From: a virus
Length of the DNA: 64,000 bases
IMG/VR virus record: IMGVR_UViG_3300033148_006706
Location: 75,905 to 139,904 of that record
Reading direction: 5' to 3' (one strand)
Under the pieces are notes generated by a model, which was not told the origin of the DNA, searched no databases, and worked only from the letters and a program-made list of their open reading frames with translations. Shown here piece after piece: positions 1 to 64,000 of the stretch (positions within the stretch are counted from its first letter, which is position 1; the number at the start of each line of letters is the position of its first letter). The translations under genes were made by a program, and so were the position numbers.

Positions 1-411
1 AGTCCAACTAATATGAATTCTGCCCAAGATTTGAAATGGCATTTTGCTAGTGCGGGTTCTGCAGGTATAAGAGCATATCGTGGAGGCAGTTGGAATACTT
101 ATTTGCAATTTTTGACTAATGCTGCTTCTGCTGGTTCAGATAATCCTCAGGTAAGAATGACTATAGATGATACAGGCAATGTCGGCATCGGGACGTCGAA
201 TCCAAGCCAGAAACTTTATGTTTCGGGTAATATCCAAGCTACAGGAGCTATAATTGCAAATACTGCTGGATCTGTTTATGTGCGATATGGTATAGGTGAT
301 CCGGGAAGTGGGAATGGTAAATTAGCAGTATATGCAAGTACTTTAAATACCTTTCGTGCGGGGACTCAATGGGGGTGGCAACACTTTAATCCAGATGGAC
401 AAGGATGGTAA
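1..411 (+). CDS. C-terminal part of tail fibre/adhesin-like protein (probably starts before the window)
   Basis: RMTIDDTGNVGIGTSNPSQKLYVSGNI is a typical tail-fibre beta repeat; Gly/Ser/Thr-rich; frame is open from position 1. Confidence 0.65.
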   Translation, partial: SPTNMNSAQDLKWHFASAGSAGIRAYRGGSWNTYLQFLTNAASAGSDNPQVRMTIDDTGNVGIGTSNPSQKLYVSGNIQATGAIIANTAGSVYVRYGIGDPGSGNGKLAVYASTLNTFRAGTQWGWQHFNPDGQGW

Positions 412-956
412 AAATGTATATAGGATTTGAAACAAAAAAACTAGAATTAGATAGAGTTGAAGCTCTATACCCGCCAACGATCATATTATCAGAAACAATA
501 CCAGAAACGACATATTATCTAGTAATTGAGGAATATTCTCAGTATTTTTATTTTAACGAAAAAGGCGAATTCAAAACAAAAATGTGGGAAGGGTGGAATA
601 ATTATCCGTTGTATACATTTAACCGTGATAAGTATGAAGCTGGAGAAGATCCTTTTGAACCATTTGACCCATATTCATCGAAAACATTTAAACACCGAAT
701 ACGTCGAGAGCGAATTGAAAATCAAATTAAATGGCAACTACGATACCCAATCGAAATTAAGAAACTTCGCAAAGCACTCAAAAGAGTAATTATGCTACTG
801 GAAGCTTCAGGAGCAAATATTAATTGGCCAGAACTAAAAGAATTTATGGAATATTCTAACACAATTGAAACAGTGATCTCTAAGCACCCAAAGGTTTCTA
901 AATATCTTAATAGAATAGACCTTAAAACTGAAAATGGGGTTAACAATGATGCTTGA
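405..956 (+). CDS. Hypothetical protein, possibly tail-fibre associated/chaperone
   Basis: 183-aa ORF overlapping the tail-fibre stop; function inferred from position only. Confidence 0.5.
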   Translation: MVKMYIGFETKKLELDRVEALYPPTIILSETIPETTYYLVIEEYSQYFYFNEKGEFKTKMWEGWNNYPLYTFNRDKYEAGEDPFEPFDPYSSKTFKHRIRRERIENQIKWQLRYPIEIKKLRKALKRVIMLLEASGANINWPELKEFMEYSNTIETVISKHPKVSKYLNRIDLKTENGVNNDA

Positions 957-1134
957 TAATGAAGTACAACAAAAATTCTTAGAAGATAGCGGATATGCTC
1001 AGGGTTGGGGGTGGACATTAACTGATGAGGATATTGAGCAGATGAAAAATTGCGATAACCGTGATGTTCTCTACCCAGCGCTTGAAAATAAGCTTATACA
1101 GGAGTGTGAAAGCGAGCAGGAGGCGGCTATATGA
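946..1134 (+). CDS. Small hypothetical protein
   Basis: Tightly packed between neighbours; ATGA overlap with the next gene; start adjusted to MMLDN. Confidence 0.55.
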   Translation: MMLDNEVQQKFLEDSGYAQGWGWTLTDEDIEQMKNCDNRDVLYPALENKLIQECESEQEAAI

Positions 1135-1508
1135 AATTAGGAATAATAGTTAATAATCAAAATATTTTGGAAAAAATAAACAAAATGGATCTGCCCGGAA
1201 GTAAAGTTTTAAAATTAAGAAAAATAATAAAAAAATTTATGGAAGAATTACGACAATTTGAAGAAGAGAAGAATAATTATATTTTAAAACACGGTGAGAA
1301 TGGAGAACTAAATAGAGACTCCAATCCGGAAGCTTATGAAAAAGCAATTCTTTTTCTAAACGAAATGATGAACAGCGAGATAGATATAGAACCAGCTCCC
1401 ATTCTTGATGATAGCGATATAGAAAATAATAAATTTAGTGTTGCGGATTTAGATAGGCTGGAGGCCCTGGGATTATATAAACCCGATAGTGATGAGAAAA
1501 TATCATAA
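1131..1508 (+). CDS. Hypothetical phage protein (helical, acidic)
   Basis: 125-aa ORF with AGGAGG RBS. Confidence 0.65.
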   Translation: MKLGIIVNNQNILEKINKMDLPGSKVLKLRKIIKKFMEELRQFEEEKNNYILKHGENGELNRDSNPEAYEKAILFLNEMMNSEIDIEPAPILDDSDIENNKFSVADLDRLEALGLYKPDSDEKIS

Positions 1509-1568
1509 ACTTAATGTGCAAAGTTTATAATATGCATAAGGCGAGGAAAATATAAACATAAAATCTAA

Positions 1569-2291
1569 ATGGGGGAGGCAGAGATGAATTATGAAGAACT
1601 TTTGCAATTTGGGGGCACATTCTATAATGATAACAACAATAATGCCGGAGTAGAATGGTATGTAGAAGAAAAAGAAAACCAGCTTATTATTAGAATTCCT
1701 GGCACTAATTCTTTTAGAGATTGGATAACAAATTTTATATTCTTCCCTATGTCGTATTATTATCCAGATGCTAAAGTGCACTCAGGTTGGTATAACGAGT
1801 ATATACAGAGCGGAATAAATCTTAAAATGAAAAAAATAATTAAAGAGGGGGCTTATAAAAAAGTAACAATAATGGGGCATTCAAAAGGCTGTACTACAGC
1901 ATTGTTTCTTACTCAATATTTATCTCTAACTTTTAAATCTGATAATGTTAAAATTGAAACTTTTTTGCTTGGATCCCCTAAAGTGGGCAATCTTAAATTT
2001 AAAAGACTATTAGAAAAAAATGAAAACGCCTTTATACACAATATTCAAGTAAGGGGTGATATTGTTTGTAAAATGCCTCCTAATCTTATCTTGTTATTTC
2101 TTCTCCCTTATTTTTTTCTAATTAATAAAAAATTCATATTTTGTTTTTTCTGGCACATTGGACACGGAAAAAAGATAAAAATAGGAAAAAAGAGCTTTAT
2201 AACTTTTAAAGGTCATGAGTTTGATAATTACAGAAAATTACTTATAGAGGAAGAAAAAGAAAGGAAAAGAAAATGGATAAACAAAAAATAA
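1569..2291 (+). CDS. Class 3 lipase (alpha/beta hydrolase)
   Basis: IRIPGTNSFRDWITN, KVHSGW, GHSKG nucleophile elbow, GSPKVGN, GDIVCKMP, C-terminal His; likely start at 1584 after GGAGG. Confidence 0.85.
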   Translation: MGEAEMNYEELLQFGGTFYNDNNNNAGVEWYVEEKENQLIIRIPGTNSFRDWITNFIFFPMSYYYPDAKVHSGWYNEYIQSGINLKMKKIIKEGAYKKVTIMGHSKGCTTALFLTQYLSLTFKSDNVKIETFLLGSPKVGNLKFKRLLEKNENAFIHNIQVRGDIVCKMPPNLILLFLLPYFFLINKKFIFCFFWHIGHGKKIKIGKKSFITFKGHEFDNYRKLLIEEEKERKRKWINKK

Positions 2292-2602
2292 AGAGTAGTA
2301 CAAAGGCAATTACCTGGGCAGCTTTCTTACTTAACCCTTTAGCATGGATAGCAGACTGGTTCTTTAAAAAAAGTACCATCGATTATTTAATAAAAAATAA
2401 AATAGATATAACCCGTTTAAATGATATAGAAAAATTTATTACAGATATTCCTTTAGCTACCATTGCAACCGCCTTTGTTACAATAGCTACAGCATACGTA
2501 GCGGGACAAAAGGGTAAAACGATCAGCAAGAATATTGGCGCTCCAAAAGGCAAGGGCACAGATGAAAACGATCCTGATGATGCGCCTCCTCCTCTAAAAT
2601 AA
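2273..2602 (+). CDS. Membrane protein with two hydrophobic segments (holin/lysis-associated?)
   Basis: Two hydrophobic stretches; lies between the lipase and the peptidase. Confidence 0.5.
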   Translation: MDKQKIKSSTKAITWAAFLLNPLAWIADWFFKKSTIDYLIKNKIDITRLNDIEKFITDIPLATIATAFVTIATAYVAGQKGKTISKNIGAPKGKGTDENDPDDAPPPLK

Positions 2603-2626
2603 TTTCAGAGATATTACTAATATTAT

Positions 2627-3379
2627 ATGTACAGCGAGAGAATAAACAAGTTTTTAAAAGAATATGATATAAATGATAATCTTGATTTTGATGATTTAAA
2701 ATTTAGAGTTGGCGCTCCAATTACTTCTAGCTTTGGATTAGTCGCCGGATACAGAAAAGTAAACAACGAATATATATTTGATTCTGTTAGAATTCATACA
2801 GGTGTTGATAGAAGTTGGGGAGAGAACGGAAGCGTATATGCACCGTTTTATTTTAATAGAAGCGAACTACACGATTATGGTGCAGATCATGTATATGGAA
2901 GCCTAATACGTTTATTTAACGATGAGTATGGCTTTGAAATGCGTATAGTCCACATGAATCCAAAAACCGATATTGATAAAACAGCATATCAACTTTTAAC
3001 CAACAATCAACCCATAGAACGAAATACTTATTTGGGGGTTTGCGGAACATACGGTAGTGCCAGTAGTGGAAGACATACCCATACAGAAATAGTATCTATT
3101 AAAGAAGAAAACAAAATACTGGATGTTATCCTATATAGGAAGTTTGGAGCAGATATTTATAATAGCTATACGGAAAATCACATAATAAATTTTTATAGAT
3201 CAAAGAGGGTTTTTAAAAATAAAAAAGTTGAAGAAATTTTAGACCATTTCAATAATTTAAAAAAAGCTAGAAGAGTAGTAGGTATAATAAATGATTATTT
3301 ATATGAATACAAAGATTGGTACTATGGAATGGAAAAAAGAATACGGTACAGTAGTGAAAAGTTGTTTAACGGATTATAA
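2627..3379 (+). CDS. M23-like metallopeptidase, putative endolysin
   Basis: PITSSFG, HTGVD (HxxxD), YGSL, GRHTHTE (HxH). Confidence 0.7.
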   Translation: MYSERINKFLKEYDINDNLDFDDLKFRVGAPITSSFGLVAGYRKVNNEYIFDSVRIHTGVDRSWGENGSVYAPFYFNRSELHDYGADHVYGSLIRLFNDEYGFEMRIVHMNPKTDIDKTAYQLLTNNQPIERNTYLGVCGTYGSASSGRHTHTEIVSIKEENKILDVILYRKFGADIYNSYTENHIINFYRSKRVFKNKKVEEILDHFNNLKKARRVVGIINDYLYEYKDWYYGMEKRIRYSSEKLFNGL

Positions 3380-3402
3380 AAAAATAAAGGAGAGAAGAAC
3401 GT

Positions 3403-3684
3403 ATGAATTTAAATTGGAATAACATCATGGCATGCGCAGTTATAGTGATCGGATTAACAGAGTATGTCAAAAGTTGGGATAAAAAGGAAAAGTTAAAAAA
3501 GATTTATAAACTATTCCCACTAGGTTTTTCATTTGCGGCTAGTCTTCTTTTAACGTTTATAGAAGGTTTTACGATAAATAGTTTTCTCTTTACTGGATTG
3601 ATTGTATTGGCTTTCTCAACACTTGGTTACGAAGCGATACTTAAATTTGTGCAGTCAATTATTGAAAAATTAAAATTAAAATAA
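3403..3684 (+). CDS. Putative holin
   Basis: 93 aa, three hydrophobic helices, basic C-terminus, adjacent to the putative endolysin; AGGAG RBS. Confidence 0.6.
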   Translation: MNLNWNNIMACAVIVIGLTEYVKSWDKKEKLKKIYKLFPLGFSFAASLLLTFIEGFTINSFLFTGLIVLAFSTLGYEAILKFVQSIIEKLKLK

Positions 3685-3776
3685 GAAATACGGACAATGC
3701 TAGATAAATTTATAAATTGGTTATTTTCACACATATTAAAAGATAATGAATACTTTAAAAAGGCGGTCATAACGTA

Positions 3777-4565
3777 ATGGCATGGGTACAGCTTATTAAA
3801 TGGTTACAATCACAAGATACATTAACACTTATCATCGCACTTGGAATTTTAATATTTCTTATTTATAAAGGAATAATACGTATTCCTTCTATAAATAAGA
3901 CAATCAGAAGAAAAAAATGTGAAAATCCTCACATAAGTTGTATTAATTATATTGATTTAGGGAATCGTTTATCAAAGCTTATGGTACTAAAAACAGAGAT
4001 TGATAGAATTATAAACTTGGATATACTGAGAGAGCAAATGAACCTAGTAGATCAGATTGTATATGATATAAGAAAAAAAATGGAGCTTCATTTTGATAAG
4101 ATACTTAAAAATCAACAGCCCGATATACAGGATGTCAATTCAAGTATTGAACATAAAATCTTTGAAAATATTGCTAAATTAGGAGAGAAAACAATAAGAG
4201 ATTTATTTCGATTTATAATGAAAGAAAATCGCATTCCAAACAATGAAGCTGAATTTATCCTATACGCTAAAAACAGGGCTAATAACGTTATTAACCGAGT
4301 AATTGAAGAGCTTTCAGTTAACTGGCATCGAGGACTCAGCATTACTAAAGAAATTTATATGAAAGCTTACTATGGAAAAATACAAGATTTCCGTGATTTA
4401 AACTCTGAAATCGAAGAACAAATAATAACCACACTAAAGAGATGTAGGGACATTAACAACAGAAAATGGCTTGAAATTATGCAATATGATGATGAAGCTG
4501 CCGCTTTATTCCCCGAAATATATGAAGAAGCAATGAAGAAAGAAGGAGAAAAGCGGCAGACATGA
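3777..4565 (+). CDS. Hypothetical protein with N-terminal TM helix
   Basis: 262-aa ORF; hydrophobic LTLIIALGILIFLIY. Confidence 0.65.
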   Translation: MAWVQLIKWLQSQDTLTLIIALGILIFLIYKGIIRIPSINKTIRRKKCENPHISCINYIDLGNRLSKLMVLKTEIDRIINLDILREQMNLVDQIVYDIRKKMELHFDKILKNQQPDIQDVNSSIEHKIFENIAKLGEKTIRDLFRFIMKENRIPNNEAEFILYAKNRANNVINRVIEELSVNWHRGLSITKEIYMKAYYGKIQDFRDLNSEIEEQIITTLKRCRDINNRKWLEIMQYDDEAAALFPEIYEEAMKKEGEKRQT

Positions 4566-4919
4566 CTAGAATTGTATTTTAAAATACTTATATACTCTCG
4601 CCTCGAAATAAAAAAGTTCTTTTCTTAACTCTTCCATTCTTAAGTTATTTTTTTCTGGAATATTTTTATAAAAATCAAACTTAGCATCTTCAGGATCTGT
4701 TGGATGTCGTTCGCTGTTTGCTTTATTAAGATGTCGATTAAAACTTACGTAGTGTGGTTCTTTTTTAGCCCTCTCAATAGCGATACGCCTTCCTAAATCT
4801 TTAGAAAAGGTGTCCTTTGGATGACATAGCGACCACCCGATCCTGTCTTTTTCTAATGCAACTAAGCATCCATAAGGTTGACGATTCTCTTTTCTTATGT
4901 ACTGAACTAACATAATCAT
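4566..4919 (-). CDS. Conserved phage hypothetical protein
   Basis: GWSLCHPKDTFSKDLGRRIAIERA resembles a recurrent phage family motif; GGAGG RBS. Confidence 0.65.
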   Translation of the reverse strand: MIMLVQYIRKENRQPYGCLVALEKDRIGWSLCHPKDTFSKDLGRRIAIERAKKEPHYVSFNRHLNKANSERHPTDPEDAKFDFYKNIPEKNNLRMEELRKELFYFEARVYKYFKIQF

Positions 4920-5080
4920 TCCTCCATCTTAATTTTTTTCAAGATCAAATAATGTTTTAACATATTTGATCTAATATTCTCAGTTTCTAAATTCATTCTA
5001 GTTTTTTTCCTCTTCTGCACTAAAAAAAGAATTAAAAGATACTATAAGAAAAAAAATCAAAACGGCTTTTATTAAATACC

Positions 5081-6100
5081 TTATAATACTCCCTCCCATG
5101 TTATCTTTTTATTCTTTATCTTATTATAAAAATCGTATTGAGATAACCGCCATTCTGCACTCTCTATAGGATGTTCAACAGCGTATTCTAGATCTTCCAG
5201 AGTACTGTCAGCAGGATCTTGACCTGCCCCCGGCATAAAAACAATGAGATAATCATAATCATAAAACTTATTTATTTGTGTAATCATAGAGCGTCCTGCA
5301 TCATCGTTATCAGGAAACAATATAAGATTTTTCACTTTACTCAGCAGCTTCTTTTGACCGGTACCTAACGAACTACCTAGTGTTGCTACAACATTTTTAG
5401 AAATATACCTCCAGATACGAAAAGCACTTTTTATTCCCTCTACTACATATAAAGGCTTTCGCAAACTAATACCGTCCCAATTCCATAATATATCCGCCTT
5501 ACTGCCTTTCGGGTAGATTACTTTCAATTTCTGCTCTTCCGTATAATCTCTGCATTCCATATTCACTATTTCGCCGTTCTCTAATAATGGAATACATATT
5601 CTATCTTTAATAAATGTACCTTTCTTGTTTTCTTTAGAAAAAGAGATATACGCTTTATTTGTATAACGAATATCAAATTCATCTATCATTTCCTTATTAA
5701 CATTTATTTTTTTAAGATATGTAAGAACCTGCGAATTTGACAAAGGATTATATAAACGCCCACCTGATATTCTTAACTCTTTCTTTAATTGTTTCTTCTC
5801 TGCTATAAGTTGATTTTGACCTAATGTCTGATTAAAAAGCCTTGATAATACCTCATCGCTTTTAATATATTTACTATAATTTCCGTTAGAAAGTTTTGTA
5901 ACAAATGCATAAAAATTGTACGTAGCACCGCAGCTCCAACATTTACAATAGCCGTTGTTTTTTAACATTGTCATTGAGGGATTCCTATCCCTATGATTTT
6001 GATTTATACACCGAAATTTTATATATTTACCTTTATCTTCGAATTGTATTCCAAGTTCACGAACTATTGATAATATTTCAGTAGTCGTTAAGTAAATCAT
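5081..6100 (-). CDS. DnaG-type DNA primase
   Basis: CHC2 zinc finger (C..H...CWSC) and TOPRIM motifs VVEG and FPDNDDAG. Confidence 0.9.
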   Translation of the reverse strand: MIYLTTTEILSIVRELGIQFEDKGKYIKFRCINQNHRDRNPSMTMLKNNGYCKCWSCGATYNFYAFVTKLSNGNYSKYIKSDEVLSRLFNQTLGQNQLIAEKKQLKKELRISGGRLYNPLSNSQVLTYLKKINVNKEMIDEFDIRYTNKAYISFSKENKKGTFIKDRICIPLLENGEIVNMECRDYTEEQKLKVIYPKGSKADILWNWDGISLRKPLYVVEGIKSAFRIWRYISKNVVATLGSSLGTGQKKLLSKVKNLILFPDNDDAGRSMITQINKFYDYDYLIVFMPGAGQDPADSTLEDLEYAVEHPIESAEWRLSQYDFYNKIKNKKITWEGVL

Positions 6101-7260
6101 CTTTTAACTTGCTCACGTACTTTATATTTTTCTCTTTTGCGTATTATTGGAATACTTCTTATTTTATTAATATACTTTAATAGAGCTGCTTTAAAATATT
6201 TTTCATTAAATGAATATCCAACCCTTGATTTTTCAATATCTAAAACCGTATCTAACAATTTATTATAGTTTACGTTATTTACTATCTTAACAAATTCCTC
6301 CTCTTTAAATTCTTCAGGTAGTTTATTTAACTGATTAAATACACCAGCATCGACAAGATATTTATACATAAGATTATAAAGATATTCGTTTTCAAATAAA
6401 GGGCTCTCTATTAAATTAAAAATACTATCTACTTTTTCGGCATTAAGTAAATTATGTATAAATTCAAACTGATTAGACTGATTCATAATACCCAATTCTT
6501 TCTGTACTTCTTCTACAGTATATAACTCCCCTTCCATTACTCTATCAAGCATTTGTAAAGCATTACGATACGAACCAAGAGCATTGTTAGCTATTAATAA
6601 AAGAATTTCGGGCGCTTCTTCTTCAAAAGTTTTAGGGAATCTTTTATCAGCATATAAAGTATCAACAAGATTGAAAAACACTTCTTTTATATATTTAAAA
6701 ATATCTTCATAATTTGCCATGTAAAACTTATAAATTTCATATCGTGTCTTAAGGGCTAAATGAAACTTTTCACTCTCGGTAGTACAAAGAATAATATATA
6801 CGTTCTTACGAGGTTTTTCACTTAATAAAAGCATAGCCCCTTTTGCTTGAGCTGAATTTAACAAGTGTGCTTCATCAATTATTATTACCTTATTCTTATC
6901 AAAGAAAGGAACATAGGATAGCATATCCGATAAACTTTTAACCCCTTCTTTACCTAAATCCGTAGCATCTATATAAGTAGTATCCCGTTTAAACCTGCCA
7001 TCGTTTATATCTTTACATGCTTCACATTTATTACAAGGCTCAACACAATCCTTTTTTATAATAGGTTCTTTACAATTGAGAATCTTAGCTATAATAAATG
7101 CCAGTGTGCTTTTACCCGTTCCACTATGACCTAGGAACATCATATAGGAAGGAAAATTATTTTTTAGACTTCTATTTTTAAATTCTTTTACTATTCTCTT
7201 ATTGCCTTGCATTTCATCTAAAGTTTTTGGTCTATACTGTATTCCTAGCATATTACTCAT
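6097..7260 (-). CDS. dnaX: DNA polymerase III gamma/tau-like clamp loader ATPase
   Basis: YRP, Walker A GHSGTGKS, zinc module C...PCNKCEAC, Walker B IIDEAH. Confidence 0.9.
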   Translation of the reverse strand: MSNMLGIQYRPKTLDEMQGNKRIVKEFKNRSLKNNFPSYMMFLGHSGTGKSTLAFIIAKILNCKEPIIKKDCVEPCNKCEACKDINDGRFKRDTTYIDATDLGKEGVKSLSDMLSYVPFFDKNKVIIIDEAHLLNSAQAKGAMLLLSEKPRKNVYIILCTTESEKFHLALKTRYEIYKFYMANYEDIFKYIKEVFFNLVDTLYADKRFPKTFEEEAPEILLLIANNALGSYRNALQMLDRVMEGELYTVEEVQKELGIMNQSNQFEFIHNLLNAEKVDSIFNLIESPLFENEYLYNLMYKYLVDAGVFNQLNKLPEEFKEEEFVKIVNNVNYNKLLDTVLDIEKSRVGYSFNEKYFKAALLKYINKIRSIPIIRKREKYKVREQVKR

Positions 7261-7436
7261 CGTTGCTTTAATCTCCTTATTTTTCTATTTAAAATATCAC
7301 AATATTGTAAAGCTCGAATACTAAGTACATTAATTTGCAATCTCTCACTAATTCTATCTTTATCGTTTCCTTGATTATTAGATGAAAGATATTCAATGTT
7401 GTTTAATATTTCTATAATTTGTTTCAATTCATTCAT
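7257..7436 (-). CDS. Small hypothetical protein, 59 aa (MNELKQIIEIL...), not in the ORF track
   Basis: GGAGG RBS; ATGA overlap with the dnaX start. Confidence 0.55.
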   Translation of the reverse strand: MNELKQIIEILNNIEYLSSNNQGNDKDRISERLQINVLSIRALQYCDILNRKIRRLKQR

Positions 7437-7451
7437 TATACCGCCTCCATT

Positions 7452-7491
7452 TAAAAAATGGAGCCGAGCGATATATTTACCACTCAGCTCC
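7452..7491 (-). terminator. Putative intrinsic terminator after rIIB
   Basis: GGAGCTGAGTG...CGCTCGGCTCC stem followed by ATTTTTT on the minus strand. Confidence 0.6.
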
Positions 7492-7500
7492 TGACGATGA

Positions 7501-8715
7501 TTAGGAGGATTTATCTACTCTCTCAACCGAAGGGGCTAAGAGTTCTGGAACTGACAATTTTTTTCCATTCTTTTCGATACAAGCCACTAAATATCTTTTA
7601 TATGATGTGGCCTGTTTATGACGTACACCATTCCTTATACGATAATTTTCCATAAATTCCATATTCTCAATTCTGTTAATTGCGTCATCTACTGTCTCAT
7701 TGGCCTCGATAGTTGTTAGAATATATCCTTTATAATCATTATTAATATGTTGCCAATTTGCTTTTCGATATAATACTGAAAAATTTTCTAAATATTTTAC
7801 TCCATCGTTTTCAGTAAGCCCATATTCATTTTCTAACCAATAATTGTAATAATCTTCTTTTTCTTCATATTCCTCCTCTCTATCTGCATCATCATCATAT
7901 ATAAGATAATCACCATCAGATACAAAATAATCTTTAATTTTAGTATTTTTCCAATCTTCGATAATCTTCACTACTTCATACTTACATACTCTCATTTTAG
8001 CATTATTATAGTCTGCTGGTACAGTTACTACATCCTTTGGATTAACTTTTACTAATACAGTTACATCCCTTTCCGATTCTAATGTACCGTAGTAAAGCAA
8101 ATAATTATAACTACATACATGAAAGCCATAAGAACATGTCATATATCTATCAGGATCAACTTTGTCCCTATCCATTTCAATTATTTCACCTGGAGAATTA
8201 TTTATACTCCTGGTATAAATGTCAACCAATATGCCCTCTTCATTCCTTATTACTTTCTTATAAGCTAAGAAACATCCATCCTCAGTAATTGGTAAATTGT
8301 TGTGTTCTAAAAACAAATACAATTCGTTTACACTTTGTGGAGAGGGATTTTCCATCATGTTTTCAATAAACTTTACAATACTCTTCCAATCTCCTTGTTG
8401 ATCAATAACTTCTTCAAGTCTGTCAACAATAGCGGATCTTATCACTGTATCTTTATACTTGATAAGCCCATTTTCAATGGTGATTGGACTATCTTTCAGA
8501 TAATTTTCAAATTTTACTTTTCTGTCCAGTAGTTTCTTAAGACTTTGAACTAAACGACTAACGGAATCCTCATCCTCCCATTGATCAAAAGCAAGTAGCA
8601 TGTGACTTACTGGCTTGTAGTTATCTTCGGTAGAATGAACAGCATAAGATACACCGTCCATATACAACTGAATTTCATCCTTTGTCATAAAAAACTGCAA
8701 TCTGTTCTTATTCAT
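7501..8715 (-). CDS. rIIB: rIIB-like protein
   Basis: LYLFLEHNNLPITEDGCFLAYKKV, CSYGFHVC, KVNPKDVVTVPADYNNAKMRVCKYEV; adjacent to rIIA. Confidence 0.85.
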   Translation of the reverse strand: MNKNRLQFFMTKDEIQLYMDGVSYAVHSTEDNYKPVSHMLLAFDQWEDEDSVSRLVQSLKKLLDRKVKFENYLKDSPITIENGLIKYKDTVIRSAIVDRLEEVIDQQGDWKSIVKFIENMMENPSPQSVNELYLFLEHNNLPITEDGCFLAYKKVIRNEEGILVDIYTRSINNSPGEIIEMDRDKVDPDRYMTCSYGFHVCSYNYLLYYGTLESERDVTVLVKVNPKDVVTVPADYNNAKMRVCKYEVVKIIEDWKNTKIKDYFVSDGDYLIYDDDADREEEYEEKEDYYNYWLENEYGLTENDGVKYLENFSVLYRKANWQHINNDYKGYILTTIEANETVDDAINRIENMEFMENYRIRNGVRHKQATSYKRYLVACIEKNGKKLSVPELLAPSVERVDKSS

Positions 8716-8749
8716 TTTATTTATCCTCCTAATATATAATATATATTTT

Positions 8750-10987
8750 TTATTGATAGTTTTTAAGTAAATCTATCAATATCTTCACATTTTCTTCTTT
8801 TATTCCTACTCCATAATAGTCCTCTATTGAATCCTTGTCCACTATTTTTAATATCGGGTATTTATCTTCTACCTTTTTAAGCAAATCGCTTGTTTTTATA
8901 AACATTTCCGATAATTTTTTATTATTTAATACATCAAATTCATCTACAGAATATTCAAAATCGTATATTATTTTTTTCAAATTCTTTAAATCCCTCTCAA
9001 TTTCCGGTATACTACCTTTTCCTTTTTTTCTATTAATTAACTCTTTCACATCTTTGTCACTCTCAAATACTTTTTTATCACAATCGTCAACTATCTCTAG
9101 TATAGTTACAAGTTTTCTTTCAATATATGATAAGGATTTATCATGATGCATTAAAAAACTTGTATATCCATATTGTTTTATAGCTTTAGAGCTATTAAAT
9201 TTTTCTTTCAATAATACTTCTATTGATTTAAAGAATGGTTTGAATTTTGTTAATTTTTTAAATCTTTTCGTGTTAATTTCGTATCCATTAATTACAAATA
9301 TTGGAATACTGTCATTAAGCACTTCAAGACTTTTCAAAATATCTAATTTTAAATTAGGAACTCTTCTATTTTCATCTCTAACATCTTTATACGAATTTCT
9401 ATATCTTATTACATAGTATAACTGTGAATTATTCTTGTATATATCACTTTCTAGCAATTCTTTATATGTAAAACTTTTATTTATGCCATCGCAGTTATGT
9501 AAAATAGTATAAAATCTATTACTATCTTTATTTTCTGTAGCAGAAGAGTCTGTTTTACTTCTCTCTCTACCTGGTTTTCTTATATATTTAAGTTCACTTA
9601 TCTTATTTAGCTCTCCATCAACTCCCAATTTTTGAATATAATCTTCTGGAATGACTAATGCATGAAAGTTATATTGTCTCATGTTTTGTTTTAATTTGTA
9701 TATTCCGCTATTTGGATTATTTTCATCATTTATAAAAATTTTTGTCTTAGGAGACCCGATTTCACTATAAGAAATAAATGAATTTAAAACAGATGATTTT
9801 AAAACTACTCTATCTTCATAAGTATCATAAAAAGAACCTTTTTTTTGAACTTTAAAAAATTTTATTTTCTTTCTATCATCACTATTATCTATTTCCAATG
9901 CCTTTTGTAAAGGTTTTCCTTTATACCAAACGTTTCTATTAATAAAATCACGAAAAAAATCAACTTTAGAAACGATAGTATAGTAACTTCTAATCACTTC
10001 TAACAATGTCTTATTATCACTGAAATATTCTTCTTGAATTTCATCTTGAACTTTCTTTACAATTTCTTTTAATTTTAATATAAGATTATTTACAGTTCGT
10101 GTATCTAATGAAAGCGCCTCCCTACTTGGGGCAATATCAAGCTTACCAATTGGAAATTCTATCACTATAAGTAAACTACGAAGAAAATGCGTAATGATAG
10201 TCTTAAGCTCATTGTTTAAAAGATTGCTATCAGATATCAACCCCGATTTTGATAACGAATCAACTCTATATTCAACGTTCCCTTGCACAGCAATAAGACC
10301 GTTGTTATATCGTCCTTTATATATTCTCCAATCACTTCCTTTAAATATAGCATCTTTAGGGTATTCAAGTGGAGCAAAATCACCTTCTCCACCTATAACT
10401 CTTGGCTTAATCCGAAAGGGGCGAAATACTTCTTTAGCGTTTGCCTCCCACATGTAAAAGTCTCCCTTATCTACTTCAACTTGTACTTTAACTCCATTAT
10501 GCTCAGAAGTACTCATCTCTGTTACTTTTGAAATACAAGGAATGTTTTCCTCATTAAGATAACAGGCATAGATTTTCTTTTCCCCATTATATACCGACTC
10601 AACAGTAAAGGATTCCTTATACGCAAAAGGAGATTTACTCCCCAAACCCAAGACACCCACAAAGTCATTGCTTTCAGTTTTATCGCTTCCAAAATAGCTA
10701 CTGTATAACGATAAAACTTTTTCCTCACTCATTCCTGTACCATAGTCTTTAACATAGAAGTATGGTTCAAGGGAATTAGGAAGATGCACTTCAAATGGTT
10801 CTCTTTCTTTACCTGCCTCTACATGTGAATCGTATGCATTGGTAGAGAGCTCACGAATAACAGCCTTTATTTTATTTGTATATAATTTATCTGAGAGAAT
10901 TTGAAAAGCTTTTGGACTGGCAGTGATAGAAAAATTCTGCCCTTGGAGATTAGTTTTTACATTCTTTTTCTTAATCACTAATTGCAT
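8750..10987 (-). CDS. rIIA: rIIA-like protein (N-terminal GHKL ATPase)
   Basis: AFQILSDKLY, IRELSTNAYDSH, DYGTGMS, GLGSKSPFAY, APSREALS. Confidence 0.9.
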   Translation of the reverse strand: MQLVIKKKNVKTNLQGQNFSITASPKAFQILSDKLYTNKIKAVIRELSTNAYDSHVEAGKEREPFEVHLPNSLEPYFYVKDYGTGMSEEKVLSLYSSYFGSDKTESNDFVGVLGLGSKSPFAYKESFTVESVYNGEKKIYACYLNEENIPCISKVTEMSTSEHNGVKVQVEVDKGDFYMWEANAKEVFRPFRIKPRVIGGEGDFAPLEYPKDAIFKGSDWRIYKGRYNNGLIAVQGNVEYRVDSLSKSGLISDSNLLNNELKTIITHFLRSLLIVIEFPIGKLDIAPSREALSLDTRTVNNLILKLKEIVKKVQDEIQEEYFSDNKTLLEVIRSYYTIVSKVDFFRDFINRNVWYKGKPLQKALEIDNSDDRKKIKFFKVQKKGSFYDTYEDRVVLKSSVLNSFISYSEIGSPKTKIFINDENNPNSGIYKLKQNMRQYNFHALVIPEDYIQKLGVDGELNKISELKYIRKPGRERSKTDSSATENKDSNRFYTILHNCDGINKSFTYKELLESDIYKNNSQLYYVIRYRNSYKDVRDENRRVPNLKLDILKSLEVLNDSIPIFVINGYEINTKRFKKLTKFKPFFKSIEVLLKEKFNSSKAIKQYGYTSFLMHHDKSLSYIERKLVTILEIVDDCDKKVFESDKDVKELINRKKGKGSIPEIERDLKNLKKIIYDFEYSVDEFDVLNNKKLSEMFIKTSDLLKKVEDKYPILKIVDKDSIEDYYGVGIKEENVKILIDLLKNYQ

Positions 10988-11071
10988 TTTAAGTCCCTCC
11001 TAATCATTTATTGTTATCTATTAATAATATATAAATTTTTGCCAATTTTTTTAAATTTTTTTTTAAAAAAT

Positions 11072-12052
11072 TTATTTTTTTAAACGCCGTCTTATTTTCT
11101 TTTCTATTCTTCCTGGCACATCTCCTACATAATCTTTCTCAATTTCCCTCACAATTTCTTTTTCTACCGTAGATTCTTCATTTTTTATAATAGGAGAGGA
11201 TTCTATTTTTTCCCTTTTAGGTTCTGCTAGAGCAGCAGGTTTCAGTTTTACACGTTTCTCATCTTTTTTACTTTTCTTTTTAATCCCTTTATTTTTTCTT
11301 TTATCGCTATTATAAAACTCTATTGATACATTACCCGCTACCATAAGCAGTACAGCAAAGGGGTCAAATACAACACATAGAAGAATAATAAGAACACGAG
11401 CTGCATTATCATAAAAATCTTGCGCATTTTTTTCTCCATAAATAATCATTGCTATATATTTAACTGGGCCTACGTTCACTTCATAAGACTCCTTTTCATT
11501 TTTTAACTTATAAATTTGATCTTGATACTGAGCAATATTATCTTCTGCTTGTTTAATACGATTTCTTAATTCAATTCTTTCGCTTTCCTGTTCCTCTCTT
11601 TTTTTCAAAGCTATCGTTATAACATTTAAATCAATATAACTTTGTAAAGCGTCATCTAATAAATTAATATCTTTTTGAGCTCGATCTATTTCTCTCCGTT
11701 CACGTTTAATTAAGTTTTCAAGTCTTTCTATTTCATTATCATATCGGATTGCTACAACTCTTTGTCCTACATAAGCTTTTGACAAATATCCAAAAATCCC
11801 AATAGTTGAAATAATAATAAGAATAATAATAGCAATAAAGAAATAAACTTTGATAAGATTTTTAGATTTTTTCCATGTACTATAGAGCCAGAGAGTGGCA
11901 GATATTTTAGCCAACTCCATAGAGGCGCCCATTATCGTAACTCCCCATAAAGCGCCGCTAAATATGGTGCGTATACCTGTAATAGAGAAAATTGCTGATA
12001 TAATAGAAAGAACAACAGCAGATATTATTGAGAGAATCCCTATTATAGGCAT
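11072..12052 (-). CDS. Multi-TM coiled-coil membrane protein typical of large phages
   Basis: Three N-terminal TMs, IFGYLSKA, coiled coil, GPVKYIA, VFDPFAVLL. Confidence 0.7.
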   Translation of the reverse strand: MPIIGILSIISAVVLSIISAIFSITGIRTIFSGALWGVTIMGASMELAKISATLWLYSTWKKSKNLIKVYFFIAIIILIIISTIGIFGYLSKAYVGQRVVAIRYDNEIERLENLIKRERREIDRAQKDINLLDDALQSYIDLNVITIALKKREEQESERIELRNRIKQAEDNIAQYQDQIYKLKNEKESYEVNVGPVKYIAMIIYGEKNAQDFYDNAARVLIILLCVVFDPFAVLLMVAGNVSIEFYNSDKRKNKGIKKKSKKDEKRVKLKPAALAEPKREKIESSPIIKNEESTVEKEIVREIEKDYVGDVPGRIEKKIRRRLKK

Positions 12053-12074
12053 AATATATTAGTTAACGGAGGTT

Positions 12075-12530
12075 TTAAAAAGTCTCTATGACATCAATTT
12101 CTCGTATCTTCTCCTCCAATTTCTCTCGTAATATATTCTTACTTTTGCGATAACTTGTATCTCTAGAATCGATATAATAAAGTAACTCATATATCTGCTC
12201 ACCTGTCAGCTCGATAAATATATCATGTGGTTGCATCAACAATTTTAAAGTATCTCGGCTAACGAGTCTAAAATCATTTCTTTTACAAGGGCCTAGAAAT
12301 CCTAAATCTCCATTTAGAATATCCACCCCCATAAACCCTTCTTCTTCTGAAATATTCAATGCCGGATTTTCAGTCCACACTACACGACCTATAATTTCTC
12401 CGTTTGTAACTATGTCTCCAGTTTTAAATTGAATATGAGGGGTCTTTTTATACTCTTCGATTTGTTTTCTTTTATATTCCTCTTCTAATTTATCTATAGC
12501 ATCTCTTAATTTTTGAAAAATTTCTTCCAT
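12075..12530 (-). CDS. Hypothetical protein
   Basis: 151-aa ORF with AGGAG RBS. Confidence 0.65.
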   Translation of the reverse strand: MEEIFQKLRDAIDKLEEEYKRKQIEEYKKTPHIQFKTGDIVTNGEIIGRVVWTENPALNISEEEGFMGVDILNGDLGFLGPCKRNDFRLVSRDTLKLLMQPHDIFIELTGEQIYELLYYIDSRDTSYRKSKNILREKLEEKIREIDVIETF

Positions 12531-12796
12531 ATTTTACTCCTGTTTTTAATTTTTATTTTTCTTTCTAATCGTTCTTGAAATCCGATAAGAGCTAAAGCAA
12601 ATTCCAGCACAAAATATTCTCTTGCAATATCTGTGTTACTATAAAACCGTTCTCCTAATATCCGATTATTAATAGCTTCGGTGATTTGATTAATATCCTG
12701 AATGAATGCGATTTCATTATCTTCTGACAATTCCTGTAAAAATGAAAAACCAACAGTAAACAATACCATTAGAATTTCACATATAATCTTTTGCAT
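12506..12796 (-). pseudogene. Truncated duplicate of the 12880-13290 gene
   Basis: First ~77 aa nearly identical to the 136-aa paralog, then runs into duplicated intergenic sequence. Confidence 0.7.
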
Positions 12797-12879
12797 ATTT
12801 ATACTCCCCTTCTAATTTGTCTATAGCATCTCTTAATCTTTGAAAAATTTCTTCCATATTTTACTCCTGTTTTTAATTT

Positions 12880-13290
12880 TTATTCCCCTTCCCAAACTTT
12901 CTCTTTTAATACCTCTTTAAGAGTTACATTATGCCAATTAATATTTTCTTTCCTATACTCATCGAAAAGGTATTCTACCATGTAGCCCAATATTCTTGAT
13001 ATTTTAATATCGTTTATCATTTCGATTTTATTTTCCTCACTTAAAAAACCGTAATTATCAATTCGTTCTTGAAATTCAATAAGAGCTAAAGCAAATCCCA
13101 GCACAAAATATTCTCTTGCAATATCTGTGCTACTATAAAACCGTTCTCCTAATATCCGATTATTAATAGCTTCGGTGATTTGATTAATATCCTGAATGAA
13201 TGCGATTTCATCATCTTCTGACAATTCTTGTGAAAATGAAAAACCAACAATAAACAATACCATTAGAATTACACACATAATCTTTTTCAT
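12880..13290 (-). CDS. Secreted protein (signal peptide)
   Basis: MKKIMCVILMVLFIVGFSFSQ signal-like N-terminus. Confidence 0.7.
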   Translation of the reverse strand: MKKIMCVILMVLFIVGFSFSQELSEDDEIAFIQDINQITEAINNRILGERFYSSTDIAREYFVLGFALALIEFQERIDNYGFLSEENKIEMINDIKISRILGYMVEYLFDEYRKENINWHNVTLKEVLKEKVWEGE

Positions 13291-13317
13291 ATTTATACTC
13301 CTTTGTCTTTAAATTTT

Positions 13318-13503
13318 TTATAAGTTTTCTATATTGATCAATTCTCCATGCTCAGCATTAAAATCAAATCTTCTTCCTTCTGCATAGATACTATTATCAA
13401 TAATTTTAAAATTGCTGTTTAACAGCACAAATAAGGCTTTAAATTTTTCAAAGTCATTACTTAAACCGCTAATTTTAATAATTTCACTTGGTACTCTCAT
13501 CAT
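13318..13503 (-). CDS. Small hypothetical protein
   Basis: Coupled to the upstream gene. Confidence 0.5.
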   Translation of the reverse strand: MMRVPSEIIKISGLSNDFEKFKALFVLLNSNFKIIDNSIYAEGRRFDFNAEHGELINIENL

Positions 13504-13712
13504 ATTACCCCCTTACTATCATTTATTTGAAATTTACCACAATAATCTTCCGCTCCGTATGTTACAGGAAACCGCTCGGGATTTCTTGTAACATTTGATA
13601 TCGTAACAGATATCGCAGGAGGATTAAACCTGCATTCTCCTATTTTCTTATTATTTAATTTTTGTTTCCAATATAAACAATCTTTACATGTATACCTGCT
13701 CATAAATTTCAC
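13500..13712 (-). CDS. Small Cys-rich phage protein
   Basis: CKDCLYW...GECRFNPP...FP.T...DYCGKF. Confidence 0.65.
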   Translation of the reverse strand: MKFMSRYTCKDCLYWKQKLNNKKIGECRFNPPAISVTISNVTRNPERFPVTYGAEDYCGKFQINDSKGVI

Positions 13713-14341
13713 ACCCCCATTACTTTTTTAAGAGTTTCTTCAACATTATTTCCGGGAATTACTCTATTAAAATTATACTTTTGAGACAAATACTCGTATG
13801 CAATTCTTACTCTTTGAATAGATTCTGTATCCATGTTTTCGTATATATCATTTACGTTTTTTTCTTCTTTTATATCAGCAATTTGAAAAGGGAAATAAAA
13901 TACCATATCAGGTTCAAGATTCAGAACTGATATTTTACTTAAAAAGTATGAAAGTTGTAAATCTTTATCCAGATCATATTTATATATAATTTGCTTCCCA
14001 TACAATTGATAAGCAAATGTACTATACCACCACCGGTCACAAATTACGGTTTTCCCATCTTTTAAAGCGGGCAATACTATCTTAGTGACATGCTCTACTT
14101 TATCAGCAAGAAATAGAAAAAAATTTGTTAAATCATGAATTTGCCAACGCTTATCCTTGCATAAACTCCTAAGCAAGGGGGCTAAAATACCATAATTATC
14201 ATCCCCAGGTTGAAATGTAAATATCGCTTTAATTCCTGTATTATTTAAATATTTTACCATCGCTCTAGCAACAGATGTCTTGCCTGTTTTATCTATTCCC
14301 TCGAATACTATTAGCTTATTTCTAAATTTATCTAGTTTCAT
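13709..14341 (-). CDS. tmk: Thymidylate kinase
   Basis: P-loop FEGIDKTGKTS; VICDRWWYSTFAYQ. Confidence 0.9.
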   Translation of the reverse strand: MKLDKFRNKLIVFEGIDKTGKTSVARAMVKYLNNTGIKAIFTFQPGDDNYGILAPLLRSLCKDKRWQIHDLTNFFLFLADKVEHVTKIVLPALKDGKTVICDRWWYSTFAYQLYGKQIIYKYDLDKDLQLSYFLSKISVLNLEPDMVFYFPFQIADIKEEKNVNDIYENMDTESIQRVRIAYEYLSQKYNFNRVIPGNNVEETLKKVMGV

Positions 14342-14413
14342 CTATATTATTCCCCGTCTTTAAAAATGGCGCTATTCTTTAATAATAATAATATATACTT
14401 TTTTTAAAAAAAT

Positions 14414-15334
14414 TTAAACTAAGAAGTCAGGATATCCTCTGACAAAACATATTCTATCTAAACCAAATTCATCTATTATTTCCTGAAATCGCCTTCTAAA
14501 GGATACGCCACTTTTATACTTTGTGTATAGATCGCCTCCTCCGAAATCAAACCCTGATAAAAATATTTTGTCAAAACCTTCATACAATGCCTGTAAAATC
14601 CAAAAATACCCCGTATTACCTTTTCTATCATTATAGTAAAATACATTATTCCCTCTTGTACTATATAAACTAAACTTTTTACTTTTATAATTTTGTATTT
14701 CTCTAAAAAGTTTCTTATCCAATACTCCAATACGAGTAAATGGCAAATCTTCTTTATATGCATGGTTACACCCCCATAGCTCGCCTTTCCAATTTTGTAT
14801 AAAAGAAATATCAGGCTCCTCTGTCCTGGTTACCCCGTTACCTAAAATGAGCACCTTATTAGAGAAATCATTATATATGGTTTCCCCATACAATTTTACT
14901 TCTTCTTGTATAATTCCATCATAATCATTCTCTATAAAATATATATTATCACTAAAATTAAAATCATGAGATAGCTTCTGTAAATCCCGTATCCAGTTAG
15001 CTTTATTCTTCTTTTCGTGATTGGTTCTTCCTAGGTTAATTCCGCAAATATAGATATTCTTATATTCCTCGGTTAATGCATGATAAATGGCAAAAGAAAA
15101 TAAATTGAGATTAGAACCATCCGTATTACATAATATATCAAAATTTTTACCAAATTCTCTTTTATACTCCTGCGCTTTAAACAAGCCAAGATTATCTACA
15201 AATATTTTACTAAATTGAATTGATTTATCTAGAAAACGAAAATTGAATCCCCATATTTCCTCTTTCCATTCTTTAACAAATTGTTTAGATTCTTTACATA
15301 GATTATCGTTGCCGAGAATTAGGATACTTTTCAT
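14414..15334 (-). CDS. Tandem two-domain sialyltransferase-like protein (GT42/Maf-like); first domain degenerate
   Basis: VLILGNGVTR, WGCN, NTG, ALYEGFDKIFLSGFDFGG. Confidence 0.6.
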   Translation of the reverse strand: MKSILILGNDNLCKESKQFVKEWKEEIWGFNFRFLDKSIQFSKIFVDNLGLFKAQEYKREFGKNFDILCNTDGSNLNLFSFAIYHALTEEYKNIYICGINLGRTNHEKKNKANWIRDLQKLSHDFNFSDNIYFIENDYDGIIQEEVKLYGETIYNDFSNKVLILGNGVTRTEEPDISFIQNWKGELWGCNHAYKEDLPFTRIGVLDKKLFREIQNYKSKKFSLYSTRGNNVFYYNDRKGNTGYFWILQALYEGFDKIFLSGFDFGGGDLYTKYKSGVSFRRRFQEIIDEFGLDRICFVRGYPDFLV

Positions 15335-16488
15335 ATTAAAAAATCGGGCTGTTTTCCAATGAATGACATATTCTTAATCCCAAATTCTTTACTAACAGAT
15401 AAAAACTGTTTTTTAAATAGCGCCCCATTTTGTTCACTGGAATTATAAATATTTGAATTATCAAAATCAAATCCTCCTAAAACAATCTCTTCAAATTCTT
15501 CATAAATAGCCTGTAAAACAAGAAGAATTCCTGTACTCCAATTTCTCTGTTCTTTGAATAGAAAGACTCCCAATTGCTTATTTTCATATTCTTCAAATCC
15601 ATCAAACTTTAAAGTAAATATATCATAATCATAATTATTGTTAAGCTTATATTGAAGCGCCTTATCAACCATATATTTTTCTCTACAGCCAACTGCTTTA
15701 ATAGTCCTTACATTTTCCACTTCTCTATATGCTTCATTACATACCCATATCCTATGTCGCCACTTATTTATAAATTTTTTAACTGATGGTTGTAGACGAG
15801 ATTTGCCATTCCCCAATATTAAAACTTTTTCATTTAATACAATATGAGCGTTCTTATTATTTACCTCAAGATGATTTATCCCCTTTAAATACAATTTTGC
15901 ATAATAATCTGAAGGCTCATCACTCATAATAAAAGGCTTATGATCCTTCCCTATAAATATTACTTTATCCAGTCCAAGCTCATCTCGTATAAGTCGCCAA
16001 TTCCTTACCCATTTCTCCTTATTCTTTATATGATGATTTTGTACATATATATCTTTTCCACCTAGATCAAATCCAATTACATAAATTTTATCATATCCTT
16101 TTATTATAGCCCTTGCTACCAAGGTACTGCCAGAGTCTTTAATAAATAATCCAGGAATATCAATCATTTCTACACCCGGAAGCGTTTTAGCTTTTGGATT
16201 TTTTCCAAATATGCGATATTTACCCCCGTATCTTTTTTTATATTCTACAATTTCTTTTAATGCCGATATATCGCCAATTATTAAATCTAATCTTGGAAGC
16301 GAACCGTTATAGTATTCTAAATAAGCTGAATTACAGGCCCAAATTTCCCCGCTCCATTTTTGTATAAAATCCTGATGTTCTAATCTTGATATTCCATTTC
16401 CAACAATAAGCACTTCTTTTATTTTTTTTATAGAATTCTGGTGGCTGTTATTTAAATTTTTATTTTCAATAATTGAAGGATTTTTCAT
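15331..16488 (-). CDS. Tandem two-domain sialyltransferase-like protein (GT42/Maf-like)
   Basis: Two copies of GNGxSR...WxCN...(S/T)G...Y.xI...GFD, matching the CstII-type motif order. Confidence 0.65.
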   Translation of the reverse strand: MKNPSIIENKNLNNSHQNSIKKIKEVLIVGNGISRLEHQDFIQKWSGEIWACNSAYLEYYNGSLPRLDLIIGDISALKEIVEYKKRYGGKYRIFGKNPKAKTLPGVEMIDIPGLFIKDSGSTLVARAIIKGYDKIYVIGFDLGGKDIYVQNHHIKNKEKWVRNWRLIRDELGLDKVIFIGKDHKPFIMSDEPSDYYAKLYLKGINHLEVNNKNAHIVLNEKVLILGNGKSRLQPSVKKFINKWRHRIWVCNEAYREVENVRTIKAVGCREKYMVDKALQYKLNNNYDYDIFTLKFDGFEEYENKQLGVFLFKEQRNWSTGILLVLQAIYEEFEEIVLGGFDFDNSNIYNSSEQNGALFKKQFLSVSKEFGIKNMSFIGKQPDFLI

Positions 16489-17597
16489 GCTATATATTTT
16501 TCTCTATTTAAGAATTTTGGTTGCCCCTCAACAAATTTAATTTTATTTACATTAAACCAGCATCTTATTAAATTCATCTGTTTTCTATACGTTAGCCCTT
16601 CTACCGCCCTGTTCTTATAGATATGATCTCCCCCAAAATCAAAACCACTTAACCATATCATATCATACTCTTCATACAAAGCTTGTACTAAAAGAAGCAT
16701 GCCCGTTTTAAAAGAATTAGTATAAAACAGCTTAACATCTTTGTTGACTTTTTCTATAGTATAAACATCATAATCAAGATTATGCTTCTCTTTAAACTCA
16801 AGCATATCAAAAACTAAATGCGTAAACCTGGTTCCTACTCTATCAATTCTATTAAGATTATTATATTCTCTGTAATATGCATCATTACAAACCCATATTT
16901 CTTCTCTCCAATTTTTTATAAATCTTCTATTAAGAGAATTCTCTCTACTTCTTCCATTTCCTAAAATAAGCACGTTATTAGTTCTTTTAACATTCTCTTC
17001 TTGATAACTTTTTACAGGATAATTAACAAAAAAGTTTTCTTTTAAATGATCTTCTCCATTCATATATTTTCTAGCATAACTATTTATAGGCATCTCACTT
17101 AATATGAAAGGCTTATGATCTATTCCCACAAAATGAATTCTTTCTAATCCAAACACCCTTGCTATTTTTCTCCAATTATCCACCCATTTACTTTTATTTC
17201 TTCTTTCATGATTTTTTACATATATATCTTTTCCGCCCAGATCAAATCCTACTAAAAATATCTTACCATAATTTTCATATAATGCCTTTACAACAAGCGT
17301 TGACCCGGAATCTTTAATATATCTTTCTGGAATTTCAACTTTTTTTACTTCTGGTATACTTAATGCTTTTGTATTTTTACATAATAATTTATAATTTAAT
17401 TTATATCTTTTTTTAGCTCTATAAGCTTCTTTTAATGCATCCTTATCTCCTATTAGAATATCTATTCTTGGAATTTTTTTATCAATCAGGTCTTTAAAAG
17501 CCCAATTGCAAGTCCAAATTTCTCCTTGCCATTTTTGTATAAAATCCTGATGTTCTAATCTTGATATTCCGTTACCTATAATAAGAACTTCTTTCAC
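16485..17597 (-). CDS. Tandem two-domain sialyltransferase-like protein (GT42/Maf-like)
   Basis: Same duplicated motif set; paralog of the adjacent genes. Confidence 0.65.
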   Translation of the reverse strand: MKEVLIIGNGISRLEHQDFIQKWQGEIWTCNWAFKDLIDKKIPRIDILIGDKDALKEAYRAKKRYKLNYKLLCKNTKALSIPEVKKVEIPERYIKDSGSTLVVKALYENYGKIFLVGFDLGGKDIYVKNHERRNKSKWVDNWRKIARVFGLERIHFVGIDHKPFILSEMPINSYARKYMNGEDHLKENFFVNYPVKSYQEENVKRTNNVLILGNGRSRENSLNRRFIKNWREEIWVCNDAYYREYNNLNRIDRVGTRFTHLVFDMLEFKEKHNLDYDVYTIEKVNKDVKLFYTNSFKTGMLLLVQALYEEYDMIWLSGFDFGGDHIYKNRAVEGLTYRKQMNLIRCWFNVNKIKFVEGQPKFLNREKYIA

Positions 17598-18307
17598 TTA
17601 AATTTCTCCTTTAGCAATAATTCAACAATTCTAAAGTCCGTCTTTACATCTATTTCAAAATGGGTATAATAGTCCATTATAAAAAGCCCAACCGGATCAG
17701 TTAACCTGTTTTTTGATTTAATAATATTACTAATCGTGTTTATATACATAGCCCCGTTTTCCATATAAATGTTATTTTTGTAAAAACGCTTCTCTTGCCT
17801 TAAAGGCCTAGATTTAAAATCATAATTCAAGGGAATAGCCCGAGATTTTTGATATTTATGGGAAAAACTTTCAGTCCATAAAAACCTGTGATTTAGATCC
17901 GCTACTGATAACATTGAATTGTATGACCCCTTTTCATATTCATCAATCATTTTATTAACATCCTTATAATTAAGCAAAGGATTAGTAGCTTGGACAAGTA
18001 TAAAAACGTCTTCATTATTTTCGTATCCTTTTCCCAAATACTCCAATATAGCATCCTCGGTTGTTGAATTATCTTGTGCATTTTTATGTTCCCTATCATA
18101 AAAGATAATTTTATTAAATTGAAATTTTTTTATTATTAATTTATATTCTTCCGAATCGATTGCAACTATTATTTTATTAACTTTACTTTGCTGTAGAGCA
18201 CTTAAAACCCAATATACTAGAGGTCTATGATTAATCTTTTTTATATTCTTATCTTTTATTCCTTTACTGCCACTTCTTATAGGAACAAACGATATTATAT
18301 TATTCAT
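17594..18307 (-). CDS. neuA: Acylneuraminate cytidylyltransferase (CMP-nonulosonate synthetase)
   Basis: VPIRSGSKGIKDKNIK, LVQATNPL, RPLRQ, ENGAMY, EID. Confidence 0.9.
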   Translation of the reverse strand: MNNIISFVPIRSGSKGIKDKNIKKINHRPLVYWVLSALQQSKVNKIIVAIDSEEYKLIIKKFQFNKIIFYDREHKNAQDNSTTEDAILEYLGKGYENNEDVFILVQATNPLLNYKDVNKMIDEYEKGSYNSMLSVADLNHRFLWTESFSHKYQKSRAIPLNYDFKSRPLRQEKRFYKNNIYMENGAMYINTISNIIKSKNRLTDPVGLFIMDYYTHFEIDVKTDFRIVELLLKEKFK

Positions 18308-18321
18308 ATAATATTAGTCAC

Positions 18322-18924
18322 TTAAAAAATATAATCAAATCTTTCTAAATCATCAGCATATAAAGTACTAACTATATCAACAGATTTTTTATCGTAATAT
18401 TCTTTATAATTTTTTCTTCGTGGCGCTCCGAAACTTTTATTAATCTGTTTAGGCTGTGGTATTCCTATTAAATCAAATATGTGGCGTATTTCTTTTTCAA
18501 AGTTTTCAAATCTTGCAATATAATCATAATTTTTACTACCTTTAGGAATTGCAAACCAACGTAACTGCGGTACATAGTGTATTTTATGTAAAGACTCTTT
18601 TAATTGAGTTTGAATAAAATCGTTAAAATCTTTTTTTATAGCACTAAATACTTTATTGTCATTTAAATCTTTTTGAGAAAGTGAACCTCTGTTTGCCCGT
18701 GACCAATACGAAACAAGTCTATCAAAAGGATTTCTTACAATAGTAAACGTAAAGTATTTATCCCATTTTTTGGGGTACGCTTGTATGTATCGAATTGGGA
18801 AGGCATGTCTCCCACCTACTTCTTTTGGATTTATGACCATATTTTCATCAAATAATGCATTTATCGTATGCCCTCCAGTACGAGGAATACTTACAAAAAT
18901 CGTCTTGTACTTATCACTTACCAT
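18322..18924 (-). CDS. Sulfotransferase (Sulfotransfer_2-like); start revised from the ORF track
   Basis: PAPS-binding IFVSIPRTGG and FTIVRNPFDRLVSYW; YADDLERFDY. Confidence 0.85.
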   Translation of the reverse strand: MVSDKYKTIFVSIPRTGGHTINALFDENMVINPKEVGGRHAFPIRYIQAYPKKWDKYFTFTIVRNPFDRLVSYWSRANRGSLSQKDLNDNKVFSAIKKDFNDFIQTQLKESLHKIHYVPQLRWFAIPKGSKNYDYIARFENFEKEIRHIFDLIGIPQPKQINKSFGAPRRKNYKEYYDKKSVDIVSTLYADDLERFDYIF

Positions 18925-18928
18925 ATTA

Positions 18929-19129
18929 TTATACTCTCGTTGTTTGTAATATGAAGAACCCATGCCCATTAGGCCAGCTTTTATAATTATCTTTATATCT
19001 ACACCCTTGTACACCCCCCCAAGAAATATCATCCCAAAAGATAAATATCTTATCCACATAATCAGTTATCGAATTTATAGACTGCTGGACAAAATCTTCC
19101 CCATAAAGACATCTATATATTGCTATCAA
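18929..19129 (-). pseudogene. N-terminal fragment of a GT2-like glycosyltransferase
   Basis: IAIYRCLYGEDFVQQSINSITDYVDKIFIFWDD resembles a GT2 N-terminus but stops after 66 aa. Confidence 0.5.
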
Positions 19130-19817
19130 AATTCTTAATAAACTCCTTTAATTTTTCAGCATCCCGTATTCTTTCCCATTCTTTCTCTCTATATAATGCT
19201 TTTACTTTATCTCGTTTTCTTCTCGCCCTTTGATCTCTATATGTGTCATCCAACTCTGACTTACCCACACTGAAATGTAAATGCTCTATATACAGATCAG
19301 GTATATATACAAGCCTATCTATTCTTTTTGCTAAATCAGTAAGCCAAGTATCGTTATAATCTGCACTAAAGTAGGGAGGTACAAAATATCCTACTGTTTC
19401 TATCCAATTTTTATGAATAAAGCCATGGGTTCCTAACTCCCCACTATCTACAATTCCATCTCTACCGTATACGAATAAAATTTTATCAGGATATTTTTCA
19501 AATTCGCTTTTAACAATTCTATCCCATTCTTTTGTTTTATAAACAAGATCATCTCCTGCATGATGATAAATAGGACCTGTTGCTTTTCTGTAGCATTCAT
19601 TCCACATATTACTAAGTACAATCCTTTCACCAATAATGAATTTTATATTATAATTTTTTTGCAATTCTAGTGCTTTATCTCTTGATCTTTTATCGTCATT
19701 ATCAATATAAAAAACAATTTCAACACTATTAGAATCCTCTGCTTTAGAAAATGCTGAATTGCATAATCTTTCCATTCCTGACGGTCTGTTTCTTGTTGGC
19801 ACTAGTAAACTAATCAA
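19113..19817 (-). CDS. Glycosyltransferase family 2
   Basis: SLLVPTRNRP, YIDNDD, AGDD (DxD-like), YNDTWL, IEHLH. Confidence 0.85.
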   Translation of the reverse strand: MISLLVPTRNRPSGMERLCNSAFSKAEDSNSVEIVFYIDNDDKRSRDKALELQKNYNIKFIIGERIVLSNMWNECYRKATGPIYHHAGDDLVYKTKEWDRIVKSEFEKYPDKILFVYGRDGIVDSGELGTHGFIHKNWIETVGYFVPPYFSADYNDTWLTDLAKRIDRLVYIPDLYIEHLHFSVGKSELDDTYRDQRARRKRDKVKALYREKEWERIRDAEKLKEFIKNFDSNI

Positions 19818-19821
19818 CTTT

Positions 19822-20397
19822 TTACTCTCCTATTCTAATTATTTCCACTCCGGGCTGATCTTTTATATATCTCCAGGGGTCAAGAATACAAGAGCCTTTT
19901 GGAAAAGAATATGTTCCAAATTCTTTATGTCTTGTTCCAATAAAATAGATAGCTGGCTCTTGTAATGGAGGGGGACTTTTATCAATATACGGATCATACA
20001 TTTGAGCATCTATATCTTTTTCCCTTAGTATATTCTTTAAAAGGATAGCGGGGCTACCAACTTCTAAATTAGTCTGTTCTTTAAACGCTTTTCCTAAAAT
20101 AATTACGGGCAAATCCAACTGCTCTTTCTTTTCTTTTACTAATTCTGCCAACCATTCAGTTTGTTTTTCTCTGCAAAGCATAATATTTTCAAACCAATCG
20201 TACGAAAGATTAAGTTTTCTAGAAAGCCATGAAAGAGCTATATTATCACGGGGATGACAATTATGCGAAACAATATTAGATTTTTTCTCTATCCAAAATA
20301 AATCATCATTATTCTGATGATTTGGAAATAACTCTAAATTATACACATCCCCTTCATAATATAATGTTTCAATTTTTTTAATATTCTTTTTTTTCAT
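19822..20397 (-). CDS. Split intein C-part (46 aa) fused to the C-terminal half of UDP-glucose/GDP-mannose dehydrogenase
   Basis: VYNLEL (block F) and SHN/C (block G), followed by CHPRD and the GKAFK NAD-binding domain; own AGGAG RBS. Confidence 0.9.
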   Translation of the reverse strand: MKKKNIKKIETLYYEGDVYNLELFPNHQNNDDLFWIEKKSNIVSHNCHPRDNIALSWLSRKLNLSYDWFENIMLCREKQTEWLAELVKEKKEQLDLPVIILGKAFKEQTNLEVGSPAILLKNILREKDIDAQMYDPYIDKSPPPLQEPAIYFIGTRHKEFGTYSFPKGSCILDPWRYIKDQPGVEIIRIGE

Positions 20398-20751
20398 ATT
20401 TTAACACTCCTATTAGCTAATCTTCTTTTAATTTCTATTATCATAATATAATTTATCCGTTTGTTTTACTTTATCTGCTCGAATAATTTCCATTTTACCA
20501 TTCCTAAATACAGGAATTAAATGATCCTCAGTACAAATAAATTCTTCATCCTGAACAGAGAATTTATACAATTTGCCTTTATATTTTCTTTTAGTTACGT
20601 CTTTTATTAATTTTTCTTCTTTTTCAGAACAATCGCTATTAATAGATTCTATAAAAAATTTTTTATTTTCTGATGAGTGGAAAATCTCATAGAAATCCCC
20701 TATAGTAAATATTTCATTATTAACTTTTATTTTTGAATCATATAAAACACA
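20260..20751 (-). mobile_element. Naturally split mini-intein (IntN 20431-20751, IntC 20260-20397)
   Basis: C1-VLYDSKI (block A), TEDH (block B), VYNL and terminal HN with Cys+1; no endonuclease. Confidence 0.9.
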
Positions 20752-21555
20752 TCCTCCACCATCTCCCATTCCGCCCCTCATATATTTATTTGATATAATT
20801 CTATCAGTTGCAAGTGAAAGAGCCCTAGTTACTTCATCTACATTTGTATTTGGAGTCTTATGACATATCTCCATAACGGTATTCATCATAACTATTTTTG
20901 TCGATATCGCAGTGTTATAAACCACTTTTATAAGCTCTGCATTTTCTATTGTTGTTTCAAATACAGGACGATCATGTAAAGTTTTATAAAAAAGTTTTAC
21001 TGTTTCTTTCGCTGCAAAACTATCAGTTCCTAATAATACAAACTCGGGGTTCATAAAATCGGGTATTGTGGTTCCCATAGCTATAAAGAAAGGATTATAA
21101 CATAGATCTATATAAGGAGACATAAACGGACGAATTTCTCTTTCAATAGTCCCTGGTAACACTGTTGAAATAATAACCACAATTTTATGTCTTTTTATTT
21201 TATTTAATTCCTCTGAAAGTTGTATTACTGATTCTTTTAAGTAACTATAGTCAAAATCTTTTCTTTCATCCGGTAATCTTGTAATTCCTTCATATTTTTC
21301 AGCATGAGGCGTTTGTACAGCAATAAAAATTATATCAGAACGCCCCGCTACATCCTTAATTGGTAATATCTTGATATTACTATTATCGAGTAGCTCTTGA
21401 GCCCCCTCTTCTCTATATGGAATTTTTTTATCTTTTATAATTTCTTTAACTTTCTCGGAAGGATCATATCCCACTACTGAATGGCGCCCAAATTTTTCTA
21501 TTGCTAAAGCGCAAGGTAGCCCCAACTTTCCAAGACCTAAAAATCCTATATTCAT
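20428..21555 (-). CDS. N-terminal half of UDP-glucose/GDP-mannose dehydrogenase fused to split intein N-part (107 aa)
   Basis: GLGKLG Rossmann motif, AVQTP, STVLPGT, YNP, AELIK, GMGDGGG/C then intein motifs. Confidence 0.9.
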   Translation of the reverse strand: MNIGFLGLGKLGLPCALAIEKFGRHSVVGYDPSEKVKEIIKDKKIPYREEGAQELLDNSNIKILPIKDVAGRSDIIFIAVQTPHAEKYEGITRLPDERKDFDYSYLKESVIQLSEELNKIKRHKIVVIISTVLPGTIEREIRPFMSPYIDLCYNPFFIAMGTTIPDFMNPEFVLLGTDSFAAKETVKLFYKTLHDRPVFETTIENAELIKVVYNTAISTKIVMMNTVMEICHKTPNTNVDEVTRALSLATDRIISNKYMRGGMGDGGGCVLYDSKIKVNNEIFTIGDFYEIFHSSENKKFFIESINSDCSEKEEKLIKDVTKRKYKGKLYKFSVQDEEFICTEDHLIPVFRNGKMEIIRADKVKQTDKLYYDNRN

Positions 21556-22553
21556 TTGAAAACTCCTTCGTATATTCTTAAATAATCATTCAATATTTTT
21601 TCATTATTCCAATGCTTCTCCATAAATTCTCTTGAATCCCGCTGAAGTTTCTTTAACAAACTTCTATTTTCATTTAACTCTGTAATTGTAGTAGCTAAAG
21701 AGTGCTTATCTGCCAGCACCCAGGGCAATTCATACAATTCGCACTTTAAGAACTCGGTAAGGTATTGAATCATCCAGTCTTTTAAGTTACACATAACTAC
21801 TTTCCCTTGTGATAGCCCCTCCAATGATGATAAATGATAGCTGCCAGTATAAATATCGTCAATATGAATATCACCTGAGGCTCGTCTTTTTAAACACTCA
21901 TCAAATCGTTCTCCGTAGATAATATCTTTTTCTATAATACCTTTACTTTCTAATTCATTTAATATAGCAGAAACCTCGCTATAACTTTTATAAGCCCATG
22001 TGGATTTCCTCTTTTTTTTAAGTTTTTCCAACGGCTCCTTATTAGATGGGCTATAAGTAACTTTTATTCTTTCATTATTAACTTCCTTGTATTGAAGCAA
22101 AGGGTCGCATATATCAACAACATTACGCACTGGATAAAAATCATCTTTAAGTAAAGACTTCAATCTTACCGCTTGATACTGTGCAATACAAGCTATTCTG
22201 TCTATTCTTACCCATTTCTTAATAACATTAAACATTTCATTAATTACTTTCTCAGGCTCACCGTGCATCTGGTACACAAACGGTTTATTAATATTGCTTA
22301 GCATTTGCCATCCCTTGCTATTTTTATGTAAAGGAGGCTGATTATGAATGTGTATAATATCTGCCCAGTTAAGATATTCTTTAAATTGTTTTAAATCTTC
22401 TTTACCTTTACCCCATACAACATCTGGTATTATTTTCATACTACTTAATCGAGATTGAATGCACTTTGATTCTATCCCATTTTTATTTAAAAAATTACTT
22501 AACCTAACCGGCGCTCCTGCTAATGGTGATCTACAAAGATGCAATATTTTCAT
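21552..22553 (-). CDS. GT-B fold glycosyltransferase (GT4-like)
   Basis: ADIIHIHN, HGE, SSLEGLSQGKVV, SREFMEKHW. Confidence 0.65.
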   Translation of the reverse strand: MKILHLCRSPLAGAPVRLSNFLNKNGIESKCIQSRLSSMKIIPDVVWGKGKEDLKQFKEYLNWADIIHIHNQPPLHKNSKGWQMLSNINKPFVYQMHGEPEKVINEMFNVIKKWVRIDRIACIAQYQAVRLKSLLKDDFYPVRNVVDICDPLLQYKEVNNERIKVTYSPSNKEPLEKLKKKRKSTWAYKSYSEVSAILNELESKGIIEKDIIYGERFDECLKRRASGDIHIDDIYTGSYHLSSLEGLSQGKVVMCNLKDWMIQYLTEFLKCELYELPWVLADKHSLATTITELNENRSLLKKLQRDSREFMEKHWNNEKILNDYLRIYEGVFK

Positions 22554-23310
22554 CTAGTAGAAACTCCTCATCGTTAAACAATTTAAAGACAACATCATTA
22601 TAATATTTGTCTTTCATTAAATGTAAGTTTTTCCAACTATTGAGATAATCCTTTCTTGAGAACGATAGTTTTCCAACTTTCTTTTTATGCTCGATACTCT
22701 TAGCGTATTGCGCACTCTCTTCAGCACTTTCAATATAACTCCCATCAAATCCAACATAATATATTTCTTTATATCCCATATACGCTGTAAGAAAATAAAA
22801 CGCTCCCACTACCGAACCTTGTGCCTGTACAATTATATTATCTTTATATTCGGTATTGAAGCTCCCCTTCCGGATATCATTATCATCAATATTATTTGAT
22901 TTAAAAAAATATATGTTCTTCAGATTCTTTATCTTTTCATAAAGTGACATAATTATTTCTATATCTAATGGGCTATCATTTCTTTTTTCCTTTTTCTCAA
23001 TATGAAATGAAAAGATAGCATGCGGTAGTAATACATATTGAGCTAAATGTAATTTATCTACATTTCTTCTAAGTCCTTGATAATGAAAATTAACAGCATA
23101 CTGAACACTCTTACTAGCTGTAAAGATAGATATAGCATCAGTAAGTGTACAAATATCATACTGCCTTTGCCCTTCCAGTTTCTTAATATTCAGCGTATCT
23201 ATAGAAGGGCCGGAGCCAATAAGTAAAGCCTTGTTATTTCGAGGCTTCCTCGGTACTTTTTCTAAAGTAGGCAGAAAAGGCTCTCTTAAGTCATCGACTG
23301 TTGTTATCAT
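22531..23310 (-). CDS. Maf/GT42-like nonulosonate transferase-like protein
   Basis: LLIGSGPS, GSVVGA, MGYKEIYYVGFDG. Confidence 0.65.
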   Translation of the reverse strand: MITTVDDLREPFLPTLEKVPRKPRNNKALLIGSGPSIDTLNIKKLEGQRQYDICTLTDAISIFTASKSVQYAVNFHYQGLRRNVDKLHLAQYVLLPHAIFSFHIEKKEKRNDSPLDIEIIMSLYEKIKNLKNIYFFKSNNIDDNDIRKGSFNTEYKDNIIVQAQGSVVGAFYFLTAYMGYKEIYYVGFDGSYIESAEESAQYAKSIEHKKKVGKLSFSRKDYLNSWKNLHLMKDKYYNDVVFKLFNDEEFLLDENIASL

Positions 23311-24047
23311 TTCTTCTTACCTGCTCTTCTTAATCGTGCCTCATAATTATAATAATCGGGGTGTTCTATGATTTTTTTTACAATATTATAAATAAAATCA
23401 TGAGTTTTTATCTTTCCTTTTTGTAGTAATTGCCACATATACTTAGCATTAGAATATTGATCATGTGGATCAACACGACCCCGATTTTTTATGTTTGCTT
23501 TATCACGAATTTTCTTAGGCAGATAGTCTGGAAAATATTCTCTATAATCGTTGGGAATAAATAAATCAGGTTTCATATAATAAAAGTCTATTCCAGTAAA
23601 CCAAAGTTCTTTTGGATTATATTGTAAAAAATGTTCCATGATAATAGGGCCGTACAGTACGCCTTTTATTTTTTTGCTAAGTTTTGCTATTGTATCAGCA
23701 AGCGTAAATGTAGGAATGGTTTTAGAGTATTTATCAATAAGATTCCTCTGATTTGTTTTCATTCCTAATAATTTCACCCCATATTTATCTCTCCATGTTT
23801 TTAAATACCCCGCCGGTTGCATTTCACGATTAAATTGTACATTCATACAAAGTATATCGCATCTCTTACCATAATTCTCCACATAAGCAACTTTATCTAA
23901 AAGAAAAATAGCGCCGTTTGTTCTTATTACGCAATCGAAACTGTCTATTTCTTTACCGAGATATTTCCCTTGTAATATCGGAGACGGGCCAACAAATATT
24001 ACTCGTTTCTCTTCTACCTGCTGCTGTAATAACTTTTCTACGTTCAA
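23307..24047 (-). CDS. GT29-like sialyltransferase
   Basis: VIFVGPSPIL...GKEIDSFDCVIRTN...YGKRCD (sialylmotif L-like); ELWFTGIDFY; distal His. Confidence 0.65.
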   Translation of the reverse strand: MNVEKLLQQQVEEKRVIFVGPSPILQGKYLGKEIDSFDCVIRTNGAIFLLDKVAYVENYGKRCDILCMNVQFNREMQPAGYLKTWRDKYGVKLLGMKTNQRNLIDKYSKTIPTFTLADTIAKLSKKIKGVLYGPIIMEHFLQYNPKELWFTGIDFYYMKPDLFIPNDYREYFPDYLPKKIRDKANIKNRGRVDPHDQYSNAKYMWQLLQKGKIKTHDFIYNIVKKIIEHPDYYNYEARLRRAGKKK

Positions 24048-24595
24048 TATTTCTTCCTTATAACACAGGATGTATCTTTAAATATTTCATCTGGAAATTT
24101 AAGTACTTCATTAAAAGCCTTTCTGACTCCTGGATGATGCTTACTATTACTATAATCATGTAGCGCCAGGAAGCCATTTATTTTTAATTTTGGCCACCAT
24201 AAGCCAATATCTTCCTTTACATTAAGAAAATTATGATTAGCATCGATATAAATAAACATTAAAGAGTTATTTTGAAACATTTTACAAGCTTCTTTACTTG
24301 TTGTTTTTATTTTATAAATATTAGAATACTTTTTACAAAGTTCATCAAATTGCTTTTCTACTATTTCCATAGGATATTTATATGAAGAAGCGTCATTTTT
24401 ATCATATCCGTTTTTCCAAGCATCAATCGCTATAACCTGATCAAAATTTTTTGCAAATATTTCTGTACTATCTCCTACGTAAGAGCCTATTTCTACAACT
24501 TTGGCAATAGTAGGATCTATTCGCTTTACATAAGCACATAAATCTTGAAGTCCCGATTTTGCATTTCTAGCTTTTCGTATACTAATTTTTTCCAT
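24044..24595 (-). CDS. Class I SAM-dependent methyltransferase (Methyltransf_24-like)
   Basis: VEIGSYVGDS, IDAW, IYIDANH, HDY; start revised to MEKISI. Confidence 0.85.
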   Translation of the reverse strand: MEKISIRKARNAKSGLQDLCAYVKRIDPTIAKVVEIGSYVGDSTEIFAKNFDQVIAIDAWKNGYDKNDASSYKYPMEIVEKQFDELCKKYSNIYKIKTTSKEACKMFQNNSLMFIYIDANHNFLNVKEDIGLWWPKLKINGFLALHDYSNSKHHPGVRKAFNEVLKFPDEIFKDTSCVIRKKY

Positions 24596-25374
24596 TATAT
24601 CTCCATACGATAATAATACATCCAAAGTTCTTCTAATTCATCATACCCTTTATTTAATTTATCCCTAGGGGATTTATCCCAAGGCTTTTGACTTACAAAG
24701 TGAAGTAGTCTTACTTTTTCGTTAGTTATTCTATACAATAAATCTCTATTTCTACTAAAGAAAATTTTATGTTTCTTACCTTTCCACATTCTCTTCTCAC
24801 AATTATATTCTTTCGGAAGAATGTGAATCATCTTTTTAAAGTATTTATTAATAGCTTTTTGATCCGGCATTGAAAATCCCCGCCTTGAAAACTGTAAAAT
24901 ATTTTTATACAGCTTAAAGTCTAGATAGGGTTTATTTACAACAATGACGCCAGTATTTATTCCGCTTCGTAGATTATCGCTTCCTGATCCATAAGCCTGC
25001 ACTCCCGCCAATCTTGCTCCACATCGAAAAAGTGGATTTAAATCTCCTAATGCAATAGTATCCATATCGATAAAAACAACTCTATCACAATCAGTATAAG
25101 AAAAAATATCAAGTTTGTAATACGTATTTTTTAAACAATCGTCTGTTATTGACATATTAATGTGTTTATAATTTTCAAATCTTGGTTTTACAAACTCTAC
25201 ATTATCATGTAATAAAGAAGCCATATAACCTTTATTTGAATTAGAAAGCCCCATATCAATAAATCGCCATTTATAATTTAATATTTTGGGACTATTTTTT
25301 ACCACCGATTTATAAAAAGCAATAAAGCCGGGCATAAACGCATTATCTATCATTGACAGTAGAATAATTTTCAC
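24595..25374 (-). CDS. Glycosyltransferase family 8
   Basis: FIDMD, INTGV, DQ..IN, YN, HFVSQKPW. Confidence 0.9.
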   Translation of the reverse strand: MKIILLSMIDNAFMPGFIAFYKSVVKNSPKILNYKWRFIDMGLSNSNKGYMASLLHDNVEFVKPRFENYKHINMSITDDCLKNTYYKLDIFSYTDCDRVVFIDMDTIALGDLNPLFRCGARLAGVQAYGSGSDNLRSGINTGVIVVNKPYLDFKLYKNILQFSRRGFSMPDQKAINKYFKKMIHILPKEYNCEKRMWKGKKHKIFFSRNRDLLYRITNEKVRLLHFVSQKPWDKSPRDKLNKGYDELEELWMYYYRMEI

Positions 25375-25376
25375 TC

Positions 25377-25628
25377 TTATATCTCTTCGTATGTCCTATT
25401 AAATATATCGATTTTACAGGGATAGAACTCTCCATTTACTCCTTGTATTACATAATTTCCTTTTTCACATTTCATGTCCCCCTCTAACGTTTTTATAACT
25501 AAGGCATTACTTGACTCCACAGATAAATGACAATGAGATTTACAAAGTTTTTTTATCTCATCCAAATTATTTCCATCCCATCTTATTGCTTTCACAATGA
25601 TTGGCTTCTTTCTGAATTCTTTCCACAC
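25377..25628 (-). CDS. Small conserved phage protein
   Basis: RKKPIIVKA..W.G.N...IKTLEG...GEFYPCK.DIF..TYE family pattern. Confidence 0.75.
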   Translation of the reverse strand: MWKEFRKKPIIVKAIRWDGNNLDEIKKLCKSHCHLSVESSNALVIKTLEGDMKCEKGNYVIQGVNGEFYPCKIDIFNRTYEEI

Positions 25629-25629
25629 T

Positions 25630-26484
25630 TTAATTACCTCCGATCCTTAAATTCTTTTTCTTCTCTTCTTCTCCTGGATATAATACTCTTGGCCCGTATC
25701 CTTTGGATAACCCCCTCTCAATATCTCTTACTCCTTTAACAAGCTCAAATAAACCATTAGGTTCAACTGAAGCTGCTTGATCACTACCCCACAGATTATG
25801 ATTCAACGTTATATGCTTTTCTATCCATGTAACTCCATACGCAAGCACTGCAAATGCATCTTTAATTCCGTAATAATGAGAGCTATAACCGATTTCTTTT
25901 CGAGGATACTTTTCTTTCAACCATTTTACATACTGTAAATATAAATCATCAATAGAAGTAGGATACACACTATTTGTATGCATAATAACATGAGGATCTA
26001 ATATATTAACAGCTTTTTCTATTTCCTCCTCAGTACTCATGCCCGTCGACATTATCCTATAATCAAATAAATCTCTACATAATTCAAGAAGTGCGTCGTT
26101 GGTAATAAGAGCAGATGGAATCTTTACAATATCCACAAATTTCTTCATGAAATAAGCGCTGTCTAAATCCCAAACCGATGCAAACCAGCCTATTCCACAA
26201 CTAAAACAATAATTATCAATTTCAGCATAATTGTCTTCATTAAATTCAATATCTTTTTTATATTGCAAATATGTAATAGGCTTTTGTCTCCAAGGTACAA
26301 TTTTTTCTTTATTTTTCTTATCTTCAGGAACGCAGATATCCGGATTTCTTTTCTGGAACTTTACATAATTACAATCTGCAGCACTAGCAATTGTAATAAG
26401 TTTTCTAGCACTTTTAATAAACTCTAACTTATCATTTCCAAAGAATGCATTTAAGCCAATCTCAGCTATTATCTTAACTTCCAT
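25630..26484 (-). CDS. neuB: N-acetylneuraminate (nonulosonate) synthase family protein, short form without SAF domain
   Basis: IIAEIGLN, VKFQKR, KIPS, STGMS, HTNSVYP, GYSSH, IEKHITL. Confidence 0.9.
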   Translation of the reverse strand: MEVKIIAEIGLNAFFGNDKLEFIKSARKLITIASAADCNYVKFQKRNPDICVPEDKKNKEKIVPWRQKPITYLQYKKDIEFNEDNYAEIDNYCFSCGIGWFASVWDLDSAYFMKKFVDIVKIPSALITNDALLELCRDLFDYRIMSTGMSTEEEIEKAVNILDPHVIMHTNSVYPTSIDDLYLQYVKWLKEKYPRKEIGYSSHYYGIKDAFAVLAYGVTWIEKHITLNHNLWGSDQAASVEPNGLFELVKGVRDIERGLSKGYGPRVLYPGEEEKKKNLRIGGN

Positions 26485-26544
26485 ATTATACTACTCCAAA
26501 GATAGAATAAAAAAATTTGAGTCTATTATATTAGTATTTCTCTT

Positions 26545-27339
26545 CTACTGGCTTAAAATTATTTCGCTTGTAGATGTGAGATAATCGATTGGATTAACAA
26601 GTTTCCCGTTTTTCCTAATTTCGTAATGAAGATGAATCCCATACGATTTTCCCGTATTTCCCATTAACCCAATTACTTGACCTCGTTTTACCTTTTGGCC
26701 TTCTCTTACATAAGTTCTACTCATGTGTGCATATAAAGTAGTATATCCGCCATTATGTTTAATCTTTACCATCTTTCCATATACAGGGTGCCAAATCCAA
26801 ACATCTGTAACTATTCCATCAGCGGTAGCTATTATCTTAGTCCTATCACTTGCAGTTATATCTATACCTTTATGAAAAAAGATCTCTTTTGTGAAAGGAT
26901 AAATCCTATTACCAAATCCCGATGTAATTCTAACCTCCGGACTATAACATACAGGAAACACATTGGGAATATTATGAGTATACTCTTTCCTTTTATCAAA
27001 GAAATTTTGAACATTATTTAAGAAGCTATCAAAGCTTCCTGTTCCATTTTTAATTGCTGTCACTAAATTTTCTATAGAGGTATTTTGTACAGTATTATCA
27101 ATACCGCCAATATTTATATATTGTTCCTTATTATAAAGAGAAACTACAATATCTTTAAGCGTTTCTCTATACTTAATTTGATTACTCTCCAAGTTGTTTA
27201 TTTTCTTTTCTTTTTTCTCAAGTTCCTGTTTATATGCGGTTTCTTCTTTTCTTAATTTATTTTGATACCAAATATTTAAATCGATAATAAAAAATATAAA
27301 AAAAAGAAAAAGAAATCTCCAAAATAATTTTTCATTCAT
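26545..27339 (-). CDS. Membrane-anchored M23 peptidase
   Basis: N-terminal TM, coiled coil, HKGID, YAH, GNTGKS..HLHYE. Confidence 0.9.
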   Translation of the reverse strand: MNEKLFWRFLFLFFIFFIIDLNIWYQNKLRKEETAYKQELEKKEKKINNLESNQIKYRETLKDIVVSLYNKEQYINIGGIDNTVQNTSIENLVTAIKNGTGSFDSFLNNVQNFFDKRKEYTHNIPNVFPVCYSPEVRITSGFGNRIYPFTKEIFFHKGIDITASDRTKIIATADGIVTDVWIWHPVYGKMVKIKHNGGYTTLYAHMSRTYVREGQKVKRGQVIGLMGNTGKSYGIHLHYEIRKNGKLVNPIDYLTSTSEIILSQ

Positions 27340-27352
27340 TTTAAAACCTCTC

Positions 27353-27796
27353 CTACAGGCGATTTAAAACTTTCACAACCTTTACAAAGTATCTGTTTCC
27401 TTGATGTACTTTGTAATTATTAGTAACTGCTTTAGGACCAATATTATAAGCCATAATGGCTTTTTCCCATGAATTAAAGTAAGTATATAGCCACTTAAGA
27501 TATTTTAAACCCACCTCTATATTATGATAAGGGTTCCAGGGATTAAATTTCTTTTCTCTATTCCAGAATTTCTTTTCAAAATAACTTATATAAACAGGAT
27601 TTAGTTGAAAGATACCGATATCCCCGGATACCCCTCTGATATTCCGCCAACCTGATTCTACTTCAATTATTGCAATTGCTATATCAGAGGGGATATCATA
27701 TTCTTTACATTTATCTATTGTAAAGTCTTTTAAAGGGGAACTAAAAGAATATAAATGAGTAAAAAAGTACAATAATATAACTACAAAATTCTTCAT
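27353..27796 (-). CDS. Lytic transglycosylase (SLT domain) with signal peptide
   Basis: VES, GIFQL, AYN.G motifs. Confidence 0.85.
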   Translation of the reverse strand: MKNFVVILLYFFTHLYSFSSPLKDFTIDKCKEYDIPSDIAIAIIEVESGWRNIRGVSGDIGIFQLNPVYISYFEKKFWNREKKFNPWNPYHNIEVGLKYLKWLYTYFNSWEKAIMAYNIGPKAVTNNYKVHQGNRYFVKVVKVLNRL

Positions 27797-27805
27797 TTTC
27801 CTATA

Positions 27806-28582
27806 TCACATATAAGCATGGTATGCTATCTTCTTATATAAATCCTCACTACATATTTCACAAAATCCAACATCTTTGATGAGGAACTTAGAAAGATCTC
27901 TAACAAATTTTTTGTCTTTGATACTCATATACCAGTTAACATAAGAAACAGGTTTTTCTTTTTTATTAGAGAATTCGTTTCGATATTTATCATATTTAGA
28001 AATTGTTGATTGAGATAATCTCATCTTTATAAAAGTTTCATACTTCTTATATTTCTTATTATTGTGAAAAAATTGCAATAATAGATTATTTACAATCTTT
28101 CTTTTATCGTATTCGATCTTTTTATATGTCGCTAGATGATTATCAATGTAATCTTCAAAATTTAAATTATTTTCCTCATCGATCACAGAATCTTTATTTA
28201 GACACGATAATCTTAACTTTCTATATATTCCCTGTTCATAATCTAATTTTACAAATGAATGGTTTTTCATCTCTGTTTTGAAAAACTTCTTAGCCTCATT
28301 CATTAACTTCATTTTAAAGATATTTGTTATATCAAAATTATCATCTATTTTATTAACATCAATATATTTAACAACTTCATTTAATATAAGATAAGCTTCC
28401 ATTTTAAAATCTTGGAAATCGTCATAATTTTTTGTCCATTTCAGTAATTTCCCGCTTACCTTATTAACTAAAGGTTGATACTTTTGCCATAGCTTTTCCA
28501 TATTATATTTGACATTCTTATTATTCTTAATTTCTTTTATTAATTGTTTATCGCTTTTAATTTCTTCTTTTATCTTTCTCAT
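27806..28582 (-). CDS. Sigma70-like transcription factor (region 2-like)
   Basis: LWQKYQPLVNKV...DFQDFKMEAYLILNEVVKYID pattern. Confidence 0.55.
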   Translation of the reverse strand: MRKIKEEIKSDKQLIKEIKNNKNVKYNMEKLWQKYQPLVNKVSGKLLKWTKNYDDFQDFKMEAYLILNEVVKYIDVNKIDDNFDITNIFKMKLMNEAKKFFKTEMKNHSFVKLDYEQGIYRKLRLSCLNKDSVIDEENNLNFEDYIDNHLATYKKIEYDKRKIVNNLLLQFFHNNKKYKKYETFIKMRLSQSTISKYDKYRNEFSNKKEKPVSYVNWYMSIKDKKFVRDLSKFLIKDVGFCEICSEDLYKKIAYHAYM

Positions 28583-28649
28583 TTTCTTCTCCTTAAAATT
28601 ATATTAGTCATAAGTTATAAGCTCCTAAAAAAATGATTTGCATAACTTT

Positions 28650-28871
28650 TCATGAAATACCCCCTATTATCGAGGGATATTCCCCTTCTATATATGTATT
28701 TGTCAAAGTAGAATTATCAGAAAACTGTTGCCTTACTCCGACAAACAATTTGCCTTTTGGAGTTTTACCTCTAAAGGTTATTTCAATAACTTCTTTCATT
28801 TGGCCAAAACAATTGGGAAGTATATCCCCAATTGTTATATTTTCAATGTCTTCTTTAGAAAACCTTTTCAT
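28650..28871 (-). CDS. Small hypothetical protein
   Basis: AGGAGG RBS. Confidence 0.6.
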   Translation of the reverse strand: MKRFSKEDIENITIGDILPNCFGQMKEVIEITFRGKTPKGKLFVGVRQQFSDNSTLTNTYIEGEYPSIIGGIS

Positions 28872-28892
28872 ATTATCCTCCTTGTAATCAAT

Positions 28893-29462
28893 TTATTCTA
28901 ACAGTTTAATTTCTTTTTTAATTTCCTTCTCTAACAAAAGAGAAGTATCTTTAGTGTTTACTGTAGTTTGACGTCCTCCGGTAATTTCTGCAAGCTTTTT
29001 CATAAACTCTTCTCCTTTATCTCCACCAGGGCCAATATAAATAATATTGACTGGCGTTGCAAGTTTAAGCGCTTCTTCTATTGCTTGAGATTCAGAATCG
29101 GGTAAGCCATCGCTAATAACAATTATTGTTTGTCTTTTACTCCGCGGCAATGTCGTACATAAACGGAAAGCTTCTGCCATATTTGTTTCTCCTGCTGGAA
29201 ATGTTTCAATTCCTAGACAAGCGCTTTCTGAAAATGAAATATATGATGCCCTTGGATAGTCTTGAATTGCTTCCATTAAAGCATCAAACTTGGATTTACC
29301 CTTCACATATTCTGACATCGATCCAGAGCAATCAAGCAATAAAGTTAAACTTGATTGCGCTTCAATTCTTTTCTTTTCTTTTTTTATGTCAGCTAAACCT
29401 TTTTTTAAGCTATCTGACAATGATAGCATTGAATCTTTTTTAAAAACTAAAGCTTTTTTCAT
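28893..29462 (-). CDS. von Willebrand factor A domain protein
   Basis: MIDAS DCSGSM, T, ISDG. Confidence 0.85.
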   Translation of the reverse strand: MKKALVFKKDSMLSLSDSLKKGLADIKKEKKRIEAQSSLTLLLDCSGSMSEYVKGKSKFDALMEAIQDYPRASYISFSESACLGIETFPAGETNMAEAFRLCTTLPRSKRQTIIVISDGLPDSESQAIEEALKLATPVNIIYIGPGGDKGEEFMKKLAEITGGRQTTVNTKDTSLLLEKEIKKEIKLLE

Positions 29463-30073
29463 ATTTCTACCCTCTCTTCTATTTCATTTAATATTTTATT
29501 GCATAATACAAAGAGCCGATCAATACAAGCCTCTAATTCTCCCTCGCTGTCAGTACTCTCAGCTCTCGCTATTATGCTTGAAATTTTTTCAAATTGCCTC
29601 TCAGCTTTTTCAATAAATTCATCATCAATTAGGTCTTGAAAATAACAATGTTTAACAAGCGTGAGAAGATTAATAGGAATATATTCAATGTCTTTCTTTT
29701 TTATTGAGTATTTGGCTTTCGCTATTACAGCAGGCAATGGCCTAATTATTTCAAAGTTTTCATGCATAAAAACTCTATGAGTCCCCGTATGAGAAAGCCA
29801 TTTATTCTTTTTATCTACAATACAAAAGGCTGGAGGCGGCCTATCATTCCTTTTTTGAAGAGGATAAAATCTAAAAGATCTTCTTCCTCTTGAATTTAAA
29901 CTGCACACGATAAAGACCCTTCTGGTATAAAATTCCTTTAAATTTGGAGTCCATACCATCGGATCTGATTCATGATTCGGAACAATTTTAGTACATGCGG
30001 TTGCCACGAACTTAGACGGATTCTCTTTATCAAATGTAAACATGAAACCGTCTCCATTTTGCACTTTTCCCAC
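29459..30073 (-). CDS. Hypothetical protein
   Basis: 204-aa ORF coupled to the VWA gene; start uncertain. Confidence 0.55.
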   Translation of the reverse strand: MGKVQNGDGFMFTFDKENPSKFVATACTKIVPNHESDPMVWTPNLKEFYTRRVFIVCSLNSRGRRSFRFYPLQKRNDRPPPAFCIVDKKNKWLSHTGTHRVFMHENFEIIRPLPAVIAKAKYSIKKKDIEYIPINLLTLVKHCYFQDLIDDEFIEKAERQFEKISSIIARAESTDSEGELEACIDRLFVLCNKILNEIEERVEI

Positions 30074-30305
30074 GAGGCAGGCCTTTCTGTGGCCTCCAAA
30101 ATCCTTCTGCTCGTGCTAATCGATACATGTATCGATCAACTGCTCGAGCCAGATCAACTGATTTTTCAGTAACTTCACAACAAGCTAAACTTACTTGTTG
30201 CCTAAAATCTTGAGGCATTTCTTCTTCTAACCACCGCCATCGTCGATAAGCGATGGCAAGAGCATAGGGAAAATGTGGACGAGGGTCATTGTATATCTTC
30301 TTCAT
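30030..30305 (-). CDS. Hypothetical protein
   Basis: AGGAGG RBS. Confidence 0.55.
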   Translation of the reverse strand: MKKIYNDPRPHFPYALAIAYRRWRWLEEEMPQDFRQQVSLACCEVTEKSVDLARAVDRYMYRLARAEGFWRPQKGLPRGKSAKWRRFHVYI

Positions 30306-30342
30306 TTTATTTTCCTCCTTAACATCATTTAATTTTTAGGAA

Positions 30343-30648
30343 TTAAATTCCAGATAGCTTTCTTTTTATTTTCAAATGCGATTCATACAGACAGCGAATC
30401 TTTCCTTGATTGTCAATTCTAAGCAAAGCTTCACCAAGCGTATTTTCAGTACCAAAAGTCTCTCTTATTCCATTACATTCTTTGTAAATTCTCCAGAAGA
30501 ATTTGGTTTTATAACCATCCCAGTTACCTGATCGGGAAATGATTCTAGATTCTTTAATGATTTCATATCCACGGAAGTACCATTTCCCGTTTTTTCTTTT
30601 AGCTTCTTTTTTTAATTCCTTGATTTTAGTCTTATCATTGTCATTCAT
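30343..30648 (-). CDS. Hypothetical early protein
   Basis: AAGGAG RBS; downstream of repeat copy A. Confidence 0.6.
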   Translation of the reverse strand: MNDNDKTKIKELKKEAKRKNGKWYFRGYEIIKESRIISRSGNWDGYKTKFFWRIYKECNGIRETFGTENTLGEALLRIDNQGKIRCLYESHLKIKRKLSGI

Positions 30649-30696
30649 TTTTCTCTCCTTTACATTTTAAATTCATTAGTTATAATACTACATTCT

Positions 30697-30760
30697 GCTT
30701 ACAATGTAAATATATAACTGCACCTGGAAATTAAACTGGGGCTAGCCACCAGGATAGCTA
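30697..30760 (-). repeat. tRNA-like intergenic element, copy A (degenerate)
   Basis: AGCTAT-CCTGGTGGCTAG-degenerate T arm-...TTAC ATT GTAAGC. Confidence 0.7.
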
Positions 30761-30762
30761 TT

Positions 30763-31041
30763 CTATAAAATAACTACATCAGCATCGACGGGCTCATATA
30801 AAACCACATGCCCGCTGGCTTCTTCAATACTCTTGACAGAAGCTCCCGCCCAGCCAAACGGGCCTCCGACTCCGAAAGGGTCAATTTTAATAGCATTGAA
30901 AAAATCAACGCTATCCATGCCTTCCCAAACCTTGTTGTCATCAACAAAGAAAACTGCGTAAACATCTTCGCCCTTGTCGACGACTTGATCTTTTATTACT
31001 GTGTCATACTGCACAGTAAATTTCACTGCTACCTTTTTCAT
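30763..31041 (-). CDS. Hypothetical early protein (start revised to MKKVAV)
   Basis: AAGGAG RBS immediately after repeat copy B. Confidence 0.65.
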   Translation of the reverse strand: MKKVAVKFTVQYDTVIKDQVVDKGEDVYAVFFVDDNKVWEGMDSVDFFNAIKIDPFGVGGPFGWAGASVKSIEEASGHVVLYEPVDADVVIL

Positions 31042-31067
31042 TTTTTCTCTCCTTATCATAATATTCT

Positions 31068-31133
31068 GCTTACAACATAAGCATATAACCATGCCCAGGA
31101 ATTGAACCCGAGCCTTATACCACTAGAATGAAT
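31068..31133 (-). repeat. tRNA-like intergenic element, copy B
   Basis: TCTAGTGGTATAAG D-loop-like segment, GCTCGGG-TTCAATT-CCTGGGC T arm, GCTTAT-GTT-GTAAGC hairpin. Confidence 0.8.
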
Positions 31134-31147
31134 AATTGGAATTATAA

Positions 31148-31453
31148 TTATTTATGATAAAATCTTGCTTTTATTCTCCCACTCTTAGTTGTGTACAATT
31201 CAATAGCATTCTCCCACTCTACACTTGAAGGGGGGTCACCATAGATAACAACCTCTCTTCTTTCACTGTCATCTACCCACTTATAAAAAGTTTCCTCCTC
31301 TATCCAAGAGTGATCCGAAAATATTACTTTTGCGTAATCCCTAAATACTTGATAATCTATCTCTCCATCCGTATAGAAGCACATCGCTACATCTATACCC
31401 TGCTCATAAATAAGGTAATCGGGAAGGTCGCTTATCCTAATAATATCTCCCAT
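31148..31453 (-). CDS. Hypothetical acidic early protein
   Basis: AAGGAG RBS. Confidence 0.6.
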   Translation of the reverse strand: MGDIIRISDLPDYLIYEQGIDVAMCFYTDGEIDYQVFRDYAKVIFSDHSWIEEETFYKWVDDSERREVVIYGDPPSSVEWENAIELYTTKSGRIKARFYHK

Positions 31454-31501
31454 CCTTATCTCCTTTACGTTTTAGACCCGCCGGTCATAATATTATATTT
31501 C

Positions 31502-31546
31502 GCTTACAACGTAAGCTTACAATTGTACCCAGGAATTGAACCAGGG
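31502..31546 (-). repeat. tRNA-like intergenic element, copy C (5' truncated)
   Basis: CCCTGG-TTCAATT-CCTGGG then GCTTAC-GTT-GTAAGC. Confidence 0.75.
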
Positions 31547-31548
31547 AA

Positions 31549-32118
31549 TTATTCATAATAATTAAAAAGAACAGGCATTATAAAAGCCATATACCGGAAT
31601 TTATTATACTGCTGCGATGATACAAGAATCAAAGGATTAAAAGGTTCCGCAGGTATTTGTACTTCCAGAAAATAACCGGAAGGAATATTCTTTAAATAGT
31701 CACGTAAATGATCGTATTCGATAGTCCAAGTTTCTTTTGTGTTCCAGTTTTTGGACATTTTAATGATTATGTCCGTGTATATGAGCGGTATCGAGCTAAC
31801 AGGATATTGAACTAAATATTGAGTTTGTAATTTATATTTCTGCATCACCCGCTTGTGATCTGGGAAATTAATATTATCAGATTGAATCAGATATTTATTT
31901 TTTAGATCAATATAATAAATTCCTTCGGGCAAAATTATATCCTCGTCTGTAGTTTCAACAATATACATTCTCTTAGTATCGGTACTTACAAGAGAATAAC
32001 CTGTTGAGAGGATATGACCGAAAAACGGCAACCGAGTGCCTTTCCCGGCAGCTACCTTCAAGTATTTTATCAGCGGTTTTAAATCTTGATGAATAAAAAT
32101 CTGATCTTTTTCTTTCAT
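31549..32118 (-). CDS. Half-size beta-sliding-clamp-like protein
   Basis: LVSTDTKRM, NFPDHKRVM and C-terminal FIMPV resemble DnaN domain II-III motifs. Confidence 0.55.
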   Translation of the reverse strand: MKEKDQIFIHQDLKPLIKYLKVAAGKGTRLPFFGHILSTGYSLVSTDTKRMYIVETTDEDIILPEGIYYIDLKNKYLIQSDNINFPDHKRVMQKYKLQTQYLVQYPVSSIPLIYTDIIIKMSKNWNTKETWTIEYDHLRDYLKNIPSGYFLEVQIPAEPFNPLILVSSQQYNKFRYMAFIMPVLFNYYE

Positions 32119-32139
32119 TTTGTTATCCTCCGTTTTATT

Positions 32140-32598
32140 CTATCTATCAAATTTAAAATAAACTCTCGGTTCAATCTCCCCAGGACGTCCAACGTCAAAC
32201 CCGATGGGCATGATCGGTTCTAATTCATAAGCTCCTAGAAAGCCCTCGAGAAGATTCTCTTGATCGATTTGATCAAGAGTAAGAAAGATTGCCTCTTCAG
32301 CTGGAGATAGGGAAGCGCCAACATTACCTAAGAACCAGAGTTGACCGAAATTGAGATTTTTAACCTCAACTTCAACTCTGTACCATGGGTCATCAGCAAG
32401 AATGATCCATTTTGGAAAACTCTGCCCCCGCAAGGCTTTCCTAAGATCATTTACAGATGGGAATTTATACTTCCCGTTTGTATTGATCGTTAGAGATAGA
32501 GAGCGAGGGGCTGGAGCTCCTTCTTTCTTTACTCCATCCCAAGAGAATCCAGGGCGGATTGAAAAAGAATATTTCATTTCTCTCATTTCTCCTTTCAT
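32140..32598 (-). CDS. Hypothetical early protein, paralog of 33212-33676 (true start probably 32577)
   Basis: IRPGFSWDG...QLWFLGNVGASL...DVGRPG shared with the paralog. Confidence 0.7.
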   Translation of the reverse strand: MKGEMREMKYSFSIRPGFSWDGVKKEGAPAPRSLSLTINTNGKYKFPSVNDLRKALRGQSFPKWIILADDPWYRVEVEVKNLNFGQLWFLGNVGASLSPAEEAIFLTLDQIDQENLLEGFLGAYELEPIMPIGFDVGRPGEIEPRVYFKFDR

Positions 32599-32611
32599 TA
32601 TAATATATTCT

Positions 32612-32674
32612 GCTTACAACGTAAGCTTACAGCCGTGCCCAGGAATCGAACCTGGGCTAACCACCAGGACGGCT
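32612..32674 (-). ncRNA. tRNA-like intergenic element, copy D (most perfect)
   Basis: AGCCGT/ACGGCT closing stem, CCTGGTGGTTA loop, GCCCAGG-TTCGATT-CCTGGGC T arm, then GCTTAC-GTT-GTAAGC. Confidence 0.7.
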
Positions 32675-32686
32675 AATTCCAATTTG

Positions 32687-32917
32687 TTAGTACTGCAATT
32701 TTTCCAAAAGCCACACATACCCATCCCATTCATAGCGAATAGGATGAACGATAAACCCGTCTTCTCTCGTATGGTTGCGAAGATATCTTTCTACAGCTCC
32801 AGGGCTTCTCTTTATAATTCTGTATGGATGATCTTCCTGCTGCTGCAGAAACCACATGAGATCAATGATCTCATCCTTCTTTCCGTTCTCCCAAATTTTT
32901 ACCACGTCATTTCTCAT
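32687..32917 (-). CDS. Small hypothetical protein
   Basis: GAGGTG RBS. Confidence 0.6.
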   Translation of the reverse strand: MRNDVVKIWENGKKDEIIDLMWFLQQQEDHPYRIIKRSPGAVERYLRNHTREDGFIVHPIRYEWDGYVWLLEKLQY

Positions 32918-32934
32918 TTCTTCACCTCTCCATT

Positions 32935-33111
32935 TTAATAATCTTCTCCAGGTTCTCTTCTTAGAACCTTTTGAAGTCTAATTTTATATGCTCGAGGACT
33001 TAGAACTTCTAAGTCCTCATAATTTTTGACGAAATCAAAGCACTTTTCCATATTCCCCTCAAAGAGGACATCTGCCCTTTTGAAGGAAACCACAACCCAC
33101 TTTTTCTCCAT
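32935..33111 (-). CDS. Small hypothetical protein, 58 aa (MEKKWVVVSF...), not in the ORF track
   Basis: AAGGAG RBS; follows hairpin copy E. Confidence 0.55.
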   Translation of the reverse strand: MEKKWVVVSFKRADVLFEGNMEKCFDFVKNYEDLEVLSPRAYKIRLQKVLRREPGEDY

Positions 33112-33141
33112 CTTTCTCTCCTTTCTTTTTCATAATCTTCT

Positions 33142-33159
33142 ACTTGCCATACGGCGAGC
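33142..33159 (-). repeat. Repeat copy E (downstream hairpin only)
   Basis: GCTCGCC-GTAT-GGCAAGT-AGAA, matching the hairpin of copy F. Confidence 0.65.
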
Positions 33160-33211
33160 TATATTCCTATAAATATATCACTTAGCGAACTTTTGGCCCC
33201 AGCTTCCCCCT

Positions 33212-33676
33212 CTAAAATTTTAGAAAAAGTGCAGGCTCGGGCCCACCGGGACGCCCCAAATCCAAGCTTACAGGTCGGATATGTATCCCACCGTGAATGT
33301 CCAAGAACTTGTCGAGAAGATTCATTCGGCTCCCATCATCGGATGTGACATATTCTTGGTTAGCCTGATTCATAACTGAGAGAATTTCTCTCTCGGCTAA
33401 ATTGAGAGTTGCTCCAACTTGGCCAAGAAAGAACAATTGATCAAATGTCATATCCCTGATATCACATTTGACTTCGATTCTCACATCTGGGCCATCATTA
33501 ACAATAGTCCAGATAAAGCCATGCCCGTCCAGGGCTTCCCTCATATCTCTTACTGACGAGAAACTCCGCTCTCCGTCAGTGAGAATTATTAAAGTCATTG
33601 AGTGCGGGTCTGGCACTCCATGCTTTTTTGCCCCATCCCAGAAGAATCTAGGGCGAATTCTAAAAGACCGCTTCAT
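33212..33676 (-). CDS. Hypothetical early protein, paralog of 32140-32598
   Basis: IRPRFFWDG...QLFFLGQVGATL...DLGRPG. Confidence 0.7.
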   Translation of the reverse strand: MKRSFRIRPRFFWDGAKKHGVPDPHSMTLIILTDGERSFSSVRDMREALDGHGFIWTIVNDGPDVRIEVKCDIRDMTFDQLFFLGQVGATLNLAEREILSVMNQANQEYVTSDDGSRMNLLDKFLDIHGGIHIRPVSLDLGRPGGPEPALFLKF

Positions 33677-33894
33677 TTTCTTCCTCCTTTAATAATATTA
33701 TTAGTCTCCTTTAACAGAGACTCTTCACTATAATGCCCCCCGCAATATAGACAATATAAGTAATCTCCATACCCATATATCTTTATATCAGATAAAGATA
33801 TGGGATCGCCAACATTAAGCGCTTCAATTGCACATTTAACATGATAGCGCAAAGGATTCGCTATCACTTCATTATACATAGTACTATTTTTCAT
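33673..33894 (-). CDS. Small zinc-finger-like protein, paralog of 34376-34600
   Basis: MYNE...PLRYHVKC...LYCLYCGG.YSEESL. Confidence 0.65.
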   Translation of the reverse strand: MKNSTMYNEVIANPLRYHVKCAIEALNVGDPISLSDIKIYGYGDYLYCLYCGGHYSEESLLKETNNIIKGGRK

Positions 33895-33920
33895 TTTCTT
33901 TCTCCATTTAATGATTTTCT

Positions 33921-33986
33921 ACTTGCCATACGGCAAGTTACAGCCGTGTCCGGGAATCGAACCCGGGCCTAACCACCAGGACGGCA
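33921..33986 (-). ncRNA. tRNA-like intergenic element, copy F
   Basis: GCCGT/ACGGC stem, CCTGGTGGTTAG, CCGGG-TTCGATT-CCCGG, then ACTTGCC-GTAT-GGCAAGT. Confidence 0.7.
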
Positions 33987-33992
33987 ATCCCT

Positions 33993-34220
33993 CTATTCCT
34001 CAAATTGCTCCCATCGGGAGCTATAAATATATGCTCCCGCGCAAGCGAGCATCTGCACGTGTTTATCACAAAACTCGCCGCCATCACCTTGACCCCACCA
34101 CACATGCCAGACGCCTTCAGCGTCTTCCGGATACTCGAGAATCCCTGCAGGGTTCTCTAGCCCGCAATACGGACAAGATTCAGCATCTCTTAAAATTTCG
34201 TCAATTGTCTTCTTCTTCAT
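33993..34220 (-). CDS. Small Cys-rich protein
   Basis: CPYC and CDKH; coupled to neighbours. Confidence 0.55.
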   Translation of the reverse strand: MKKKTIDEILRDAESCPYCGLENPAGILEYPEDAEGVWHVWWGQGDGGEFCDKHVQMLACAGAYIYSSRWEQFEE

Positions 34221-34383
34221 TTTCTTCTTCCTTTAGTCTGTCACAATAGACATTACCATTTTCATCTACTCCCGAGTTACATCCGCCACCAAATGGCGAA
34301 CATGACAACCCGGACGACTTCCAAGTGTAATCATAATACGGGCAATCATCACCCGACATAATTTGAGACGGTTCTTTATTCAT
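34201..34383 (-). CDS. Small Cys-rich acidic protein
   Basis: AGGAG RBS; overlaps neighbours. Confidence 0.5.
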   Translation of the reverse strand: MNKEPSQIMSGDDCPYYDYTWKSSGLSCSPFGGGCNSGVDENGNVYCDRLKEEENEEEDN

Positions 34384-34600
34384 TTTTCTCTCCTCTTATA
34401 ATTTCATTGCTTTCCTTCATTAATGACTCTTCACTATATTGTCCTCCACAATACGGACAATATAATGAACCACCATACTTATATATCTTTATATTAGATA
34501 AAGATATATAATCATCAATGTCAAATGCTTCGATTAAACATTTGACGTGATAGCGCAAAGGATGCGCTACCGCTTCATTGTACATAGCATTGTTTCTCAT
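34376..34600 (-). CDS. Small zinc-finger-like protein, paralog of 33673-33894
   Basis: PLRYHVKC...LYCPYCGG. Confidence 0.65.
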   Translation of the reverse strand: MRNNAMYNEAVAHPLRYHVKCLIEAFDIDDYISLSNIKIYKYGGSLYCPYCGGQYSEESLMKESNEIIRGEKNE

Positions 34601-34624
34601 TTTCTCTCTCCATATAAAATTTTA

Positions 34625-34822
34625 TTAGCTTGTCCGCCATCCACAATTAAGACAGCGAACAAGGGGATCATCCCCCTCCAATCCGGTTACCTGAAGCTCC
34701 TGCTCTCCGCATTTAGGGCAGGGCTCAATCGGATACCCGGAACTCATTCCAAGTACCCATTCCACACCAACAAGGTTAAAAACCTTGCCGGATATTTTAA
34801 TGGTTTTTTCTATTTTCTCCAT
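34625..34822 (-). CDS. Small zinc-ribbon protein
   Basis: CPKC...CLNC. Confidence 0.6.
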   Translation of the reverse strand: MEKIEKTIKISGKVFNLVGVEWVLGMSSGYPIEPCPKCGEQELQVTGLEGDDPLVRCLNCGWRTS

Positions 34823-35924
34823 TCTCTCCCTCCTCTAGCTTTTTTATAATTACTTCCATACTATCAGTCTGGAAGTAATTACTAAGACGGCTTAACATCA
34901 TGTCAACTGTGCCGTCTTCTTTATCTGGAAAAAGCTCAATGCTTTTTTCCAGTTTCCTTTGTTCTTTGAATAGGCTATTAACCCGTTCTCTTAGTTGCTC
35001 AATTTTAGCGCTGTATTTTTTTACTTTCCTTTCAGCGCTCTTTTGAGCAATTATTTTTTCATTGAGTATCCCCCTATATTTCTCAGTCACATCTTTTTCT
35101 CTTTCATAAGACGTAACTTCCTTTTCCCCCCAACAGCCGCCCCTCATACCATCGGGGGATTCCTCAATATAATGACTTTCAACTCTCTGAACAGGGTACA
35201 CCGTATATACCCGCTGTTCATCAAGGTCAATCTCAATAAGTTTAGAACTAAGAATTCCTTTTATTCCCTCTCCTTCGGATATTTTTCCACGTATCCGAGT
35301 TTCGAGCTCAATTCTCTCAGCTTGGCGCTTAGCTTCGCCGAGAGAAGATAGAGCCCCTTTCATTCTAGTAATCTTTTTTTGAATTTTTTTAATTTTGGGG
35401 AGTATCTCTTTTTTCAGGTGGGTGACTTTTTTAAATCGGGGCAGTAAAACTTTACGCCCCCAAGCCAGGGCTTCTTGGTGCCGTTTTCTTAAATCGGCTT
35501 CCCTGGCTTCTTTTTCAGCTATTTTATACAAGCGATAGGCTTCTCCCATCGCTTGCCATTCTTCTTTTTTTAAATATTTCTCAATTCCTGACTCCCAACT
35601 GCCATCTTCGTTCGGGTAGAAGACAGCAATCCTCTCCTCTCTATCGTCAGGGAAAACCTTAACGACAGAGACTCTGGGAGTCCATGTCCTCAGGCTGACT
35701 TTAGTGGGAACTTGCCAATCCCACTTTCTAATTTCAACCCGAGGCTCTGCTTTTCGGAGCGGTGTGGCGATAAAAAACCGCTCCTTTTCAACCAATCTAC
35801 ATTCCCACCACTCGCCAATGGTGGGCTGAAAACAAGAACGGCGATCTATCAAAATCACCTTCCCGTTTTCGTTTTTTCCAAAGAACGGCCCTTTCGAGCC
35901 GTTCTTTACTTGGAGGAGTTTCAT
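34797..35924 (-). CDS. Hypothetical coiled-coil protein with N-terminal OB/TRAM-like beta domain
   Basis: 375-aa ORF with heptad-rich segments; domain call is tentative. Confidence 0.6.
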   Translation of the reverse strand: MKLLQVKNGSKGPFFGKNENGKVILIDRRSCFQPTIGEWWECRLVEKERFFIATPLRKAEPRVEIRKWDWQVPTKVSLRTWTPRVSVVKVFPDDREERIAVFYPNEDGSWESGIEKYLKKEEWQAMGEAYRLYKIAEKEAREADLRKRHQEALAWGRKVLLPRFKKVTHLKKEILPKIKKIQKKITRMKGALSSLGEAKRQAERIELETRIRGKISEGEGIKGILSSKLIEIDLDEQRVYTVYPVQRVESHYIEESPDGMRGGCWGEKEVTSYEREKDVTEKYRGILNEKIIAQKSAERKVKKYSAKIEQLRERVNSLFKEQRKLEKSIELFPDKEDGTVDMMLSRLSNYFQTDSMEVIIKKLEEGENGENRKNH

Positions 35925-35932
35925 TTAAATAT

Positions 35933-36307
35933 TTAAATACAAAACTGATCTACGCAAACCAGCATTGATACTCGATCAGCTAGTTTGCATACCCTAGCCT
36001 TTCCCAACGGCCGACCGCTTGCCTTTATTGCGGTTAGCGTCGGGAAAGACACCAAAACGATATCGACGCTGCTGTCAGCCTCAAGCTCATCAAGAGCTTG
36101 AATGATAGCTGGAGGCAGCTCAAAAGCCATCTCCACATCGACCCAACCTCTAGAATTCTCGATCTTTTTCTCGATTTGCTTGACCGAGAATCTTCTTACA
36201 GTTTCACAGTCGACACGTGACAGCACCGTGCCATCTGTGAACTTGAAATCGTGCGGACTGGAGAAATTTACAACTCGCAGTCCATTCTTCAATTTTACTT
36301 TTGTCAT
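35933..36307 (-). CDS. First gene of the early cluster, hypothetical (start revised to MTKVK)
   Basis: AGGAGG RBS downstream of the structured leader. Confidence 0.65.
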   Translation of the reverse strand: MTKVKLKNGLRVVNFSSPHDFKFTDGTVLSRVDCETVRRFSVKQIEKKIENSRGWVDVEMAFELPPAIIQALDELEADSSVDIVLVSFPTLTAIKASGRPLGKARVCKLADRVSMLVCVDQFCI

Positions 36308-36340
36308 TTTTCCTCCTAATCTAATCATTTTTTCGTTTCC

Positions 36341-36480
36341 AGCCGCGTGGGATTCGAACCCACCCCGGCTAATGCCGGTTCCCGCATCGGAATTTCACCT
36401 TGCGGCCGATGCCCCTGTCTGCAGCCAGGCGTCCGGGACTTTTTTACGGTGGGACACTCACCGAAATTTCATTTTTAATT
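36341..36480 (-). ncRNA. GC-rich structured 5' leader ending in a canonical tRNA T arm (copy G)
   Basis: Hairpins CGGTG/CACCG, CCTG/CAGG, GCATCGG/CCGATGC and CCGGC/GCCGG, then GTGGG-TTCGAAT-CCCAC-GCGGCT. Confidence 0.6.
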
Positions 36481-36486
36481 AACTGC

Positions 36487-36515
36487 ATTATACCCCCCTT
36501 TGCAAAAAAAGTCAA
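36487..36515 (-). promoter_or_regulatory. Consensus sigma70 promoter for the early cluster
   Basis: TTGACT (36515-36510), 17-nt spacer, TATAAT (36492-36487), with an A/T-tract UP-like region upstream. Confidence 0.85.
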
Positions 36516-36630
36516 TAGTTTTTTCTAAAAAAATAAAAAAATTTTAATTTTTTTCTGGAAAAATAGTAAACACATGTTTACTACTCCTATATCTCTAAAA
36601 TCTCTAATTCTCCTGTCAAATTTAAGATTG

Positions 36631-39318
36631 CTATATCAGCTCATCCCCAAATCCCCATACCTGATTTTTATCATAATAATCAGCTATATTTATTTCAAGT
36701 TCAAGTGGAATTCCTTTATTCTCCGGTCTATCTTTCTCAAATTCTTCTTTTGCTACTTTAAACAACTCATTTACCTCTTCTCTATGTGTATATCCTACAA
36801 TAGCGTCATGTACATTTCCACATAATCTGCTTTTCAAATTATTTTCTTTAATATATTTGTTTAATTTAATAGCCATTAATATCATAATTGCGTTTTCATA
36901 ACTTTGTACTGGAGAATTTAACGCTATATTTTTAAGATTTTTAATCACTCCTTTTCTATCATCCTTTCCTTGATATTTTAATTGTGGCAGTCTCCTGATT
37001 GCCCCAAACGGGCTTCTTACGTACCCATCAATTTCAGCCTGCCCTTTTATCTCATTTGTACCCACAATTTTATCTATCCAACTCTTCAATCCACTATATT
37101 TTTCAAAATATTTACCTCTTATATCACTAGCTACTGCCCAACATTTAGCAAAATAAGATTTATTAGAAATAGATTTAAACATATCAGATTTATCATCATT
37201 TAATAATGAAAGCATTTTATCAACCTTGTTTTGCAAATTAAAATCATTTATATATTTAATTACGTCCCTCTCACCCCATTCTTTCTCAATAACAGTTTTA
37301 GCAAAATTAAAAGCTGTTGCACCGAATTCTAATTGAAAATTGATTCCCTTGGCTTTAAATCTTATCTCTTTTATATTATCATCCCCAGCTTTTTTTAATT
37401 TAATAAACTCTTCAAGAGATAAATCCCTTCTTAGTACAAATTGAGCAGTCATACTATGCATATCGCCACCCAATTCTGTAAAAACCTTCTTCATTTCTTT
37501 ATCTTGACTATAAATAGCTCCAATACGTAACTGAAATCCCGATGCGTCTTTTTCATCTATAACATAATCCTCGCTCGGGGGAATAAATATCCTGCGATAC
37601 CATTTAGCTCTTTCTCCGTGTTTCGGAATATTTTGTCCATTCGGGTTTTGACTCCAATTCCTGTGAGAACTTGTAAGAAAGGGGCCAAATGTGGGGTGTA
37701 TTCTATCATCACGCTTCCTATATTGAAAGAATCCTGAATTATCTTCTCTTTTGCCCACAAAGGTATTCATAAGAGTCTTCAGGGCCCTGTACTCTTGAAT
37801 AAGCTTAGCCTCTTTATGTCCATCGTTAATCCATTGAATTAACTGATCATCTCCAGTTAAATATATATTATTTATTTTTAAATCTGCATTTAATTTTTTA
37901 ATTAAACCGGGCTTAGGCTTTTCTTTACTTCTGCCATAATCTTTCCATCCTAACATTTCCAATACAGCCCCCAATTCATTACCGCTATCCAGGTCAAAGT
38001 CAACTTTTAAAGATTTTATTATTTCATCTTTTTTTTCACTTATTAATTTCTCCAATTCTAATGAATATTTTTCAAGTAAATTCCAATCAACACACATCCC
38101 CTCTAATTCTATATCTAGAAAAACATTCACAGCTGGCATAACAATATCATAAAAATATTTTTTTAAACTCCATTGGCTCTCAGGAAATTTTTCTTGTACA
38201 GGAAAGGCTCTATCAATTCTTTCTATTTCCTTTACTTGTTGTTCATATATCTGATATGTAACAATAGCATCCATAATAGCATAGGGATATCTAACTTCTT
38301 CTGGAATCCTGCTATAATCATTTTTACATTCAGGATATTTCTTTTTATACAAGTCTAATTCTCTATCATATCCCCCGTGTATTGTATAGAGCCATGCATC
38401 ACTTTTAAGTGATGAGCGTTGCATTTCGTTTATAACATGACTGGCATTCCATGTATCATGATATATGTTGATATTTTCTCTAGGAACCCCTTTTAGAATG
38501 AAAAATTTTGTATCATATTTTCCATTTTGCATGATAAGCATTTTATTCTTAATAAATTCTGAAAAAAGATATATATCAACTTTCTTCCAATCTAATAAGT
38601 AACCGGTTATACCATCAAAGGAGATAGTTACTTCGAGTATTTCGCTATCAGGATGCCAGGGATCTAGTAATTTAGTTTCAATATCACAGGCCATCTTACA
38701 AGCTTTATCTTTATTAGCCTGCAGCCACACGTTAGGGTCCTCAATTACTTCTTTCTTTATTCTTTGTTTTTCTATTTTCGGAAATTCTATCATAAAAGCG
38801 TTTCTAATTTGATGTTTAGCAAAAATGTAAGACCAATTATCAAGGATTTTATTTTTTCTAGGGTTGATAAAATTATATAAATTGTCAATCGGGAAAATTA
38901 TAGAATCTAAATCAGGAGCATAAAAATAAGTTTTGTTAAATATAATATCATAAAAACCTTTGATATCTAAATCGTCGCTTTTAATAATAGAATATAACGC
39001 CCTGCCTACTGTAATAATTTTACTTTTTGGTTTTATATACTGCTTCAAGTCTATACATCTGTCGGCATAAAAATCAATTATTTTATTTGGTTCTTTATCT
39101 AAATTGAAATTGAAACAGTTCAAGACAAGTATATCTGCATCAACTATACTAGAAATAAATCTTAAGAAAATTTCTCTAGTTTTATAATTATAATTTTTAT
39201 CTAAAACAACTACAAAATCATAAGATTGATCTTTATTAGATTTAAATACTACTGAATCGATCATATTATAATATTTTTTAATATCGAGGTTTCTATTTAG
39301 AGGCTTACTAAAAATCAA
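36631..39318 (-). CDS. polA: Family A DNA polymerase with 3'-5' exonuclease and a UDG-like N-terminal domain
   Basis: Exo DIET, NGKYD, YAIMDA; PNGQNIP; motif A DASGFQLR, motif B RFKAKGINFQLEFG, motif C VHD. Confidence 0.9.
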   Translation of the reverse strand: MIFSKPLNRNLDIKKYYNMIDSVVFKSNKDQSYDFVVVLDKNYNYKTREIFLRFISSIVDADILVLNCFNFNLDKEPNKIIDFYADRCIDLKQYIKPKSKIITVGRALYSIIKSDDLDIKGFYDIIFNKTYFYAPDLDSIIFPIDNLYNFINPRKNKILDNWSYIFAKHQIRNAFMIEFPKIEKQRIKKEVIEDPNVWLQANKDKACKMACDIETKLLDPWHPDSEILEVTISFDGITGYLLDWKKVDIYLFSEFIKNKMLIMQNGKYDTKFFILKGVPRENINIYHDTWNASHVINEMQRSSLKSDAWLYTIHGGYDRELDLYKKKYPECKNDYSRIPEEVRYPYAIMDAIVTYQIYEQQVKEIERIDRAFPVQEKFPESQWSLKKYFYDIVMPAVNVFLDIELEGMCVDWNLLEKYSLELEKLISEKKDEIIKSLKVDFDLDSGNELGAVLEMLGWKDYGRSKEKPKPGLIKKLNADLKINNIYLTGDDQLIQWINDGHKEAKLIQEYRALKTLMNTFVGKREDNSGFFQYRKRDDRIHPTFGPFLTSSHRNWSQNPNGQNIPKHGERAKWYRRIFIPPSEDYVIDEKDASGFQLRIGAIYSQDKEMKKVFTELGGDMHSMTAQFVLRRDLSLEEFIKLKKAGDDNIKEIRFKAKGINFQLEFGATAFNFAKTVIEKEWGERDVIKYINDFNLQNKVDKMLSLLNDDKSDMFKSISNKSYFAKCWAVASDIRGKYFEKYSGLKSWIDKIVGTNEIKGQAEIDGYVRSPFGAIRRLPQLKYQGKDDRKGVIKNLKNIALNSPVQSYENAIMILMAIKLNKYIKENNLKSRLCGNVHDAIVGYTHREEVNELFKVAKEEFEKDRPENKGIPLELEINIADYYDKNQVWGFGDELI

Positions 39319-39384
39319 TTTGCTCCCCTTTTGCTTCGATATCTATTTCAAGATTAGTTGCTTTAATAAAGTTTAAACAATTAT

Positions 39385-40350
39385 TTATCTTTCATTATTA
39401 ACATAAGGTATTTGCTTGATCATTCCATTCCACAATTTAACAAGATATAATTCGGGAAATTTACCTCCTCCCGCTTGCTTATGTCCATGAATATTATGCA
39501 AGTTATTTACATCAAACCCTTCCCTAGCCCTCACTGACACTTTCCCGTTTACAGCCTTTTTATTACCCCCCTGAAATGTATTAATATTAATTATATATAC
39601 AATATCATCATATTTCTCAAGCAGCTTAGAGCAAACAATACTTACTCTAGAAGAACCATAATAAAGAATAAATTTATTTCCTCTATTATCAATTCTAATT
39701 TTCATATTCTGTTCAGCATTTAATAGCTCTTCCTGTTCTTTAGCGATGCCCTCCTGTATAATGTTATGTTCATAATCTGTCCAATACCAATCTCCTCCCT
39801 TCTCAAATTTAGAAAGCTGGAGATGAATAAAGGGCATAAACTTCTGCCAGGTTTTCTCTTTCGCTTCATAATCTGTACATTTCCAAAGTACTCTATTAAG
39901 ATTTTGAGCTTCTTCCCATAAAGGGGAGCCTTTATTCCAAGTATCATATATATTTATTAAATCAACAAAATGTTTCACAATCTCAGGAATTGTTTTTTTC
40001 TTATCTTTAATAAGCCATTCGTAAAAAAGTAAAGTTCCTGATTTTGATATATCCACATAAATATTATCGTCTGAGGGGAGTTCCAAGGACATCTCATGGT
40101 GGTCAAAAATAAAGTAATTTTTAAAATTACATTTAATATAATTAAAAAAAGAAACGCTAATTGAAAAATCAGTTATAAATATAATATTATCCTTTCCCTT
40201 ATAATCTTCAACTATATACTTCTCGTCATCATTTTTCTCTTCACCATATATAACAGGAATATACTGATCAATTGGCAGTTCAAAATATTTAGATAAAATT
40301 ATAGGAGCAATACCGTCCAAGTCTATATAATGTGTCAATAAGATATTCAT
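39385..40350 (-). CDS. DHH-family phosphoesterase
   Basis: THYIDLDG, TDFS, DHH, GHKQAGG; start set at MNILLTH. Confidence 0.85.
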   Translation of the reverse strand: MNILLTHYIDLDGIAPIILSKYFELPIDQYIPVIYGEEKNDDEKYIVEDYKGKDNIIFITDFSISVSFFNYIKCNFKNYFIFDHHEMSLELPSDDNIYVDISKSGTLLFYEWLIKDKKKTIPEIVKHFVDLINIYDTWNKGSPLWEEAQNLNRVLWKCTDYEAKEKTWQKFMPFIHLQLSKFEKGGDWYWTDYEHNIIQEGIAKEQEELLNAEQNMKIRIDNRGNKFILYYGSSRVSIVCSKLLEKYDDIVYIININTFQGGNKKAVNGKVSVRAREGFDVNNLHNIHGHKQAGGGKFPELYLVKLWNGMIKQIPYVNNER

Positions 40351-40408
40351 TTTAAACATAAACCCCCATTTAAGAAACATTAACTAAAAAAACAACTCAA
40401 TATTTCTT

Positions 40409-40996
40409 TCAATCATTGTTTAGTTCCAGTTCTTTTAATTTTAAAAATCCATGTTTCCATTCATTCCATATTTTATTATTACTCAGATCCTCCTTTAAAC
40501 TTCCTACATTTCTAATAATGTACGAGGGATGATATAAAGGAAAAATTGTATACCCAAAATCATCATCCTGTAATATCTTCTCTTTATACTTACCAATACC
40601 ATTTAGTCCAAAGGCTTTTAATGCGTTATCTCCAAAAGGCACAACAATAGTATATCCTTTCTCCTTTAAGAATTTAAGTTCATTATATAAACCTTTCTTA
40701 CAGTAACGAACCGCTTTTATCGAATCCGGATGAAAAAAATTATTATTGGGCGGCCTGCAAGAAATTCTATTTGTCACCCATTGTATATTTCTCTTAATGC
40801 CTACTTCAGCTAACATTTTATTAAGAGCTTGCCCAGCCCGCCCTACAAAAGGGCGTTTTAATCTATCTTCATCTTTTCCAGGAGCTTCTCCCATAAATAT
40901 GATCCTACCTCCATACGCCCCCTCGCCCCACACCTTATTTTGTCTTTTAAATGGACAGAAATTACATTCGCTTTCTTTCCTTATAAATTTAAACAT
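40409..40996 (-). CDS. Uracil-DNA glycosylase family 4
   Basis: CNFCP, GEAPG..E, PFVGRAG, CRPPNN, HPSY. Confidence 0.9.
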   Translation of the reverse strand: MFKFIRKESECNFCPFKRQNKVWGEGAYGGRIIFMGEAPGKDEDRLKRPFVGRAGQALNKMLAEVGIKRNIQWVTNRISCRPPNNNFFHPDSIKAVRYCKKGLYNELKFLKEKGYTIVVPFGDNALKAFGLNGIGKYKEKILQDDDFGYTIFPLYHPSYIIRNVGSLKEDLSNNKIWNEWKHGFLKLKELELNND

Positions 40997-41033
40997 CTTA
41001 TTTATGTTCTCCTCAATAATAGATAATTAAAAT

Positions 41034-42866
41034 TCACACATCGCCTTTAAAAATATTTTTCCACTCGTCCTTACTTAAAGTTTCTTTTTGAAATAATTTC
41101 TCATCGAGATCAGTTTTTTGAATCAAAGCTTTTTCAATATACTCATCTAAACTTTCTTCAAAAATTATAGGATTAATAATAACCCGTTTACTTTGTCCAA
41201 TACGGTGAAATCTTTTTATACTCTGACTCCAATTTGTATAGCTAAAATCACGACTGAAATAAATTACCCGAGAGCATTCAGTTAAATTTATTGCTGTACT
41301 CATTACTCGAAAACTGCCAACGAGCAGATTACTATCCTTATCTTGCTTGAATCTTTCTATCTTAGCATCTCGTTCTTCTTGAGTTTTTTCAGTATTGCCG
41401 TGTATAGTAATTGGATTATATTTGCTATACCGTTCTGAAAGTAAATCAATTGTTCTCGGATGAAAATCAAAAATAACCAGTTTTTCCTTTTCTTCATTTA
41501 AATAATTATTTACAAGAGAATCAAGAATATCAATCTTTCCATGATGCTTTTCAAATTTAAACTTTTTTACAAGGTCTGCTAATGTGCGTGAATAAACAGG
41601 GTCAATCTTCCCTTTTAACAACTCAGCATTTTCATAAGCGAGCGAAATATATGCAAATTTATTTCTTAACTTTTTTGGTACTAATCTTCCATCGTTCTCT
41701 TTCTTGATAATTGTAATAACATAATTAACAAGAGCCTCGTAGATTTGTTTCTGCAAATCACTTAATTCTGCATATACATTTTTAATATATAATTTAGGCA
41801 ATTCAAGAACTTCATCTGATTTATATCGTACTACTAACTTTTTAAACTGCTTTTCCCACCATTCTTGTTTATCTTTATAAACATAATTTACGGCATAATC
41901 ACTAAATCTATTACCTATATTAGCAATATCATCAATCCACTGGTAGTATGATTTGCCTATTATATTATTATCAAGAAAAGTTATCTGATTGTATATTTCA
42001 TCAAATCTATTTGGAGTAGGAGTTCCAGTAAGCACATATCGAAAATCAAAATACTGTTTATGCAAAAGAATTACTTTAGCCTGTCGAGATTGAATAGACT
42101 TAATATTATGAGACTCATCAAGTATAATAGCTCGTTTATTACCAAATAAATCCCAAGGGATGACAGGTTTTCTATATTTTTTATTTAACCTACCATTATT
42201 TAACTTTCTAAACCAATCATCACTAAGCGTTAAGTAATGCCGATATGTCATGATAATTACCTTAACATTAGACAGGTCTTGTTCAAATGGATTTCTATTA
42301 CTATTCGCTTGTGATATTAATATATTATCTTTCGTAAGAAAATTAGAGAAATGAAGTAATTCTCTTCTCCAGTTATAAACGCCTTCTGAAGGCGATACGA
42401 TTACGATTTTATCAATTTCGTTTTCAGCATACAATTGATTCAGTAAAGAAGTAACAATATACGTCTTTCCAGTACCCATTTGAAGAAACAATGCAAGTCT
42501 ATTCTGTTTAATACCTTTTCGTATTGCGTCAAGTTGAAAATTCTCATAGGGCGGTTTCCCCTTAATAGGCGGCACGATAAGATACTTCTCATCAAATATT
42601 TTCCTTCTAAATTCTGTTTCCGGTTGTGTTTCTTTAAGAGATTGCTGCATCATTTCTTCTTCATTTCTAACAATAATCGTATCAATCTCTTCAAGTTTGT
42701 ATTTAATCTTTATAAAAGAAGAAGCCTTACCATACCATGCTTTATACTCAGGGTCATACCGAAATTCTTTAGTACTTTTTATAATATCTTTTATACTATT
42801 GAAATAATCACCATTGAATTTTATACCAACCAACTTAGCTGGCTCATTATACTCTACCTTAATCAT
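41034..42866 (-). CDS. SNF2-family helicase
   Basis: MGTGKT, DESH, LTGTP, QSIKRFHRIGQ. Confidence 0.9.
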   Translation of the reverse strand: MIKVEYNEPAKLVGIKFNGDYFNSIKDIIKSTKEFRYDPEYKAWYGKASSFIKIKYKLEEIDTIIVRNEEEMMQQSLKETQPETEFRRKIFDEKYLIVPPIKGKPPYENFQLDAIRKGIKQNRLALFLQMGTGKTYIVTSLLNQLYAENEIDKIVIVSPSEGVYNWRRELLHFSNFLTKDNILISQANSNRNPFEQDLSNVKVIIMTYRHYLTLSDDWFRKLNNGRLNKKYRKPVIPWDLFGNKRAIILDESHNIKSIQSRQAKVILLHKQYFDFRYVLTGTPTPNRFDEIYNQITFLDNNIIGKSYYQWIDDIANIGNRFSDYAVNYVYKDKQEWWEKQFKKLVVRYKSDEVLELPKLYIKNVYAELSDLQKQIYEALVNYVITIIKKENDGRLVPKKLRNKFAYISLAYENAELLKGKIDPVYSRTLADLVKKFKFEKHHGKIDILDSLVNNYLNEEKEKLVIFDFHPRTIDLLSERYSKYNPITIHGNTEKTQEERDAKIERFKQDKDSNLLVGSFRVMSTAINLTECSRVIYFSRDFSYTNWSQSIKRFHRIGQSKRVIINPIIFEESLDEYIEKALIQKTDLDEKLFQKETLSKDEWKNIFKGDV

Positions 42867-42870
42867 TTTT

Positions 42871-43836
42871 TTATCTCCTTCTCATTTTGGGCGGATTAAA
42901 TAGAATTTTTGCAGGATCCTTTTCTTTTTCTGCATCCTCTCTACATATATAAATATACATTTTTTTATCTATTTCTTTAATGTCAAATCCCAGAATTTTA
43001 TAAATTATTTCAAGCGCTTTCGGATTAAATTTGCCTGGTATAATGTATTGATCAATTTCTTCTTCCTTTATTGGAAAGAAAGATATAAGCTGGTGATTAA
43101 GATTAAGTCTGTTTTTATTTTTTCTAAACTCATTTTTAACTTTATCGCTTATGTAATCTATAATATCCAAATTCTCTAGTATTTCATACACATCTTTATA
43201 TTCACTACATAACCTCTCAACTATTTTAGTCTGTATTCTCGGCACACCAACAGGAATTTCATCACTTGCGTCACCTTTTATCACTTTGTATAAAGTTACA
43301 GAATCTACAGTGGGTTTAAAGTTATATTTATTAATAAAAGCACATAAATCAATAATTTGCTTATTTCTATATAGGTGTGTATTTTCACTAATACAGCGAG
43401 CCCAATCTAGATCTTCAGATATAAGCAAGTTTTTACTTTCTTTTGAAATATTTTTTAATATATAAGGAACAATATCATCGGCCTCATATCCTGTACCATA
43501 AACTATTACATATTGTTCGCTTTTATTAAGAAGAATAAGTCGTAAATAGTCCATTCCCTTGTAGAAATGTTTAGGCCTTCTAAATCGAATCATTTTATAA
43601 CCGGGATCAATCATTTCTTGTCGTAAATTATACTTAGAATCATGGTTATCAAATAAAAACCAAAATTTTGTATTCTTTTTAGCGAAATTCCTCTCCCATT
43701 TCAATACGGAATTTAAAAATCCCCATATCCCCCCTGTTATTATAGTGCGCCCCTTTACTCGATGGGTCATATTTTTAAATATAGAATAATTTCGAGTATA
43801 CCAAAGATTTGAATCTACTAAAATATTATCATACAT
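42871..43836 (-). CDS. 5'-3' exonuclease / flap endonuclease
   Basis: LVDSN, FD, YK..R, GYEADD, SEDLD, GDASD.IP.G. Confidence 0.85.
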   Translation of the reverse strand: MYDNILVDSNLWYTRNYSIFKNMTHRVKGRTIITGGIWGFLNSVLKWERNFAKKNTKFWFLFDNHDSKYNLRQEMIDPGYKMIRFRRPKHFYKGMDYLRLILLNKSEQYVIVYGTGYEADDIVPYILKNISKESKNLLISEDLDWARCISENTHLYRNKQIIDLCAFINKYNFKPTVDSVTLYKVIKGDASDEIPVGVPRIQTKIVERLCSEYKDVYEILENLDIIDYISDKVKNEFRKNKNRLNLNHQLISFFPIKEEEIDQYIIPGKFNPKALEIIYKILGFDIKEIDKKMYIYICREDAEKEKDPAKILFNPPKMRRR

Positions 43837-43842
43837 ATAGTA

Positions 43843-44238
43843 TCATTCAGTTAATGTATCCTGTAAATATAATCGAAATATTTCTTTTAACATATTCTTA
43901 TTTGAACTTATTTGTTGTAAGAAATTATCTAAATTTTTATTATCATTTACAATACTTTCAATATCTGTTTCCTTAAAAGCATCATATCTTCTTATTAATT
44001 GTTCAAATTTTTCTTCATTTTCTATTTTCTCATTATTCAAGTTAAACGGAATATATTTATTAATTGCCTCAACAGAGAATATATTTAATTTAATAAGAAA
44101 AAGTTTAATAAAAACTATCAACTCTTCGGGACTAACATCCCCCATTAAATCCAAGGTACTTGTATAATTATCATCTACATTATTACTATAGTCTTTATAA
44201 ATGTATTGTATCTTAAGTTCATGTATAATTGCCGACAT
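43843..44238 (-). CDS. Hypothetical protein
   Basis: AGGAG RBS. Confidence 0.55.
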   Translation of the reverse strand: MSAIIHELKIQYIYKDYSNNVDDNYTSTLDLMGDVSPEELIVFIKLFLIKLNIFSVEAINKYIPFNLNNEKIENEEKFEQLIRRYDAFKETDIESIVNDNKNLDNFLQQISSNKNMLKEIFRLYLQDTLTE

Positions 44239-44275
44239 AATTTATTAATCTGCTCCTTTTAATACTAATTAATAG

Positions 44276-45652
44276 TTACTCCGTCACCTTACTGTAATCC
44301 GGTTGATAGTAAAAGGTAGAAATCTTCCCCCTTTTTTTATGCCATAAGTGCGCTTGCGCTTCTTTAAGATGACTGTGACCTTCAGCATAAGCCCATGCAC
44401 TTATAGGAGCAATAGATGGGAGTACAAGTACTCTTACTCCCATTTTTTCCATTACCGAGTATGCATGAAGGTGCCCAGTATGAATCTCTCTAAACTCAGT
44501 TTTACCCCAAAGTTCAGGCACTTCTCTTGCCATAATAAGCGGAATACTATCTATTTTTTTCTTTCTCCCGCCACTTTTCGTACCATGATCAAATCCGATA
44601 AGACATTTGCCCCATCTATAGTATTTCCGAAGCTTAGGTTCATTATCAATTTCTACTTGATTTGTTGTACGATAATGATGCTTTAATGTCTCACCTAGAT
44701 AATAGGCCCTTTGTACATCATGATTTCCGGGAATAATAGGAACAATAACGTTGGCAATTGTTAAAAGCATATCGATTCCTCGTATTGCCATTTCCACTCC
44801 ATAAGTGAAGCTCTTTTGATATCTACAGTCTTCATGCTGTACGGTACCGGAAAACGTTGTGTTTTGAGCATTATCAACATTAAAATAATCGTTGCCTATT
44901 GGAAACAAAATTCTCGAAATATCGTATTCCTTACAAACTTTAATAATATTATCTACACATTCTATAAATTTTTCTCTCGTAACTTTAATATCATAATTTG
45001 CATCGCCCGTTTCTTCTCCCCATGCAAGTAGTCCTAGATGTGTATCAGGAATAGAAACTTCTAACATAAGATCGTTATTCTTTATGTTTCTCTTAATTTC
45101 GGGATATTCAAATTTATAATCTTTAAGAAACTTCTTAATTTTCTTAGCTGCTGTTTCTATAGACTCCTCTTTTCTTCTTTCAAAAACAGCTTTTATTTTA
45201 CATTGATAATTTCTATTTACTACCCATTGATTCTTTTTAGTAGATGTGCCGTTTATAACGCCATCGTTCCATGACAAGTCTTGCTCTTTATATTTTGCTG
45301 ATACGTCCCAGTAGTTCGTAGTAATTGTATAATTTCTTACTTTCCATACCGCCATATCGATTTCAGCATAAGTAATCAAATCTTCTAAAGTTTTAATATC
45401 CGGAGATACCGATACAATCGTCTGTTTTTTGTCGCTTACTGTTCTTGTAATAGTTGTTTTATTTGAATTGTTAAAATCTTTCTTAAACTCTACACGTAAT
45501 ATTCTTGTTATGTTATCATTAAAAGTTTCATAAGTAAAATTACTTAAAACCTCCCTTTTACACTGATCTATATTATTTCTTACCCAATCTTCTCCTTTTT
45601 CTTTTAAATAAAAACGAATCCACTCTGTAGAGTATTTAAATCTTTTATCCAA
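44276..45652 (-). CDS. Calcineurin-like metallophosphoesterase
   Basis: DTHLG, GND, PGNHD, HG, GHLH. Confidence 0.85.
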   Translation of the reverse strand: MDKRFKYSTEWIRFYLKEKGEDWVRNNIDQCKREVLSNFTYETFNDNITRILRVEFKKDFNNSNKTTITRTVSDKKQTIVSVSPDIKTLEDLITYAEIDMAVWKVRNYTITTNYWDVSAKYKEQDLSWNDGVINGTSTKKNQWVVNRNYQCKIKAVFERRKEESIETAAKKIKKFLKDYKFEYPEIKRNIKNNDLMLEVSIPDTHLGLLAWGEETGDANYDIKVTREKFIECVDNIIKVCKEYDISRILFPIGNDYFNVDNAQNTTFSGTVQHEDCRYQKSFTYGVEMAIRGIDMLLTIANVIVPIIPGNHDVQRAYYLGETLKHHYRTTNQVEIDNEPKLRKYYRWGKCLIGFDHGTKSGGRKKKIDSIPLIMAREVPELWGKTEFREIHTGHLHAYSVMEKMGVRVLVLPSIAPISAWAYAEGHSHLKEAQAHLWHKKRGKISTFYYQPDYSKVTE

Positions 45653-45953
45653 CCCCTTTTTTTCTCCTTCTTTTTTTAATCTGTTTGTGATGAAAATCTA
45701 ATTTATGCCCCCTCCTTCTTGATTTCTTAGCCTCTAATCTTCTCTCTTCTCTATTTTTAATTCCGGGCAGGGTAAGAAACTTTTTTATAATTGTTCGATT
45801 ATTAACAACATATCTTTTTTGATAAGCGTAATCTTCAAACTTTCTGACAACAGAGTATTTTCCTTTTGGAAAAAAATCATTAAGATTTTTTCCTTCTGGA
45901 ATTTTTTTTACATCTTCTTCAGTATAAAAAAGAACATGACCTATTATTCTCAT
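45645..45953 (-). CDS. Basic hypothetical protein
   Basis: Overlaps the next gene; K/R-rich tail. Confidence 0.5.
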   Translation of the reverse strand: MRIIGHVLFYTEEDVKKIPEGKNLNDFFPKGKYSVVRKFEDYAYQKRYVVNNRTIIKKFLTLPGIKNREERRLEAKKSRRRGHKLDFHHKQIKKRRRKKGVG

Positions 45954-45969
45954 AATTATTTATGCTCTC

Positions 45970-46590
45970 CTACACTTTTTTTGTAATAACGTTATTATAT
46001 TTATCTACTTCATATCCTTCAGATACGAGCTTCGACTTATTATCAAAATATTTCCATCTGTTACGAGGATCAGTTATATCGTTTAAAATTTTTTTAAGAA
46101 AATATGTACAAGGAATTTTTAATTTAAATCTTTTTATTTCATTTGTTACAAGATTTCTTATTATAAGTTCATCTACTTTCATAATTACTTTTTCTATTCG
46201 CCATTTTACTTCCTTTTCTTGAATAATCCCCCCACTTGGTGTAATATCCTTAAGGGATATATCCCCCCTTGAAACCATACAGTTAAGCTCCTCAGTTGTA
46301 AATTTCTGCTCATATTTAACAACTTGAATCATAATTGGATAATGCTCATTTATAAGTTTTTGACGTATATCATAAATATTCGATTTCACATCTTTTGTAA
46401 AATCAAAATTAAAATCAAATAATTTTTTCTTTTTGTAATCTTTTCCTACATAATGATAAAGAGTAACTCCTTTATCCGTTATGATAGGATTATGTAAAAA
46501 AAGGGGGGATTTAGAACAAAAATTTTTAAATCTTTTTTCAAATTCATCTAGAAAAATTCTCACATCAATTTTTTCATCATTTACTATCAT
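45970..46590 (-). CDS. Hypothetical protein
   Basis: 206-aa ORF with GAGGT RBS. Confidence 0.6.
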   Translation of the reverse strand: MIVNDEKIDVRIFLDEFEKRFKNFCSKSPLFLHNPIITDKGVTLYHYVGKDYKKKKLFDFNFDFTKDVKSNIYDIRQKLINEHYPIMIQVVKYEQKFTTEELNCMVSRGDISLKDITPSGGIIQEKEVKWRIEKVIMKVDELIIRNLVTNEIKRFKLKIPCTYFLKKILNDITDPRNRWKYFDNKSKLVSEGYEVDKYNNVITKKV

Positions 46591-46616
46591 TTGAGTATTA
46601 CCTCGTTTCCTATATC

Positions 46617-47696
46617 TTAGTAATCTTTGAACTTGGATAGAGCAACATGAATCTCTTTATTAGTCAAGCCTATAATATTATAGGCGTTCTTATCTTTATC
46701 AGTAAGATCAATCTGAATTAGAATATCAGAGTCATCAATAACATTGATAGCTTCATAAAAGCTCCTTCTAGCGATCCAAAATCCATACCCAATTTGATCT
46801 TCATCAATTTTTTCAACGTTTACAACATGTTTAATTCTGGTATAAGCGTCGTCATCTGACTTTATTAATATGTGTTTTTCATCTATTGCCTCTATGTAAA
46901 CTCTCTCATTTACCTCATTATAAACGAATTGCCCTACAAATTCGAGGTTTTCTAAAAAAGAGTCTTTTTTAATATGAATAAATTTATCATGTGTGTATAA
47001 ATTTATAATATCATCTGAATCTAAATTTTCAGGTATCTTTAATTCTAAATATTCAACAAATTGAATTTTTATTTCTTTATTTTCATCGCAAATAAAAAGT
47101 TGTTTTTTATCTTTATTAAAATAAATTTGTAATTCTCTGAACGGCAATGCTTTTATAACAGAAACAACCGACCTGTTAAAATCTGCATGATAATCTATTT
47201 CTTGATCACTATTTAAGACGGCTTCATAAAGACACGTCCCATCCGTACTTACAATCTTATTCTTATAAAAACGAACCCCCCCATAATTTCTAGCCGACTC
47301 ATCACCGGCAAATTCCAAGCCTTTTATCATTTTTTGAATGCCCTCAGAACTTAGGCTAAATTTCTTCGCATTATCAAAATCAAAATTTATATAATAAAAA
47401 AAATCAGAACCAGAGAACGAGTATAAATTATATTCATTATTTCCCACGCAAAAAGCTTTATTTTCTTTTACTTTTAACTCCTCAAAAATAGCACAAAGAG
47501 CAAGTAATTCCTTACCTGCTACATAGAAGTTATCCACTTTGTCTGGATCAACAGTATGCTGAAATTGAACTTCAGCAATAAAATTATCGCTAGTTATTCT
47601 AAAAACAGATTCTTTAAAATCGAGATAAACCTGATTTTCATTGGCCATTCTAACTAAGTTAGAAAATTTAGAAAATTTCTCTGTAATAATCTTCAA
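46617..47696 (-). CDS. DNA polymerase III beta sliding clamp-like protein
   Basis: 359 aa; GVRF...IVSTDG; three-domain periodicity; DnaX present in the same window. Confidence 0.65.
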   Translation of the reverse strand: MKIITEKFSKFSNLVRMANENQVYLDFKESVFRITSDNFIAEVQFQHTVDPDKVDNFYVAGKELLALCAIFEELKVKENKAFCVGNNEYNLYSFSGSDFFYYINFDFDNAKKFSLSSEGIQKMIKGLEFAGDESARNYGGVRFYKNKIVSTDGTCLYEAVLNSDQEIDYHADFNRSVVSVIKALPFRELQIYFNKDKKQLFICDENKEIKIQFVEYLELKIPENLDSDDIINLYTHDKFIHIKKDSFLENLEFVGQFVYNEVNERVYIEAIDEKHILIKSDDDAYTRIKHVVNVEKIDEDQIGYGFWIARRSFYEAINVIDDSDILIQIDLTDKDKNAYNIIGLTNKEIHVALSKFKDY

Positions 47697-47775
47697 TTTG
47701 CTTCTCCTTAATGCTTAATTTTTTACATGATATAATATATATTAATTTTAAGAAAATTTTAACTAACATTACACT

Positions 47776-48171
47776 ATGAAGAATTTAACAACAATTCAAG
47801 TATTTATAGTGTTTCCAAAAAGAAAAGATAAATGGAAATATTATATTAATGACAATCTTAAAGATAGTCATACTCTCCATCGTGATAAAATTCAACAACT
47901 CATATTACAATATATAAACTCTAAAGCTGGTAATCAAGTAATAGAGCATCTAAACAAATATCATGCTTTCATAGTATATACAAAACAGAATAAAGTATAT
48001 AGATTACAAGTCGATAAGGAGTCAGCATTTAAACAAATGAAAGAAAAATTCAACAGAGAAGCATTTAATGCAGATAAAATTTATAAAAAAATAAAAAAAG
48101 AGCAAACAAAAAATGAAGATGATATGTTTATCTCTCAAAATAATGCGCTATTGAAAAAAATCTTAAAATAA
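47776..48171 (+). CDS. Hypothetical protein
   Basis: 131-aa ORF coupled to the next gene. Confidence 0.6.
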   Translation: MKNLTTIQVFIVFPKRKDKWKYYINDNLKDSHTLHRDKIQQLILQYINSKAGNQVIEHLNKYHAFIVYTKQNKVYRLQVDKESAFKQMKEKFNREAFNADKIYKKIKKEQTKNEDDMFISQNNALLKKILK

Positions 48172-49070
48172 TGTATCTTTTAAAAAAAACGCCTATGACC
48201 AACTTAAACGAAAAACAAAAAGAATTTCAATATCTTATTAACGACATTACTAATGAAAAATCACTTTATTATCTTTTCACAAAGCACACAAAAGAACCGT
48301 CGTATAAAACAGAATATAAAATTATTTACAGACTTGTTAATCTGCAGTATGACGATCAAATAATTGAAAAGTTTTTTAAAACTTTTATCTGGAAAAATAC
48401 AAATCTTAAGCAAAACAGAATAAACTCTCTCCGATCGTCTATCCAAAAAGCCAGAGTCTATTATAATAACCATAAAAGCAAGTTTGACTATGAATATGAT
48501 ATAATTATTGGACAAGTAGACTACTTTACAGCTTTGACAGTTTATGAAAGAGTAACGCTTAGGGCAATTTTAAGAATTGCAAAAACTATAGGCCGATTCG
48601 ATAATTTACAACTATCCTTAAGAAGAATAGCTAAAAAATCAGGAATAACTCCTCCTGCGGTTAATAATAATATTAAGAAACTTATAAAAAAAGAAATTAT
48701 AGCAAAAGTAAAAAAAGGTAAAATGAAAGTAGCTACAATTTACACCATAAACAAAGATAGGATACTTAAATCTATTTTTTCCAAAGAAAATCTAAAAATA
48801 GATAGCGTATCTGTTAAATCTAGCAAAAATAAAACTAATGCGAGAATATTCGGCGGGGGGGAGTTGGGCAAAACAGGGTATCTTATCTTAAATATGTTTT
48901 TAGACAACCCAAAAAAAGAATTTAGCATCCAGGAAATATCTAAAGCATTAGCAATAAGTTTTCCAACCTCTAAAAAGAAAATTGATTTTTTAGAAAGAGA
49001 GAAATATTTAAAATCGAGAGAAGTAAAAACTAAAGGGAGACCTAAAAGAATGTATAGACTAAGAGATTGA
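48171..49070 (+). CDS. Basic protein with two winged-HTH domains; candidate replication initiator/origin-binding protein
   Basis: LSLRRIAKKSGITPPAVNNNIKKL and FSIQEISKAL...GRPKRMY; adjacent to an AT-rich palindrome. Confidence 0.6.
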   Translation: MYLLKKTPMTNLNEKQKEFQYLINDITNEKSLYYLFTKHTKEPSYKTEYKIIYRLVNLQYDDQIIEKFFKTFIWKNTNLKQNRINSLRSSIQKARVYYNNHKSKFDYEYDIIIGQVDYFTALTVYERVTLRAILRIAKTIGRFDNLQLSLRRIAKKSGITPPAVNNNIKKLIKKEIIAKVKKGKMKVATIYTINKDRILKSIFSKENLKIDSVSVKSSKNKTNARIFGGGELGKTGYLILNMFLDNPKKEFSIQEISKALAISFPTSKKKIDFLEREKYLKSREVKTKGRPKRMYRLRD

Positions 49071-49076
49071 AAGGGG

Positions 49077-49165
49077 GGACTTTTTTAAATAGATTAACAA
49101 TTCTTATATTAATATATATATATTAATATTAATATATGAATTGTAAACCTATTTAAAAAAGATCC
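49077..49165. repeat. Long AT-rich inverted repeat, candidate replication origin
   Basis: CTTTTTTAAATAG...ACAATTC / GAATTGT...CTATTTAAAAAAG around an (AT)n core. Confidence 0.7.
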
Positions 49166-49356
49166 TAATATATACTCCTGTTAAATATGATAAAAATATA
49201 GAAAATATGCCCGCCAAGTGCCGACTTAAATTTTTTTCTGTTTATGTGTATATTAGATATGTAAAGTAGAATTTGTGATATTGTATATCACATTTAAAAG
49301 ATCATCTGAATAGATGATATAAAAAATTATTTATATTTATTTATAGGAGGCTATAA

Positions 49357-50766
49357 ATGGGAATTAATGACTTTACAGAAGATATGTTTAACAGTGCAAT
49401 TAAGAAGCACAAAGAGGAAATTGAGAGAGAATCTCAAAGAGGAGCAACATTTGTAAGAAATTTTGAAGATATAGTGTATTCTGCACTTCAGACAAATCAA
49501 TTAAAGTTTATACGAATTATTGGTGTTCCGATGGAACACAGATTAGCTTATGATCCATTATATTCACCAAAGCTTGTTTATATTTCCTGGATAGAAGACG
49601 ATGGAGGAAATAGAATGCGGGTAGTTTGGCCTAATAGGCTAGAAGATAGAAATTGGCCACTTTATCGAATAATGGATAAAGTTCTCTCTTATGATTATAT
49701 AAGAGAAACTAATAGTAAACTTTATCATTACAGTAAAAAATATCCAAAGCTTTTCAATAGAGTATTTAGAAATTTACGTATAAGAGACATGGATCTTAAA
49801 GAAGATGGAGAGTTGACTAAAGAATGCAGGGAAAGTATTAATCCTTATGAAACAGGATGGAGACCATCCCAGTATGTGGTTATGAATGTTATTGATAGAG
49901 CCATGTACGATTGGCACAGAAAAAATAAGCATACAGTAATTCTTTCAAAGAAGTCAACTTTAAGAACTCGTTTAGATGGATCCCAGTATTTTATATATGA
50001 GCCGGGAGTACCTAGGACAGTATATGATCTGCTAATGAGTGATGAAATTGCAGGAGCGTATGGATACTTTAAAAAGTATGATATTATTATTAAAAAGCTT
50101 AATGGGGATCCTTGGTATAAAATGTATCACCCAGAAGAAGAGAAAAAGTTTATGGGGTCTTTTAACTCAAAGCAAGAATTTCTAGAAGAATATCCTTTTT
50201 ATAATCCAGAAGTGCATCTTGGAGATTTAACAGATGAAGAATTGAGTTGGGAAAAATACAATTTCGATAAAATTTATAAAGTTACTTCGTATCAGAAAAT
50301 CCTAAATAGATTAGGAAATTTTATAAAAGATTATGATAGGAAATTCAACGATAGGTTATACGAAGAATTGGAATATCTTGCAGAAGAGGAAAGAAAGAAT
50401 TACAAGGAAGAACAAGATGAAGATAAAGAAAATGTTAATGTTTATGAAGGCCCTAGTGAGAGGTCTTCTTCTCAACCTGTAGGAGAAAATCCTCTTCCTG
50501 TAAGAGAAAGATCAAGCAGTGAACGAGCTAGAGAAGAAAAGTTTGATGTGGAACTTTTTAAAGAAAAAGGATTTAAAGGAATCGATGCATTGACTAGTGA
50601 TGAGAAAAAAATAATTGTAGGATATGACGAGGAAAGAGAAACTTTTATTTATAGTACAGATGAAGATTTATTTGCATGTATAAATTCTAAAGATGAGAAT
50701 GATCCATGTCCAATGATAACTCCTGAGAGTTTTTCAGTTTGCCCGAGGTGTGGGGCTAAATTTTAG
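49357..50766 (+). CDS. Putative ssDNA-binding protein with acidic linker and C-terminal zinc ribbon
   Basis: FIRIIG and VVMNVIDR reminiscent of gp32-like SSBs; C-terminal C...CP...CPRC; strong AGGAGG RBS. Confidence 0.45.
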   Translation: MGINDFTEDMFNSAIKKHKEEIERESQRGATFVRNFEDIVYSALQTNQLKFIRIIGVPMEHRLAYDPLYSPKLVYISWIEDDGGNRMRVVWPNRLEDRNWPLYRIMDKVLSYDYIRETNSKLYHYSKKYPKLFNRVFRNLRIRDMDLKEDGELTKECRESINPYETGWRPSQYVVMNVIDRAMYDWHRKNKHTVILSKKSTLRTRLDGSQYFIYEPGVPRTVYDLLMSDEIAGAYGYFKKYDIIIKKLNGDPWYKMYHPEEEKKFMGSFNSKQEFLEEYPFYNPEVHLGDLTDEELSWEKYNFDKIYKVTSYQKILNRLGNFIKDYDRKFNDRLYEELEYLAEEERKNYKEEQDEDKENVNVYEGPSERSSSQPVGENPLPVRERSSSERAREEKFDVELFKEKGFKGIDALTSDEKKIIVGYDEERETFIYSTDEDLFACINSKDENDPCPMITPESFSVCPRCGAKF

Positions 50767-50801
50767 ATTAAAAAAAAGTTTTTTTAAATATTATTTGATT
50801 T

Positions 50802-50853
50802 AAAATGGTCGTCTACAGAATGATGAAAAAAAATTGTGGGCGATCATTTTTTT
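50802..50853 (+). terminator. Hairpin plus U-tract terminator
   Basis: AAAATGGTCGTCTACA / TGTGGGCGATCATTTT followed by a T run. Confidence 0.55.
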
Positions 50854-50864
50854 ACTAAGTTTTT

Positions 50865-51158
50865 ATGGATGTTAAAGAAAAAAATAAATATAGACAGAGC
50901 AGGCAATGGAAAGAATTTAGAAAAAGAATTTTAAAAGATAGAGATTATACCTGTGAAGTTTGCAAAATAAAAAAGAAAAAAGGACTGCATATTCATCACT
51001 TTGATGAATCTGCCTATGGAAGGGAAAAAGAATCAGATGTTGTTCTTCTCTGTTCTGTTTGTCACAGGCTTGTTGAGTGGATATTATCAAGAACTAAGAA
51101 TAAAATAGATATAGATGATTTCTGCAACAATTTAAAGAGGGTATGCTATAGAGATTAA
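50865..51158 (+). CDS. HNH endonuclease
   Basis: RDYTCEVC, HIHH, LCSVCH. Confidence 0.8.
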   Translation: MDVKEKNKYRQSRQWKEFRKRILKDRDYTCEVCKIKKKKGLHIHHFDESAYGREKESDVVLLCSVCHRLVEWILSRTKNKIDIDDFCNNLKRVCYRD

Positions 51159-51195
51159 AAAAATTTTTCTACAGCTTTTGTATTACTAACATATT

Positions 51196-52035
51196 GTGAT
51201 GAAACAAAAAGAATTATTGCCACATGAAAAGGCAATTATTAAAAGTAAAAGCAGGAGGAAGGACGGGAAAATATTATATAAGAATACGTGTGCCTATTGT
51301 GGTAACATTGTGGAATATTTCCACGGGGGGAGGCCTGAGATTTGTCCTGCATGTGGTGAAGATGATTATATAAAACCAGTTACGGAGACAAGGCTTTTTT
51401 TACTTCAGAGAGAATATTTTGATAGAAATAGAGACCCTGAAGTTTTAAGTAGCTTATATATTTTAATGGTGGAGTATGCCAAATCTCTTGTTAAGAAAAC
51501 ATTACCCAAAACATTCACTTATCATTTTGATAGAGTTGAAGAAAAGGCGGCGGATGCCGCCAGTCTTATAATAAGTCTTTATTTAGAAAAACCTGATTTC
51601 AAGATAGAAAAATCTTTTGCTGGATTCTTAAAGACTAAGATAAAACAGGTGCTCTGGAATAAAAAATTACAAAATGAAGAGGATCATGAATCTATTTACG
51701 ATACTGTTAATGATGATATTGATAAAGAGATCTTACAACTTCCAAATGTATTAAAATTTGAGACAATTTTTCCTCATTATTCAGATTATAGACAAAGAGA
51801 GCATGAGAAGGAGGAGCTTTTAAAAGGGATTCGAAGTATAATTGAAAAAATATCGGAGACGGTAGAAAAAGAATATAATAAATATTATATGCTTCTTACA
51901 CTTATAGGAATTTATCAATATATAATAAATCAGGGAAATATAGAAAAGTTTTATACATGCTTTGGCTCATTATATTCGAAAGAATTAATTGAAAAAAGTA
52001 TGGCTATTATTTATGAATTTTTGAAGGATCATTAG
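51196..52035 (+). CDS. Zinc-ribbon protein with a sigma region-2-like domain
   Basis: CAYC/CPAC, then LYILMVEYAKSLV...SFAGFLKTKI. Confidence 0.45.
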   Translation: MMKQKELLPHEKAIIKSKSRRKDGKILYKNTCAYCGNIVEYFHGGRPEICPACGEDDYIKPVTETRLFLLQREYFDRNRDPEVLSSLYILMVEYAKSLVKKTLPKTFTYHFDRVEEKAADAASLIISLYLEKPDFKIEKSFAGFLKTKIKQVLWNKKLQNEEDHESIYDTVNDDIDKEILQLPNVLKFETIFPHYSDYRQREHEKEELLKGIRSIIEKISETVEKEYNKYYMLLTLIGIYQYIINQGNIEKFYTCFGSLYSKELIEKSMAIIYEFLKDH

Positions 52036-52039
52036 AATT

Positions 52040-52465
52040 ATGGATAATGTATATGCTAACACCTGGGAATATAAAATAAAGCGAGCTTTTAGAAAAAAAG
52101 AAAAATTTGATAAGATAGATATATTGTGGGAAATAGTTTCTTTAATTCTTTATCAAGAGTCTAACTCTACAATACTTATTGAAGTTTATAAGTTGTTTAA
52201 AGATAAGAAAGATGATTTTATCCGGCTTATATCTCTTTTAGACGGCAGGAAATTCGTTCCCCCTACCAAACGAGAGTTGGAAGAAGCTTTGTTATTAGCA
52301 GTGTTATATTATGAAAAGGAAATCGAAGGTAAAGATTGGACACAGATAAAAAATGAATTTGATTTTGATTTTTCAAGTGTAAAATATGGAATCCGAATTA
52401 AAAATCTCGATAATTGGATTAAGCAAAAAATACAGGAAATAATACGAAGGGAGGGCTTTTTATAA
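52040..52465 (+). CDS. Hypothetical protein
   Basis: Operonic ORF. Confidence 0.6.
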   Translation: MDNVYANTWEYKIKRAFRKKEKFDKIDILWEIVSLILYQESNSTILIEVYKLFKDKKDDFIRLISLLDGRKFVPPTKRELEEALLLAVLYYEKEIEGKDWTQIKNEFDFDFSSVKYGIRIKNLDNWIKQKIQEIIRREGFL

Positions 52466-52944
52466 TGGATGATAAAACTAAAAAAGAACTGGGAGAGCTA
52501 TTTACTCATATAAATGATAAAGATATTGAGAGAGAAACTAATCTTATAAATATTGCTGAAAGCGATCCATTGTTTTCGTTAAAAAACGTTCTTTTCCGAT
52601 TTTTTCAGAAGCGACTTGATGTTATACAAGAAGAAGAGAAGTTTAAATCAGAAATAAAAAATGCTATTAGAGAGAAAATAAATAACGACGAATTATCGTC
52701 AGCACAACTTATTAGTTTGTATCAAAAAGTTTGTGAACAGGGAGTTTATTCTACAAATGCTATACTTGATGTGTTTAAACCAAGTAAAGAGGGGGCAATT
52801 AGCCCTTTAGTGCAGCCCCATCCTAAGGAGGATATAAATTCTGCGGGAACAACAGAAGAGCTCCCCCCTGCACAAAGCGAAGCTCTTATAAAACTTGCCG
52901 AACTTGTAGAAAAGCTTAATAAAGAAAAAGAAAGTACAAAATAA
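52465..52944 (+). CDS. Hypothetical protein
   Basis: Operonic ORF. Confidence 0.6.
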   Translation: MDDKTKKELGELFTHINDKDIERETNLINIAESDPLFSLKNVLFRFFQKRLDVIQEEEKFKSEIKNAIREKINNDELSSAQLISLYQKVCEQGVYSTNAILDVFKPSKEGAISPLVQPHPKEDINSAGTTEELPPAQSEALIKLAELVEKLNKEKESTK

Positions 52945-52982
52945 TTTAAAATTTTTTTGATTATATCGTATATTATAAATAC

Positions 52983-53555
52983 ATGATGTTATCATATAAA
53001 GAATTTGTTAATTATTATTATCGTAACGGGAAGTGTATAAATCAGCTTTTAAAGCCGAATCATCAGTTGAGCAATCAAGAATTGCAATCAAATTATAATA
53101 AATATGTTAGAAGAGAGCAAAAAATGAGAGAAAAAAGAAAGGAACAAATTGACAAATATTTAATAGAAAATGAGGAGAAAAACGAAGTTGTTGATTTAAA
53201 GCTGGAGGAAGTATATAATAAAGTCAATTTAAGAGATAAAGGGAAATGCCAACTTATGCAAAAATTATCACCTACCGATTATAATATGCTATGTAATATT
53301 GTATGGAAAGAGATGCTAAACATAATTGATCATGCTCATATTTTCGGTAAAGGTGCCTATCCAGAATTAAAGTACGATAAAGATAATATTGTATTACTTA
53401 ATAGATACTCACATTCGATGCTTGATCGGTATAGGCATCCGATAACAGGGGAGCAAATAACTGACAGTGAAGTTAAACAGTGGTGGATATTTATTGTGGG
53501 TAAAGAAAGATATAATAGTTTAAAAAGCAAAATTACGGAAAGGATAAGATCATGA
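52983..53555 (+). CDS. HNH-like nuclease (NinG-like, possibly degenerate)
   Basis: RDKGKCQ, DHAHI, YDKDNIVLLNRYSH; coupled to recA. Confidence 0.55.
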   Translation: MMLSYKEFVNYYYRNGKCINQLLKPNHQLSNQELQSNYNKYVRREQKMREKRKEQIDKYLIENEEKNEVVDLKLEEVYNKVNLRDKGKCQLMQKLSPTDYNMLCNIVWKEMLNIIDHAHIFGKGAYPELKYDKDNIVLLNRYSHSMLDRYRHPITGEQITDSEVKQWWIFIVGKERYNSLKSKITERIRS

Positions 53556-54556
53556 ATGAGAAAGAAGCAAAAGAAAAACTCAACTCTTTTTTTAAGGATA
53601 TGGAAAAAAGATATGGAAAAGGAACCGTATCGACCCCCGATACGATAGATAAGTTAAAAAGAACTGTTCCTCGTTGGCCAGTGACTTCACCTGTTATTTC
53701 TTATTCACTAGGTGGAGGAATCCCCAAAGGTAGAATTATTGAGTTGTATGGCGTAGAATCAGGCGGAAAAACATCTATTGCTTCATATTTAGGTGGATGT
53801 GTGCAACAAAATCTCGAACCAAACGAAAAAGTAATGGTTATTGACGTAGAGAACTCTTATGATCTGGATTATATGAAAACCATGGGACTTGATACAAATG
53901 ATATTATCTTCTCTCAACCGTCTTCCGGTGAAGATGCCCTACAGATTGCTGAAGAGGCTATTGAAACAGGATTAGTTAAGTTTATTATAATCGATTCAGT
54001 AGCTGCGCTTACTCCAAAAGCCGAAATAGAGGGAGAAATGGGAGATCAGCAAATGGGATTACAAGCTCGTATGATGAGCAAAGCATGCCGGAAACTTTCA
54101 AGTATATTGAATCGATATCAAGCTACTGTTATCTTTATAAATCAAATTAGAGAGAAGATAGGAGTTTTTGGAGGTAATCCAGAAGTTACTCCCGGGGGGA
54201 GAGCTTTAAAATTTTTTACTTCAATTAGGATAGAAATACGTAAAGTTGATTTCTTGAAGAATGGTACACAAGATATTCCGTACGGATTAAAAACAAGAAT
54301 TAAGGTTACCAAAAATAAGACGGCTCCTCCCTTCAGAAAAGGAGAAGTGGAAATTGTTTTTGGAAAAGGATTACAATTGGAGAAGGAATATGTAGTGTTT
54401 GCTATTGAATATGGAATTATAGAAAAAGCTGGTAGTTGGTTTTCTTATGGAAAAGAGTTTAGAGTACAGGGTATGGATAATGTGATAAATTATTTAAAAG
54501 ACCATTCAGAGATATTTGAAGAAATAAAAGAAAAAGTAAATAAAATTTTAAATTAA
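53552..54556 (+). CDS. recA: RecA recombinase
   Basis: GGGIPKGRIIELYGVESGGKT, DSVAAL, GLQARMMS, INQIREKIGV, PGGRALKF. Confidence 0.95.
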   Translation: MNEKEAKEKLNSFFKDMEKRYGKGTVSTPDTIDKLKRTVPRWPVTSPVISYSLGGGIPKGRIIELYGVESGGKTSIASYLGGCVQQNLEPNEKVMVIDVENSYDLDYMKTMGLDTNDIIFSQPSSGEDALQIAEEAIETGLVKFIIIDSVAALTPKAEIEGEMGDQQMGLQARMMSKACRKLSSILNRYQATVIFINQIREKIGVFGGNPEVTPGGRALKFFTSIRIEIRKVDFLKNGTQDIPYGLKTRIKVTKNKTAPPFRKGEVEIVFGKGLQLEKEYVVFAIEYGIIEKAGSWFSYGKEFRVQGMDNVINYLKDHSEIFEEIKEKVNKILN

Positions 54557-54574
54557 AACATAAGGAGTAGAATA

Positions 54575-54754
54575 ATGAAAAATTGTTTGTTGTACTTATT
54601 TTTATTAGTTTGGCCCATTGGTGTTGTACTAGGCATTATTTTTAGAAAGAGAATTGGGGAGCAACAGCAGAGAGAAAGAAGTTTAATTGGTATAGACTTC
54701 CACAATAGAGATGAAATTTTAAAAGAACAATTTTTAGCGGAAAGGAGAAGTTAA
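54575..54754 (+). CDS. Small membrane protein, 59 aa, not in the ORF track
   Basis: AAGGAG RBS; LLYLFLLVWPIGVVLGII. Confidence 0.5.
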   Translation: MKNCLLYLFLLVWPIGVVLGIIFRKRIGEQQQRERSLIGIDFHNRDEILKEQFLAERRS

Positions 54755-54756
54755 GA

Positions 54757-55284
54757 ATGAAAAAAATAATATTGACTCTGGGTTTGTTTCTAATTGTTAT
54801 GTTTAATCTATGGGCAGATGAGGTACCTCTTTTAAATGAGGAGCAGCAGGAAGAGGTGCGAAAAAGGATTGAGTCTTGGGATATAGATGTTCCAGAAGTT
54901 TTTTGGGATTCTGAGCTTAGAATAAAAGGCGGAACAAGTGAAACTTATAAAAAAAGGCCTTCTGTAAAAGATGTCTTTAGAGATGTTGTCTTTTTCAAGG
55001 AAGAAAATCTGGACGGCAGTATTACTTTCGCTACTATTGAGCCTATACAAGTAAAAGGAAACGAGGTAATATTATCATTTGAAATTTTTAGAGAATTTAA
55101 TAATGGCAGAAAAATAGTTGATAATGCGATTTATTTTTATTTTCAATATTATAAAGATGAGAATTATAGCTATCTATATAAAATTTATTTGCCAAGCATC
55201 ATGATGTCTAGTACTAACGGTTATGAAATTGTATTTGCTATTGTAGCGTATGCTTCTCATGTTAAAGCAATGGGCATTGAATAG
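54757..55284 (+). CDS. Secreted hypothetical protein
   Basis: Signal peptide MKKIILTLGLFLIVMFNLWA. Confidence 0.65.
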   Translation: MKKIILTLGLFLIVMFNLWADEVPLLNEEQQEEVRKRIESWDIDVPEVFWDSELRIKGGTSETYKKRPSVKDVFRDVVFFKEENLDGSITFATIEPIQVKGNEVILSFEIFREFNNGRKIVDNAIYFYFQYYKDENYSYLYKIYLPSIMMSSTNGYEIVFAIVAYASHVKAMGIE

Positions 55285-55301
55285 TTAAAAAAGGAATATC
55301 A

Positions 55302-57518
55302 ATGGGCGATTTTTTCAAACAAGATATATCAAAAAGAATTTTTGAGATGAAATATATGATACATGGAGAAAAAGATGAGGATCAGGTCTTTAAAGAAATA
55401 GCAGAAGAAATTGGAAATAATGAAGAAGAAATAAATATCTTTTATAGTGAAATAAAACAGGGGAGATTGATTCCAGGCGGAAGAATACTTGCTAATGCTC
55501 GCCCTTATTCAAAATTGAAAAATTATATTAACTGTTTTGTAATTGATATTGAAGATTCGATGGAGTCTATTACAAATGCTCTTTCTGAATATATGAAAAT
55601 TTTAAAACAAGGAGGGGGTGTTGGCTTTAATATTTCTAAGTTAAGACCAAAAGGAGCAGAGCTATCTGTAGGTGGAAAAAGCAGCGGACCTTTATCTTTT
55701 TTAGAAGTATTCGATCAAGCGAGTAAAACAATTGAGGTGGGAGGGGCCCGCCGAGGTGCAAGTATTTGTATTTTAGATGTTTCGCATCCTGATATTGAGG
55801 AATTTATTGAATTTAAACAAGGCGATGATAATAAAAAACTTACGCAATTCAACATTAGTGTGGGAGTTACTGACGAGTTTATGAACGCTGTTTCCAGTAA
55901 TATGGATTGGGATTTAAGATGGAACGGTAGAGTGTTTAAGACAGTTAAAGCAAAAATACTATATGATAAAATAATGAGAAATGCTTATTTGTATAATGAG
56001 CCTGGTATATTTAATTTTTCTATCGTAAATAAGTATAATAACGGGTATTATTTGTATGAGATAAAATCTCCAAATCCATGCGGCGAGATCCCTTTATCCC
56101 CTTATGGAGTCTGTTGCCTCTCATCTATTAATCTTACACAATTTGTGGTAAAATCTTTTGAAAGCGATGCGAGTATTGATTGGTCGTTATTAAAAAAATC
56201 TATAATGACTGGGATACGATTTTTAGATAATGTGGTTGATAAAAGTGAATACCCTTTTAAAAAAATTGAAAATCGTGCTAAAGGAGATAGAAGAATAGGT
56301 TTAGGGGTTACTGGATTGGGAGACGCACTTGCAATGCTTAGATTATCTTATGATAGTAAAGATGCCGAAAAATTTATTGCAAGATTATTTCAATTTTTCA
56401 GAGATGTATCTTATAAAGCTTCGATTGAATTAGCTAAAGAAAGAGGTACTTTTCCGAATTATGATAAAAAATTTTTAGAATCAGAATTTATTAAAAATCT
56501 TCCAGTTGATGTTAGGGCAGATATTAGGAAATATGGAATTCGAAATATTTGTCTAAATTCAAATGCTCCAACAGGAACAATTTCTCTTACGGTAGGTCAA
56601 AATTGTAGTAGTGGTATAGAGCCTATTTTTTCACTTGAATATGATAGAATTGTACAAGTAGATAATGAAGATAAAATTGAAAGAATTTATGATTACGCTT
56701 GGCTCCTCTATAGGGAGAAGTTTGGGGGGGAGGAAATTCCTGATTTTTTTAAAACAGCTCTTCAGATAGATCCTTATAGACATGTTGATATTCAAGCTGT
56801 AATTCAAAAATATGTTGATAATAGTATTTCAAAGACAATAAATATTCCTGAGAACTATTCTAGGAAAGACTACTCCAATTTATTTTATTATGCTTATAAA
56901 AAAGAAGTTAAGGGGGTAACTAGTTTTCGTGTGGGCTCAATGAAAGGAGTGCTCAATGTAATAAATGGAAAGGATGGTAATAGGCCTTTATATATATGTA
57001 GAACTTATGCTCCAAAGAGACCTCCAGAACTTCCGTGCGATATATATGAAATAAGTGTAGATAAAATAAGGCATATTGTATTAGTGGGGAAGCTTCATGG
57101 TACGCTTTATGAAATTTTTGTCACAAATGATCCAGAAAATAAAATAGAAAAAATTGGAAAGAAGACAGGTATAATAAGAAAAGTAAAAAAAAATCACTAT
57201 CAACTTTCAATCGATAACGGAAATGAAAAAATTTGTATTGATAATATAGGAAAGGAGTTTGATGAAGAATATTCATCACTTAGTAGATTTATTTCAATGT
57301 CATTACGACATGGAGTACCTCTACAATTTATTGTTGATCAACTTCAAAAAGATAAGAATTTTGTAGGTTTTGAAAGGTCTGTAGCTCGGATTCTTAAAAA
57401 ATATATTAAAGAGGGGGAAAAGGTTTTGACTGATAAATGTAGGGAATGTGGAAAAGACCTTGTGTATAAAGAGGGATGCGTACAATGTGTATCCTGTGGA
57501 TGGAGTAAATGTAGTTAA
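55302..57518 (+). CDS. nrdJ: Class II (adenosylcobalamin-dependent) ribonucleotide reductase
   Basis: PGGRIL, NCFV, ARRGA, NPCGE, APTGTIS, C-terminal SLRHG domain and CxxC/CxxC/C tail; no R2 gene nearby. Confidence 0.9.
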   Translation: MGDFFKQDISKRIFEMKYMIHGEKDEDQVFKEIAEEIGNNEEEINIFYSEIKQGRLIPGGRILANARPYSKLKNYINCFVIDIEDSMESITNALSEYMKILKQGGGVGFNISKLRPKGAELSVGGKSSGPLSFLEVFDQASKTIEVGGARRGASICILDVSHPDIEEFIEFKQGDDNKKLTQFNISVGVTDEFMNAVSSNMDWDLRWNGRVFKTVKAKILYDKIMRNAYLYNEPGIFNFSIVNKYNNGYYLYEIKSPNPCGEIPLSPYGVCCLSSINLTQFVVKSFESDASIDWSLLKKSIMTGIRFLDNVVDKSEYPFKKIENRAKGDRRIGLGVTGLGDALAMLRLSYDSKDAEKFIARLFQFFRDVSYKASIELAKERGTFPNYDKKFLESEFIKNLPVDVRADIRKYGIRNICLNSNAPTGTISLTVGQNCSSGIEPIFSLEYDRIVQVDNEDKIERIYDYAWLLYREKFGGEEIPDFFKTALQIDPYRHVDIQAVIQKYVDNSISKTINIPENYSRKDYSNLFYYAYKKEVKGVTSFRVGSMKGVLNVINGKDGNRPLYICRTYAPKRPPELPCDIYEISVDKIRHIVLVGKLHGTLYEIFVTNDPENKIEKIGKKTGIIRKVKKNHYQLSIDNGNEKICIDNIGKEFDEEYSSLSRFISMSLRHGVPLQFIVDQLQKDKNFVGFERSVARILKKYIKEGEKVLTDKCRECGKDLVYKEGCVQCVSCGWSKCS

Positions 57519-57576
57519 ATTTTTAAACAAAAAAATATATATTAAAAAATGAAACAATTGAGAAGGAGGATAGTTT

Positions 57577-57750
57577 ATGTATTTAAGAAAAATTTCAAAG
57601 GAAATAGAAAATGTGGATGAAAGACAAATTGATATACGGGGTAAATGTGATCAGAAATTAGAAGAATGGGTATCCATGTTTAAGGGGTATGGTAAAACTT
57701 GTAAATTACTCTTTAATAATATAATTGTAAAAAGTATGAAAGGGGAATAG
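57577..57750 (+). CDS. Small ORF, degenerate paralog of 57855-58082
   Basis: AGGAGG RBS; ERQ...W.S...YG..C similarity. Confidence 0.4.
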   Translation: MYLRKISKEIENVDERQIDIRGKCDQKLEEWVSMFKGYGKTCKLLFNNIIVKSMKGE

Positions 57751-57854
57751 TTAATGAACCGTTTTGTTAGAAAAATAGAGGGGGGTTGAGAATTATTTTG
57801 TTAAAACACCCATTTGAAATGTCGAAATAAAACAATTGGAAAGGAGAATAATTT

Positions 57855-58082
57855 ATGAGTATAAGAGAAATTTTAAAAAAAGTAAAAAATGAGAGAAAAA
57901 AACAAATTGGTATGCTGGGTAATCGTAGGCGGACACTAATAAAGTGGGTGTCCATATTAGGTAAAGAGTATGGTAATGCTTGTGAGTTCGCTCTTGAATA
58001 TAATTGTGAAAAATATGAAAAGGCACTTATTAAAGTAATGGCAATAGCATTGATGTCTTTAAAAGATTTAACTTCATATTAA
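57855..58082 (+). CDS. Degenerate MazG-like (dNTP pyrophosphatase fold) protein
   Basis: V..ER..Q...W..IL..EYG...LIKV.A.A pattern, with acidic catalytic residues eroded. Confidence 0.45.
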   Translation: MSIREILKKVKNERKKQIGMLGNRRRTLIKWVSILGKEYGNACEFALEYNCEKYEKALIKVMAIALMSLKDLTSY

Positions 58083-58216
58083 TTAAAAAAAATAGGGGCC
58101 GATGTATGAGGGGCATCCTGTTAAGATATTCCCCTCTTATACAAACTTTGCCTCTTTATTTAATAAATTCAAAAAAAAAATATTAACAAAAATGCTTGAG
58201 AGTAAGGAGTAAATAG

Positions 58217-59119
58217 ATGAAAGACAAAATTATTAAAAGAATTATCAGGAAAAAGATAATAGATTGGGTAAAAAGTATAGAGGATGAAAAGTTAAGAGAA
58301 GATATATACCAGGATTGCATTGTTACTGGAGGGGCTATAGTCTCTTTGATGTTGAATGAAAAACCGAAAGATTATGATGTTTATTTTAAAACTAGAGAAA
58401 CAGTTAAAAAAGTAGCGAAGTATTATATAAAGAAATTCAATGAAAAAAAGAAGGGTAGTTTAGCGTTTCTCGAAGAAAGAGGGGATGATAAGAGATTATC
58501 TATACTAGTAGAGGATGAAGTCGTAGAAAATATTGTAGAAAGATCTGATGACATTCCCGAGGAAATTGTAGAAGATATTGTAGAGAGAGCTGATGACATT
58601 CCAGAAGAAGAGCTAGAGGGGGATGTAAAAGAAGAAAATGAAAAATATGTGCCTGTTTTTCTTTCGCCCAATGCTATTACATTATCTAATGGAATACAAG
58701 TAGTGATACGTTTTTATGGTACTCCGAGAGAAATACATAAAACTTTCGATTTCGTACACTGTACAGCTTGGTATCGTTATAGAGATAATAAACTCGATTA
58801 CACTAAGAAATGTATTCGTTCTATTTTAAACAAGGAACTTATTTATATAGGAAGTCAATATCCTATTTGTTCTGTTATGAGAACGAGAAAATTTATAAAA
58901 AGAGGGTGGAAAATTAATGCCGGGCAGTATTTGAAGATGTTATTCCAAGTAAGTGAACTAAATCTTAAAGATATAAATGTTCTTAAAGAACAGCTAATTG
59001 GTGTAGATACTACTTATTTCATGATGCTAATAAATGCATTAGAAAAGAAGATAGAAGATGATAATGCTTTTGAAGTTGACACTGAGTATATTTGTAGTAT
59101 TATAGACAAGATTTTTTAG
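58217..59119 (+). CDS. Phage nucleotidyltransferase-fold protein
   Basis: IVTGGAI...KDYDVYF (GG/DxD), FDFVHC. Confidence 0.7.
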   Translation: MKDKIIKRIIRKKIIDWVKSIEDEKLREDIYQDCIVTGGAIVSLMLNEKPKDYDVYFKTRETVKKVAKYYIKKFNEKKKGSLAFLEERGDDKRLSILVEDEVVENIVERSDDIPEEIVEDIVERADDIPEEELEGDVKEENEKYVPVFLSPNAITLSNGIQVVIRFYGTPREIHKTFDFVHCTAWYRYRDNKLDYTKKCIRSILNKELIYIGSQYPICSVMRTRKFIKRGWKINAGQYLKMLFQVSELNLKDINVLKEQLIGVDTTYFMMLINALEKKIEDDNAFEVDTEYICSIIDKIF

Positions 59120-59378
59120 GTTGATTTCGGGCCGTGATTGTAGGGTTATCTTGTTGCGGAGATTCCCCCTACAATATTTATTTGCCCTATTATTTTGGGA
59201 AATTGAGTGGGTTAGAGCTCGAGGTTTGTCATAAGTTAACAATTATTGACTTAGCTACCTCGGGCAGAACCTAATCCGTTATAAATTTACAGAGGGATGC
59301 TTGATGTAGTGGGGTTTGATATAGTAACCCCGCAAATAATGCATGATTTTATTCTACAATAAGATTGGAGGGCAGAAT

Positions 59379-59747
59379 ATGGAAATACGTTGTTATAAGT
59401 GTGAGAGTTGCGGTAAAGTAGTATATGATCTCTATGAAGAAGGGGGATGGATTTTTTGGGATGATAATGGATTTCGTATTACTTTTGGTCGACAAGACGA
59501 TGGTATTGCTAGATTGTTTAGATATATAAGTGATATAAAATTACAGAATAACCGTATTGACTTTTGTAGTATAAGCTGTATGTTGAAATTCTTATTTATA
59601 CAAGGGTCTCATTATAATCGTCCAGAAAGTATATCATTGACCTTTGAGGAGCAAAAATATAAAGAATTACTTGAGGATCTGATAGCATTTAGTAGTGAGC
59701 TTTTTAGCGATGGTATAGTAAAGAAAAAATGCTCAAGGAAAGAATAA
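59379..59747 (+). CDS. Zinc-binding hypothetical protein (start revised to MEIRC)
   Basis: CESC, FCSISC; GGAGG RBS. Confidence 0.55.
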   Translation: MEIRCYKCESCGKVVYDLYEEGGWIFWDDNGFRITFGRQDDGIARLFRYISDIKLQNNRIDFCSISCMLKFLFIQGSHYNRPESISLTFEEQKYKELLEDLIAFSSELFSDGIVKKKCSRKE

Positions 59748-59880
59748 AACTTTAAGTCTAAGAGATTTATGTTTTGTATCAAAATATTAGAAGAAATTTC
59801 AGATGATGTGAAAGAGACTTGTAATGATAATAAACAAAATTAATTATAGTATAATAACGGCAAAGGATTTATAATATTAG

Positions 59881-60936
59881 ATGATAAGAGATGACATAAT
59901 GAGTAATAATAGCCAATCCACATTGACTTTATTTCCTGAATTAGATGTGCCATGTAGTAAAAAGAAACACGATACCACAGAAAAACTTACACGATTGGAT
60001 TTAGATGGTACTTTAAAAGAAAAAGTACAGCCTTTTTGCCGACTTAAGTATAGTGAAATTTGGGAAGATCCGATAAAAGGGCATAGGGTGGGTGTATTAG
60101 ACGCAACAAATTATGAAGATGTAAAAAAAATAATGGGAGGCGAAAAGGCAGAGCTAATCGTCAATGATCCGCCATACAATGTCGTAGTTGGTAATAATAA
60201 TACCAAAAATCTTTTTAAGAAAACTTTAGCTGACTATATGATTTTTTCTCAAAAATGGACAAAGAATGCCACCGCTATTATGGCAGGAGACGCACATTTG
60301 TATATATGGCTTGGCGCCGACCAAAAAGATGGTTTTCAACCGCTACCAGATTTTATGATTATGATGAGAGAACTCAAAGAGCTAAAAGCTAGAAATTTTA
60401 TCACCTTGAGAAACCAAAGGGGATATGGAACGCAAAAAAATTGGATGTGGATAAGGCAAGAGTTGTTACATTATGTAAAAGGAAATCCTGAATTTAAAGT
60501 GGTGTATACTGATATACCGAAAGTATTAAAAGGATATTACAAAGTAATAAATGGTAAAAGAACTGAGAATATGGAGAGAAGTAAATCAGACACAATCAGG
60601 CCAGGAAATGTCTGGATAGATATTCAACAAGTATTTTACAGACTGGAAGAAAATGTCCCTGGTTGTTATGCTCAAAAACCTTTAAAAGCAATTGAAAGGA
60701 TTCTTTCAACAAGCTCAACTGAAAAAGGTATTGTGGTTGATTTCTTTGCTCATTCTGGGACTACTTTATTGGCAGGTGAAAGGCTAAATCGTAAGGTTTG
60801 TACTTTTGACAATGACCCAATTTTTGCAGAGCTTACTATTAGGAGATTAGAGCGGTACAGGAAAACAGGAAAGACAGGATGGCAATGGAATAATCCCTTT
60901 CCCGAGGTTGATGGAGAACAGCAGAGATGGATTTAG
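59881..60936 (+). CDS. Amino-DNA methyltransferase (N6-A/N4-C, beta class)
   Basis: DPPY precedes QKP and DFFAHSGTT. Confidence 0.9.
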   Translation: MIRDDIMSNNSQSTLTLFPELDVPCSKKKHDTTEKLTRLDLDGTLKEKVQPFCRLKYSEIWEDPIKGHRVGVLDATNYEDVKKIMGGEKAELIVNDPPYNVVVGNNNTKNLFKKTLADYMIFSQKWTKNATAIMAGDAHLYIWLGADQKDGFQPLPDFMIMMRELKELKARNFITLRNQRGYGTQKNWMWIRQELLHYVKGNPEFKVVYTDIPKVLKGYYKVINGKRTENMERSKSDTIRPGNVWIDIQQVFYRLEENVPGCYAQKPLKAIERILSTSSTEKGIVVDFFAHSGTTLLAGERLNRKVCTFDNDPIFAELTIRRLERYRKTGKTGWQWNNPFPEVDGEQQRWI

Positions 60937-61238
60937 GACAGTTAAAAGAATATGCAGTCAATTACAGTACAATACCAGAATACATGCAACTTAGTCTTAA
61001 GCGTTATATTGAAAATGGAATAAGACCTAGTGATTTTCTTTATGCCGTATTATGTAATGATCTCGTTGCAGCATATTTAAATGCTGACGATACAAATAGA
61101 AAGTATTTAGGCAATTATGCATGGTGGCTTATACAAAAATGCCCTATCGGTGCATGGGGGGACAAGAATACTGTTGAGAAGTGGATGGCTAATGGCGGTT
61201 TAGAAGGAATTGAAAAGGAAATTAAAAGTAATTTTTAA
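60927..61238 (+). CDS. Hypothetical phage protein, tandem paralog 1
   Basis: IPEYM..SL.RY.ENG..P.DFL.AVLCNDL...AWG. Confidence 0.7.
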   Translation: MDLGQLKEYAVNYSTIPEYMQLSLKRYIENGIRPSDFLYAVLCNDLVAAYLNADDTNRKYLGNYAWWLIQKCPIGAWGDKNTVEKWMANGGLEGIEKEIKSNF

Positions 61239-61310
61239 TATATTGATAGAAGTAATTGAGTATTAACTTCATTGGAGAAAAGGTTCAAACGTCTGTAGAA
61301 GGAGAAAAAA

Positions 61311-61640
61311 ATGGATAAGTATAATATTGATTATAGCTTAATACCGGAACACATGAGATCTAGCCTTCGGCACTATGTTGAAAATGGAACAAATCCAGGC
61401 GATTTTCTTTTCGCTGTGTTATGCAACGATCTTATTGCTGCATGTTTAAATGCTGACTACATAAGCAGGGAGAAATTAGTTAATTTTGCACGCTGGCTTA
61501 TACGGGAATGTCCTATTGGAGCATGGGGAAATAGAGATATAGTCAAACTCTGGGAAATTAATGGGGGGCTAGAGGGGATAAGGACGCAGTCAGGTTGTAT
61601 GAAATTAACGCAAAATTGGAAGGAAGTGAAAAAGAGTTGA
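61311..61640 (+). CDS. Hypothetical phage protein, tandem paralog 2
   Basis: Same motif set as 60927-61238. Confidence 0.7.
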   Translation: MDKYNIDYSLIPEHMRSSLRHYVENGTNPGDFLFAVLCNDLIAACLNADYISREKLVNFARWLIRECPIGAWGNRDIVKLWEINGGLEGIRTQSGCMKLTQNWKEVKKS

Positions 61641-61686
61641 AAACAAATTTCAGCTCGGTTGTTACAAAAGTATACAGAGAAAAATT

Positions 61687-62040
61687 ATGAAGAATTCTGA
61701 AACGAAAAAGAAGTTATTGTTTTCAGTTACTAAAAAGGATTTAGTCATTACGTGGTTTTCTGGGAAAGGGCCCGGAGGACAACATAGGAATAAACACCAA
61801 AATTGTTGTAGAATTAAACATCCGGACAGCGGAGCTCTTGTTGTTTGTCAAGAAGAGAGAAGCAGAAAGGCTAACTTACGAAAAGCTTTTATTAGGCTTG
61901 TAAACAATAAGAAATTTAGAAACTGGATAAGGATTCAAGCTTCAAGAGAATATTTAAAAGATATTGAGTTAGAAAAGGAAATTTGGAATAAGGTTGAAGA
62001 ATCTATGAAAGAAGAAAATTTAAAAATAGAGTATTTGTAA
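61687..62040 (+). CDS. GGQ peptidyl-tRNA hydrolase domain protein (RF-1/ArfB/PrfH-like)
   Basis: GPGGQHRNK, RIKHP.SG..V.CQEERS..NL..A. Confidence 0.85.
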   Translation: MKNSETKKKLLFSVTKKDLVITWFSGKGPGGQHRNKHQNCCRIKHPDSGALVVCQEERSRKANLRKAFIRLVNNKKFRNWIRIQASREYLKDIELEKEIWNKVEESMKEENLKIEYL

Positions 62041-62528
62041 AATTTAAGTAGAAGAGAATGAATGCCTTGGCTCCGTTGGAGAAGGGGCATAAATAGATAA
62101 ATAAAGTTGAGGGTATGGATGAGCAGCCGGTCGCTCTTGTGGCCGGCAATATTTTAATATAATATTTACTGAGGTTTGTAATGATAATTAATGTCGAAGT
62201 AATAACTATGCAGTTTCAACTGATAAAAGAAATAATTCGTTATGAAGATACTCTAGAAGAAACAAATACTCGAATATATGTTATTCACTATGTAGAGCAA
62301 CCTGCTGCACCATATACTGTGCCTAAAACGACAGGATAACATGCGGAGGTGCTGTTATTTATTGAATTTCTTTTTTGATTGGTTTAGTATTAATAATCAA
62401 TGTGATAAGATATCCCGGTTTTATTGGAGAAGGGGGATATTAACAGAAGTAAAGTTGAGAGTATGGATGAGCAACCAGTCATTTTCATAATTAGTAACAT
62501 TTTAAAAACTATGATAAAGGGGTGAATA

Positions 62529-63212
62529 ATGAATAATAAAATACCTTTGAGTTATTATGGTGGGAAGTATAGAATATCTGAGAATCTAATTAAATTATTT
62601 CCCCCTCACACAGCTTATTGTGAGCCTTTTTGTGGGGGAGCTTCTGTTTTCTGGTGTAAACCAAAAAGTAAAGTTGAAATATTAAACGATCATGATGAAC
62701 GTCTGATAGCACTTTACAGATGTATGCAAGAAAAATCTGAAGAATTTTTAAGAAGAATTGAATACACTCCTTATAGTGAATCTGAACATAAAAAAGCGAA
62801 TCAAATTTTAAAGAATCATAAACAATATACGCAAGTAGATGTTGCTTGGGCTGTTTTTGTAGGTATGAATCAAAGTTTTTCAGGTGTGGCAGGAGGGGGA
62901 TGGGGGAGAGATAAATGGACAACTACATCACCAGTAAGGTATTTAAATAAAAAAAAGGTATTACAGCAGTTTTTTAAAAGATTAGAAAAAGTTTATATTA
63001 GTTGTTGTGATGCTATCAAATGCTTGGATTATTGGGACTCTGAGGATACACTTTTTTATCTAGATCCGCCCTATCCAGGATCAGATCAAGGTCATTATTC
63101 TGGATATACTGTAGAAGATTTTAATAGACTGTGTGAAAGGCTGGATACAATTGAGGGATCGTTTTTATTATCCTGTTATGAAAGAAGTGCATTTAAAGAT
63201 AAAAACAGTTAA
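62529..63212 (+). CDS. D12-class (Dam-like) DNA adenine methyltransferase, copy 1; possibly frameshifted near the C-terminus
   Basis: YYGGK, EPFCGGA, LND, DPPY. Confidence 0.85.
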   Translation: MNNKIPLSYYGGKYRISENLIKLFPPHTAYCEPFCGGASVFWCKPKSKVEILNDHDERLIALYRCMQEKSEEFLRRIEYTPYSESEHKKANQILKNHKQYTQVDVAWAVFVGMNQSFSGVAGGGWGRDKWTTTSPVRYLNKKKVLQQFFKRLEKVYISCCDAIKCLDYWDSEDTLFYLDPPYPGSDQGHYSGYTVEDFNRLCERLDTIEGSFLLSCYERSAFKDKNS

Positions 63213-63331
63213 ATCGGCGTCACCAAATAAACATAAATGTAAAAGTATAGAAACTGTATATAGAAAAGTAAGTAAGAAGGTGATGGAGCAGGGGTTATTG
63301 TTTACATAAATTAATAGAGAGAAGGCGGTAG

Positions 63332-64000
63332 ATGAATAATAAAATACCTTTGAGTTATTATGGTGGGAAGTATAAAATATCTAAGAAACTAATTAAATTA
63401 TTTCCTCCTCATATAACTTATTGTGAGCCTTTTTGTGGCGGCGCTTCTGTTTTCTGGAATAAATCAAAAAGTAAAATTGAGGTGCTTAACGATCATGATG
63501 AACGTCTGATAATTTTTTATAGATGTCTACAAGAAGGTTCTGAGGAGTTTTTAAGAAAAATTGAATATACTCCTTATAGTGAATCTGAACATAAAAAAGC
63601 GAATCAAATTTTAAAGAATCATAAACAATATACGCAAGTAGATGTGGCTTGGGCTGTTTTTGTAGGTATAAATCAAAGTTTCTCAGGTTTAGCAGGAGGG
63701 ACATGGGGGAGAAGGATGAAAAGTGAATGTGGTACGTTAAATTTCTTAAATAAAAAAAAGGTATTACAACAGTTTTTTAAAAGATTAGAAAAAGTTTATA
63801 TTAGTTGTTGTGATGCTATCAAATGCTTGGATTATTGGGACTCTGAGGATACACTTTTTTATCTAGACCCGCCTTATCCGGAAGCGGATCAAGGTCATTA
63901 TTCTGGATATACTGTAGAAGATTTTAATAGACTGTGTGAAAGGCTGGATACAATTGAGGGATCGTTTTTATTATCCTGTTATGAAAGAAGTGCATTTAAA
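63332..64000 (+). CDS. D12-class (Dam-like) DNA adenine methyltransferase, copy 2 (runs off the window end)
   Basis: Open frame from ATG 63332, near-identical to copy 1, DPPY present. Confidence 0.85.
   Translation, partial: MNNKIPLSYYGGKYKISKKLIKLFPPHITYCEPFCGGASVFWNKSKSKIEVLNDHDERLIIFYRCLQEGSEEFLRKIEYTPYSESEHKKANQILKNHKQYTQVDVAWAVFVGINQSFSGLAGGTWGRRMKSECGTLNFLNKKKVLQQFFKRLEKVYISCCDAIKCLDYWDSEDTLFYLDPPYPEADQGHYSGYTVEDFNRLCERLDTIEGSFLLSCYERSAFK

Follow-up and report, generated by a model that had tools for sequence, protein, structure and literature searches.

A putative naturally split intein at the catalytic cysteine of a phage nucleotide-sugar dehydrogenase

Organization of the locus

The window analyzed here is a 64,000-nt stretch (positions 75,905 to 139,904) of the IMG/VR record IMGVR_UViG_3300033148_006706, which represents a 140-kb uncultured phage with a complete genome of 139.9 kb. 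In this phage, a gene for a sugar-nucleotide dehydrogenase is present in two adjacent pieces that are co-directional on the minus strand, in frame and separated by exactly 30 nt. Gene 1 (20428-21555) codes for 375 aa, of which 268 aa belong to the enzyme and 107 aa to a putative N-terminal intein half (IntN), with the tail ...GMGDGGG/CVLYDS...TEDH...DNRN before the stop (slashes mark splice junctions). Gene 2 (19822-20397) encodes 191 aa, consisting of a 46-aa C-terminal intein half (IntC) and 145 aa of enzyme, and starts with MKKKNIKK...VYNLEL...VSHN/CHPRD.

The N-extein (20752..21555, gene 1 residues 1-268) comprises the NAD-binding domain and the central domain of an enzyme of the UDP-glucose/GDP-mannose dehydrogenase family and ends in ...GGMGDGGG. 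It is followed by IntN (20431..20751, residues 269-375), which begins with the Cys1 codon at 20749-20751, ends in DKLYYDNRN and is terminated by a TAA codon read from the sequence at 20428..20430. The 30-nt spacer (20398..20427) is too short for any gene and contains three extra in-frame stops (TAA, TAG, TAA) as well as an AGGAG site (20407-20411) located 9 nt before the ATG of gene 2, with which IntC begins. The initial annotation had described this gap, its ribosome binding site and stops, and the lack of an endonuclease gene between the halves in the same terms. IntC (20260..20397, gene 2 residues 1-46) contains block F (VYNLELFPNH) and block G (IVSHN). The C-extein (19825..20259) extends for 145 aa from the +1 Cys of CHPRD (codon 20257-20259), corresponds to the C-terminal nucleotide-sugar-binding domain and is followed by a stop codon, also read from the sequence, at 19822..19824. 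The recomputed sizes agreed with those proposed before for IntN, IntC and the predicted spliced product of 413 aa (268 + 145 aa).

The spacing to the neighbors is that of a tight operon: the stop codon of the upstream gene (21552-22553) overlaps the ATG of gene 1 by 4 nt, and a gene for a GT2 glycosyltransferase (19113-19817) follows 4 nt after gene 2. No minus-strand terminator was found in 19000-23000 and no promoter-like site was found in the gap or just upstream, the sole one nearby being located inside gene 2 (20269-20242). An Rfam search of the window gave no match.

The split at the insertion site

Across the insertion point, the sequence of an intein-free homologue of 417 aa (L001, from the huge phage LR756502.1) is GMGDGGGCHPRDNIALSW. 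The segment GDGGGCHPRD is uninterrupted in this protein and in L003-L006, which indicates a precise in-frame insertion in the window, right before the catalytic Cys as had been suggested. Both exact window proteins were present on 5 JGI contigs, and relatives at 53-57% identity stop and restart at the identical alignment position. The same break was observed in at least 14 N-half clusters, at least 12 C-half clusters and about 30 viral or metagenomic contigs. In total, 12 distinct split alleles, including that of the window, share the split position; the pairing of N- and C-halves on one contig was shown with loci from DNA-pattern scans. Judged from these comparisons, the split is real and no assembly artefact, and the earlier argument against a single error held.

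Identity of the enzyme

The N-extein passed the profiles PF03721 (82.1 bits) and PF00984 (49 bits), and PF03720 scored 23.9 bits in the C-extein versus a cut-off of 30. The coverage of TIGR03026 was positions 1-269 for the N-extein and 264-358 for the C-extein. The scores for this profile were 189.2 for L001 and 190.3 for the contiguous mini-intein allele P0002, as compared to a cut-off of 189.8. The N-extein aligned to the PDB structures 4a7p and 3gg2 of UDP-glucose dehydrogenase (UGDH) up to GGSC, and the enzyme motifs ELIKVVYN (ELIK..YN) and GGG/C-HPRD (GGxC..P(K/R)D) are kept relative to these structures, the +1 Cys being the catalytic nucleophile of the family. L001 scored below the cut-offs for the UDP-glucose 6-dehydrogenase equivalogs AglM (163 vs 670 bits) and TuaD (105 vs 700 bits), and we have therefore filed the enzyme as a nucleotide-sugar dehydrogenase rather than as UGDH. 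By its profile scores it is a borderline TIGR03026 member. The name UDP-glucose dehydrogenase, used in the initial annotation, thus stands as a family-level label only.

Features of the intein halves

Cys1 is located directly after the N-extein (GDGGG/C269) and is invariant in 15 N-halves. In block B (T342-E-D-H345), which aligns to T-H-D-H of the KlbA intein, the Thr is invariant and the His at least 90% conserved in the family alignment of N-halves. The His-Asn pair and the +1 Cys at the C-terminal junction (IVSH45-N46/C47) are invariant in 13 C-halves, and an alignment with 12 other split C-halves revealed that V18, Y19, N20, L21, E22, P25, H27, H45 and N46 of IntC are likewise invariant. 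All catalytic residues, i.e. Cys1, T342xxH345, H27 of block F, His45-Asn46 and the +1 Cys, are thereby kept in the window and invariant or nearly so across the family. IntN aligned with its counterparts in 14 other split N-halves and in the contiguous P0002. The break falls between blocks B and F, an interval that is bridged in the contiguous L025 and filled by the LAGLIDADG domain in the large intein of P0242.

The profile check proposed earlier gave a mixed outcome. TIGR01445 scored above its cut-off of 24.5 both in gene 1 (30.6 bits, residues 269-347) and in the read-through (32.5 bits), but PF14890 stayed below its gathering score of 35.8 (21.2 and 27.2), with a match in the read-through that covers both halves across the gap (profile positions 10-145 of 155). 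A profile of the family matched the Mja KlbA intein 2jmz with an E-value of 1.6e-13 and with blocks B and F aligned; the position of the block F Asp of the KlbA intein is occupied by Asn throughout the whole family, including the window. Matches of the family profile to ubiquitin were rejected as repeat-driven, with no significant single domain.

An AlphaFold2 model of the read-through, based on an alignment in which the IntN tails had been trimmed, yielded a HINT domain with a pLDDT of 70 (75-90 in the core) and a pTM of 0.66, the low pLDDT values being confined to the artificial linker and the termini. All 44 Foldseek matches in PDB with E ≤ 0.001 were HINT domains, either inteins or of other types (BIL, Hedgehog), and the top ones were all inteins. 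The best match was to the fused Aes123 PolB1 split intein 9hth (E = 1.9e-8, 25% identity), and NrdJ-1, gp41-1 and Npu DnaE were also among the matches (4kl5 and 1zde among the DnaE structures). The net charge is 0 for both IntN and IntC, and there is accordingly no charge complementarity of the DnaE type.

Related alleles at the same site

Ten related alleles are "fractured genes" in which a free-standing gene for a PD-(D/E)xK-type endonuclease of 266-269 aa separates the halves, with an endonuclease-gene cassette of 837-868 nt where the window has its 30-nt spacer. This endonuclease matched Phage_endo_I/TnsA-like PD-(D/E)xK profiles, and no homologue of it was found anywhere in the complete 139.9-kb phage genome. 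Among the alleles found, only that of the window and L043 combine a split with the absence of an endonuclease gene. One allele (P0002 = L025/L050) is a contiguous mini-intein, and a large contiguous LAGLIDADG intein is located at exactly the same Cys in about 80 metagenomic proteins (760-830 aa), as exemplified by P0242 with the junctions GDGGG/CFLPDQ...HAN/CHPRD. No cellular genome with the intein was found in a scan of genome contigs with the exact pattern MGDGGGCV, the 22 matches to which were all due to chance. The pattern match L021 was also rejected as a chance match, as was the "CVILKYYKRVLF" group (L027, L032, L038, L039, L051, L055 and L067), which had no dehydrogenase downstream. The window element belongs to a family that is widespread in viral metagenomes and consists mostly of fractured genes, and is a divergent member of it that lacks the endonuclease gene.

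Divergence and origin of the window allele

The intein of the window is the most divergent allele, with 37-46% identity to its relatives and a long branch in the tree, and its IntC departs from five nearly invariant positions (Q33L, Y35W, D37E, T40S, G41N). In view of this divergence, its splicing may be reduced or lost. The ratio of IntN to extein identity was 0.72 for the window and 0.79 for other pairs, such that the divergence is roughly in step. The exteins are 57-63% identical to those of the relatives with no frameshift, and both ORFs are intact. The closest C-extein is that of the LAGLIDADG-intein carrier P0242 (about 70% identity), with about 28% identity between the IntN of the window and the corresponding region in P0242. 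The window intein groups weakly with the mini/fractured lineage (75/78 support).

No significant relic of the endonuclease gene was identified in the 30-nt spacer of the window (p = 0.38 vs the 3' ends, p = 0.89 vs the 5' ends). The spacer of L043 contains a significant relic of the 3' end of this gene (p = 0.0015), which shows that deletion of the endonuclease gene does occur in the family. We infer that the window allele most likely originated from a fractured form that subsequently lost the endonuclease gene.

Proposed mechanism and alternative explanations

The two genes are best explained as the halves of one nucleotide-sugar 6-dehydrogenase joined by a naturally split class-1 mini-intein, a reading that includes trans-splicing and to which we assign a probability of about 85%. 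The intein would interrupt the enzyme between Gly268 and the catalytic Cys, with the split at the canonical site. Both halves are probably expressed from one operon transcript, with the second translated from its own AGGAG site, and IntN and IntC would associate into a HINT fold. An N-S acyl shift at Cys1 would be followed by transfer of the N-extein to the +1 Cys, which later provides the active-site thiol, via trans-thioesterification, cyclization of Asn46 of IntC and an S-N shift, to yield the 413-aa enzyme with GDGGGCHPRD. The same residue would thus serve both splicing and, later, catalysis. Since the active site is incomplete in both precursors, enzyme activity should depend on trans-splicing, with the catalytic Cys supplied only by ligation.

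A truly contiguous gene in which the stops are assembly or sequencing errors, or are read through, could account for the presence of both ORFs in one frame across the 30-nt gap. It is scarcely credible given four in-frame stops of two kinds, a start codon and ribosome binding site of gene 2's own, identical proteins on five contigs and the many relatives that are split alike, most of them with a gene of 840-870 nt between the halves. Only slightly less improbable is that the intein halves merely serve as a dimerization module and are never ligated, in the manner of the split NrdA of phage Aeh1. Phage enzymes that function in fragments with no splicing have been described (PMC3045599; discussed in PMC2677866), but here the break falls within the active-site loop GGxC-P(K/R)D, such that an unspliced HINT domain of 153 aa would occupy the catalytic center, and all splicing nucleophiles are conserved although mere docking would not need them. 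We also consider it unlikely that the locus is a decaying relic, in which the endonuclease gene has been lost, splicing is inefficient and both genes are remnants of a non-functional dehydrogenase heading for loss. The long branch, the five changes in IntC, the lack of charge complementarity and the rarity of split alleles that have no endonuclease gene (2 vs 10 with it, among those found) are consistent with decay; against it are the intact ORFs, the retention of all catalytic residues of intein and enzyme, the correctly spaced AGGAG, the ratio of intein to extein divergence near that of other pairs, and the frameshift-free exteins.

Another history with the same function is possible, albeit not the one we favor: a contiguous mini-intein, or a large LAGLIDADG intein that lost its nested endonuclease domain, may have become split directly, by gain of stops, a ribosome binding site and a start codon in the linker, with the free-standing endonuclease gene never involved. 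The in-frame spacer with no detectable relic, the occurrence of L025 and the large LAGLIDADG inteins at the same site, and the C-extein closest to that of P0242 are in line with such an origin. The weak grouping with the mini/fractured lineage, the low identity to the IntN region of P0242 and the relic in L043 point instead to loss of the endonuclease gene from a fractured form. Within the trans-splicing model, the catalytic thiol is the +1 splicing nucleophile, with Cys1 beside it, and ligation could for this reason be gated. It seems doubtful that the endonuclease-less intein now acts as a domesticated post-translational switch, in which ligation, and hence the phage glycan pathway, would be gated by the redox state or by the stoichiometry or timing of the halves during infection, and that the family forms the complete series of split-intein origin.

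Comparison with known inteins

Fractured genes with split inteins were described from ocean metagenomes by Dassa et al. 2009 (PMC2677866), with gp41, IMPDH, DnaE, NrdA, NrdJ, ligase and terminase as listed hosts, and are mostly phage-borne (review PMC2874743). The window resembles these in being split at the canonical site, which lies between blocks B and F, and in the adjacent, co-directional halves with their own translation signals, but differs in that the host is a nucleotide-sugar dehydrogenase rather than a DNA-metabolism enzyme. The free-standing endonuclease of a fractured gene in the sense of Dassa et al. is found between the halves in their loci and in the 10 related alleles, and is absent from the window as well as from the gp41-7 locus.

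The window intein and the Ssp/Npu DnaE inteins have in common that they are naturally split class-1 inteins with Cys1 and a +1 Cys, no associated endonuclease gene and a matching fold (4kl5, 1zde). The halves of the cyanobacterial DnaE inteins are encoded at distant genomic positions and depend on strong charge complementarity, whereas those of the window belong to one operon, with a gap of 30 nt, and carry a net charge of 0 each. The best structural match, the Aes123 PolB1 split intein 9hth, is cysteine-less and the best sequence match, the Mja KlbA mini-intein 2jmz, is contiguous and archaeal; both reside in other host proteins.

UDP-glucose dehydrogenase is listed as an intein host in review PMC2874743, which mentions an intein in the archaeal enzyme, in line with the initial annotation. 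Contiguous inteins of this kind share the host enzyme family with the window. The about 80 LAGLIDADG inteins at the Cys of the window are contiguous and bifunctional, unlike its split mini-intein. Our literature searches found no published report of a split intein in a nucleotide-sugar dehydrogenase of the UDP-glucose/GDP-mannose family. The element, considered unusual earlier as a split intein in a phage sugar enzyme, is no one-off, given its widespread family in viral metagenomes. The proposed mechanism is of a known kind, in a host enzyme for which these searches gave no paper, and with the endonuclease gene that separates the halves of most relatives being absent.

The finding would extend split inteins from DNA-metabolism genes to an enzyme of phage glycan biosynthesis. 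The insertion site would give a series of states: empty, with a large LAGLIDADG intein, with a mini-intein, fractured with an endonuclease gene and split without one. With every proposed stage of the intein/endonuclease life cycle at one site, models for the origin of split inteins would be open to comparative testing rather than speculation. Protein ligation relies chiefly on naturally split inteins, of which few are both useful and mutually orthogonal. The small size of the halves (107 + 46 aa), the Gly at -1, the Cys at +1 and the 37-46% identity to relatives make the window intein a candidate for such a tool.

Gene organization and insertion site

The dehydrogenase is encoded by two genes in the same orientation, both on the minus strand: gene 1 (20428-21555; 375 aa), consisting of the N-extein and IntN, and gene 2 (19822-20397; 191 aa), consisting of IntC and the C-extein. 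Gene 1 covers two domains of the UDP-glucose/GDP-mannose dehydrogenase family, the NAD-binding domain (PF03721, 82.1 bits) and the central domain (PF00984, 49 bits), after which ...GGMGDGGG turns into C-V-L-Y-D-S... and the frame ends 107 residues on at DNRN-stop. Gene 2 starts with MKKKNIKK and has 46 residues, up to ...IVSHN, ahead of CHPRD and the C-terminal domain of the enzyme (TIGR03026 positions 264-358). The sizes in the initial annotation (IntN 107 aa, IntC 46 aa, predicted spliced product about 413 aa) agreed with these reading frames. The gap is exactly 30 nt and preserves the frame, with three in-frame stops in addition to the TAA of gene 1 and an AGGAG ribosome-binding site 9 nt upstream of the gene 2 ATG.

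The intein is inserted exactly ahead of the catalytic cysteine. In L001, an intein-free 417-aa homologue from the 642-kb uncultured phage LR756502.1, GMGDGGGCHPRDNIALSW is unbroken across the insertion point, as is the sequence of four intein-free IMG/VR homologues. Alignments of PDB UDP-glucose dehydrogenases extend up to GGSC-FPKD, so the +1 Cys is the active-site nucleophile of the family, a role in which this cysteine is well established. Both comparisons agree with the earlier claim of an intein at the catalytic Cys with that residue as the +1 nucleophile.

The proposed search with intein profiles gave a divided answer: TIGR01445 (intein N-terminal region) passed on gene 1 (30.6 versus a cut-off of 24.5), but PF14890, which aligned across the two halves from profile position 10 to position 145 of 155, stayed under its cut-off at 27.2 bits. 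A profile of the family matched the Methanocaldococcus jannaschii KlbA mini-intein (E 1.6e-13). Block B (TxxH) and block F (..NH) both align, although KlbA has Asp in block F where this family has Asn. For fold prediction we used P0241, a read-through of the gap with TAA and TAG translated as Gly, and A5, an alignment of relatives with trimmed IntN tails. Confidence in the model (pLDDT 70, pTM 0.66) was low only at its two ends, in the artificial linker and in one loop of IntC. All top matches in a Foldseek search of the PDB were inteins, and the 44 matches at E <= 0.001 were either inteins or HINT domains of another kind. The fused Aes123 PolB1 split intein 9hth ranked first (E 1.9e-8), and others included KlbA, TFIIB, NrdJ-1, gp41-1 and Npu DnaE.

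By their profile matches, the exteins are members of the nucleotide-sugar dehydrogenase superfamily. The narrower label of UDP-glucose dehydrogenase did not hold equally well, as scores were far under every UDP-glucose 6-dehydrogenase equivalog and TIGR03026 was reached only at threshold (L001, 189.2 versus 189.8; P0002, a 565-aa relative with a contiguous intein, 190.3).

Conservation of the split and allele states

Both exact proteins are present on 5 JGI contigs. A search of 5.8 billion proteins identified 14 additional clusters of N-halves, which are 370-378 aa long and 53-57% identical and all stop at the same alignment column, and 12 additional clusters of C-halves (185-192 aa), each opening with an IntC of 45-46 aa. 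The split is genuine and conserved; the initial annotation, too, had argued against a single nonsense or sequencing error.

Using a DNA pattern for MGDGGGCV, we retrieved 17 viral and 43 metagenomic loci, 16 and 17 of which, respectively, carried this intein; no cellular genome contained this exact pattern plus an intein. After removal of duplicates, 10 alleles were split at the position seen in the window, with the halves 837-868 nt apart and the interval encoding a protein of 266-269 aa. It matches Phage_endo_I (29.6 versus 29.1 in L017), TnsA-like, DUF7487 and PHROG "endonuclease" families and is classified from these matches as a free-standing PD-(D/E)xK-type endonuclease; these alleles therefore have the layout that Dassa et al. 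2009 (PMC2677866) described as a "fractured gene". In one fractured allele (L019/L048/P0016), the TxxH of IntN block B is replaced by T-S-D-Q, with Gln for His, and splicing may be impaired or atypical. In L017 (4527-6701, minus strand; also L018 and L059), on a 175,736-bp viral contig, the N-half is a frame of 725 aa because of a further insertion, contiguous and about 355 aa long, at KVFYN|CYSDD...WQGN|TFIS, within the catalytic Lys/Asn motif. This one gene therefore has a contiguous intein as well as the fractured one.

A single allele (L025/L050, encoding P0002) has a contiguous mini-intein of 154 aa. Two split alleles have no endonuclease gene: the window and L043 (Ga0265297_10061871, 2001-2546, plus strand), whose 27-nt spacer is in frame with a single TAA and whose intein is 85% identical to the mini-intein of L025. 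A search for longer proteins yielded about 80 of 760-830 aa, including P0242 and P0249, with large LAGLIDADG inteins (about 380 aa) at the same GDGGG|C site. Their exteins belong to the same clade while the inteins form a divergent lineage; P0242 and the window are about 28% identical over the IntN region and about 70% in the C-extein.

Origin of the endonuclease-less state

No homologue of the relatives' endonuclease was found across the complete 139.9-kb genome of the window phage, nor does the 30-nt spacer hold one, in line with the earlier report of no intervening homing endonuclease. The L043 spacer aligned to the 3' end of the endonuclease gene with a best local score of 18 (shuffle mean 12.4, p = 0.0015), a significant relic indicating that deletion of this gene does occur in the family. 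The same test on the window spacer detected no such relic (p = 0.38), and the window intein, which diverges most among the alleles (37-46% identity) and sits on a long branch, groups only weakly with the mini and fractured clade. We prefer, but infer, loss of the endonuclease gene as the origin, with a probability of roughly 55%; that the split arose directly from a contiguous intein is less likely, though a serious alternative.

Functional signatures and novelty

Several features favour a functional intein. Both reading frames are intact, and the window retains the enzyme residues and all splicing residues (Cys1, T342, H345, block-F His27, His45, Asn46 and the +1 Cys). The divergence of IntN from its relatives roughly tracks that of the extein, with an identity ratio of 0.72 versus 0.79 in other equally distant pairs. 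The two genes belong to a tightly packed operon, in which gene 1 overlaps its upstream neighbour by 4 nt and 4 nt separate gene 2 from its downstream neighbour; 19-23 kb contains no minus-strand terminator, and neither the gap nor the sequence just upstream of it has a promoter-like site. Counted against function were departures of IntC at 5 otherwise nearly invariant positions and net charges of 0 for both IntN and IntC. These analyses confirm the original observation and support its interpretation as a naturally split intein.

The mechanism would be that of a natural split intein at a canonical site, as in known systems. The nearest described layout is that of the fractured genes, specifically the gp41-7 locus, which like the window has no endonuclease gene; the hosts there are DNA-metabolism enzymes throughout (PMC2677866), in contrast to the nucleotide-sugar dehydrogenase here. 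A review (PMC2874743) mentions UDP-glucose dehydrogenase as an intein host in general terms only, and our literature search found no paper tying a split intein to this dehydrogenase. What is new is the host enzyme, in an endonuclease-less state, and not the split-intein mechanism. The system is a candidate compact ligation tool, and all stages in the evolution of the intein and its endonuclease can be seen at this one insertion site.

Genome setting

The virus record is complete (139,904 bp, direct terminal repeats, about 30% G+C), and its genes include those for rIIA/rIIB, a family-A DNA polymerase, a helicase and a ribonucleotide reductase. Some of the intein-free homologues carry the label Pelagibacteraceae. 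The dehydrogenase is surrounded by a long glycan island (14414-26484, minus strand) with genes for NeuB (25630-26484), a CMP-sugar cytidylyltransferase (17594-18307) and a sulfotransferase (18322-19059), all on the minus strand, along with GT2, GT8, a GT29-like sialyltransferase, an MptE-like protein, a methyltransferase and several reading frames without family, suggesting that the island makes a sulfated or nonulosonic-acid glycan. Elsewhere in the window, rIIA-like (745 aa) and rIIB-like (404 aa) genes (7501-10987, minus strand) adjoin primase-like and clamp-loader-like replication genes. ARAGORN called a 93-nt tRNA-like gene at 32630-32722 (minus strand), its anticodon undetermined in the call, where Rfam gave nothing at gathering score; it is located in a patch of 41.6% G+C (32001-36000).

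Follow-up and report, generated by a model that had tools for sequence, protein, structure and literature searches.

A tRNA shape placed between or after genes marks the site at which RNase P and RNase Z cut a long transcript in animal mitochondrial tRNA punctuation and in signals of the mascRNA/MALAT1 type. In plant mitochondria, t-elements bearing the motif GGTTCRANYCC direct cleavage by RNase P and RNase Z at mRNA ends (Forner et al. 2007, PMC1920247), and they are released as small RNAs (PMC1920247). Bacterial Y RNAs with tRNA-like domains, YrlA among them, are RNase P substrates and acquire CCA (PMC4201824). A literature search retrieved no published description of an element in phages that joins a tRNA mimic to a hairpin.

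The window analyzed here, a stretch of 64,000 nucleotides, covers the right-hand end of a complete 140-kb phage (G000). It was compared with a 70-kb phage (G001) and a metagenome contig (L017). Apart from swapped cassettes, the two phages share only a terminal region, and a tRNA gene scan of both found no true tRNA gene.

Elements in the gaps of the small-gene module

A consensus scan places a single strong sigma-70-like match at the head of the small-gene module, between the leader (element G) and the DNA polymerase gene (36631-39318); it is called a putative promoter from its consensus match only. All six module gaps of at least 55 nt hold an element, and none of the gaps of 37 nt or less does. 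The sequence-only reading had described seven loci as one array. All seven do lie on the minus (coding) strand, in intergenic positions directly 5' of the next Shine-Dalgarno site, but they are heterogeneous and only three are intact (Table 1). The model R1 gives the intact copies C, A, and E 63-70 bits and the decayed copies F and D 25-29 bits.

Table 1. Features of the element family and its operon head in the window.
Feature	Position	Strand	Description
Copy F, decayed	30682..30761	-	R1 29.1 bits (30692-30761); T-stem and acceptor broken, hairpin decayed
Copy E, whole	31063-31136	-	Intact tRNA-like minihelix and hairpin
Copy E hairpin	31067..31083	-	UGCUUAU-GUU-GUAAGCA; fold and hairpin alignment
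Copy E minihelix	31084..31136	-	R1 69 bits
Copy D remnant	31497-31565	-	R1 24.9 bits; T-arm with U-U mismatch, 5' acceptor strand missing
Copy D remnant and hairpin	31502..31565	-	Hairpin GCUUAC-GUU-GUAAGC intact
Copy C hairpin	32612..32626	-	GCUUAC-GUU-GUAAGC, then AGAAUAU and Shine-Dalgarno site
Copy C minihelix, best copy	32628..32676	-	R1 70.3 bits, E 1.5e-18
Copy B, hairpin only	33142..33159	-	GCUCGCC-GUAU-GGCAAGU, one C-A mismatch; repeat family D16
Copy A, whole	33917-33988	-	Intact tRNA-like minihelix and hairpin
Copy A hairpin	33921..33938	-	ACUUGCC-GUAU-GGCAAGU, 2 nt past minihelix; fold and hairpin alignment
Copy A minihelix	33939..33988	-	R1 63.3 bits, E 2e-16
Element G	36339..36417	-	Cloverleaf-like, tRNA-shaped, 79 nt; operon leader; fold z -2.1
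Putative promoter, sigma-70-like	36487..36515	-	TTGACT-17-TATAAT, consensus scan 11/12; head of small-gene operon

Copy C (32607-32676) agrees letter for letter with the best copy reported earlier, and its minimum-energy fold is the proposed structure (z -3.6): an acceptor U-AGCCGU/ACGGCU-G, the linker CCUGGUGGUUA, and the T-arm GCCCAGG-UUCGAUU-CCUGGGC, followed by UA. Copy A consists of an acceptor, a mini D-arm (CCUG/UAGG), and the T-arm CCGGG-UUCGAUU-CCCGG, with one C-A and one U-U mismatch. Copy E has the acceptor AUUCAU/AUGGUU with one U-U, the linker UCUAGUGGUAUAAG, and a T-arm, GCUCGGG-UUCAAUU-CCUGGGC, containing two G-U pairs; a U-G pair of this copy is C-G in the strain variant L012. 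The fold of copy F is no better than that of shuffled sequences (z +0.5). Upstream of the copy B hairpin the tRNA-like part is absent and the gap has no R1 match; this copy is homologous to hairpin-only copies in G001 (L008:1843-1868 and G001 60634), so that hairpin-only copies exist in both the window and G001.

The locus at 36341 does not belong to the array as had been claimed, since R1 gives it only 13 bits (E 0.7) and it is a different, 79-nt element. In this element G, a 7-bp acceptor is combined with a 9-nt GG-containing linker in place of a D-arm, a mini-hairpin (4 bp, 6 nt) at the anticodon-arm position, a 5-bp variable-arm-like hairpin, and the T-arm GUGGG-UUCGAAU-CCCAC, and no downstream hairpin follows. 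With ARAGORN it comes up at a low threshold only, labelled tRNA-??? and given a 4-base anticodon, while Rfam finds in it only a tmRNA T-arm fragment (14.3 bits). No orthologue of element G was found in G001.

Pairing and conservation of the tRNA-like minihelix

The comparison shows the element to be a structured RNA conserved on the sense strand. The core of the earlier description, an acceptor/T-arm (and elbow) mimic of tRNA without anticodon arm or encoded CCA, followed by a conserved hairpin, is upheld by compensatory changes and many G-U pairs. Five further intact copies were found in G001 and L017. Across nine intact copies from three genomes, 95.2% of the cells of the 14-bp acceptor/T-arm helix are paired, against 30-44% for slid partners; the value is 88.7% once the decayed copies are added. 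The intact copies are only 60-80% identical and yet 95% paired. Six of the 14 pairs are altered on both sides, a number reached in 2 of 500 shuffles in a test that the relatedness of the copies inflates; the covariation counts are modest because the set is small: two phages and one contig, with every copy a paralogue or orthologue within a single family. G-U pairs occupy 20 of 126 cells (16%) in the nine copies, and since they are mismatches on the opposite strand, they point to selection on the coding-strand RNA, as had been proposed.

The conserved positions of the nine-copy alignment correspond to the elbow of tRNA: U54, U55, and A58 of the T-loop are invariant, C56 is present in eight copies, and the closing pair G53-C61 is kept in eight and replaced by G-U in one. 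Both linker Gs are likewise invariant, and one internal deletion, with T-loop and linker Gs conserved, is common to all nine. In every one of the nine, the stem is preceded by U and followed by a purine discriminator and then UA. The acceptor-like stem is indeed stacked on the T arm, although the resulting helix has 13-14 bp as opposed to the 12 bp of tRNA. As for the linker described as D-loop-like, its GG is present, but in most copies it is better read as a mini D-arm of 3-4 bp with GG in the loop. The Rfam search that had been called for matched no family to the elements; the likeness to tmRNA (RF00023) extends over the T-arm only, with 15.8 bits against a 47-bit cut-off.

The downstream hairpin is 98% paired in its own alignment, with compensatory changes in two of six pairs. 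Seven of the intact copies have this hairpin, and in each it begins 2-3 nt past the minihelix. Copy C and its G001 orthologue are 100% identical in the hairpin, while the tRNA-like part of the orthologue is 78% identical and broken.

Cassette junctions and a possible processing role

The elements coincide with cassette junctions. The order of gene families F1, F2, F3, F5, F6, F8, and F9 differs between G000, G001, and L017, and an element is present at every joint. This supports a place for the repeats at cassette joints, where the earlier reading had seen possible recombination points. Homology blocks begin at an element's first base. Between G001 and L017 the F2/F3 genes show 95% identity, but their upstream element only 63% (minihelix) and 70% (hairpin); sequence comparison thereby supports an exchange of the element upstream of this conserved cassette. 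Recombination may have run through the elements, rather than merely beside them.

Our preferred reading, held tentatively and at somewhat less than an even chance, is that of a cis-acting RNase P/Z processing signal with a 5' stabilizing hairpin, which doubles as a recombination joint. The element would be a two-part RNA module acting in cis in a long early transcript made by the host RNA polymerase. Its first part takes the form of a tRNA top half, with a 6-7-bp acceptor stem on a 7-bp T-stem, a canonical T-loop, and a short GG-containing D-like linker that could build the elbow; anticodon arm and CCA are absent. The enzymes that mature host tRNAs would recognize this shape. RNase P would act on its 5' edge, a 3' endonuclease such as RNase Z would cut directly past the purine discriminator, and the polycistronic RNA would yield messages of one or two genes each. 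With the cuts made, the hairpin, which lies 2-3 nt downstream, would form the extreme 5' end of the following message and shield its monophosphorylated end against 5'-end-dependent decay. Given that every cassette carries the same module of ~70 nt, the modules would also act as homology patches, at which the cassettes of co-occurring phages could be swapped, duplicated, and put into new orders, within one phage or between phages.

Some features are compatible with such cleavage: the stem follows an invariant U and leads into a purine discriminator and then UA, not C, with the hairpin starting 2-3 nt further on. In B. subtilis, precursors without CCA are substrates of RNase Z, which cuts 3' of the discriminator and is blocked by CCA. 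RNase P acts on such precursors in vivo, and U74 A75 occur in a native CCA-less tRNA-Ala (PMC1874595). RNase Z is inhibited by cytidines after the discriminator, and in the structure of B. subtilis RNase Z with tRNA, contacts are limited to the T-arm and acceptor stem (PMC7479834). The helix of 13-14 bp instead of 12 makes the RNase P register uncertain. Moreover, in four of the nine intact copies, all from G001 or L017, the UAG stop of the upstream gene also supplies the three bases with which the acceptor strand opens, so that a cut at the 5' edge would leave the upstream message stopless, and the stem would be melted by a ribosome terminating there. The tRNA-like part is decayed in two of five window copies and in one or two G001 copies; such decayed minihelices beside intact hairpins, together with the hairpin-only copies, imply that the tRNA-like part is dispensable at some junctions.

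It is unlikely that the released minihelices of ~45-50 nt are themselves the product, acting in trans as stable tRNA mimics with mRNA cutting as a by-product; their candidate partners, equally doubtful, would be a host defence or toxin sensing the acceptor/T-arm, a phage CCA-adding-like nucleotidyltransferase, or, in G001, a phage Ro60. The elbow is conserved beyond strict RNase P/Z needs (two invariant linker Gs and the mini D-arm, which shows one compensatory change from C-G to U-A), and both tRNA-less phages encode a 300-aa predicted CCA-adding/poly(A)-like protein (model pLDDT 85; match to class II CCA-adding/poly(A) enzymes with Z 11-12 over ~170-190 residues; weak PF01743 match). In G001, the nucleotidyltransferase gene directly follows the module, and behind it come a Y-RNA-like hairpin and then a Ro60/TROVE gene. 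However, this protein belongs to a large family that is widespread in phages (2294 relatives) and is hence weak evidence, G000 has no Ro60 despite its intact copies, and the acceptor sequences vary widely between copies, which argues against a single sequence-reading protein partner. Several minihelices also decay while the neighbouring hairpin stays, and the elements have no anticodon loop and so cannot serve as decoys for anticodon nucleases, which weakens the earlier decoy idea for these enzymes. Highly improbable is a promoter formed by the hairpin and its AT-rich tail, whether of sigma-70 type or an N4-style hairpin promoter, marking transcription starts. Copy F overlaps a TTTACA-17-TATTAT match (10/12 in the promoter scan) and a TATAAT lies downstream of the copy C hairpin, but no element-associated site other than that of decayed copy F reaches the scan threshold, the spacing of candidate hexamers differs between copies, and an N4-like virion RNA polymerase is absent from both phages. 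The large ORFs of G001 include a tape-measure protein, and a 2241-aa ORF of G000 is tail-like.

Two further explanations would make the tRNA likeness a legacy or an accident. As generic intercistronic stability elements, akin to REP/BIME or to the stem-loop half of the promoter-early stem-loop (PeSL) of T4, the GC-rich helices would stop 3'-to-5' exonucleases and give the genes of the operon different expression levels, with incidental or ancestral tRNA likeness. The elements are repeated, intergenic, structured, sense-oriented, and located immediately past stop codons, equivalent gaps hold hairpin-only versions, and PeSLs too flank mobile cassettes in T4-type phages (PMC2839356, PMC4122927). 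This is nevertheless quite unlikely: an exonuclease block needs no invariant T-loop, linker Gs, purine discriminator, or UA, the two helices stay separate units at a fixed 2-3-nt spacing, and neither a RAYT-like transposase nor a terminator U-tract accompanies them. Distinctly improbable, in turn, are relics of a former phage tRNA array that lost the anticodon arm and persist as recombination-promoting repeated DNA with no RNA function. A decayed tRNA-Ile(GAU)-like pseudogene does lie in the G001 module (L008:4331-4408; Rfam tRNA 28.2 bits against a 29-bit cut-off, acceptor and anticodon stems broken), copies F, D, and G1_6 show visible decay, and the G001 orthologue of the copy C minihelix, at 78% identity, has changed faster than the genes next to it (86%). 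Neutral decay, though, yields neither six compensatory doubles in 14 pairs nor 95% pairing at 60-80% identity, nor would it account for the deletion, T-loop, and linker Gs common to all nine copies. In addition, L017:1910-1961, the relative of copy F, keeps all 14 pairs, six of them G-U, although its G000 counterpart is broken.

Comparison with known systems

Animal mitochondrial punctuation and mascRNA use complete tRNAs or cloverleaf mimics and are eukaryotic, whereas the elements described here lack an anticodon arm and belong to a bacterial virus. The t-elements come closer, being likewise non-canonical tRNA-like structures within mRNA precursors, located at gene borders and in some cases upstream of the stop codon (nad6, ccmC) (PMC1920247), and copies C, A, E, and G1_1 match their motif exactly. 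No sequence homology is expected or seen, however, and cleavage of the phage elements is what we infer; the t-elements are organellar, form no repeated array, and have neither a coupled downstream hairpin nor a link to cassette exchange. Both tmRNA (RF00023) and the Y RNA YrlA similarly mimic the acceptor, T-arm, and D-loop without an anticodon (PMC4201824), but the phage elements have no tag-coding or Ro60-binding module, and they follow the normal tRNA order where the YrlA mimic is circularly permuted.

The PeSLs of T4-type phages resemble the elements in setting, as short conserved motifs among small early genes that flank the cassettes of variable regions and mediate modular shuffling between phages (PMC2839356, PMC4122927). 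A PeSL combines a terminator-like stem-loop with an early promoter, in contrast to a tRNA mimic joined to a hairpin, with a promoter match only at decayed copy F. The gene cassettes of integrons also comprise small co-oriented genes behind one promoter that are reshuffled, separated by structured imperfect repeats (attC) in which shape is conserved over sequence. Unlike integrons, G000 and G001 carry no integrase or resolvase and the elements have no attC core sites, and the conservation of the T-loop and elbow points to RNA rather than to the folded single-stranded DNA of attC.

Structure and distribution of the tRNA-like elements

Seven intergenic loci in the window had been read from the sequence alone as one array of anticodon-less tRNA mimics, each followed by a hairpin. 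The array is real and lies on the minus strand, as proposed, but it is heterogeneous: three copies (A, C and E) are intact, two (D and F) are decayed, one (B) is a hairpin only, and the locus listed at 36341, here called locus G, is a different element. The copy quoted there as the best is copy C; its sequence is exactly as the sequence-only reading gave it, and at minimum energy it folds into the structure proposed there (z -3.6). Locus G combines a T-arm and a 7-bp acceptor with a mini-hairpin (4 bp, 6-nt loop) in the place of the anticodon arm. When a covariance model of the nine intact copies (from the window, the second phage, G001, and a metagenome contig, L017) is searched against both phages, locus G scores 13 bits, whereas intact copies reach 56-71 bits and decayed ones 25-31.

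Coordinates of the elements and associated features (window positions unless a record is named; L008 and L013 are stretches of G001, G000 is the 140-kb phage under study)
Feature	Location	Strand	Description
Copy C	32607-32676	minus	intact
Copy A	33917-33988	minus	intact, like C
Copy E	31063-31136	minus	intact, like C
Copy F	30692-30761	minus	decayed
Copy D	31497-31565	minus	decayed
Copy B	33142-33159	minus	hairpin alone
Locus G	36339-36417	minus	79-nt cloverleaf-like RNA, operon leader
G001 copies, n = 3	L008:467-536, 779-852, 5479-5551		intact
G001 orthologue of copy C	L008:5922-5991		decayed
L017 minihelices, n = 2	L017:737-808; 1910-1982		intact, the latter with decayed hairpin
tRNA-Ile(GAU)-like pseudogene	L008:4331-4408 (G001)		decayed; Rfam tRNA 28.2 bits, cut-off 29
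Sigma-70-like promoter match	36515-36487	minus	TTGACT-17-TATAAT, ahead of first small gene; strong consensus match
Family-A DNA polymerase gene	36631-39318		small-gene stretch immediately downstream
300-aa protein	58217-59119	plus	PHROG 4400 (function unknown); AlphaFold model pLDDT 85
Stem-bulge hairpin, ~70 nt	59123-59191 (G000); L013:293-363 (G001)		
Ro60/TROVE protein, 529 aa	L013:452-2041 (G001)		PF05731, 94 bits
RF-1-domain protein, 117 aa	61687-62040	plus	GGQ motif, codon-recognition domain absent; resembles ArfB/PrfH-like peptidyl-tRNA hydrolases
Mini-tmRNA-like element	G000:C1:13830-13945 (L028:131-246)		outside the window

The structure of the element is solid. Across the nine intact copies, standard pairs fill 95.2% of the cells for seven acceptor and seven T-stem pairs, against 30-44% for slid partners; the value is 88.7% once decayed copies are included. 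Both sides have changed in six of the 14 pairs, and only two of 500 shuffles reached the observed covariation. As the G-U pairs (20 of 126 cells) would make the complementary strand pair markedly worse, it is the coding-strand RNA on which selection acts. In the T-loop, U54, U55 and A58 are invariant and C56 is kept in eight of the nine copies; the loop reads UUCRAYU in eight and UUUGAUU in one, while the closing pair G53-C61 is G-C in eight and G-U in one. Only 10-14 nt link the acceptor 5' strand to the T-arm; this linker holds two invariant Gs and, in most copies, permits a mini D-arm of 3-4 bp, in which direct reading of the sequences shows one double change between copies, from C-G to U-A. 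The invariant and near-invariant positions are the ones from which a tRNA elbow is made.

An acceptor of 6-7 bp and a T-stem of 7 bp form a stack of 13-14 bp, and in all nine copies the stem is preceded by a U and followed by a purine discriminator and then UA, not CCA. Wherever an intact copy has a hairpin, this begins 2-3 nt past the minihelix; the hairpin is paired at 98% and shows two compensatory pairs. Its loose core motif, CTTRY..RYAAG, is not enriched genome-wide (24 matches against 15 expected in G000), and the matches with family flanks (GC..GC/GU closing pairs, A-rich tail) lie inside the module, the small-gene stretch carrying the elements, or at its edge.

The element family is rare and the comparative set small. 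Pattern scans of viral, metagenome and genome collections, together with protein searches using flanking genes, recovered relatives only in G001, a complete siphovirus-like phage of 69,946 bp (JGI sample 3300033150), in L017, a 2.5-kb contig (sample 3300014911), and in three near-identical strain variants of G000 (L012, L018 and L031). The minihelix DNA pattern itself led only to G001 and L012; four matches in the genome collections were due to chance, none having any fold. The DNA polymerase as protein query returned no further relatives, and the gene families F2 and F3, nearly orphan in protein searches, were met only in G001, L017 and the near-identical contigs L018 and L031. G001 also carries one remnant and two hairpin-only copies. 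A covariance model and an Rfam search had been proposed as checks in the sequence-only reading: all matches to the model, in either phage, fall within the module, and no Rfam family matched the window, G001 or the side regions beyond T-arm fragments, in gathering or in E-value mode.

Operon setting and cassette junctions

G000 is a complete phage record of 139,904 bp with direct terminal repeats and a GC content of about 30%, of which the window represents bases 75905-139904. ARAGORN detected no true tRNA genes in G000 or G001; its tRNA-??? call at 32630-32722, overlapping copy C, is spurious. The element-bearing small genes, all on the minus strand, occupy a stretch with more GC than its surroundings (36-42%, about 30% on both sides; window 30000-37000), and their proteins have almost no Pfam or PHROGs matches. 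Since a strong sigma-70-like site precedes the first small gene, the stretch can reasonably be labelled a putative early operon transcribed by the host polymerase. Within the module, all six intergenic gaps of at least 55 nt hold an element and none of those of 37 nt or less does; the elements lie 0-13 nt downstream of stop codons. G000 and G001 share only the module and a terminal region, and the presence of this GC-richer island in two otherwise mostly unlike phages suggests its recent lateral transfer. The G001 module also includes a 1.4-kb non-coding stretch (L008:2400-3800) with short CTCTACAATACAAT-like tandem repeats at ~3230-3340 and a terminator-like hairpin at ~2440-2470, which may be an origin or packaging region. 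Elsewhere in the window, at 12471-13301 and 14750-17544, a repeat finder reported further internal repeat families (D3, D6, D8 and D9), which probably lie in paralogous genes and are unconnected with the elements.

Across G000, G001 and L017, seven gene families reappear with their order and neighbours changed, and an element stands at every joint. Homology blocks open with an element's first base and run as far as the stop codon that precedes the next element. The F2-F3 genes are 95% identical between G001 and L017; the element upstream of them differs (63% identity in the minihelix, 70% in the hairpin), and directly after it the two sequences again share a leader, AGAAUAUAUUA. Upstream of F2, the element has been exchanged. 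These data support the earlier suggestion that the repeats could serve gene-cassette shuffling. Because neither phage encodes an integrase or a resolvase (PF00589 and PF00239, six-frame searches of both complete records), homologous recombination between repeated modules in co-infection is the simplest reading; co-infection is supported by the origin of L018, near-identical to G000, in the same sample as G001. On the same absence, an attP or integron reading was rejected.

Proposed processing-signal model and alternative explanations

The anatomy of the element fits a processing signal, the likeliest of the readings weighed here, and cleavage on both sides of the minihelix is plausible and compatible with established knowledge. 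In B. subtilis, RNase Z cuts CCA-less precursors 3' of the discriminator and is blocked by CCA, while RNase P processes CCA-less precursors in vivo, ahead of RNase Z if there are long 5' leaders; U74 A75 of a native CCA-less tRNA-Ala (PMC1874595) is the same UA dinucleotide that follows the discriminator in the elements. RNase Z is inhibited by cytidines after the discriminator, and in the structure of B. subtilis RNase Z with tRNA, its contacts are limited to T-arm and acceptor stem (PMC7479834). A cut after the discriminator would create a monophosphorylated 5' end with the hairpin at a distance of 1-3 nt. Stem-loops in such a 5'-terminal position protect messages in bacterial mRNA decay. 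No phage-encoded RNase Z-like metallo-beta-lactamase was found.

Several observations complicate this model. The stack is of 13-14 bp, not 12. In four intact copies, all from G001 and L017, the acceptor strand opens with the UAG of the upstream gene as its first three bases, and a 5' cut there would take away that stop codon; in plants, the nad6 and ccmC messages that are processed at t-elements end upstream of their own stop codons (PMC1920247). Furthermore, the tRNA-like part decays at some junctions where the hairpin is still perfect: copy C and its G001 orthologue share 78% identity over the minihelix and 86% over the gene, with hairpins that are 100% identical. That the elements are stabilisers of the REP or PeSL type is unlikely. 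A role as promoters is very improbable: the scan shows a sigma-70-like site associated with just one element, decayed copy F, and the hexamer spacing varies between copies. The hairpin as an N4-type promoter is out, the giant virion RNA polymerase being absent. A decayed tRNA-Ile(GAU)-like pseudogene, with intact D- and T-arms and broken acceptor and anticodon stems, lies inside the G001 module between a cassette and a sigma-70-like promoter, and points to a phage tRNA array as the ancestor of the module, and to tRNA genes that lost the anticodon arm as the source of the mimics. It is improbable that they are now relics without function, as pure decay cannot account for the compensatory changes.

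Some support for mimics acting in trans comes from the tRNA-world toolkit encoded by the phages, although this reading too is rather doubtful. The 300-aa protein is encoded by both phages (DNA 96% identical). Its predicted structure resembles class II CCA-adding, CC-adding and poly(A) enzymes over their head and neck domains (Z 11-12), and its sequence gives a weak match to PF01743. In G001 its gene lies directly downstream of the module and is followed by a Y-RNA-like stem-bulge hairpin and then the Ro60/TROVE gene; in G000 the hairpin is kept after the nucleotidyltransferase gene and the TROVE gene is absent. A G000 VWA protein (28893-29462) was rejected as a Ro60 remnant. The hairpin has a weak match to RF01656, a family of nematode sRNAs (26.5 bits, E 0.03 in G001; 23.4 bits in G000) whose members are Y-RNA-like stem-bulge RNAs. 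The 117-aa GGQ-only protein of G000 is a possible ribosome-rescue factor. The mini-tmRNA-like element has a T-arm and the acceptor GGGGAUG/CAUCUCC, in which G3 pairs with U70; it encloses only ~60 nt and is followed by AAAA, not CCA; Rfam tmRNA matches its 3' part only (15.3 bits). The last part of the window contains a methylase gene (59881-60936) and a tandem 803-bp duplication (62529-64000; 89-97% identical), which covers a D12-class adenine methyltransferase gene and adjoins the terminal repeat.

The boldest reading, which is itself quite unlikely, holds that the elements define a new kind of cassette, self-sufficient in its expression and composed of a tRNA mimic, a 5' hairpin, a leader and one or two genes. 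Such cassettes would bring their own processing site and stabiliser, be expressed wherever they land and move without an integrase between two lytic phages of 140 and 70 kb. At copies with a stop codon in the acceptor stem, cutting would yield stop-less messages, as at plant mitochondrial t-elements, and the products would be handled by the phage toolkit: the GGQ-only release-factor-like protein, the mini-tmRNA-like RNA, the CCA-adding-like nucleotidyltransferase, the Y-like RNA and, in G001, Ro60.

Relation to known systems

Mitochondria, and a small number of non-coding RNAs of eukaryotes, are known to use tRNA punctuation. Should phage messages be cut at the mimics by RNase P and RNase Z of the host, bacterial viruses too would use it for their operons, which would add a layer of phage gene regulation currently missed by gene callers and Rfam. 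The coupled 5' hairpin would offer a concrete design for insulating genes in synthetic bacterial operons, and the coincidence of elements and cassette joints a possible mechanism by which unlike phages trade orphan early genes, often anti-defence, without site-specific recombinases. A literature search returned t-elements, Y RNAs and viral tRNA-like structures, and no account of anticodon-less tRNA mimics punctuating phage operons.

Canonical tRNA (RF00005) folds as a cloverleaf; its anticodon arm and 7-nt anticodon loop are lacking in the elements with their short linker, and there is no Rfam tRNA match in the window. The T-arm is shared (T54-Psi55-C56-R57-A58 loop, G53-C61 closing pair). The 12-bp canonical stack consists of a 7-bp acceptor and a 5-bp T-stem and goes with a discriminator and an encoded or added CCA; the elements have 13-14 bp, a purine discriminator and UA. 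In tmRNA (RF00023), the tRNA-like domain encloses pseudoknots and a tag reading frame; the elements match only its T-arm (model positions 346-363, 15.8 and 14.3 bits, cut-off 47). Y RNA and YrlA combine a Ro60-binding stem with a (permuted) tRNA-like domain beside a Ro60 gene, while the elements lack such a stem and have no Rfam Y-RNA match. Integron cassette arrays adjoin an IntI-type tyrosine recombinase, absent from both complete phage records. Parallel in behaviour are the PeSL motifs of T4-type phages, which likewise flank cassettes inserted, deleted or swapped between related phages; there, a stem-loop is followed by a conserved early sigma-70 promoter, whereas here the stem-loop comes without one, except for the match at decayed copy F (PMC2839356, PMC4122927). 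Plant mitochondrial t-elements, compared as a functional class and not as a homology family, share the GGTTCRANYCC T-arm motif (present in copies C, A and E and the G001 copy G1_1), a non-canonical tRNA-like fold, here backed by covariation, and a position by the mRNA end. At t-elements, RNA termini coincide with the borders and RNase P and RNase Z make the cuts, which at the phage elements would be the prediction. The elements probably belong to a kind already known, that of tRNA-like processing signals, to which they add a coupled hairpin and a clear cassette-junction behaviour.

Follow-up and report, generated by a model that had tools for sequence, protein, structure and literature searches.

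A possible t-element-like processing signal: an anticodon-less tRNA-shaped leader and its smaller copies in a gene block of an uncultured bacteriophage

Transfer RNA genes can stand at the head of operons that otherwise encode proteins, as they do in the metY-nusA-infB operon of E. coli and before tufB in the same organism, where the tRNA-processing enzymes separate the parts of the transcript. Phages also encode tRNA-like stable RNAs of their own, among them species 1 and 2 of T4 and RNA1/RNA2 of T5, which have no known function and lie within clusters of tRNA genes. The genomes of T4-type phages are in addition said to carry “PeSL” cassettes, reportedly described by Arbiol, Comeau and Krisch in 2010, in which a terminator hairpin is joined to a promoter and which act as crossover points between small early genes.

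The use of tRNA-like structures as processing signals at the ends of mRNAs is known from plant mitochondria, where “t-elements”, which carry a T-loop motif, direct the cuts of RNase P and RNase Z (Forner et al. 2007, PMC1920247). These elements are non-canonical tRNA-like folds closed by an acceptor-like stem, and the element that is released can persist as a stable small RNA (PMC1920247). A further departure from the canonical cloverleaf is found in the irregular tRNAs or allo-tRNAs, which combine a long extra arm with an 8/4 or 9/3 acceptor branch (Mukai et al. 2017, PMC5389517). The t-elements, the tRNA-led operons, the stable RNAs of T4 and T5 and these irregular tRNAs are the nearest published counterparts of the phage element described in the present work; a search of one library of papers found none describing such anticodon-less elements, or t-element-like processing, in phages.

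The window analyzed here is a stretch of DNA of 64,000 nucleotides which makes up the right-hand part of a virus record of 139,904 bp, complete and bounded by terminal repeats, from an uncultured phage of sediment. The feature lies on the minus strand, which is the coding strand for everything between ~5 and ~48 kb of the window. The gene for an 895-aa family-A DNA polymerase has its stop at 36631, and in the 300-nt gap that follows are found a promoter and a leader of ~170 nt, whose last 71 nt (36409-36339) form a tRNA-like module. A 124-aa gene comes next, with ~15 small genes after it. The features of this region, in the order in which they would be transcribed, are as follows.

36557-36584, minus strand: AT-rich hairpin with a U run, just past the polymerase stop at 36631
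36487-36515, minus strand: sigma-70-type promoter, with TTGACT at 36515-36510, a 17-nt spacer and TATAAT at 36492-36487
36447-36463, minus strand: first leader hairpin, 5 bp with a 7-nt loop and then an A run, not a terminator on the minus strand
36411-36439, minus strand: second leader hairpin, within which 8 nt (36428-36421) offer the acceptor 3' strand another partner
36384-36412, minus strand: alternative 7-bp stem enclosing a two-pair GNRA-capped mini-hairpin (36405-36398), mutually exclusive with the 7-bp acceptor closure
36339-36409, minus strand: tRNA-like core, consisting of acceptor stem, extra arm and T arm, with neither a D arm nor an anticodon loop
35933-36317, minus strand: ribosome-binding site (36317-36312) and first block gene (start 36307, 124 aa, no known family)

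An earlier reading of the sequence on its own (the sequence-only reading) had described the element as lying in a very AT-rich genome. This description holds for the surroundings, but not for the element itself: the GC content is 0.25-0.33 elsewhere in the genome and rises to 0.38-0.43 across a 6.5-kb block at ~30.0-36.5 kb, and the leader therefore heads a compositionally foreign block, which was probably acquired horizontally. None of the proteins of the block receives a Pfam or PHROGs name; the 154-aa protein has no relative on record, and a 375-aa protein has weak N-terminal matches only. The genes of the block are probably host-takeover genes, and no integrase is present among the genes neighbouring the leader. 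The block also contains two paralogous pairs of small genes, one of 152/154 aa (32140-32598 and 33212-33676) and one of 73/74 aa (33673-33894 and 34376-34600), the latter within a 235-nt direct repeat with 77% identity.

The AT-rich hairpin at 36584-36557 has a folding energy of -12.2 kcal/mol (z -2.3) and is likely to be the terminator that closes the upstream unit; the terminator pattern scan missed it, as it has fewer than three G-C pairs. A long A/T tract (36516-36556) lies directly upstream of the -35 hexamer of the promoter, and the position of the -10 hexamer predicts a transcription start near 36480, ~7 nt downstream. The hexamers are not beyond chance if taken alone, since there are nine matches of 11/12 in the genome and ~15 in shuffled sequences, but the promoter of the leader is the only one of the nine that is both intergenic and on the coding strand. 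The order of promoter, tRNA-shaped RNA and protein genes is that of the metY-nusA-infB and tufB operons. The tRNAs of those operons are working tRNAs with anticodons, whereas the leader cannot decode and is called by no tRNA finder.

The core begins 72 nt past the predicted start of transcription and ends 31 nt before the start codon, a placement compatible with mRNA ends cut by RNase P and RNase Z. Its acceptor stem, in which 36408-36402 pairs with 36346-36340, has 7 bp including one G-U pair, or 8 bp if 36409 pairs with 36339. The place of the D arm is taken by a 9-nt linker, and that of the anticodon arm by a short stem (36392-36379) with a loop of 3-6 nt; there follow an extra (variable) arm of 5 bp with a 4-nt loop (36378-36365) and a T arm (36363-36347) whose 7-nt T loop is canonical. 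CCA is missing from the 3' tail, and a C or U stands at position +1 instead of the usual G. The core is thus a tRNA shape which is unable to decode. This cloverleaf-like closure is the minimum-energy fold, with a pair probability of ~0.85 in the acceptor and 0.97 in the T stem, while the pair probability of the competing stem (36412-36384) is 0.05-0.08.

These results bear out most of the structural description given in the sequence-only reading. The promoter TTGACT-N17-TATAAT is present on the minus strand at 36515-36487, as are all of the hairpins that had been listed, including the GNRA-capped mini-hairpin, the T arm and the GCGGCU strand before the ribosome-binding site. The closure resembling tRNA-Leu/Ser that had been put forward as an alternative pairing, with 36378-36365 as a variable arm, proves to be the minimum-energy fold (~0.85); it is also the alignment chosen by the tRNA-Sec model of Rfam, and its acceptor is compensatory with respect to the two best of the smaller copies considered below. 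The stem that had been seen to compete with it (GCAUCGG/CCGAUGC, 7 bp) is real, and in combination with the second acceptor partner it costs only 0.9 kcal/mol more. Suboptimal folding, which had been proposed as a check, accordingly returns two near-equal acceptor closures that are 0.9 kcal/mol apart.

The closeness of these two folds raises the question of a conformational switch, in which either 36408-36402 or 36428-36421 would pair with the acceptor 3' strand and so gate the processing or translation of the block, one fold keeping the stem 36412-36384 and the other melting it. The second partner makes 8 bp, three of them G-U pairs, in a fold of 90 nt, and the structure that contains it together with the stem 36412-36384 is calculated to be 0.9 kcal/mol less stable when the folds are constrained (-50.0 vs -50.9 kcal/mol). 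Two perfect partners as observed occur in 1.7% of shuffles of the upstream leader, although a single perfect 7-nt partner for the acceptor 3' strand occurs in 20% of them, and from the order of the sequence the competing stem would be complete before the acceptor 3' strand is transcribed. Against this, alternative pairings are common in G+C-rich sequences, there is no comparative support, and no ligand-binding family matches. The folds of the leader leave the ribosome site free, and because neither fold reaches the ribosome site or a terminator the switch would have no obvious output. We regard a switch as very unlikely for these reasons. A side observation concerns the first leader hairpin (36447-36463), which is terminator-like when read on the plus strand, where it is followed by a T-rich run; no plus-strand gene converges there.

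The assignment of the core to a described class of RNA was evaluated with tRNA finders and with Rfam. The sequence-only reading had suggested a tRNA search, and neither ARAGORN nor Rfam at its curated gathering thresholds calls a tRNA at the leader; when relaxed, ARAGORN produces forced folds there that are mutually inconsistent. The D arm and the 7-nt anticodon loop of a canonical tRNA (RF00005) are absent from the leader. A permissive Rfam scan over 201 nt does align the tRNA-Sec model (RF01852) end to end with 36409-36339, using the acceptor, the extra arm and the T arm and deleting the D arm together with the greater part of the anticodon arm, but at 24.7 bits against a threshold of 47 (E 0.0049 for the 201-nt search), which falls short of membership in a class marked by a 6-bp D stem, an anticodon arm, a long extra arm and an 8/5 acceptor branch. 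The tmRNA model (RF00023) makes a local match of 17 nt to the T arm at 14.3 bits vs 47, also short of membership, and a match to the pemK family (20.5 bits vs 34.8) is at chance level. No riboswitch, T-box, put-type or other curated cis-regulatory leader family matches, and no expression platform is found.

The leader resembles the allo-tRNAs in having a skeleton like that of tRNA-Sec, sub-threshold tRNA-Sec matches, a polycistronic setting and a possible role outside translation; the allo-tRNAs, however, keep their D and anticodon arms and have readable anticodons, and the leader has neither (PMC5389517). The class whose structural definition the leader does fit is that of the t-elements, as it presents a T-loop motif in a non-canonical cloverleaf closed by an acceptor-like stem. 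It shares with them the T-loop motif, the acceptor-like closure and a position beside mRNA ends, these ends being predicted in the case of the leader. The t-elements are organellar and their cuts have been demonstrated, whereas the leader belongs to a bacteriophage, its cuts are proposed from structure, and the phage elements serve in addition as repeats at which cassettes recombine.

Which of these features could have arisen by chance was assessed with shuffled sequences. A strict T arm was defined as the canonical 7-nt loop on a 5-bp stem whose closing pair is G-C. The 140-kb genome contains five of these against 0.07 expected from dinucleotide shuffles, in every case within a tRNA-like context. 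Four of the five lie in the 6.5-kb block, on one strand and within 5.3 kb (0.002 expected), and the fifth belongs to a tmRNA-like domain outside the block. The folding energy of the leader has z values of -0.5 (183 nt), -1.4 (107 nt) and -2.1 (95 nt), which is unremarkable for a G+C-rich stretch. The T arm is thus clearly far beyond chance; the same cannot be said of the hexamers of the promoter, of the folding energy or of the acceptor pairing when each is taken singly.

The same block contains smaller repeats at ~30697, 31068, 31502, 32612 and 33921; a hairpin-only copy is found at 33128 (33128-33161). Each repeat lies 5-11 nt past a stop codon and just before the next ribosome site. The copies with tRNA-like folds are the following.

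33941-33987, minus strand: copy B, in which an acceptor stem, a D-loop-like bulge and a T stem of 7 bp come ahead of a 6-bp hairpin and the next ribosome site
32630-32675, minus strand: copy A, built as B (z -2.7), with a trailing hairpin of different sequence and the same shape
~30697-30771, 31068-31136 and 31502-31559, minus strand: three further copies, partly degenerate

These smaller copies form a family. In both A and B a 7-bp acceptor is joined through an 11-12-nt D-loop-like bulge to a 7-bp T stem with a canonical loop, and a 6-bp hairpin whose shape is kept while its sequence differs between the copies follows 2-4 nt downstream. A single base separates the acceptor 3' strand of the leader from those of A and B, and compensating changes separate the 5' strands, on the strength of which we take the leader to be kin to both. 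The leader is the first and the largest of the anticodon-less tRNA look-alikes that precede genes in this phage. It is nevertheless an atypical one: its acceptor/T stack measures 12-13 bp against 14 in the others, the middle portion is 38 nt long against 11-12, and there is no trailing hairpin. That the leader is the “master copy” of the repeats, as the sequence-only reading had proposed, is not demonstrable, given that it shares only the T arm and an acceptor strand with the other copies and that a covariance model of the family, described below, matches it in the T arm only.

The smaller copies are constant crossover points for the exchange of cassettes. Recombination joints were read from the contigs of X1, a sediment DNA run and the one public sequencing run which contains the phage; no RNA run is listed for the stretch. 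One joint leads from 30736 to 31550, that is from copy to copy, and drops two genes; another leads from 32615 back to 31079, from hairpin to hairpin, and reorders the cassettes; two more (32910 to 34205 and 33911 to 34614) connect repeated ribosome-site/start regions and paralogues. A further record of the phage (L017:1-75) agrees with the window at every base as far as copy A, diverges from it inside the acceptor 3' strand, and continues with a different hairpin of the same shape. As short repeated elements between small genes that mark the points of modular shuffling, the repeats are comparable to the PeSL cassettes. A PeSL, however, is said to consist of a terminator hairpin and a promoter, and in a block repeat a tRNA-like fold is combined with a hairpin and a ribosome site.

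For the leader itself a role as a crossover point is hinted at by variation in the first gene. In a variant of the phage (L028) an allele of 44% identity takes the place of this gene, the remainder being ~99% identical, and the comparison of window 35790-36171 with L028:1-400 places a mosaic boundary near the start of the 375-aa gene; the L028 contig begins inside the first gene, so that the leader region lies outside its record. In run X1 a single low-depth contig (depth 2.3) covers the leader and the 5' half of the first gene is uncovered, a break in coverage which fits the allele swap of L028 on thin evidence. This contig lacks one base at each of two positions of the extra arm, 36368 and 36371, which may be an error at such a depth.

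The leader is identical over 350 nt in three records of the same phage (L007, L008 and L030), and with 100% identity among all copies whose sequence was retrieved the leader itself offers no covariation. No diverged copy from a related phage was found in the viral, metagenome and genome collections. None of 50,697 phage records matched the 7.9-kb block in a blastn search, and scans of viral contigs seeded with peptides of the 124-aa, 375-aa and polymerase proteins gave nothing. DNA patterns specific to the leader or the repeats, applied to the same viral, metagenome and genome collections, retrieved only the same phage (L017), chance matches (L018, L019 and L021-L027, rejected as such) and the L016 array described below. 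The sequence-only reading had treated conservation in related phages as the measure of its proposal, and by that measure the sequence collections leave the conservation of the leader unproven and not refuted.

Homologues of the first gene are found in other phages, and their surroundings can be compared. In five other phage contexts the homologues, with 36-41% identity, lie inside tight operons, and in six contexts (P0002-P0006 and P0013) there is no T arm and no model match on their contigs. In a GC-rich phage contig (L029:2060-2130, plus strand) a relative of the L028 allele, and thus a homologue of the first gene, lies behind the sequence TTGACA-N17-TATACT with its T-rich upstream tract, then a 117-aa ORF, and this operon start has no tRNA-like leader and no DNA similarity. 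The host-type promoter thus recurs before the family of the first gene, and the leader does not. This observation bears on the suggestion of the sequence-only reading that the leader is a cis-acting antitermination RNA of the put type, which would permit readthrough of terminators in a long transcript. Such an RNA would be expected where the leader lies, directly downstream of a promoter and with stem-loops in its first 100 nt. The suggestion is opposed by the L029 operon start, which has the promoter and lacks the leader, by the lack of any Rfam family match, and by the terminator-like sites downstream on the minus strand, which are few, weak, located inside ORFs and unconvincing. We know of no antiterminator RNA in which a canonical T arm, such as the leader has, plays a part, and we consider antitermination most improbable.

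The anticodon-less design also occurs in an unrelated phage, one without any relative of the polymerase described above. A pattern scan of viral contigs found, in a 67-kb contig (L016, IMGVR_UViG_3300035517_000474), an array of 13-14 anticodon-less units at 7280-9040 on the plus strand, spaced by 120-150 nt within a 2.1-kb stretch free of ORFs, for which there is no Rfam family. Each unit has in order a GNRA-capped hairpin (GUGA tetraloop), an acceptor stem, a D-like region and a T arm, without an anticodon arm, and has a conserved tail, N-C-A, with a U-rich motif behind it. Among 13 of the units 87% of cells are paired, compared to 72% in shuffles, and 10 of 12 pairs change on both sides; none of 500 shuffles reaches the observed value and no slid register comes close. 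A covariance model (R1) was built from this array alone, a full match being defined by a 7-bp acceptor, a 12-20-nt D-like region and a T arm. When R1 is applied to the whole 64-kb window it places copy B first (E 0.011) and copy A second (E 0.068), both matched end to end, with the leader third through its T arm alone (13 bits, E 1.3).

The array weighs against one account of the leader, namely that it is a decayed tRNA, a pseudogene of tRNA-Sec or of class II, or the leftover of an integration site, and has no present function. The resemblance to tRNA-Sec below threshold, the missing D arm and anticodon loop, the visible degeneration of three of the smaller copies and the lack of covariation in the leader itself would all be expected from decay. 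Yet the same anticodon-less design recurs with compensatory changes in the unrelated L016, no integrase lies nearby, and the slot after the promoter and before a ribosome site is common to the other copies. In the bacterial genomes of 185,579 species no tRNA contains the 3' half of the leader, which leaves an origin from the 3' half of a host tRNA (an att-site remnant) without support there; seven pattern matches in bacterial genomes lie inside coding sequence and were rejected as chance. Decay is in our judgement decidedly unlikely.

The array points in a different direction as well. It is free of ORFs, and its units are therefore RNA genes and not leaders, which favours the possibility that the product of the present locus is likewise the tRNA-shaped RNA itself, made early and abundantly and acting in trans. 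It might, for instance, be the decoy or sponge of a host factor by which tRNAs are recognised at their acceptor/elbow half, such as a processing enzyme, a toxin that modifies tRNA or a nuclease of a defence system; the co-transcription with genes would then be incidental, as it is for the tRNA genes at the head of bacterial operons. The element lies directly behind the strongest-looking promoter of its strand, and the phage has no canonical tRNA gene (ARAGORN) and carries elsewhere in its genome a tmRNA-like domain lacking the message part. It also appears to invest in counter-defence through a Gad2-like gene. Set against this are the failure to find SmpB or RtcB genes in the phage, the lack of a convincing candidate for a CCA-adding enzyme, and the absence from the leader of the anticodon loop, where most of the known tRNA-directed defence nucleases cut. 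A trans-acting role is a credible reading, if an unlikely one, and it overlaps with the explanation favoured below because release of the RNA would still need RNase P and RNase Z. The stable RNAs of T4 and T5 are similar to the leader in being phage-encoded, in having a tRNA-like acceptor/T-arm part and in having no decoding role. They lie in tRNA clusters, whereas tRNA genes are absent from this phage, whose elements are set between protein genes; the comparison is one of descriptions only.

Two loci mentioned above deserve a description of their own. The tmRNA-like RNA lies outside the window (genome C1:13826-13945, plus strand) and has the typical 5' and 3' ends of a tmRNA and a T arm, with only ~60 nt, in the form of one long hairpin, between the ends; it lacks a message part, is not called by ARAGORN and looks different from the leader. 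The Gad2-like gene is a 300-aa ORF of the window (58217-59119, plus strand) whose head weakly matches PolyA_pol. The idea that it encodes a CCA-adding enzyme of the phage was dropped because the ESM Atlas groups it with the Gad2 (anti-Gabija) nucleotidyltransferases (score 0.98); a single-sequence AlphaFold model has a pLDDT of 39. It is likely to be an anti-defence gene.

The part of a tRNA that is recognised by RNase P, RNase Z and the CCA-adding enzyme is the acceptor stem stacked on the T arm, together with an elbow partner like that provided by the D loop. The stack with a D-loop-like partner is the shape that is kept in all of the copies, and in view of this and of the precedent of the t-elements the processing of the transcript is therefore favoured as the function of the element. 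The explanation that we prefer, and to which we give an even chance, is that the core of the leader is a t-element-like signal cut by the RNase P and RNase Z of the host, and probably also a constant junction for the swapping of genes. According to this explanation a host-type promoter would drive the ~170-nt leader at the start of a transcription unit. RNase P would cut on the 5' side, at ~36409/36408, and RNase Z or an equivalent on the 3' side, at ~36339/36338. The triphosphate leader would thereby be removed and a small, stable RNA of tRNA shape set free, and the first mRNA would have its 5' end ~30 nt before the start codon. At the downstream copies each mRNA would be left to start with a hairpin of its own, plausibly a shield from decay that depends on the 5' end. 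We infer the start of transcription, the cleavages and any activity of the released RNA from the features of the sequence and from these precedents.

A more ambitious form of the proposal, which we offer tentatively and think on balance unlikely, would unite the leader and its siblings in a single tRNA-punctuated cassette system, in which the elements are at once RNase P/Z sites and crossover points for shuffling of an integron-like kind and the leader is the gate. The cuts would chop one early transcript into messages of single genes, each headed by a protective hairpin, and the two near-equal acceptor closures of the leader would determine how much of the block message matures.

The anticodon-less phage elements are a recurring class that is apparently undescribed, and of which the leader is a somewhat atypical example; the gain from the leader alone is modest. 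These elements are invisible to tRNA finders and to Rfam, so many of them may lie in the gaps annotated as “intergenic” in phage genomes. Provided that the cuts are real, a bacteriophage shapes its early messages with the tRNA-trimming enzymes of its host, a principle known from mitochondria. The repeats mark the gain, loss and reordering of cassettes in natural populations, and would thereby link RNA-processing signals to the rapid turnover of early genes.
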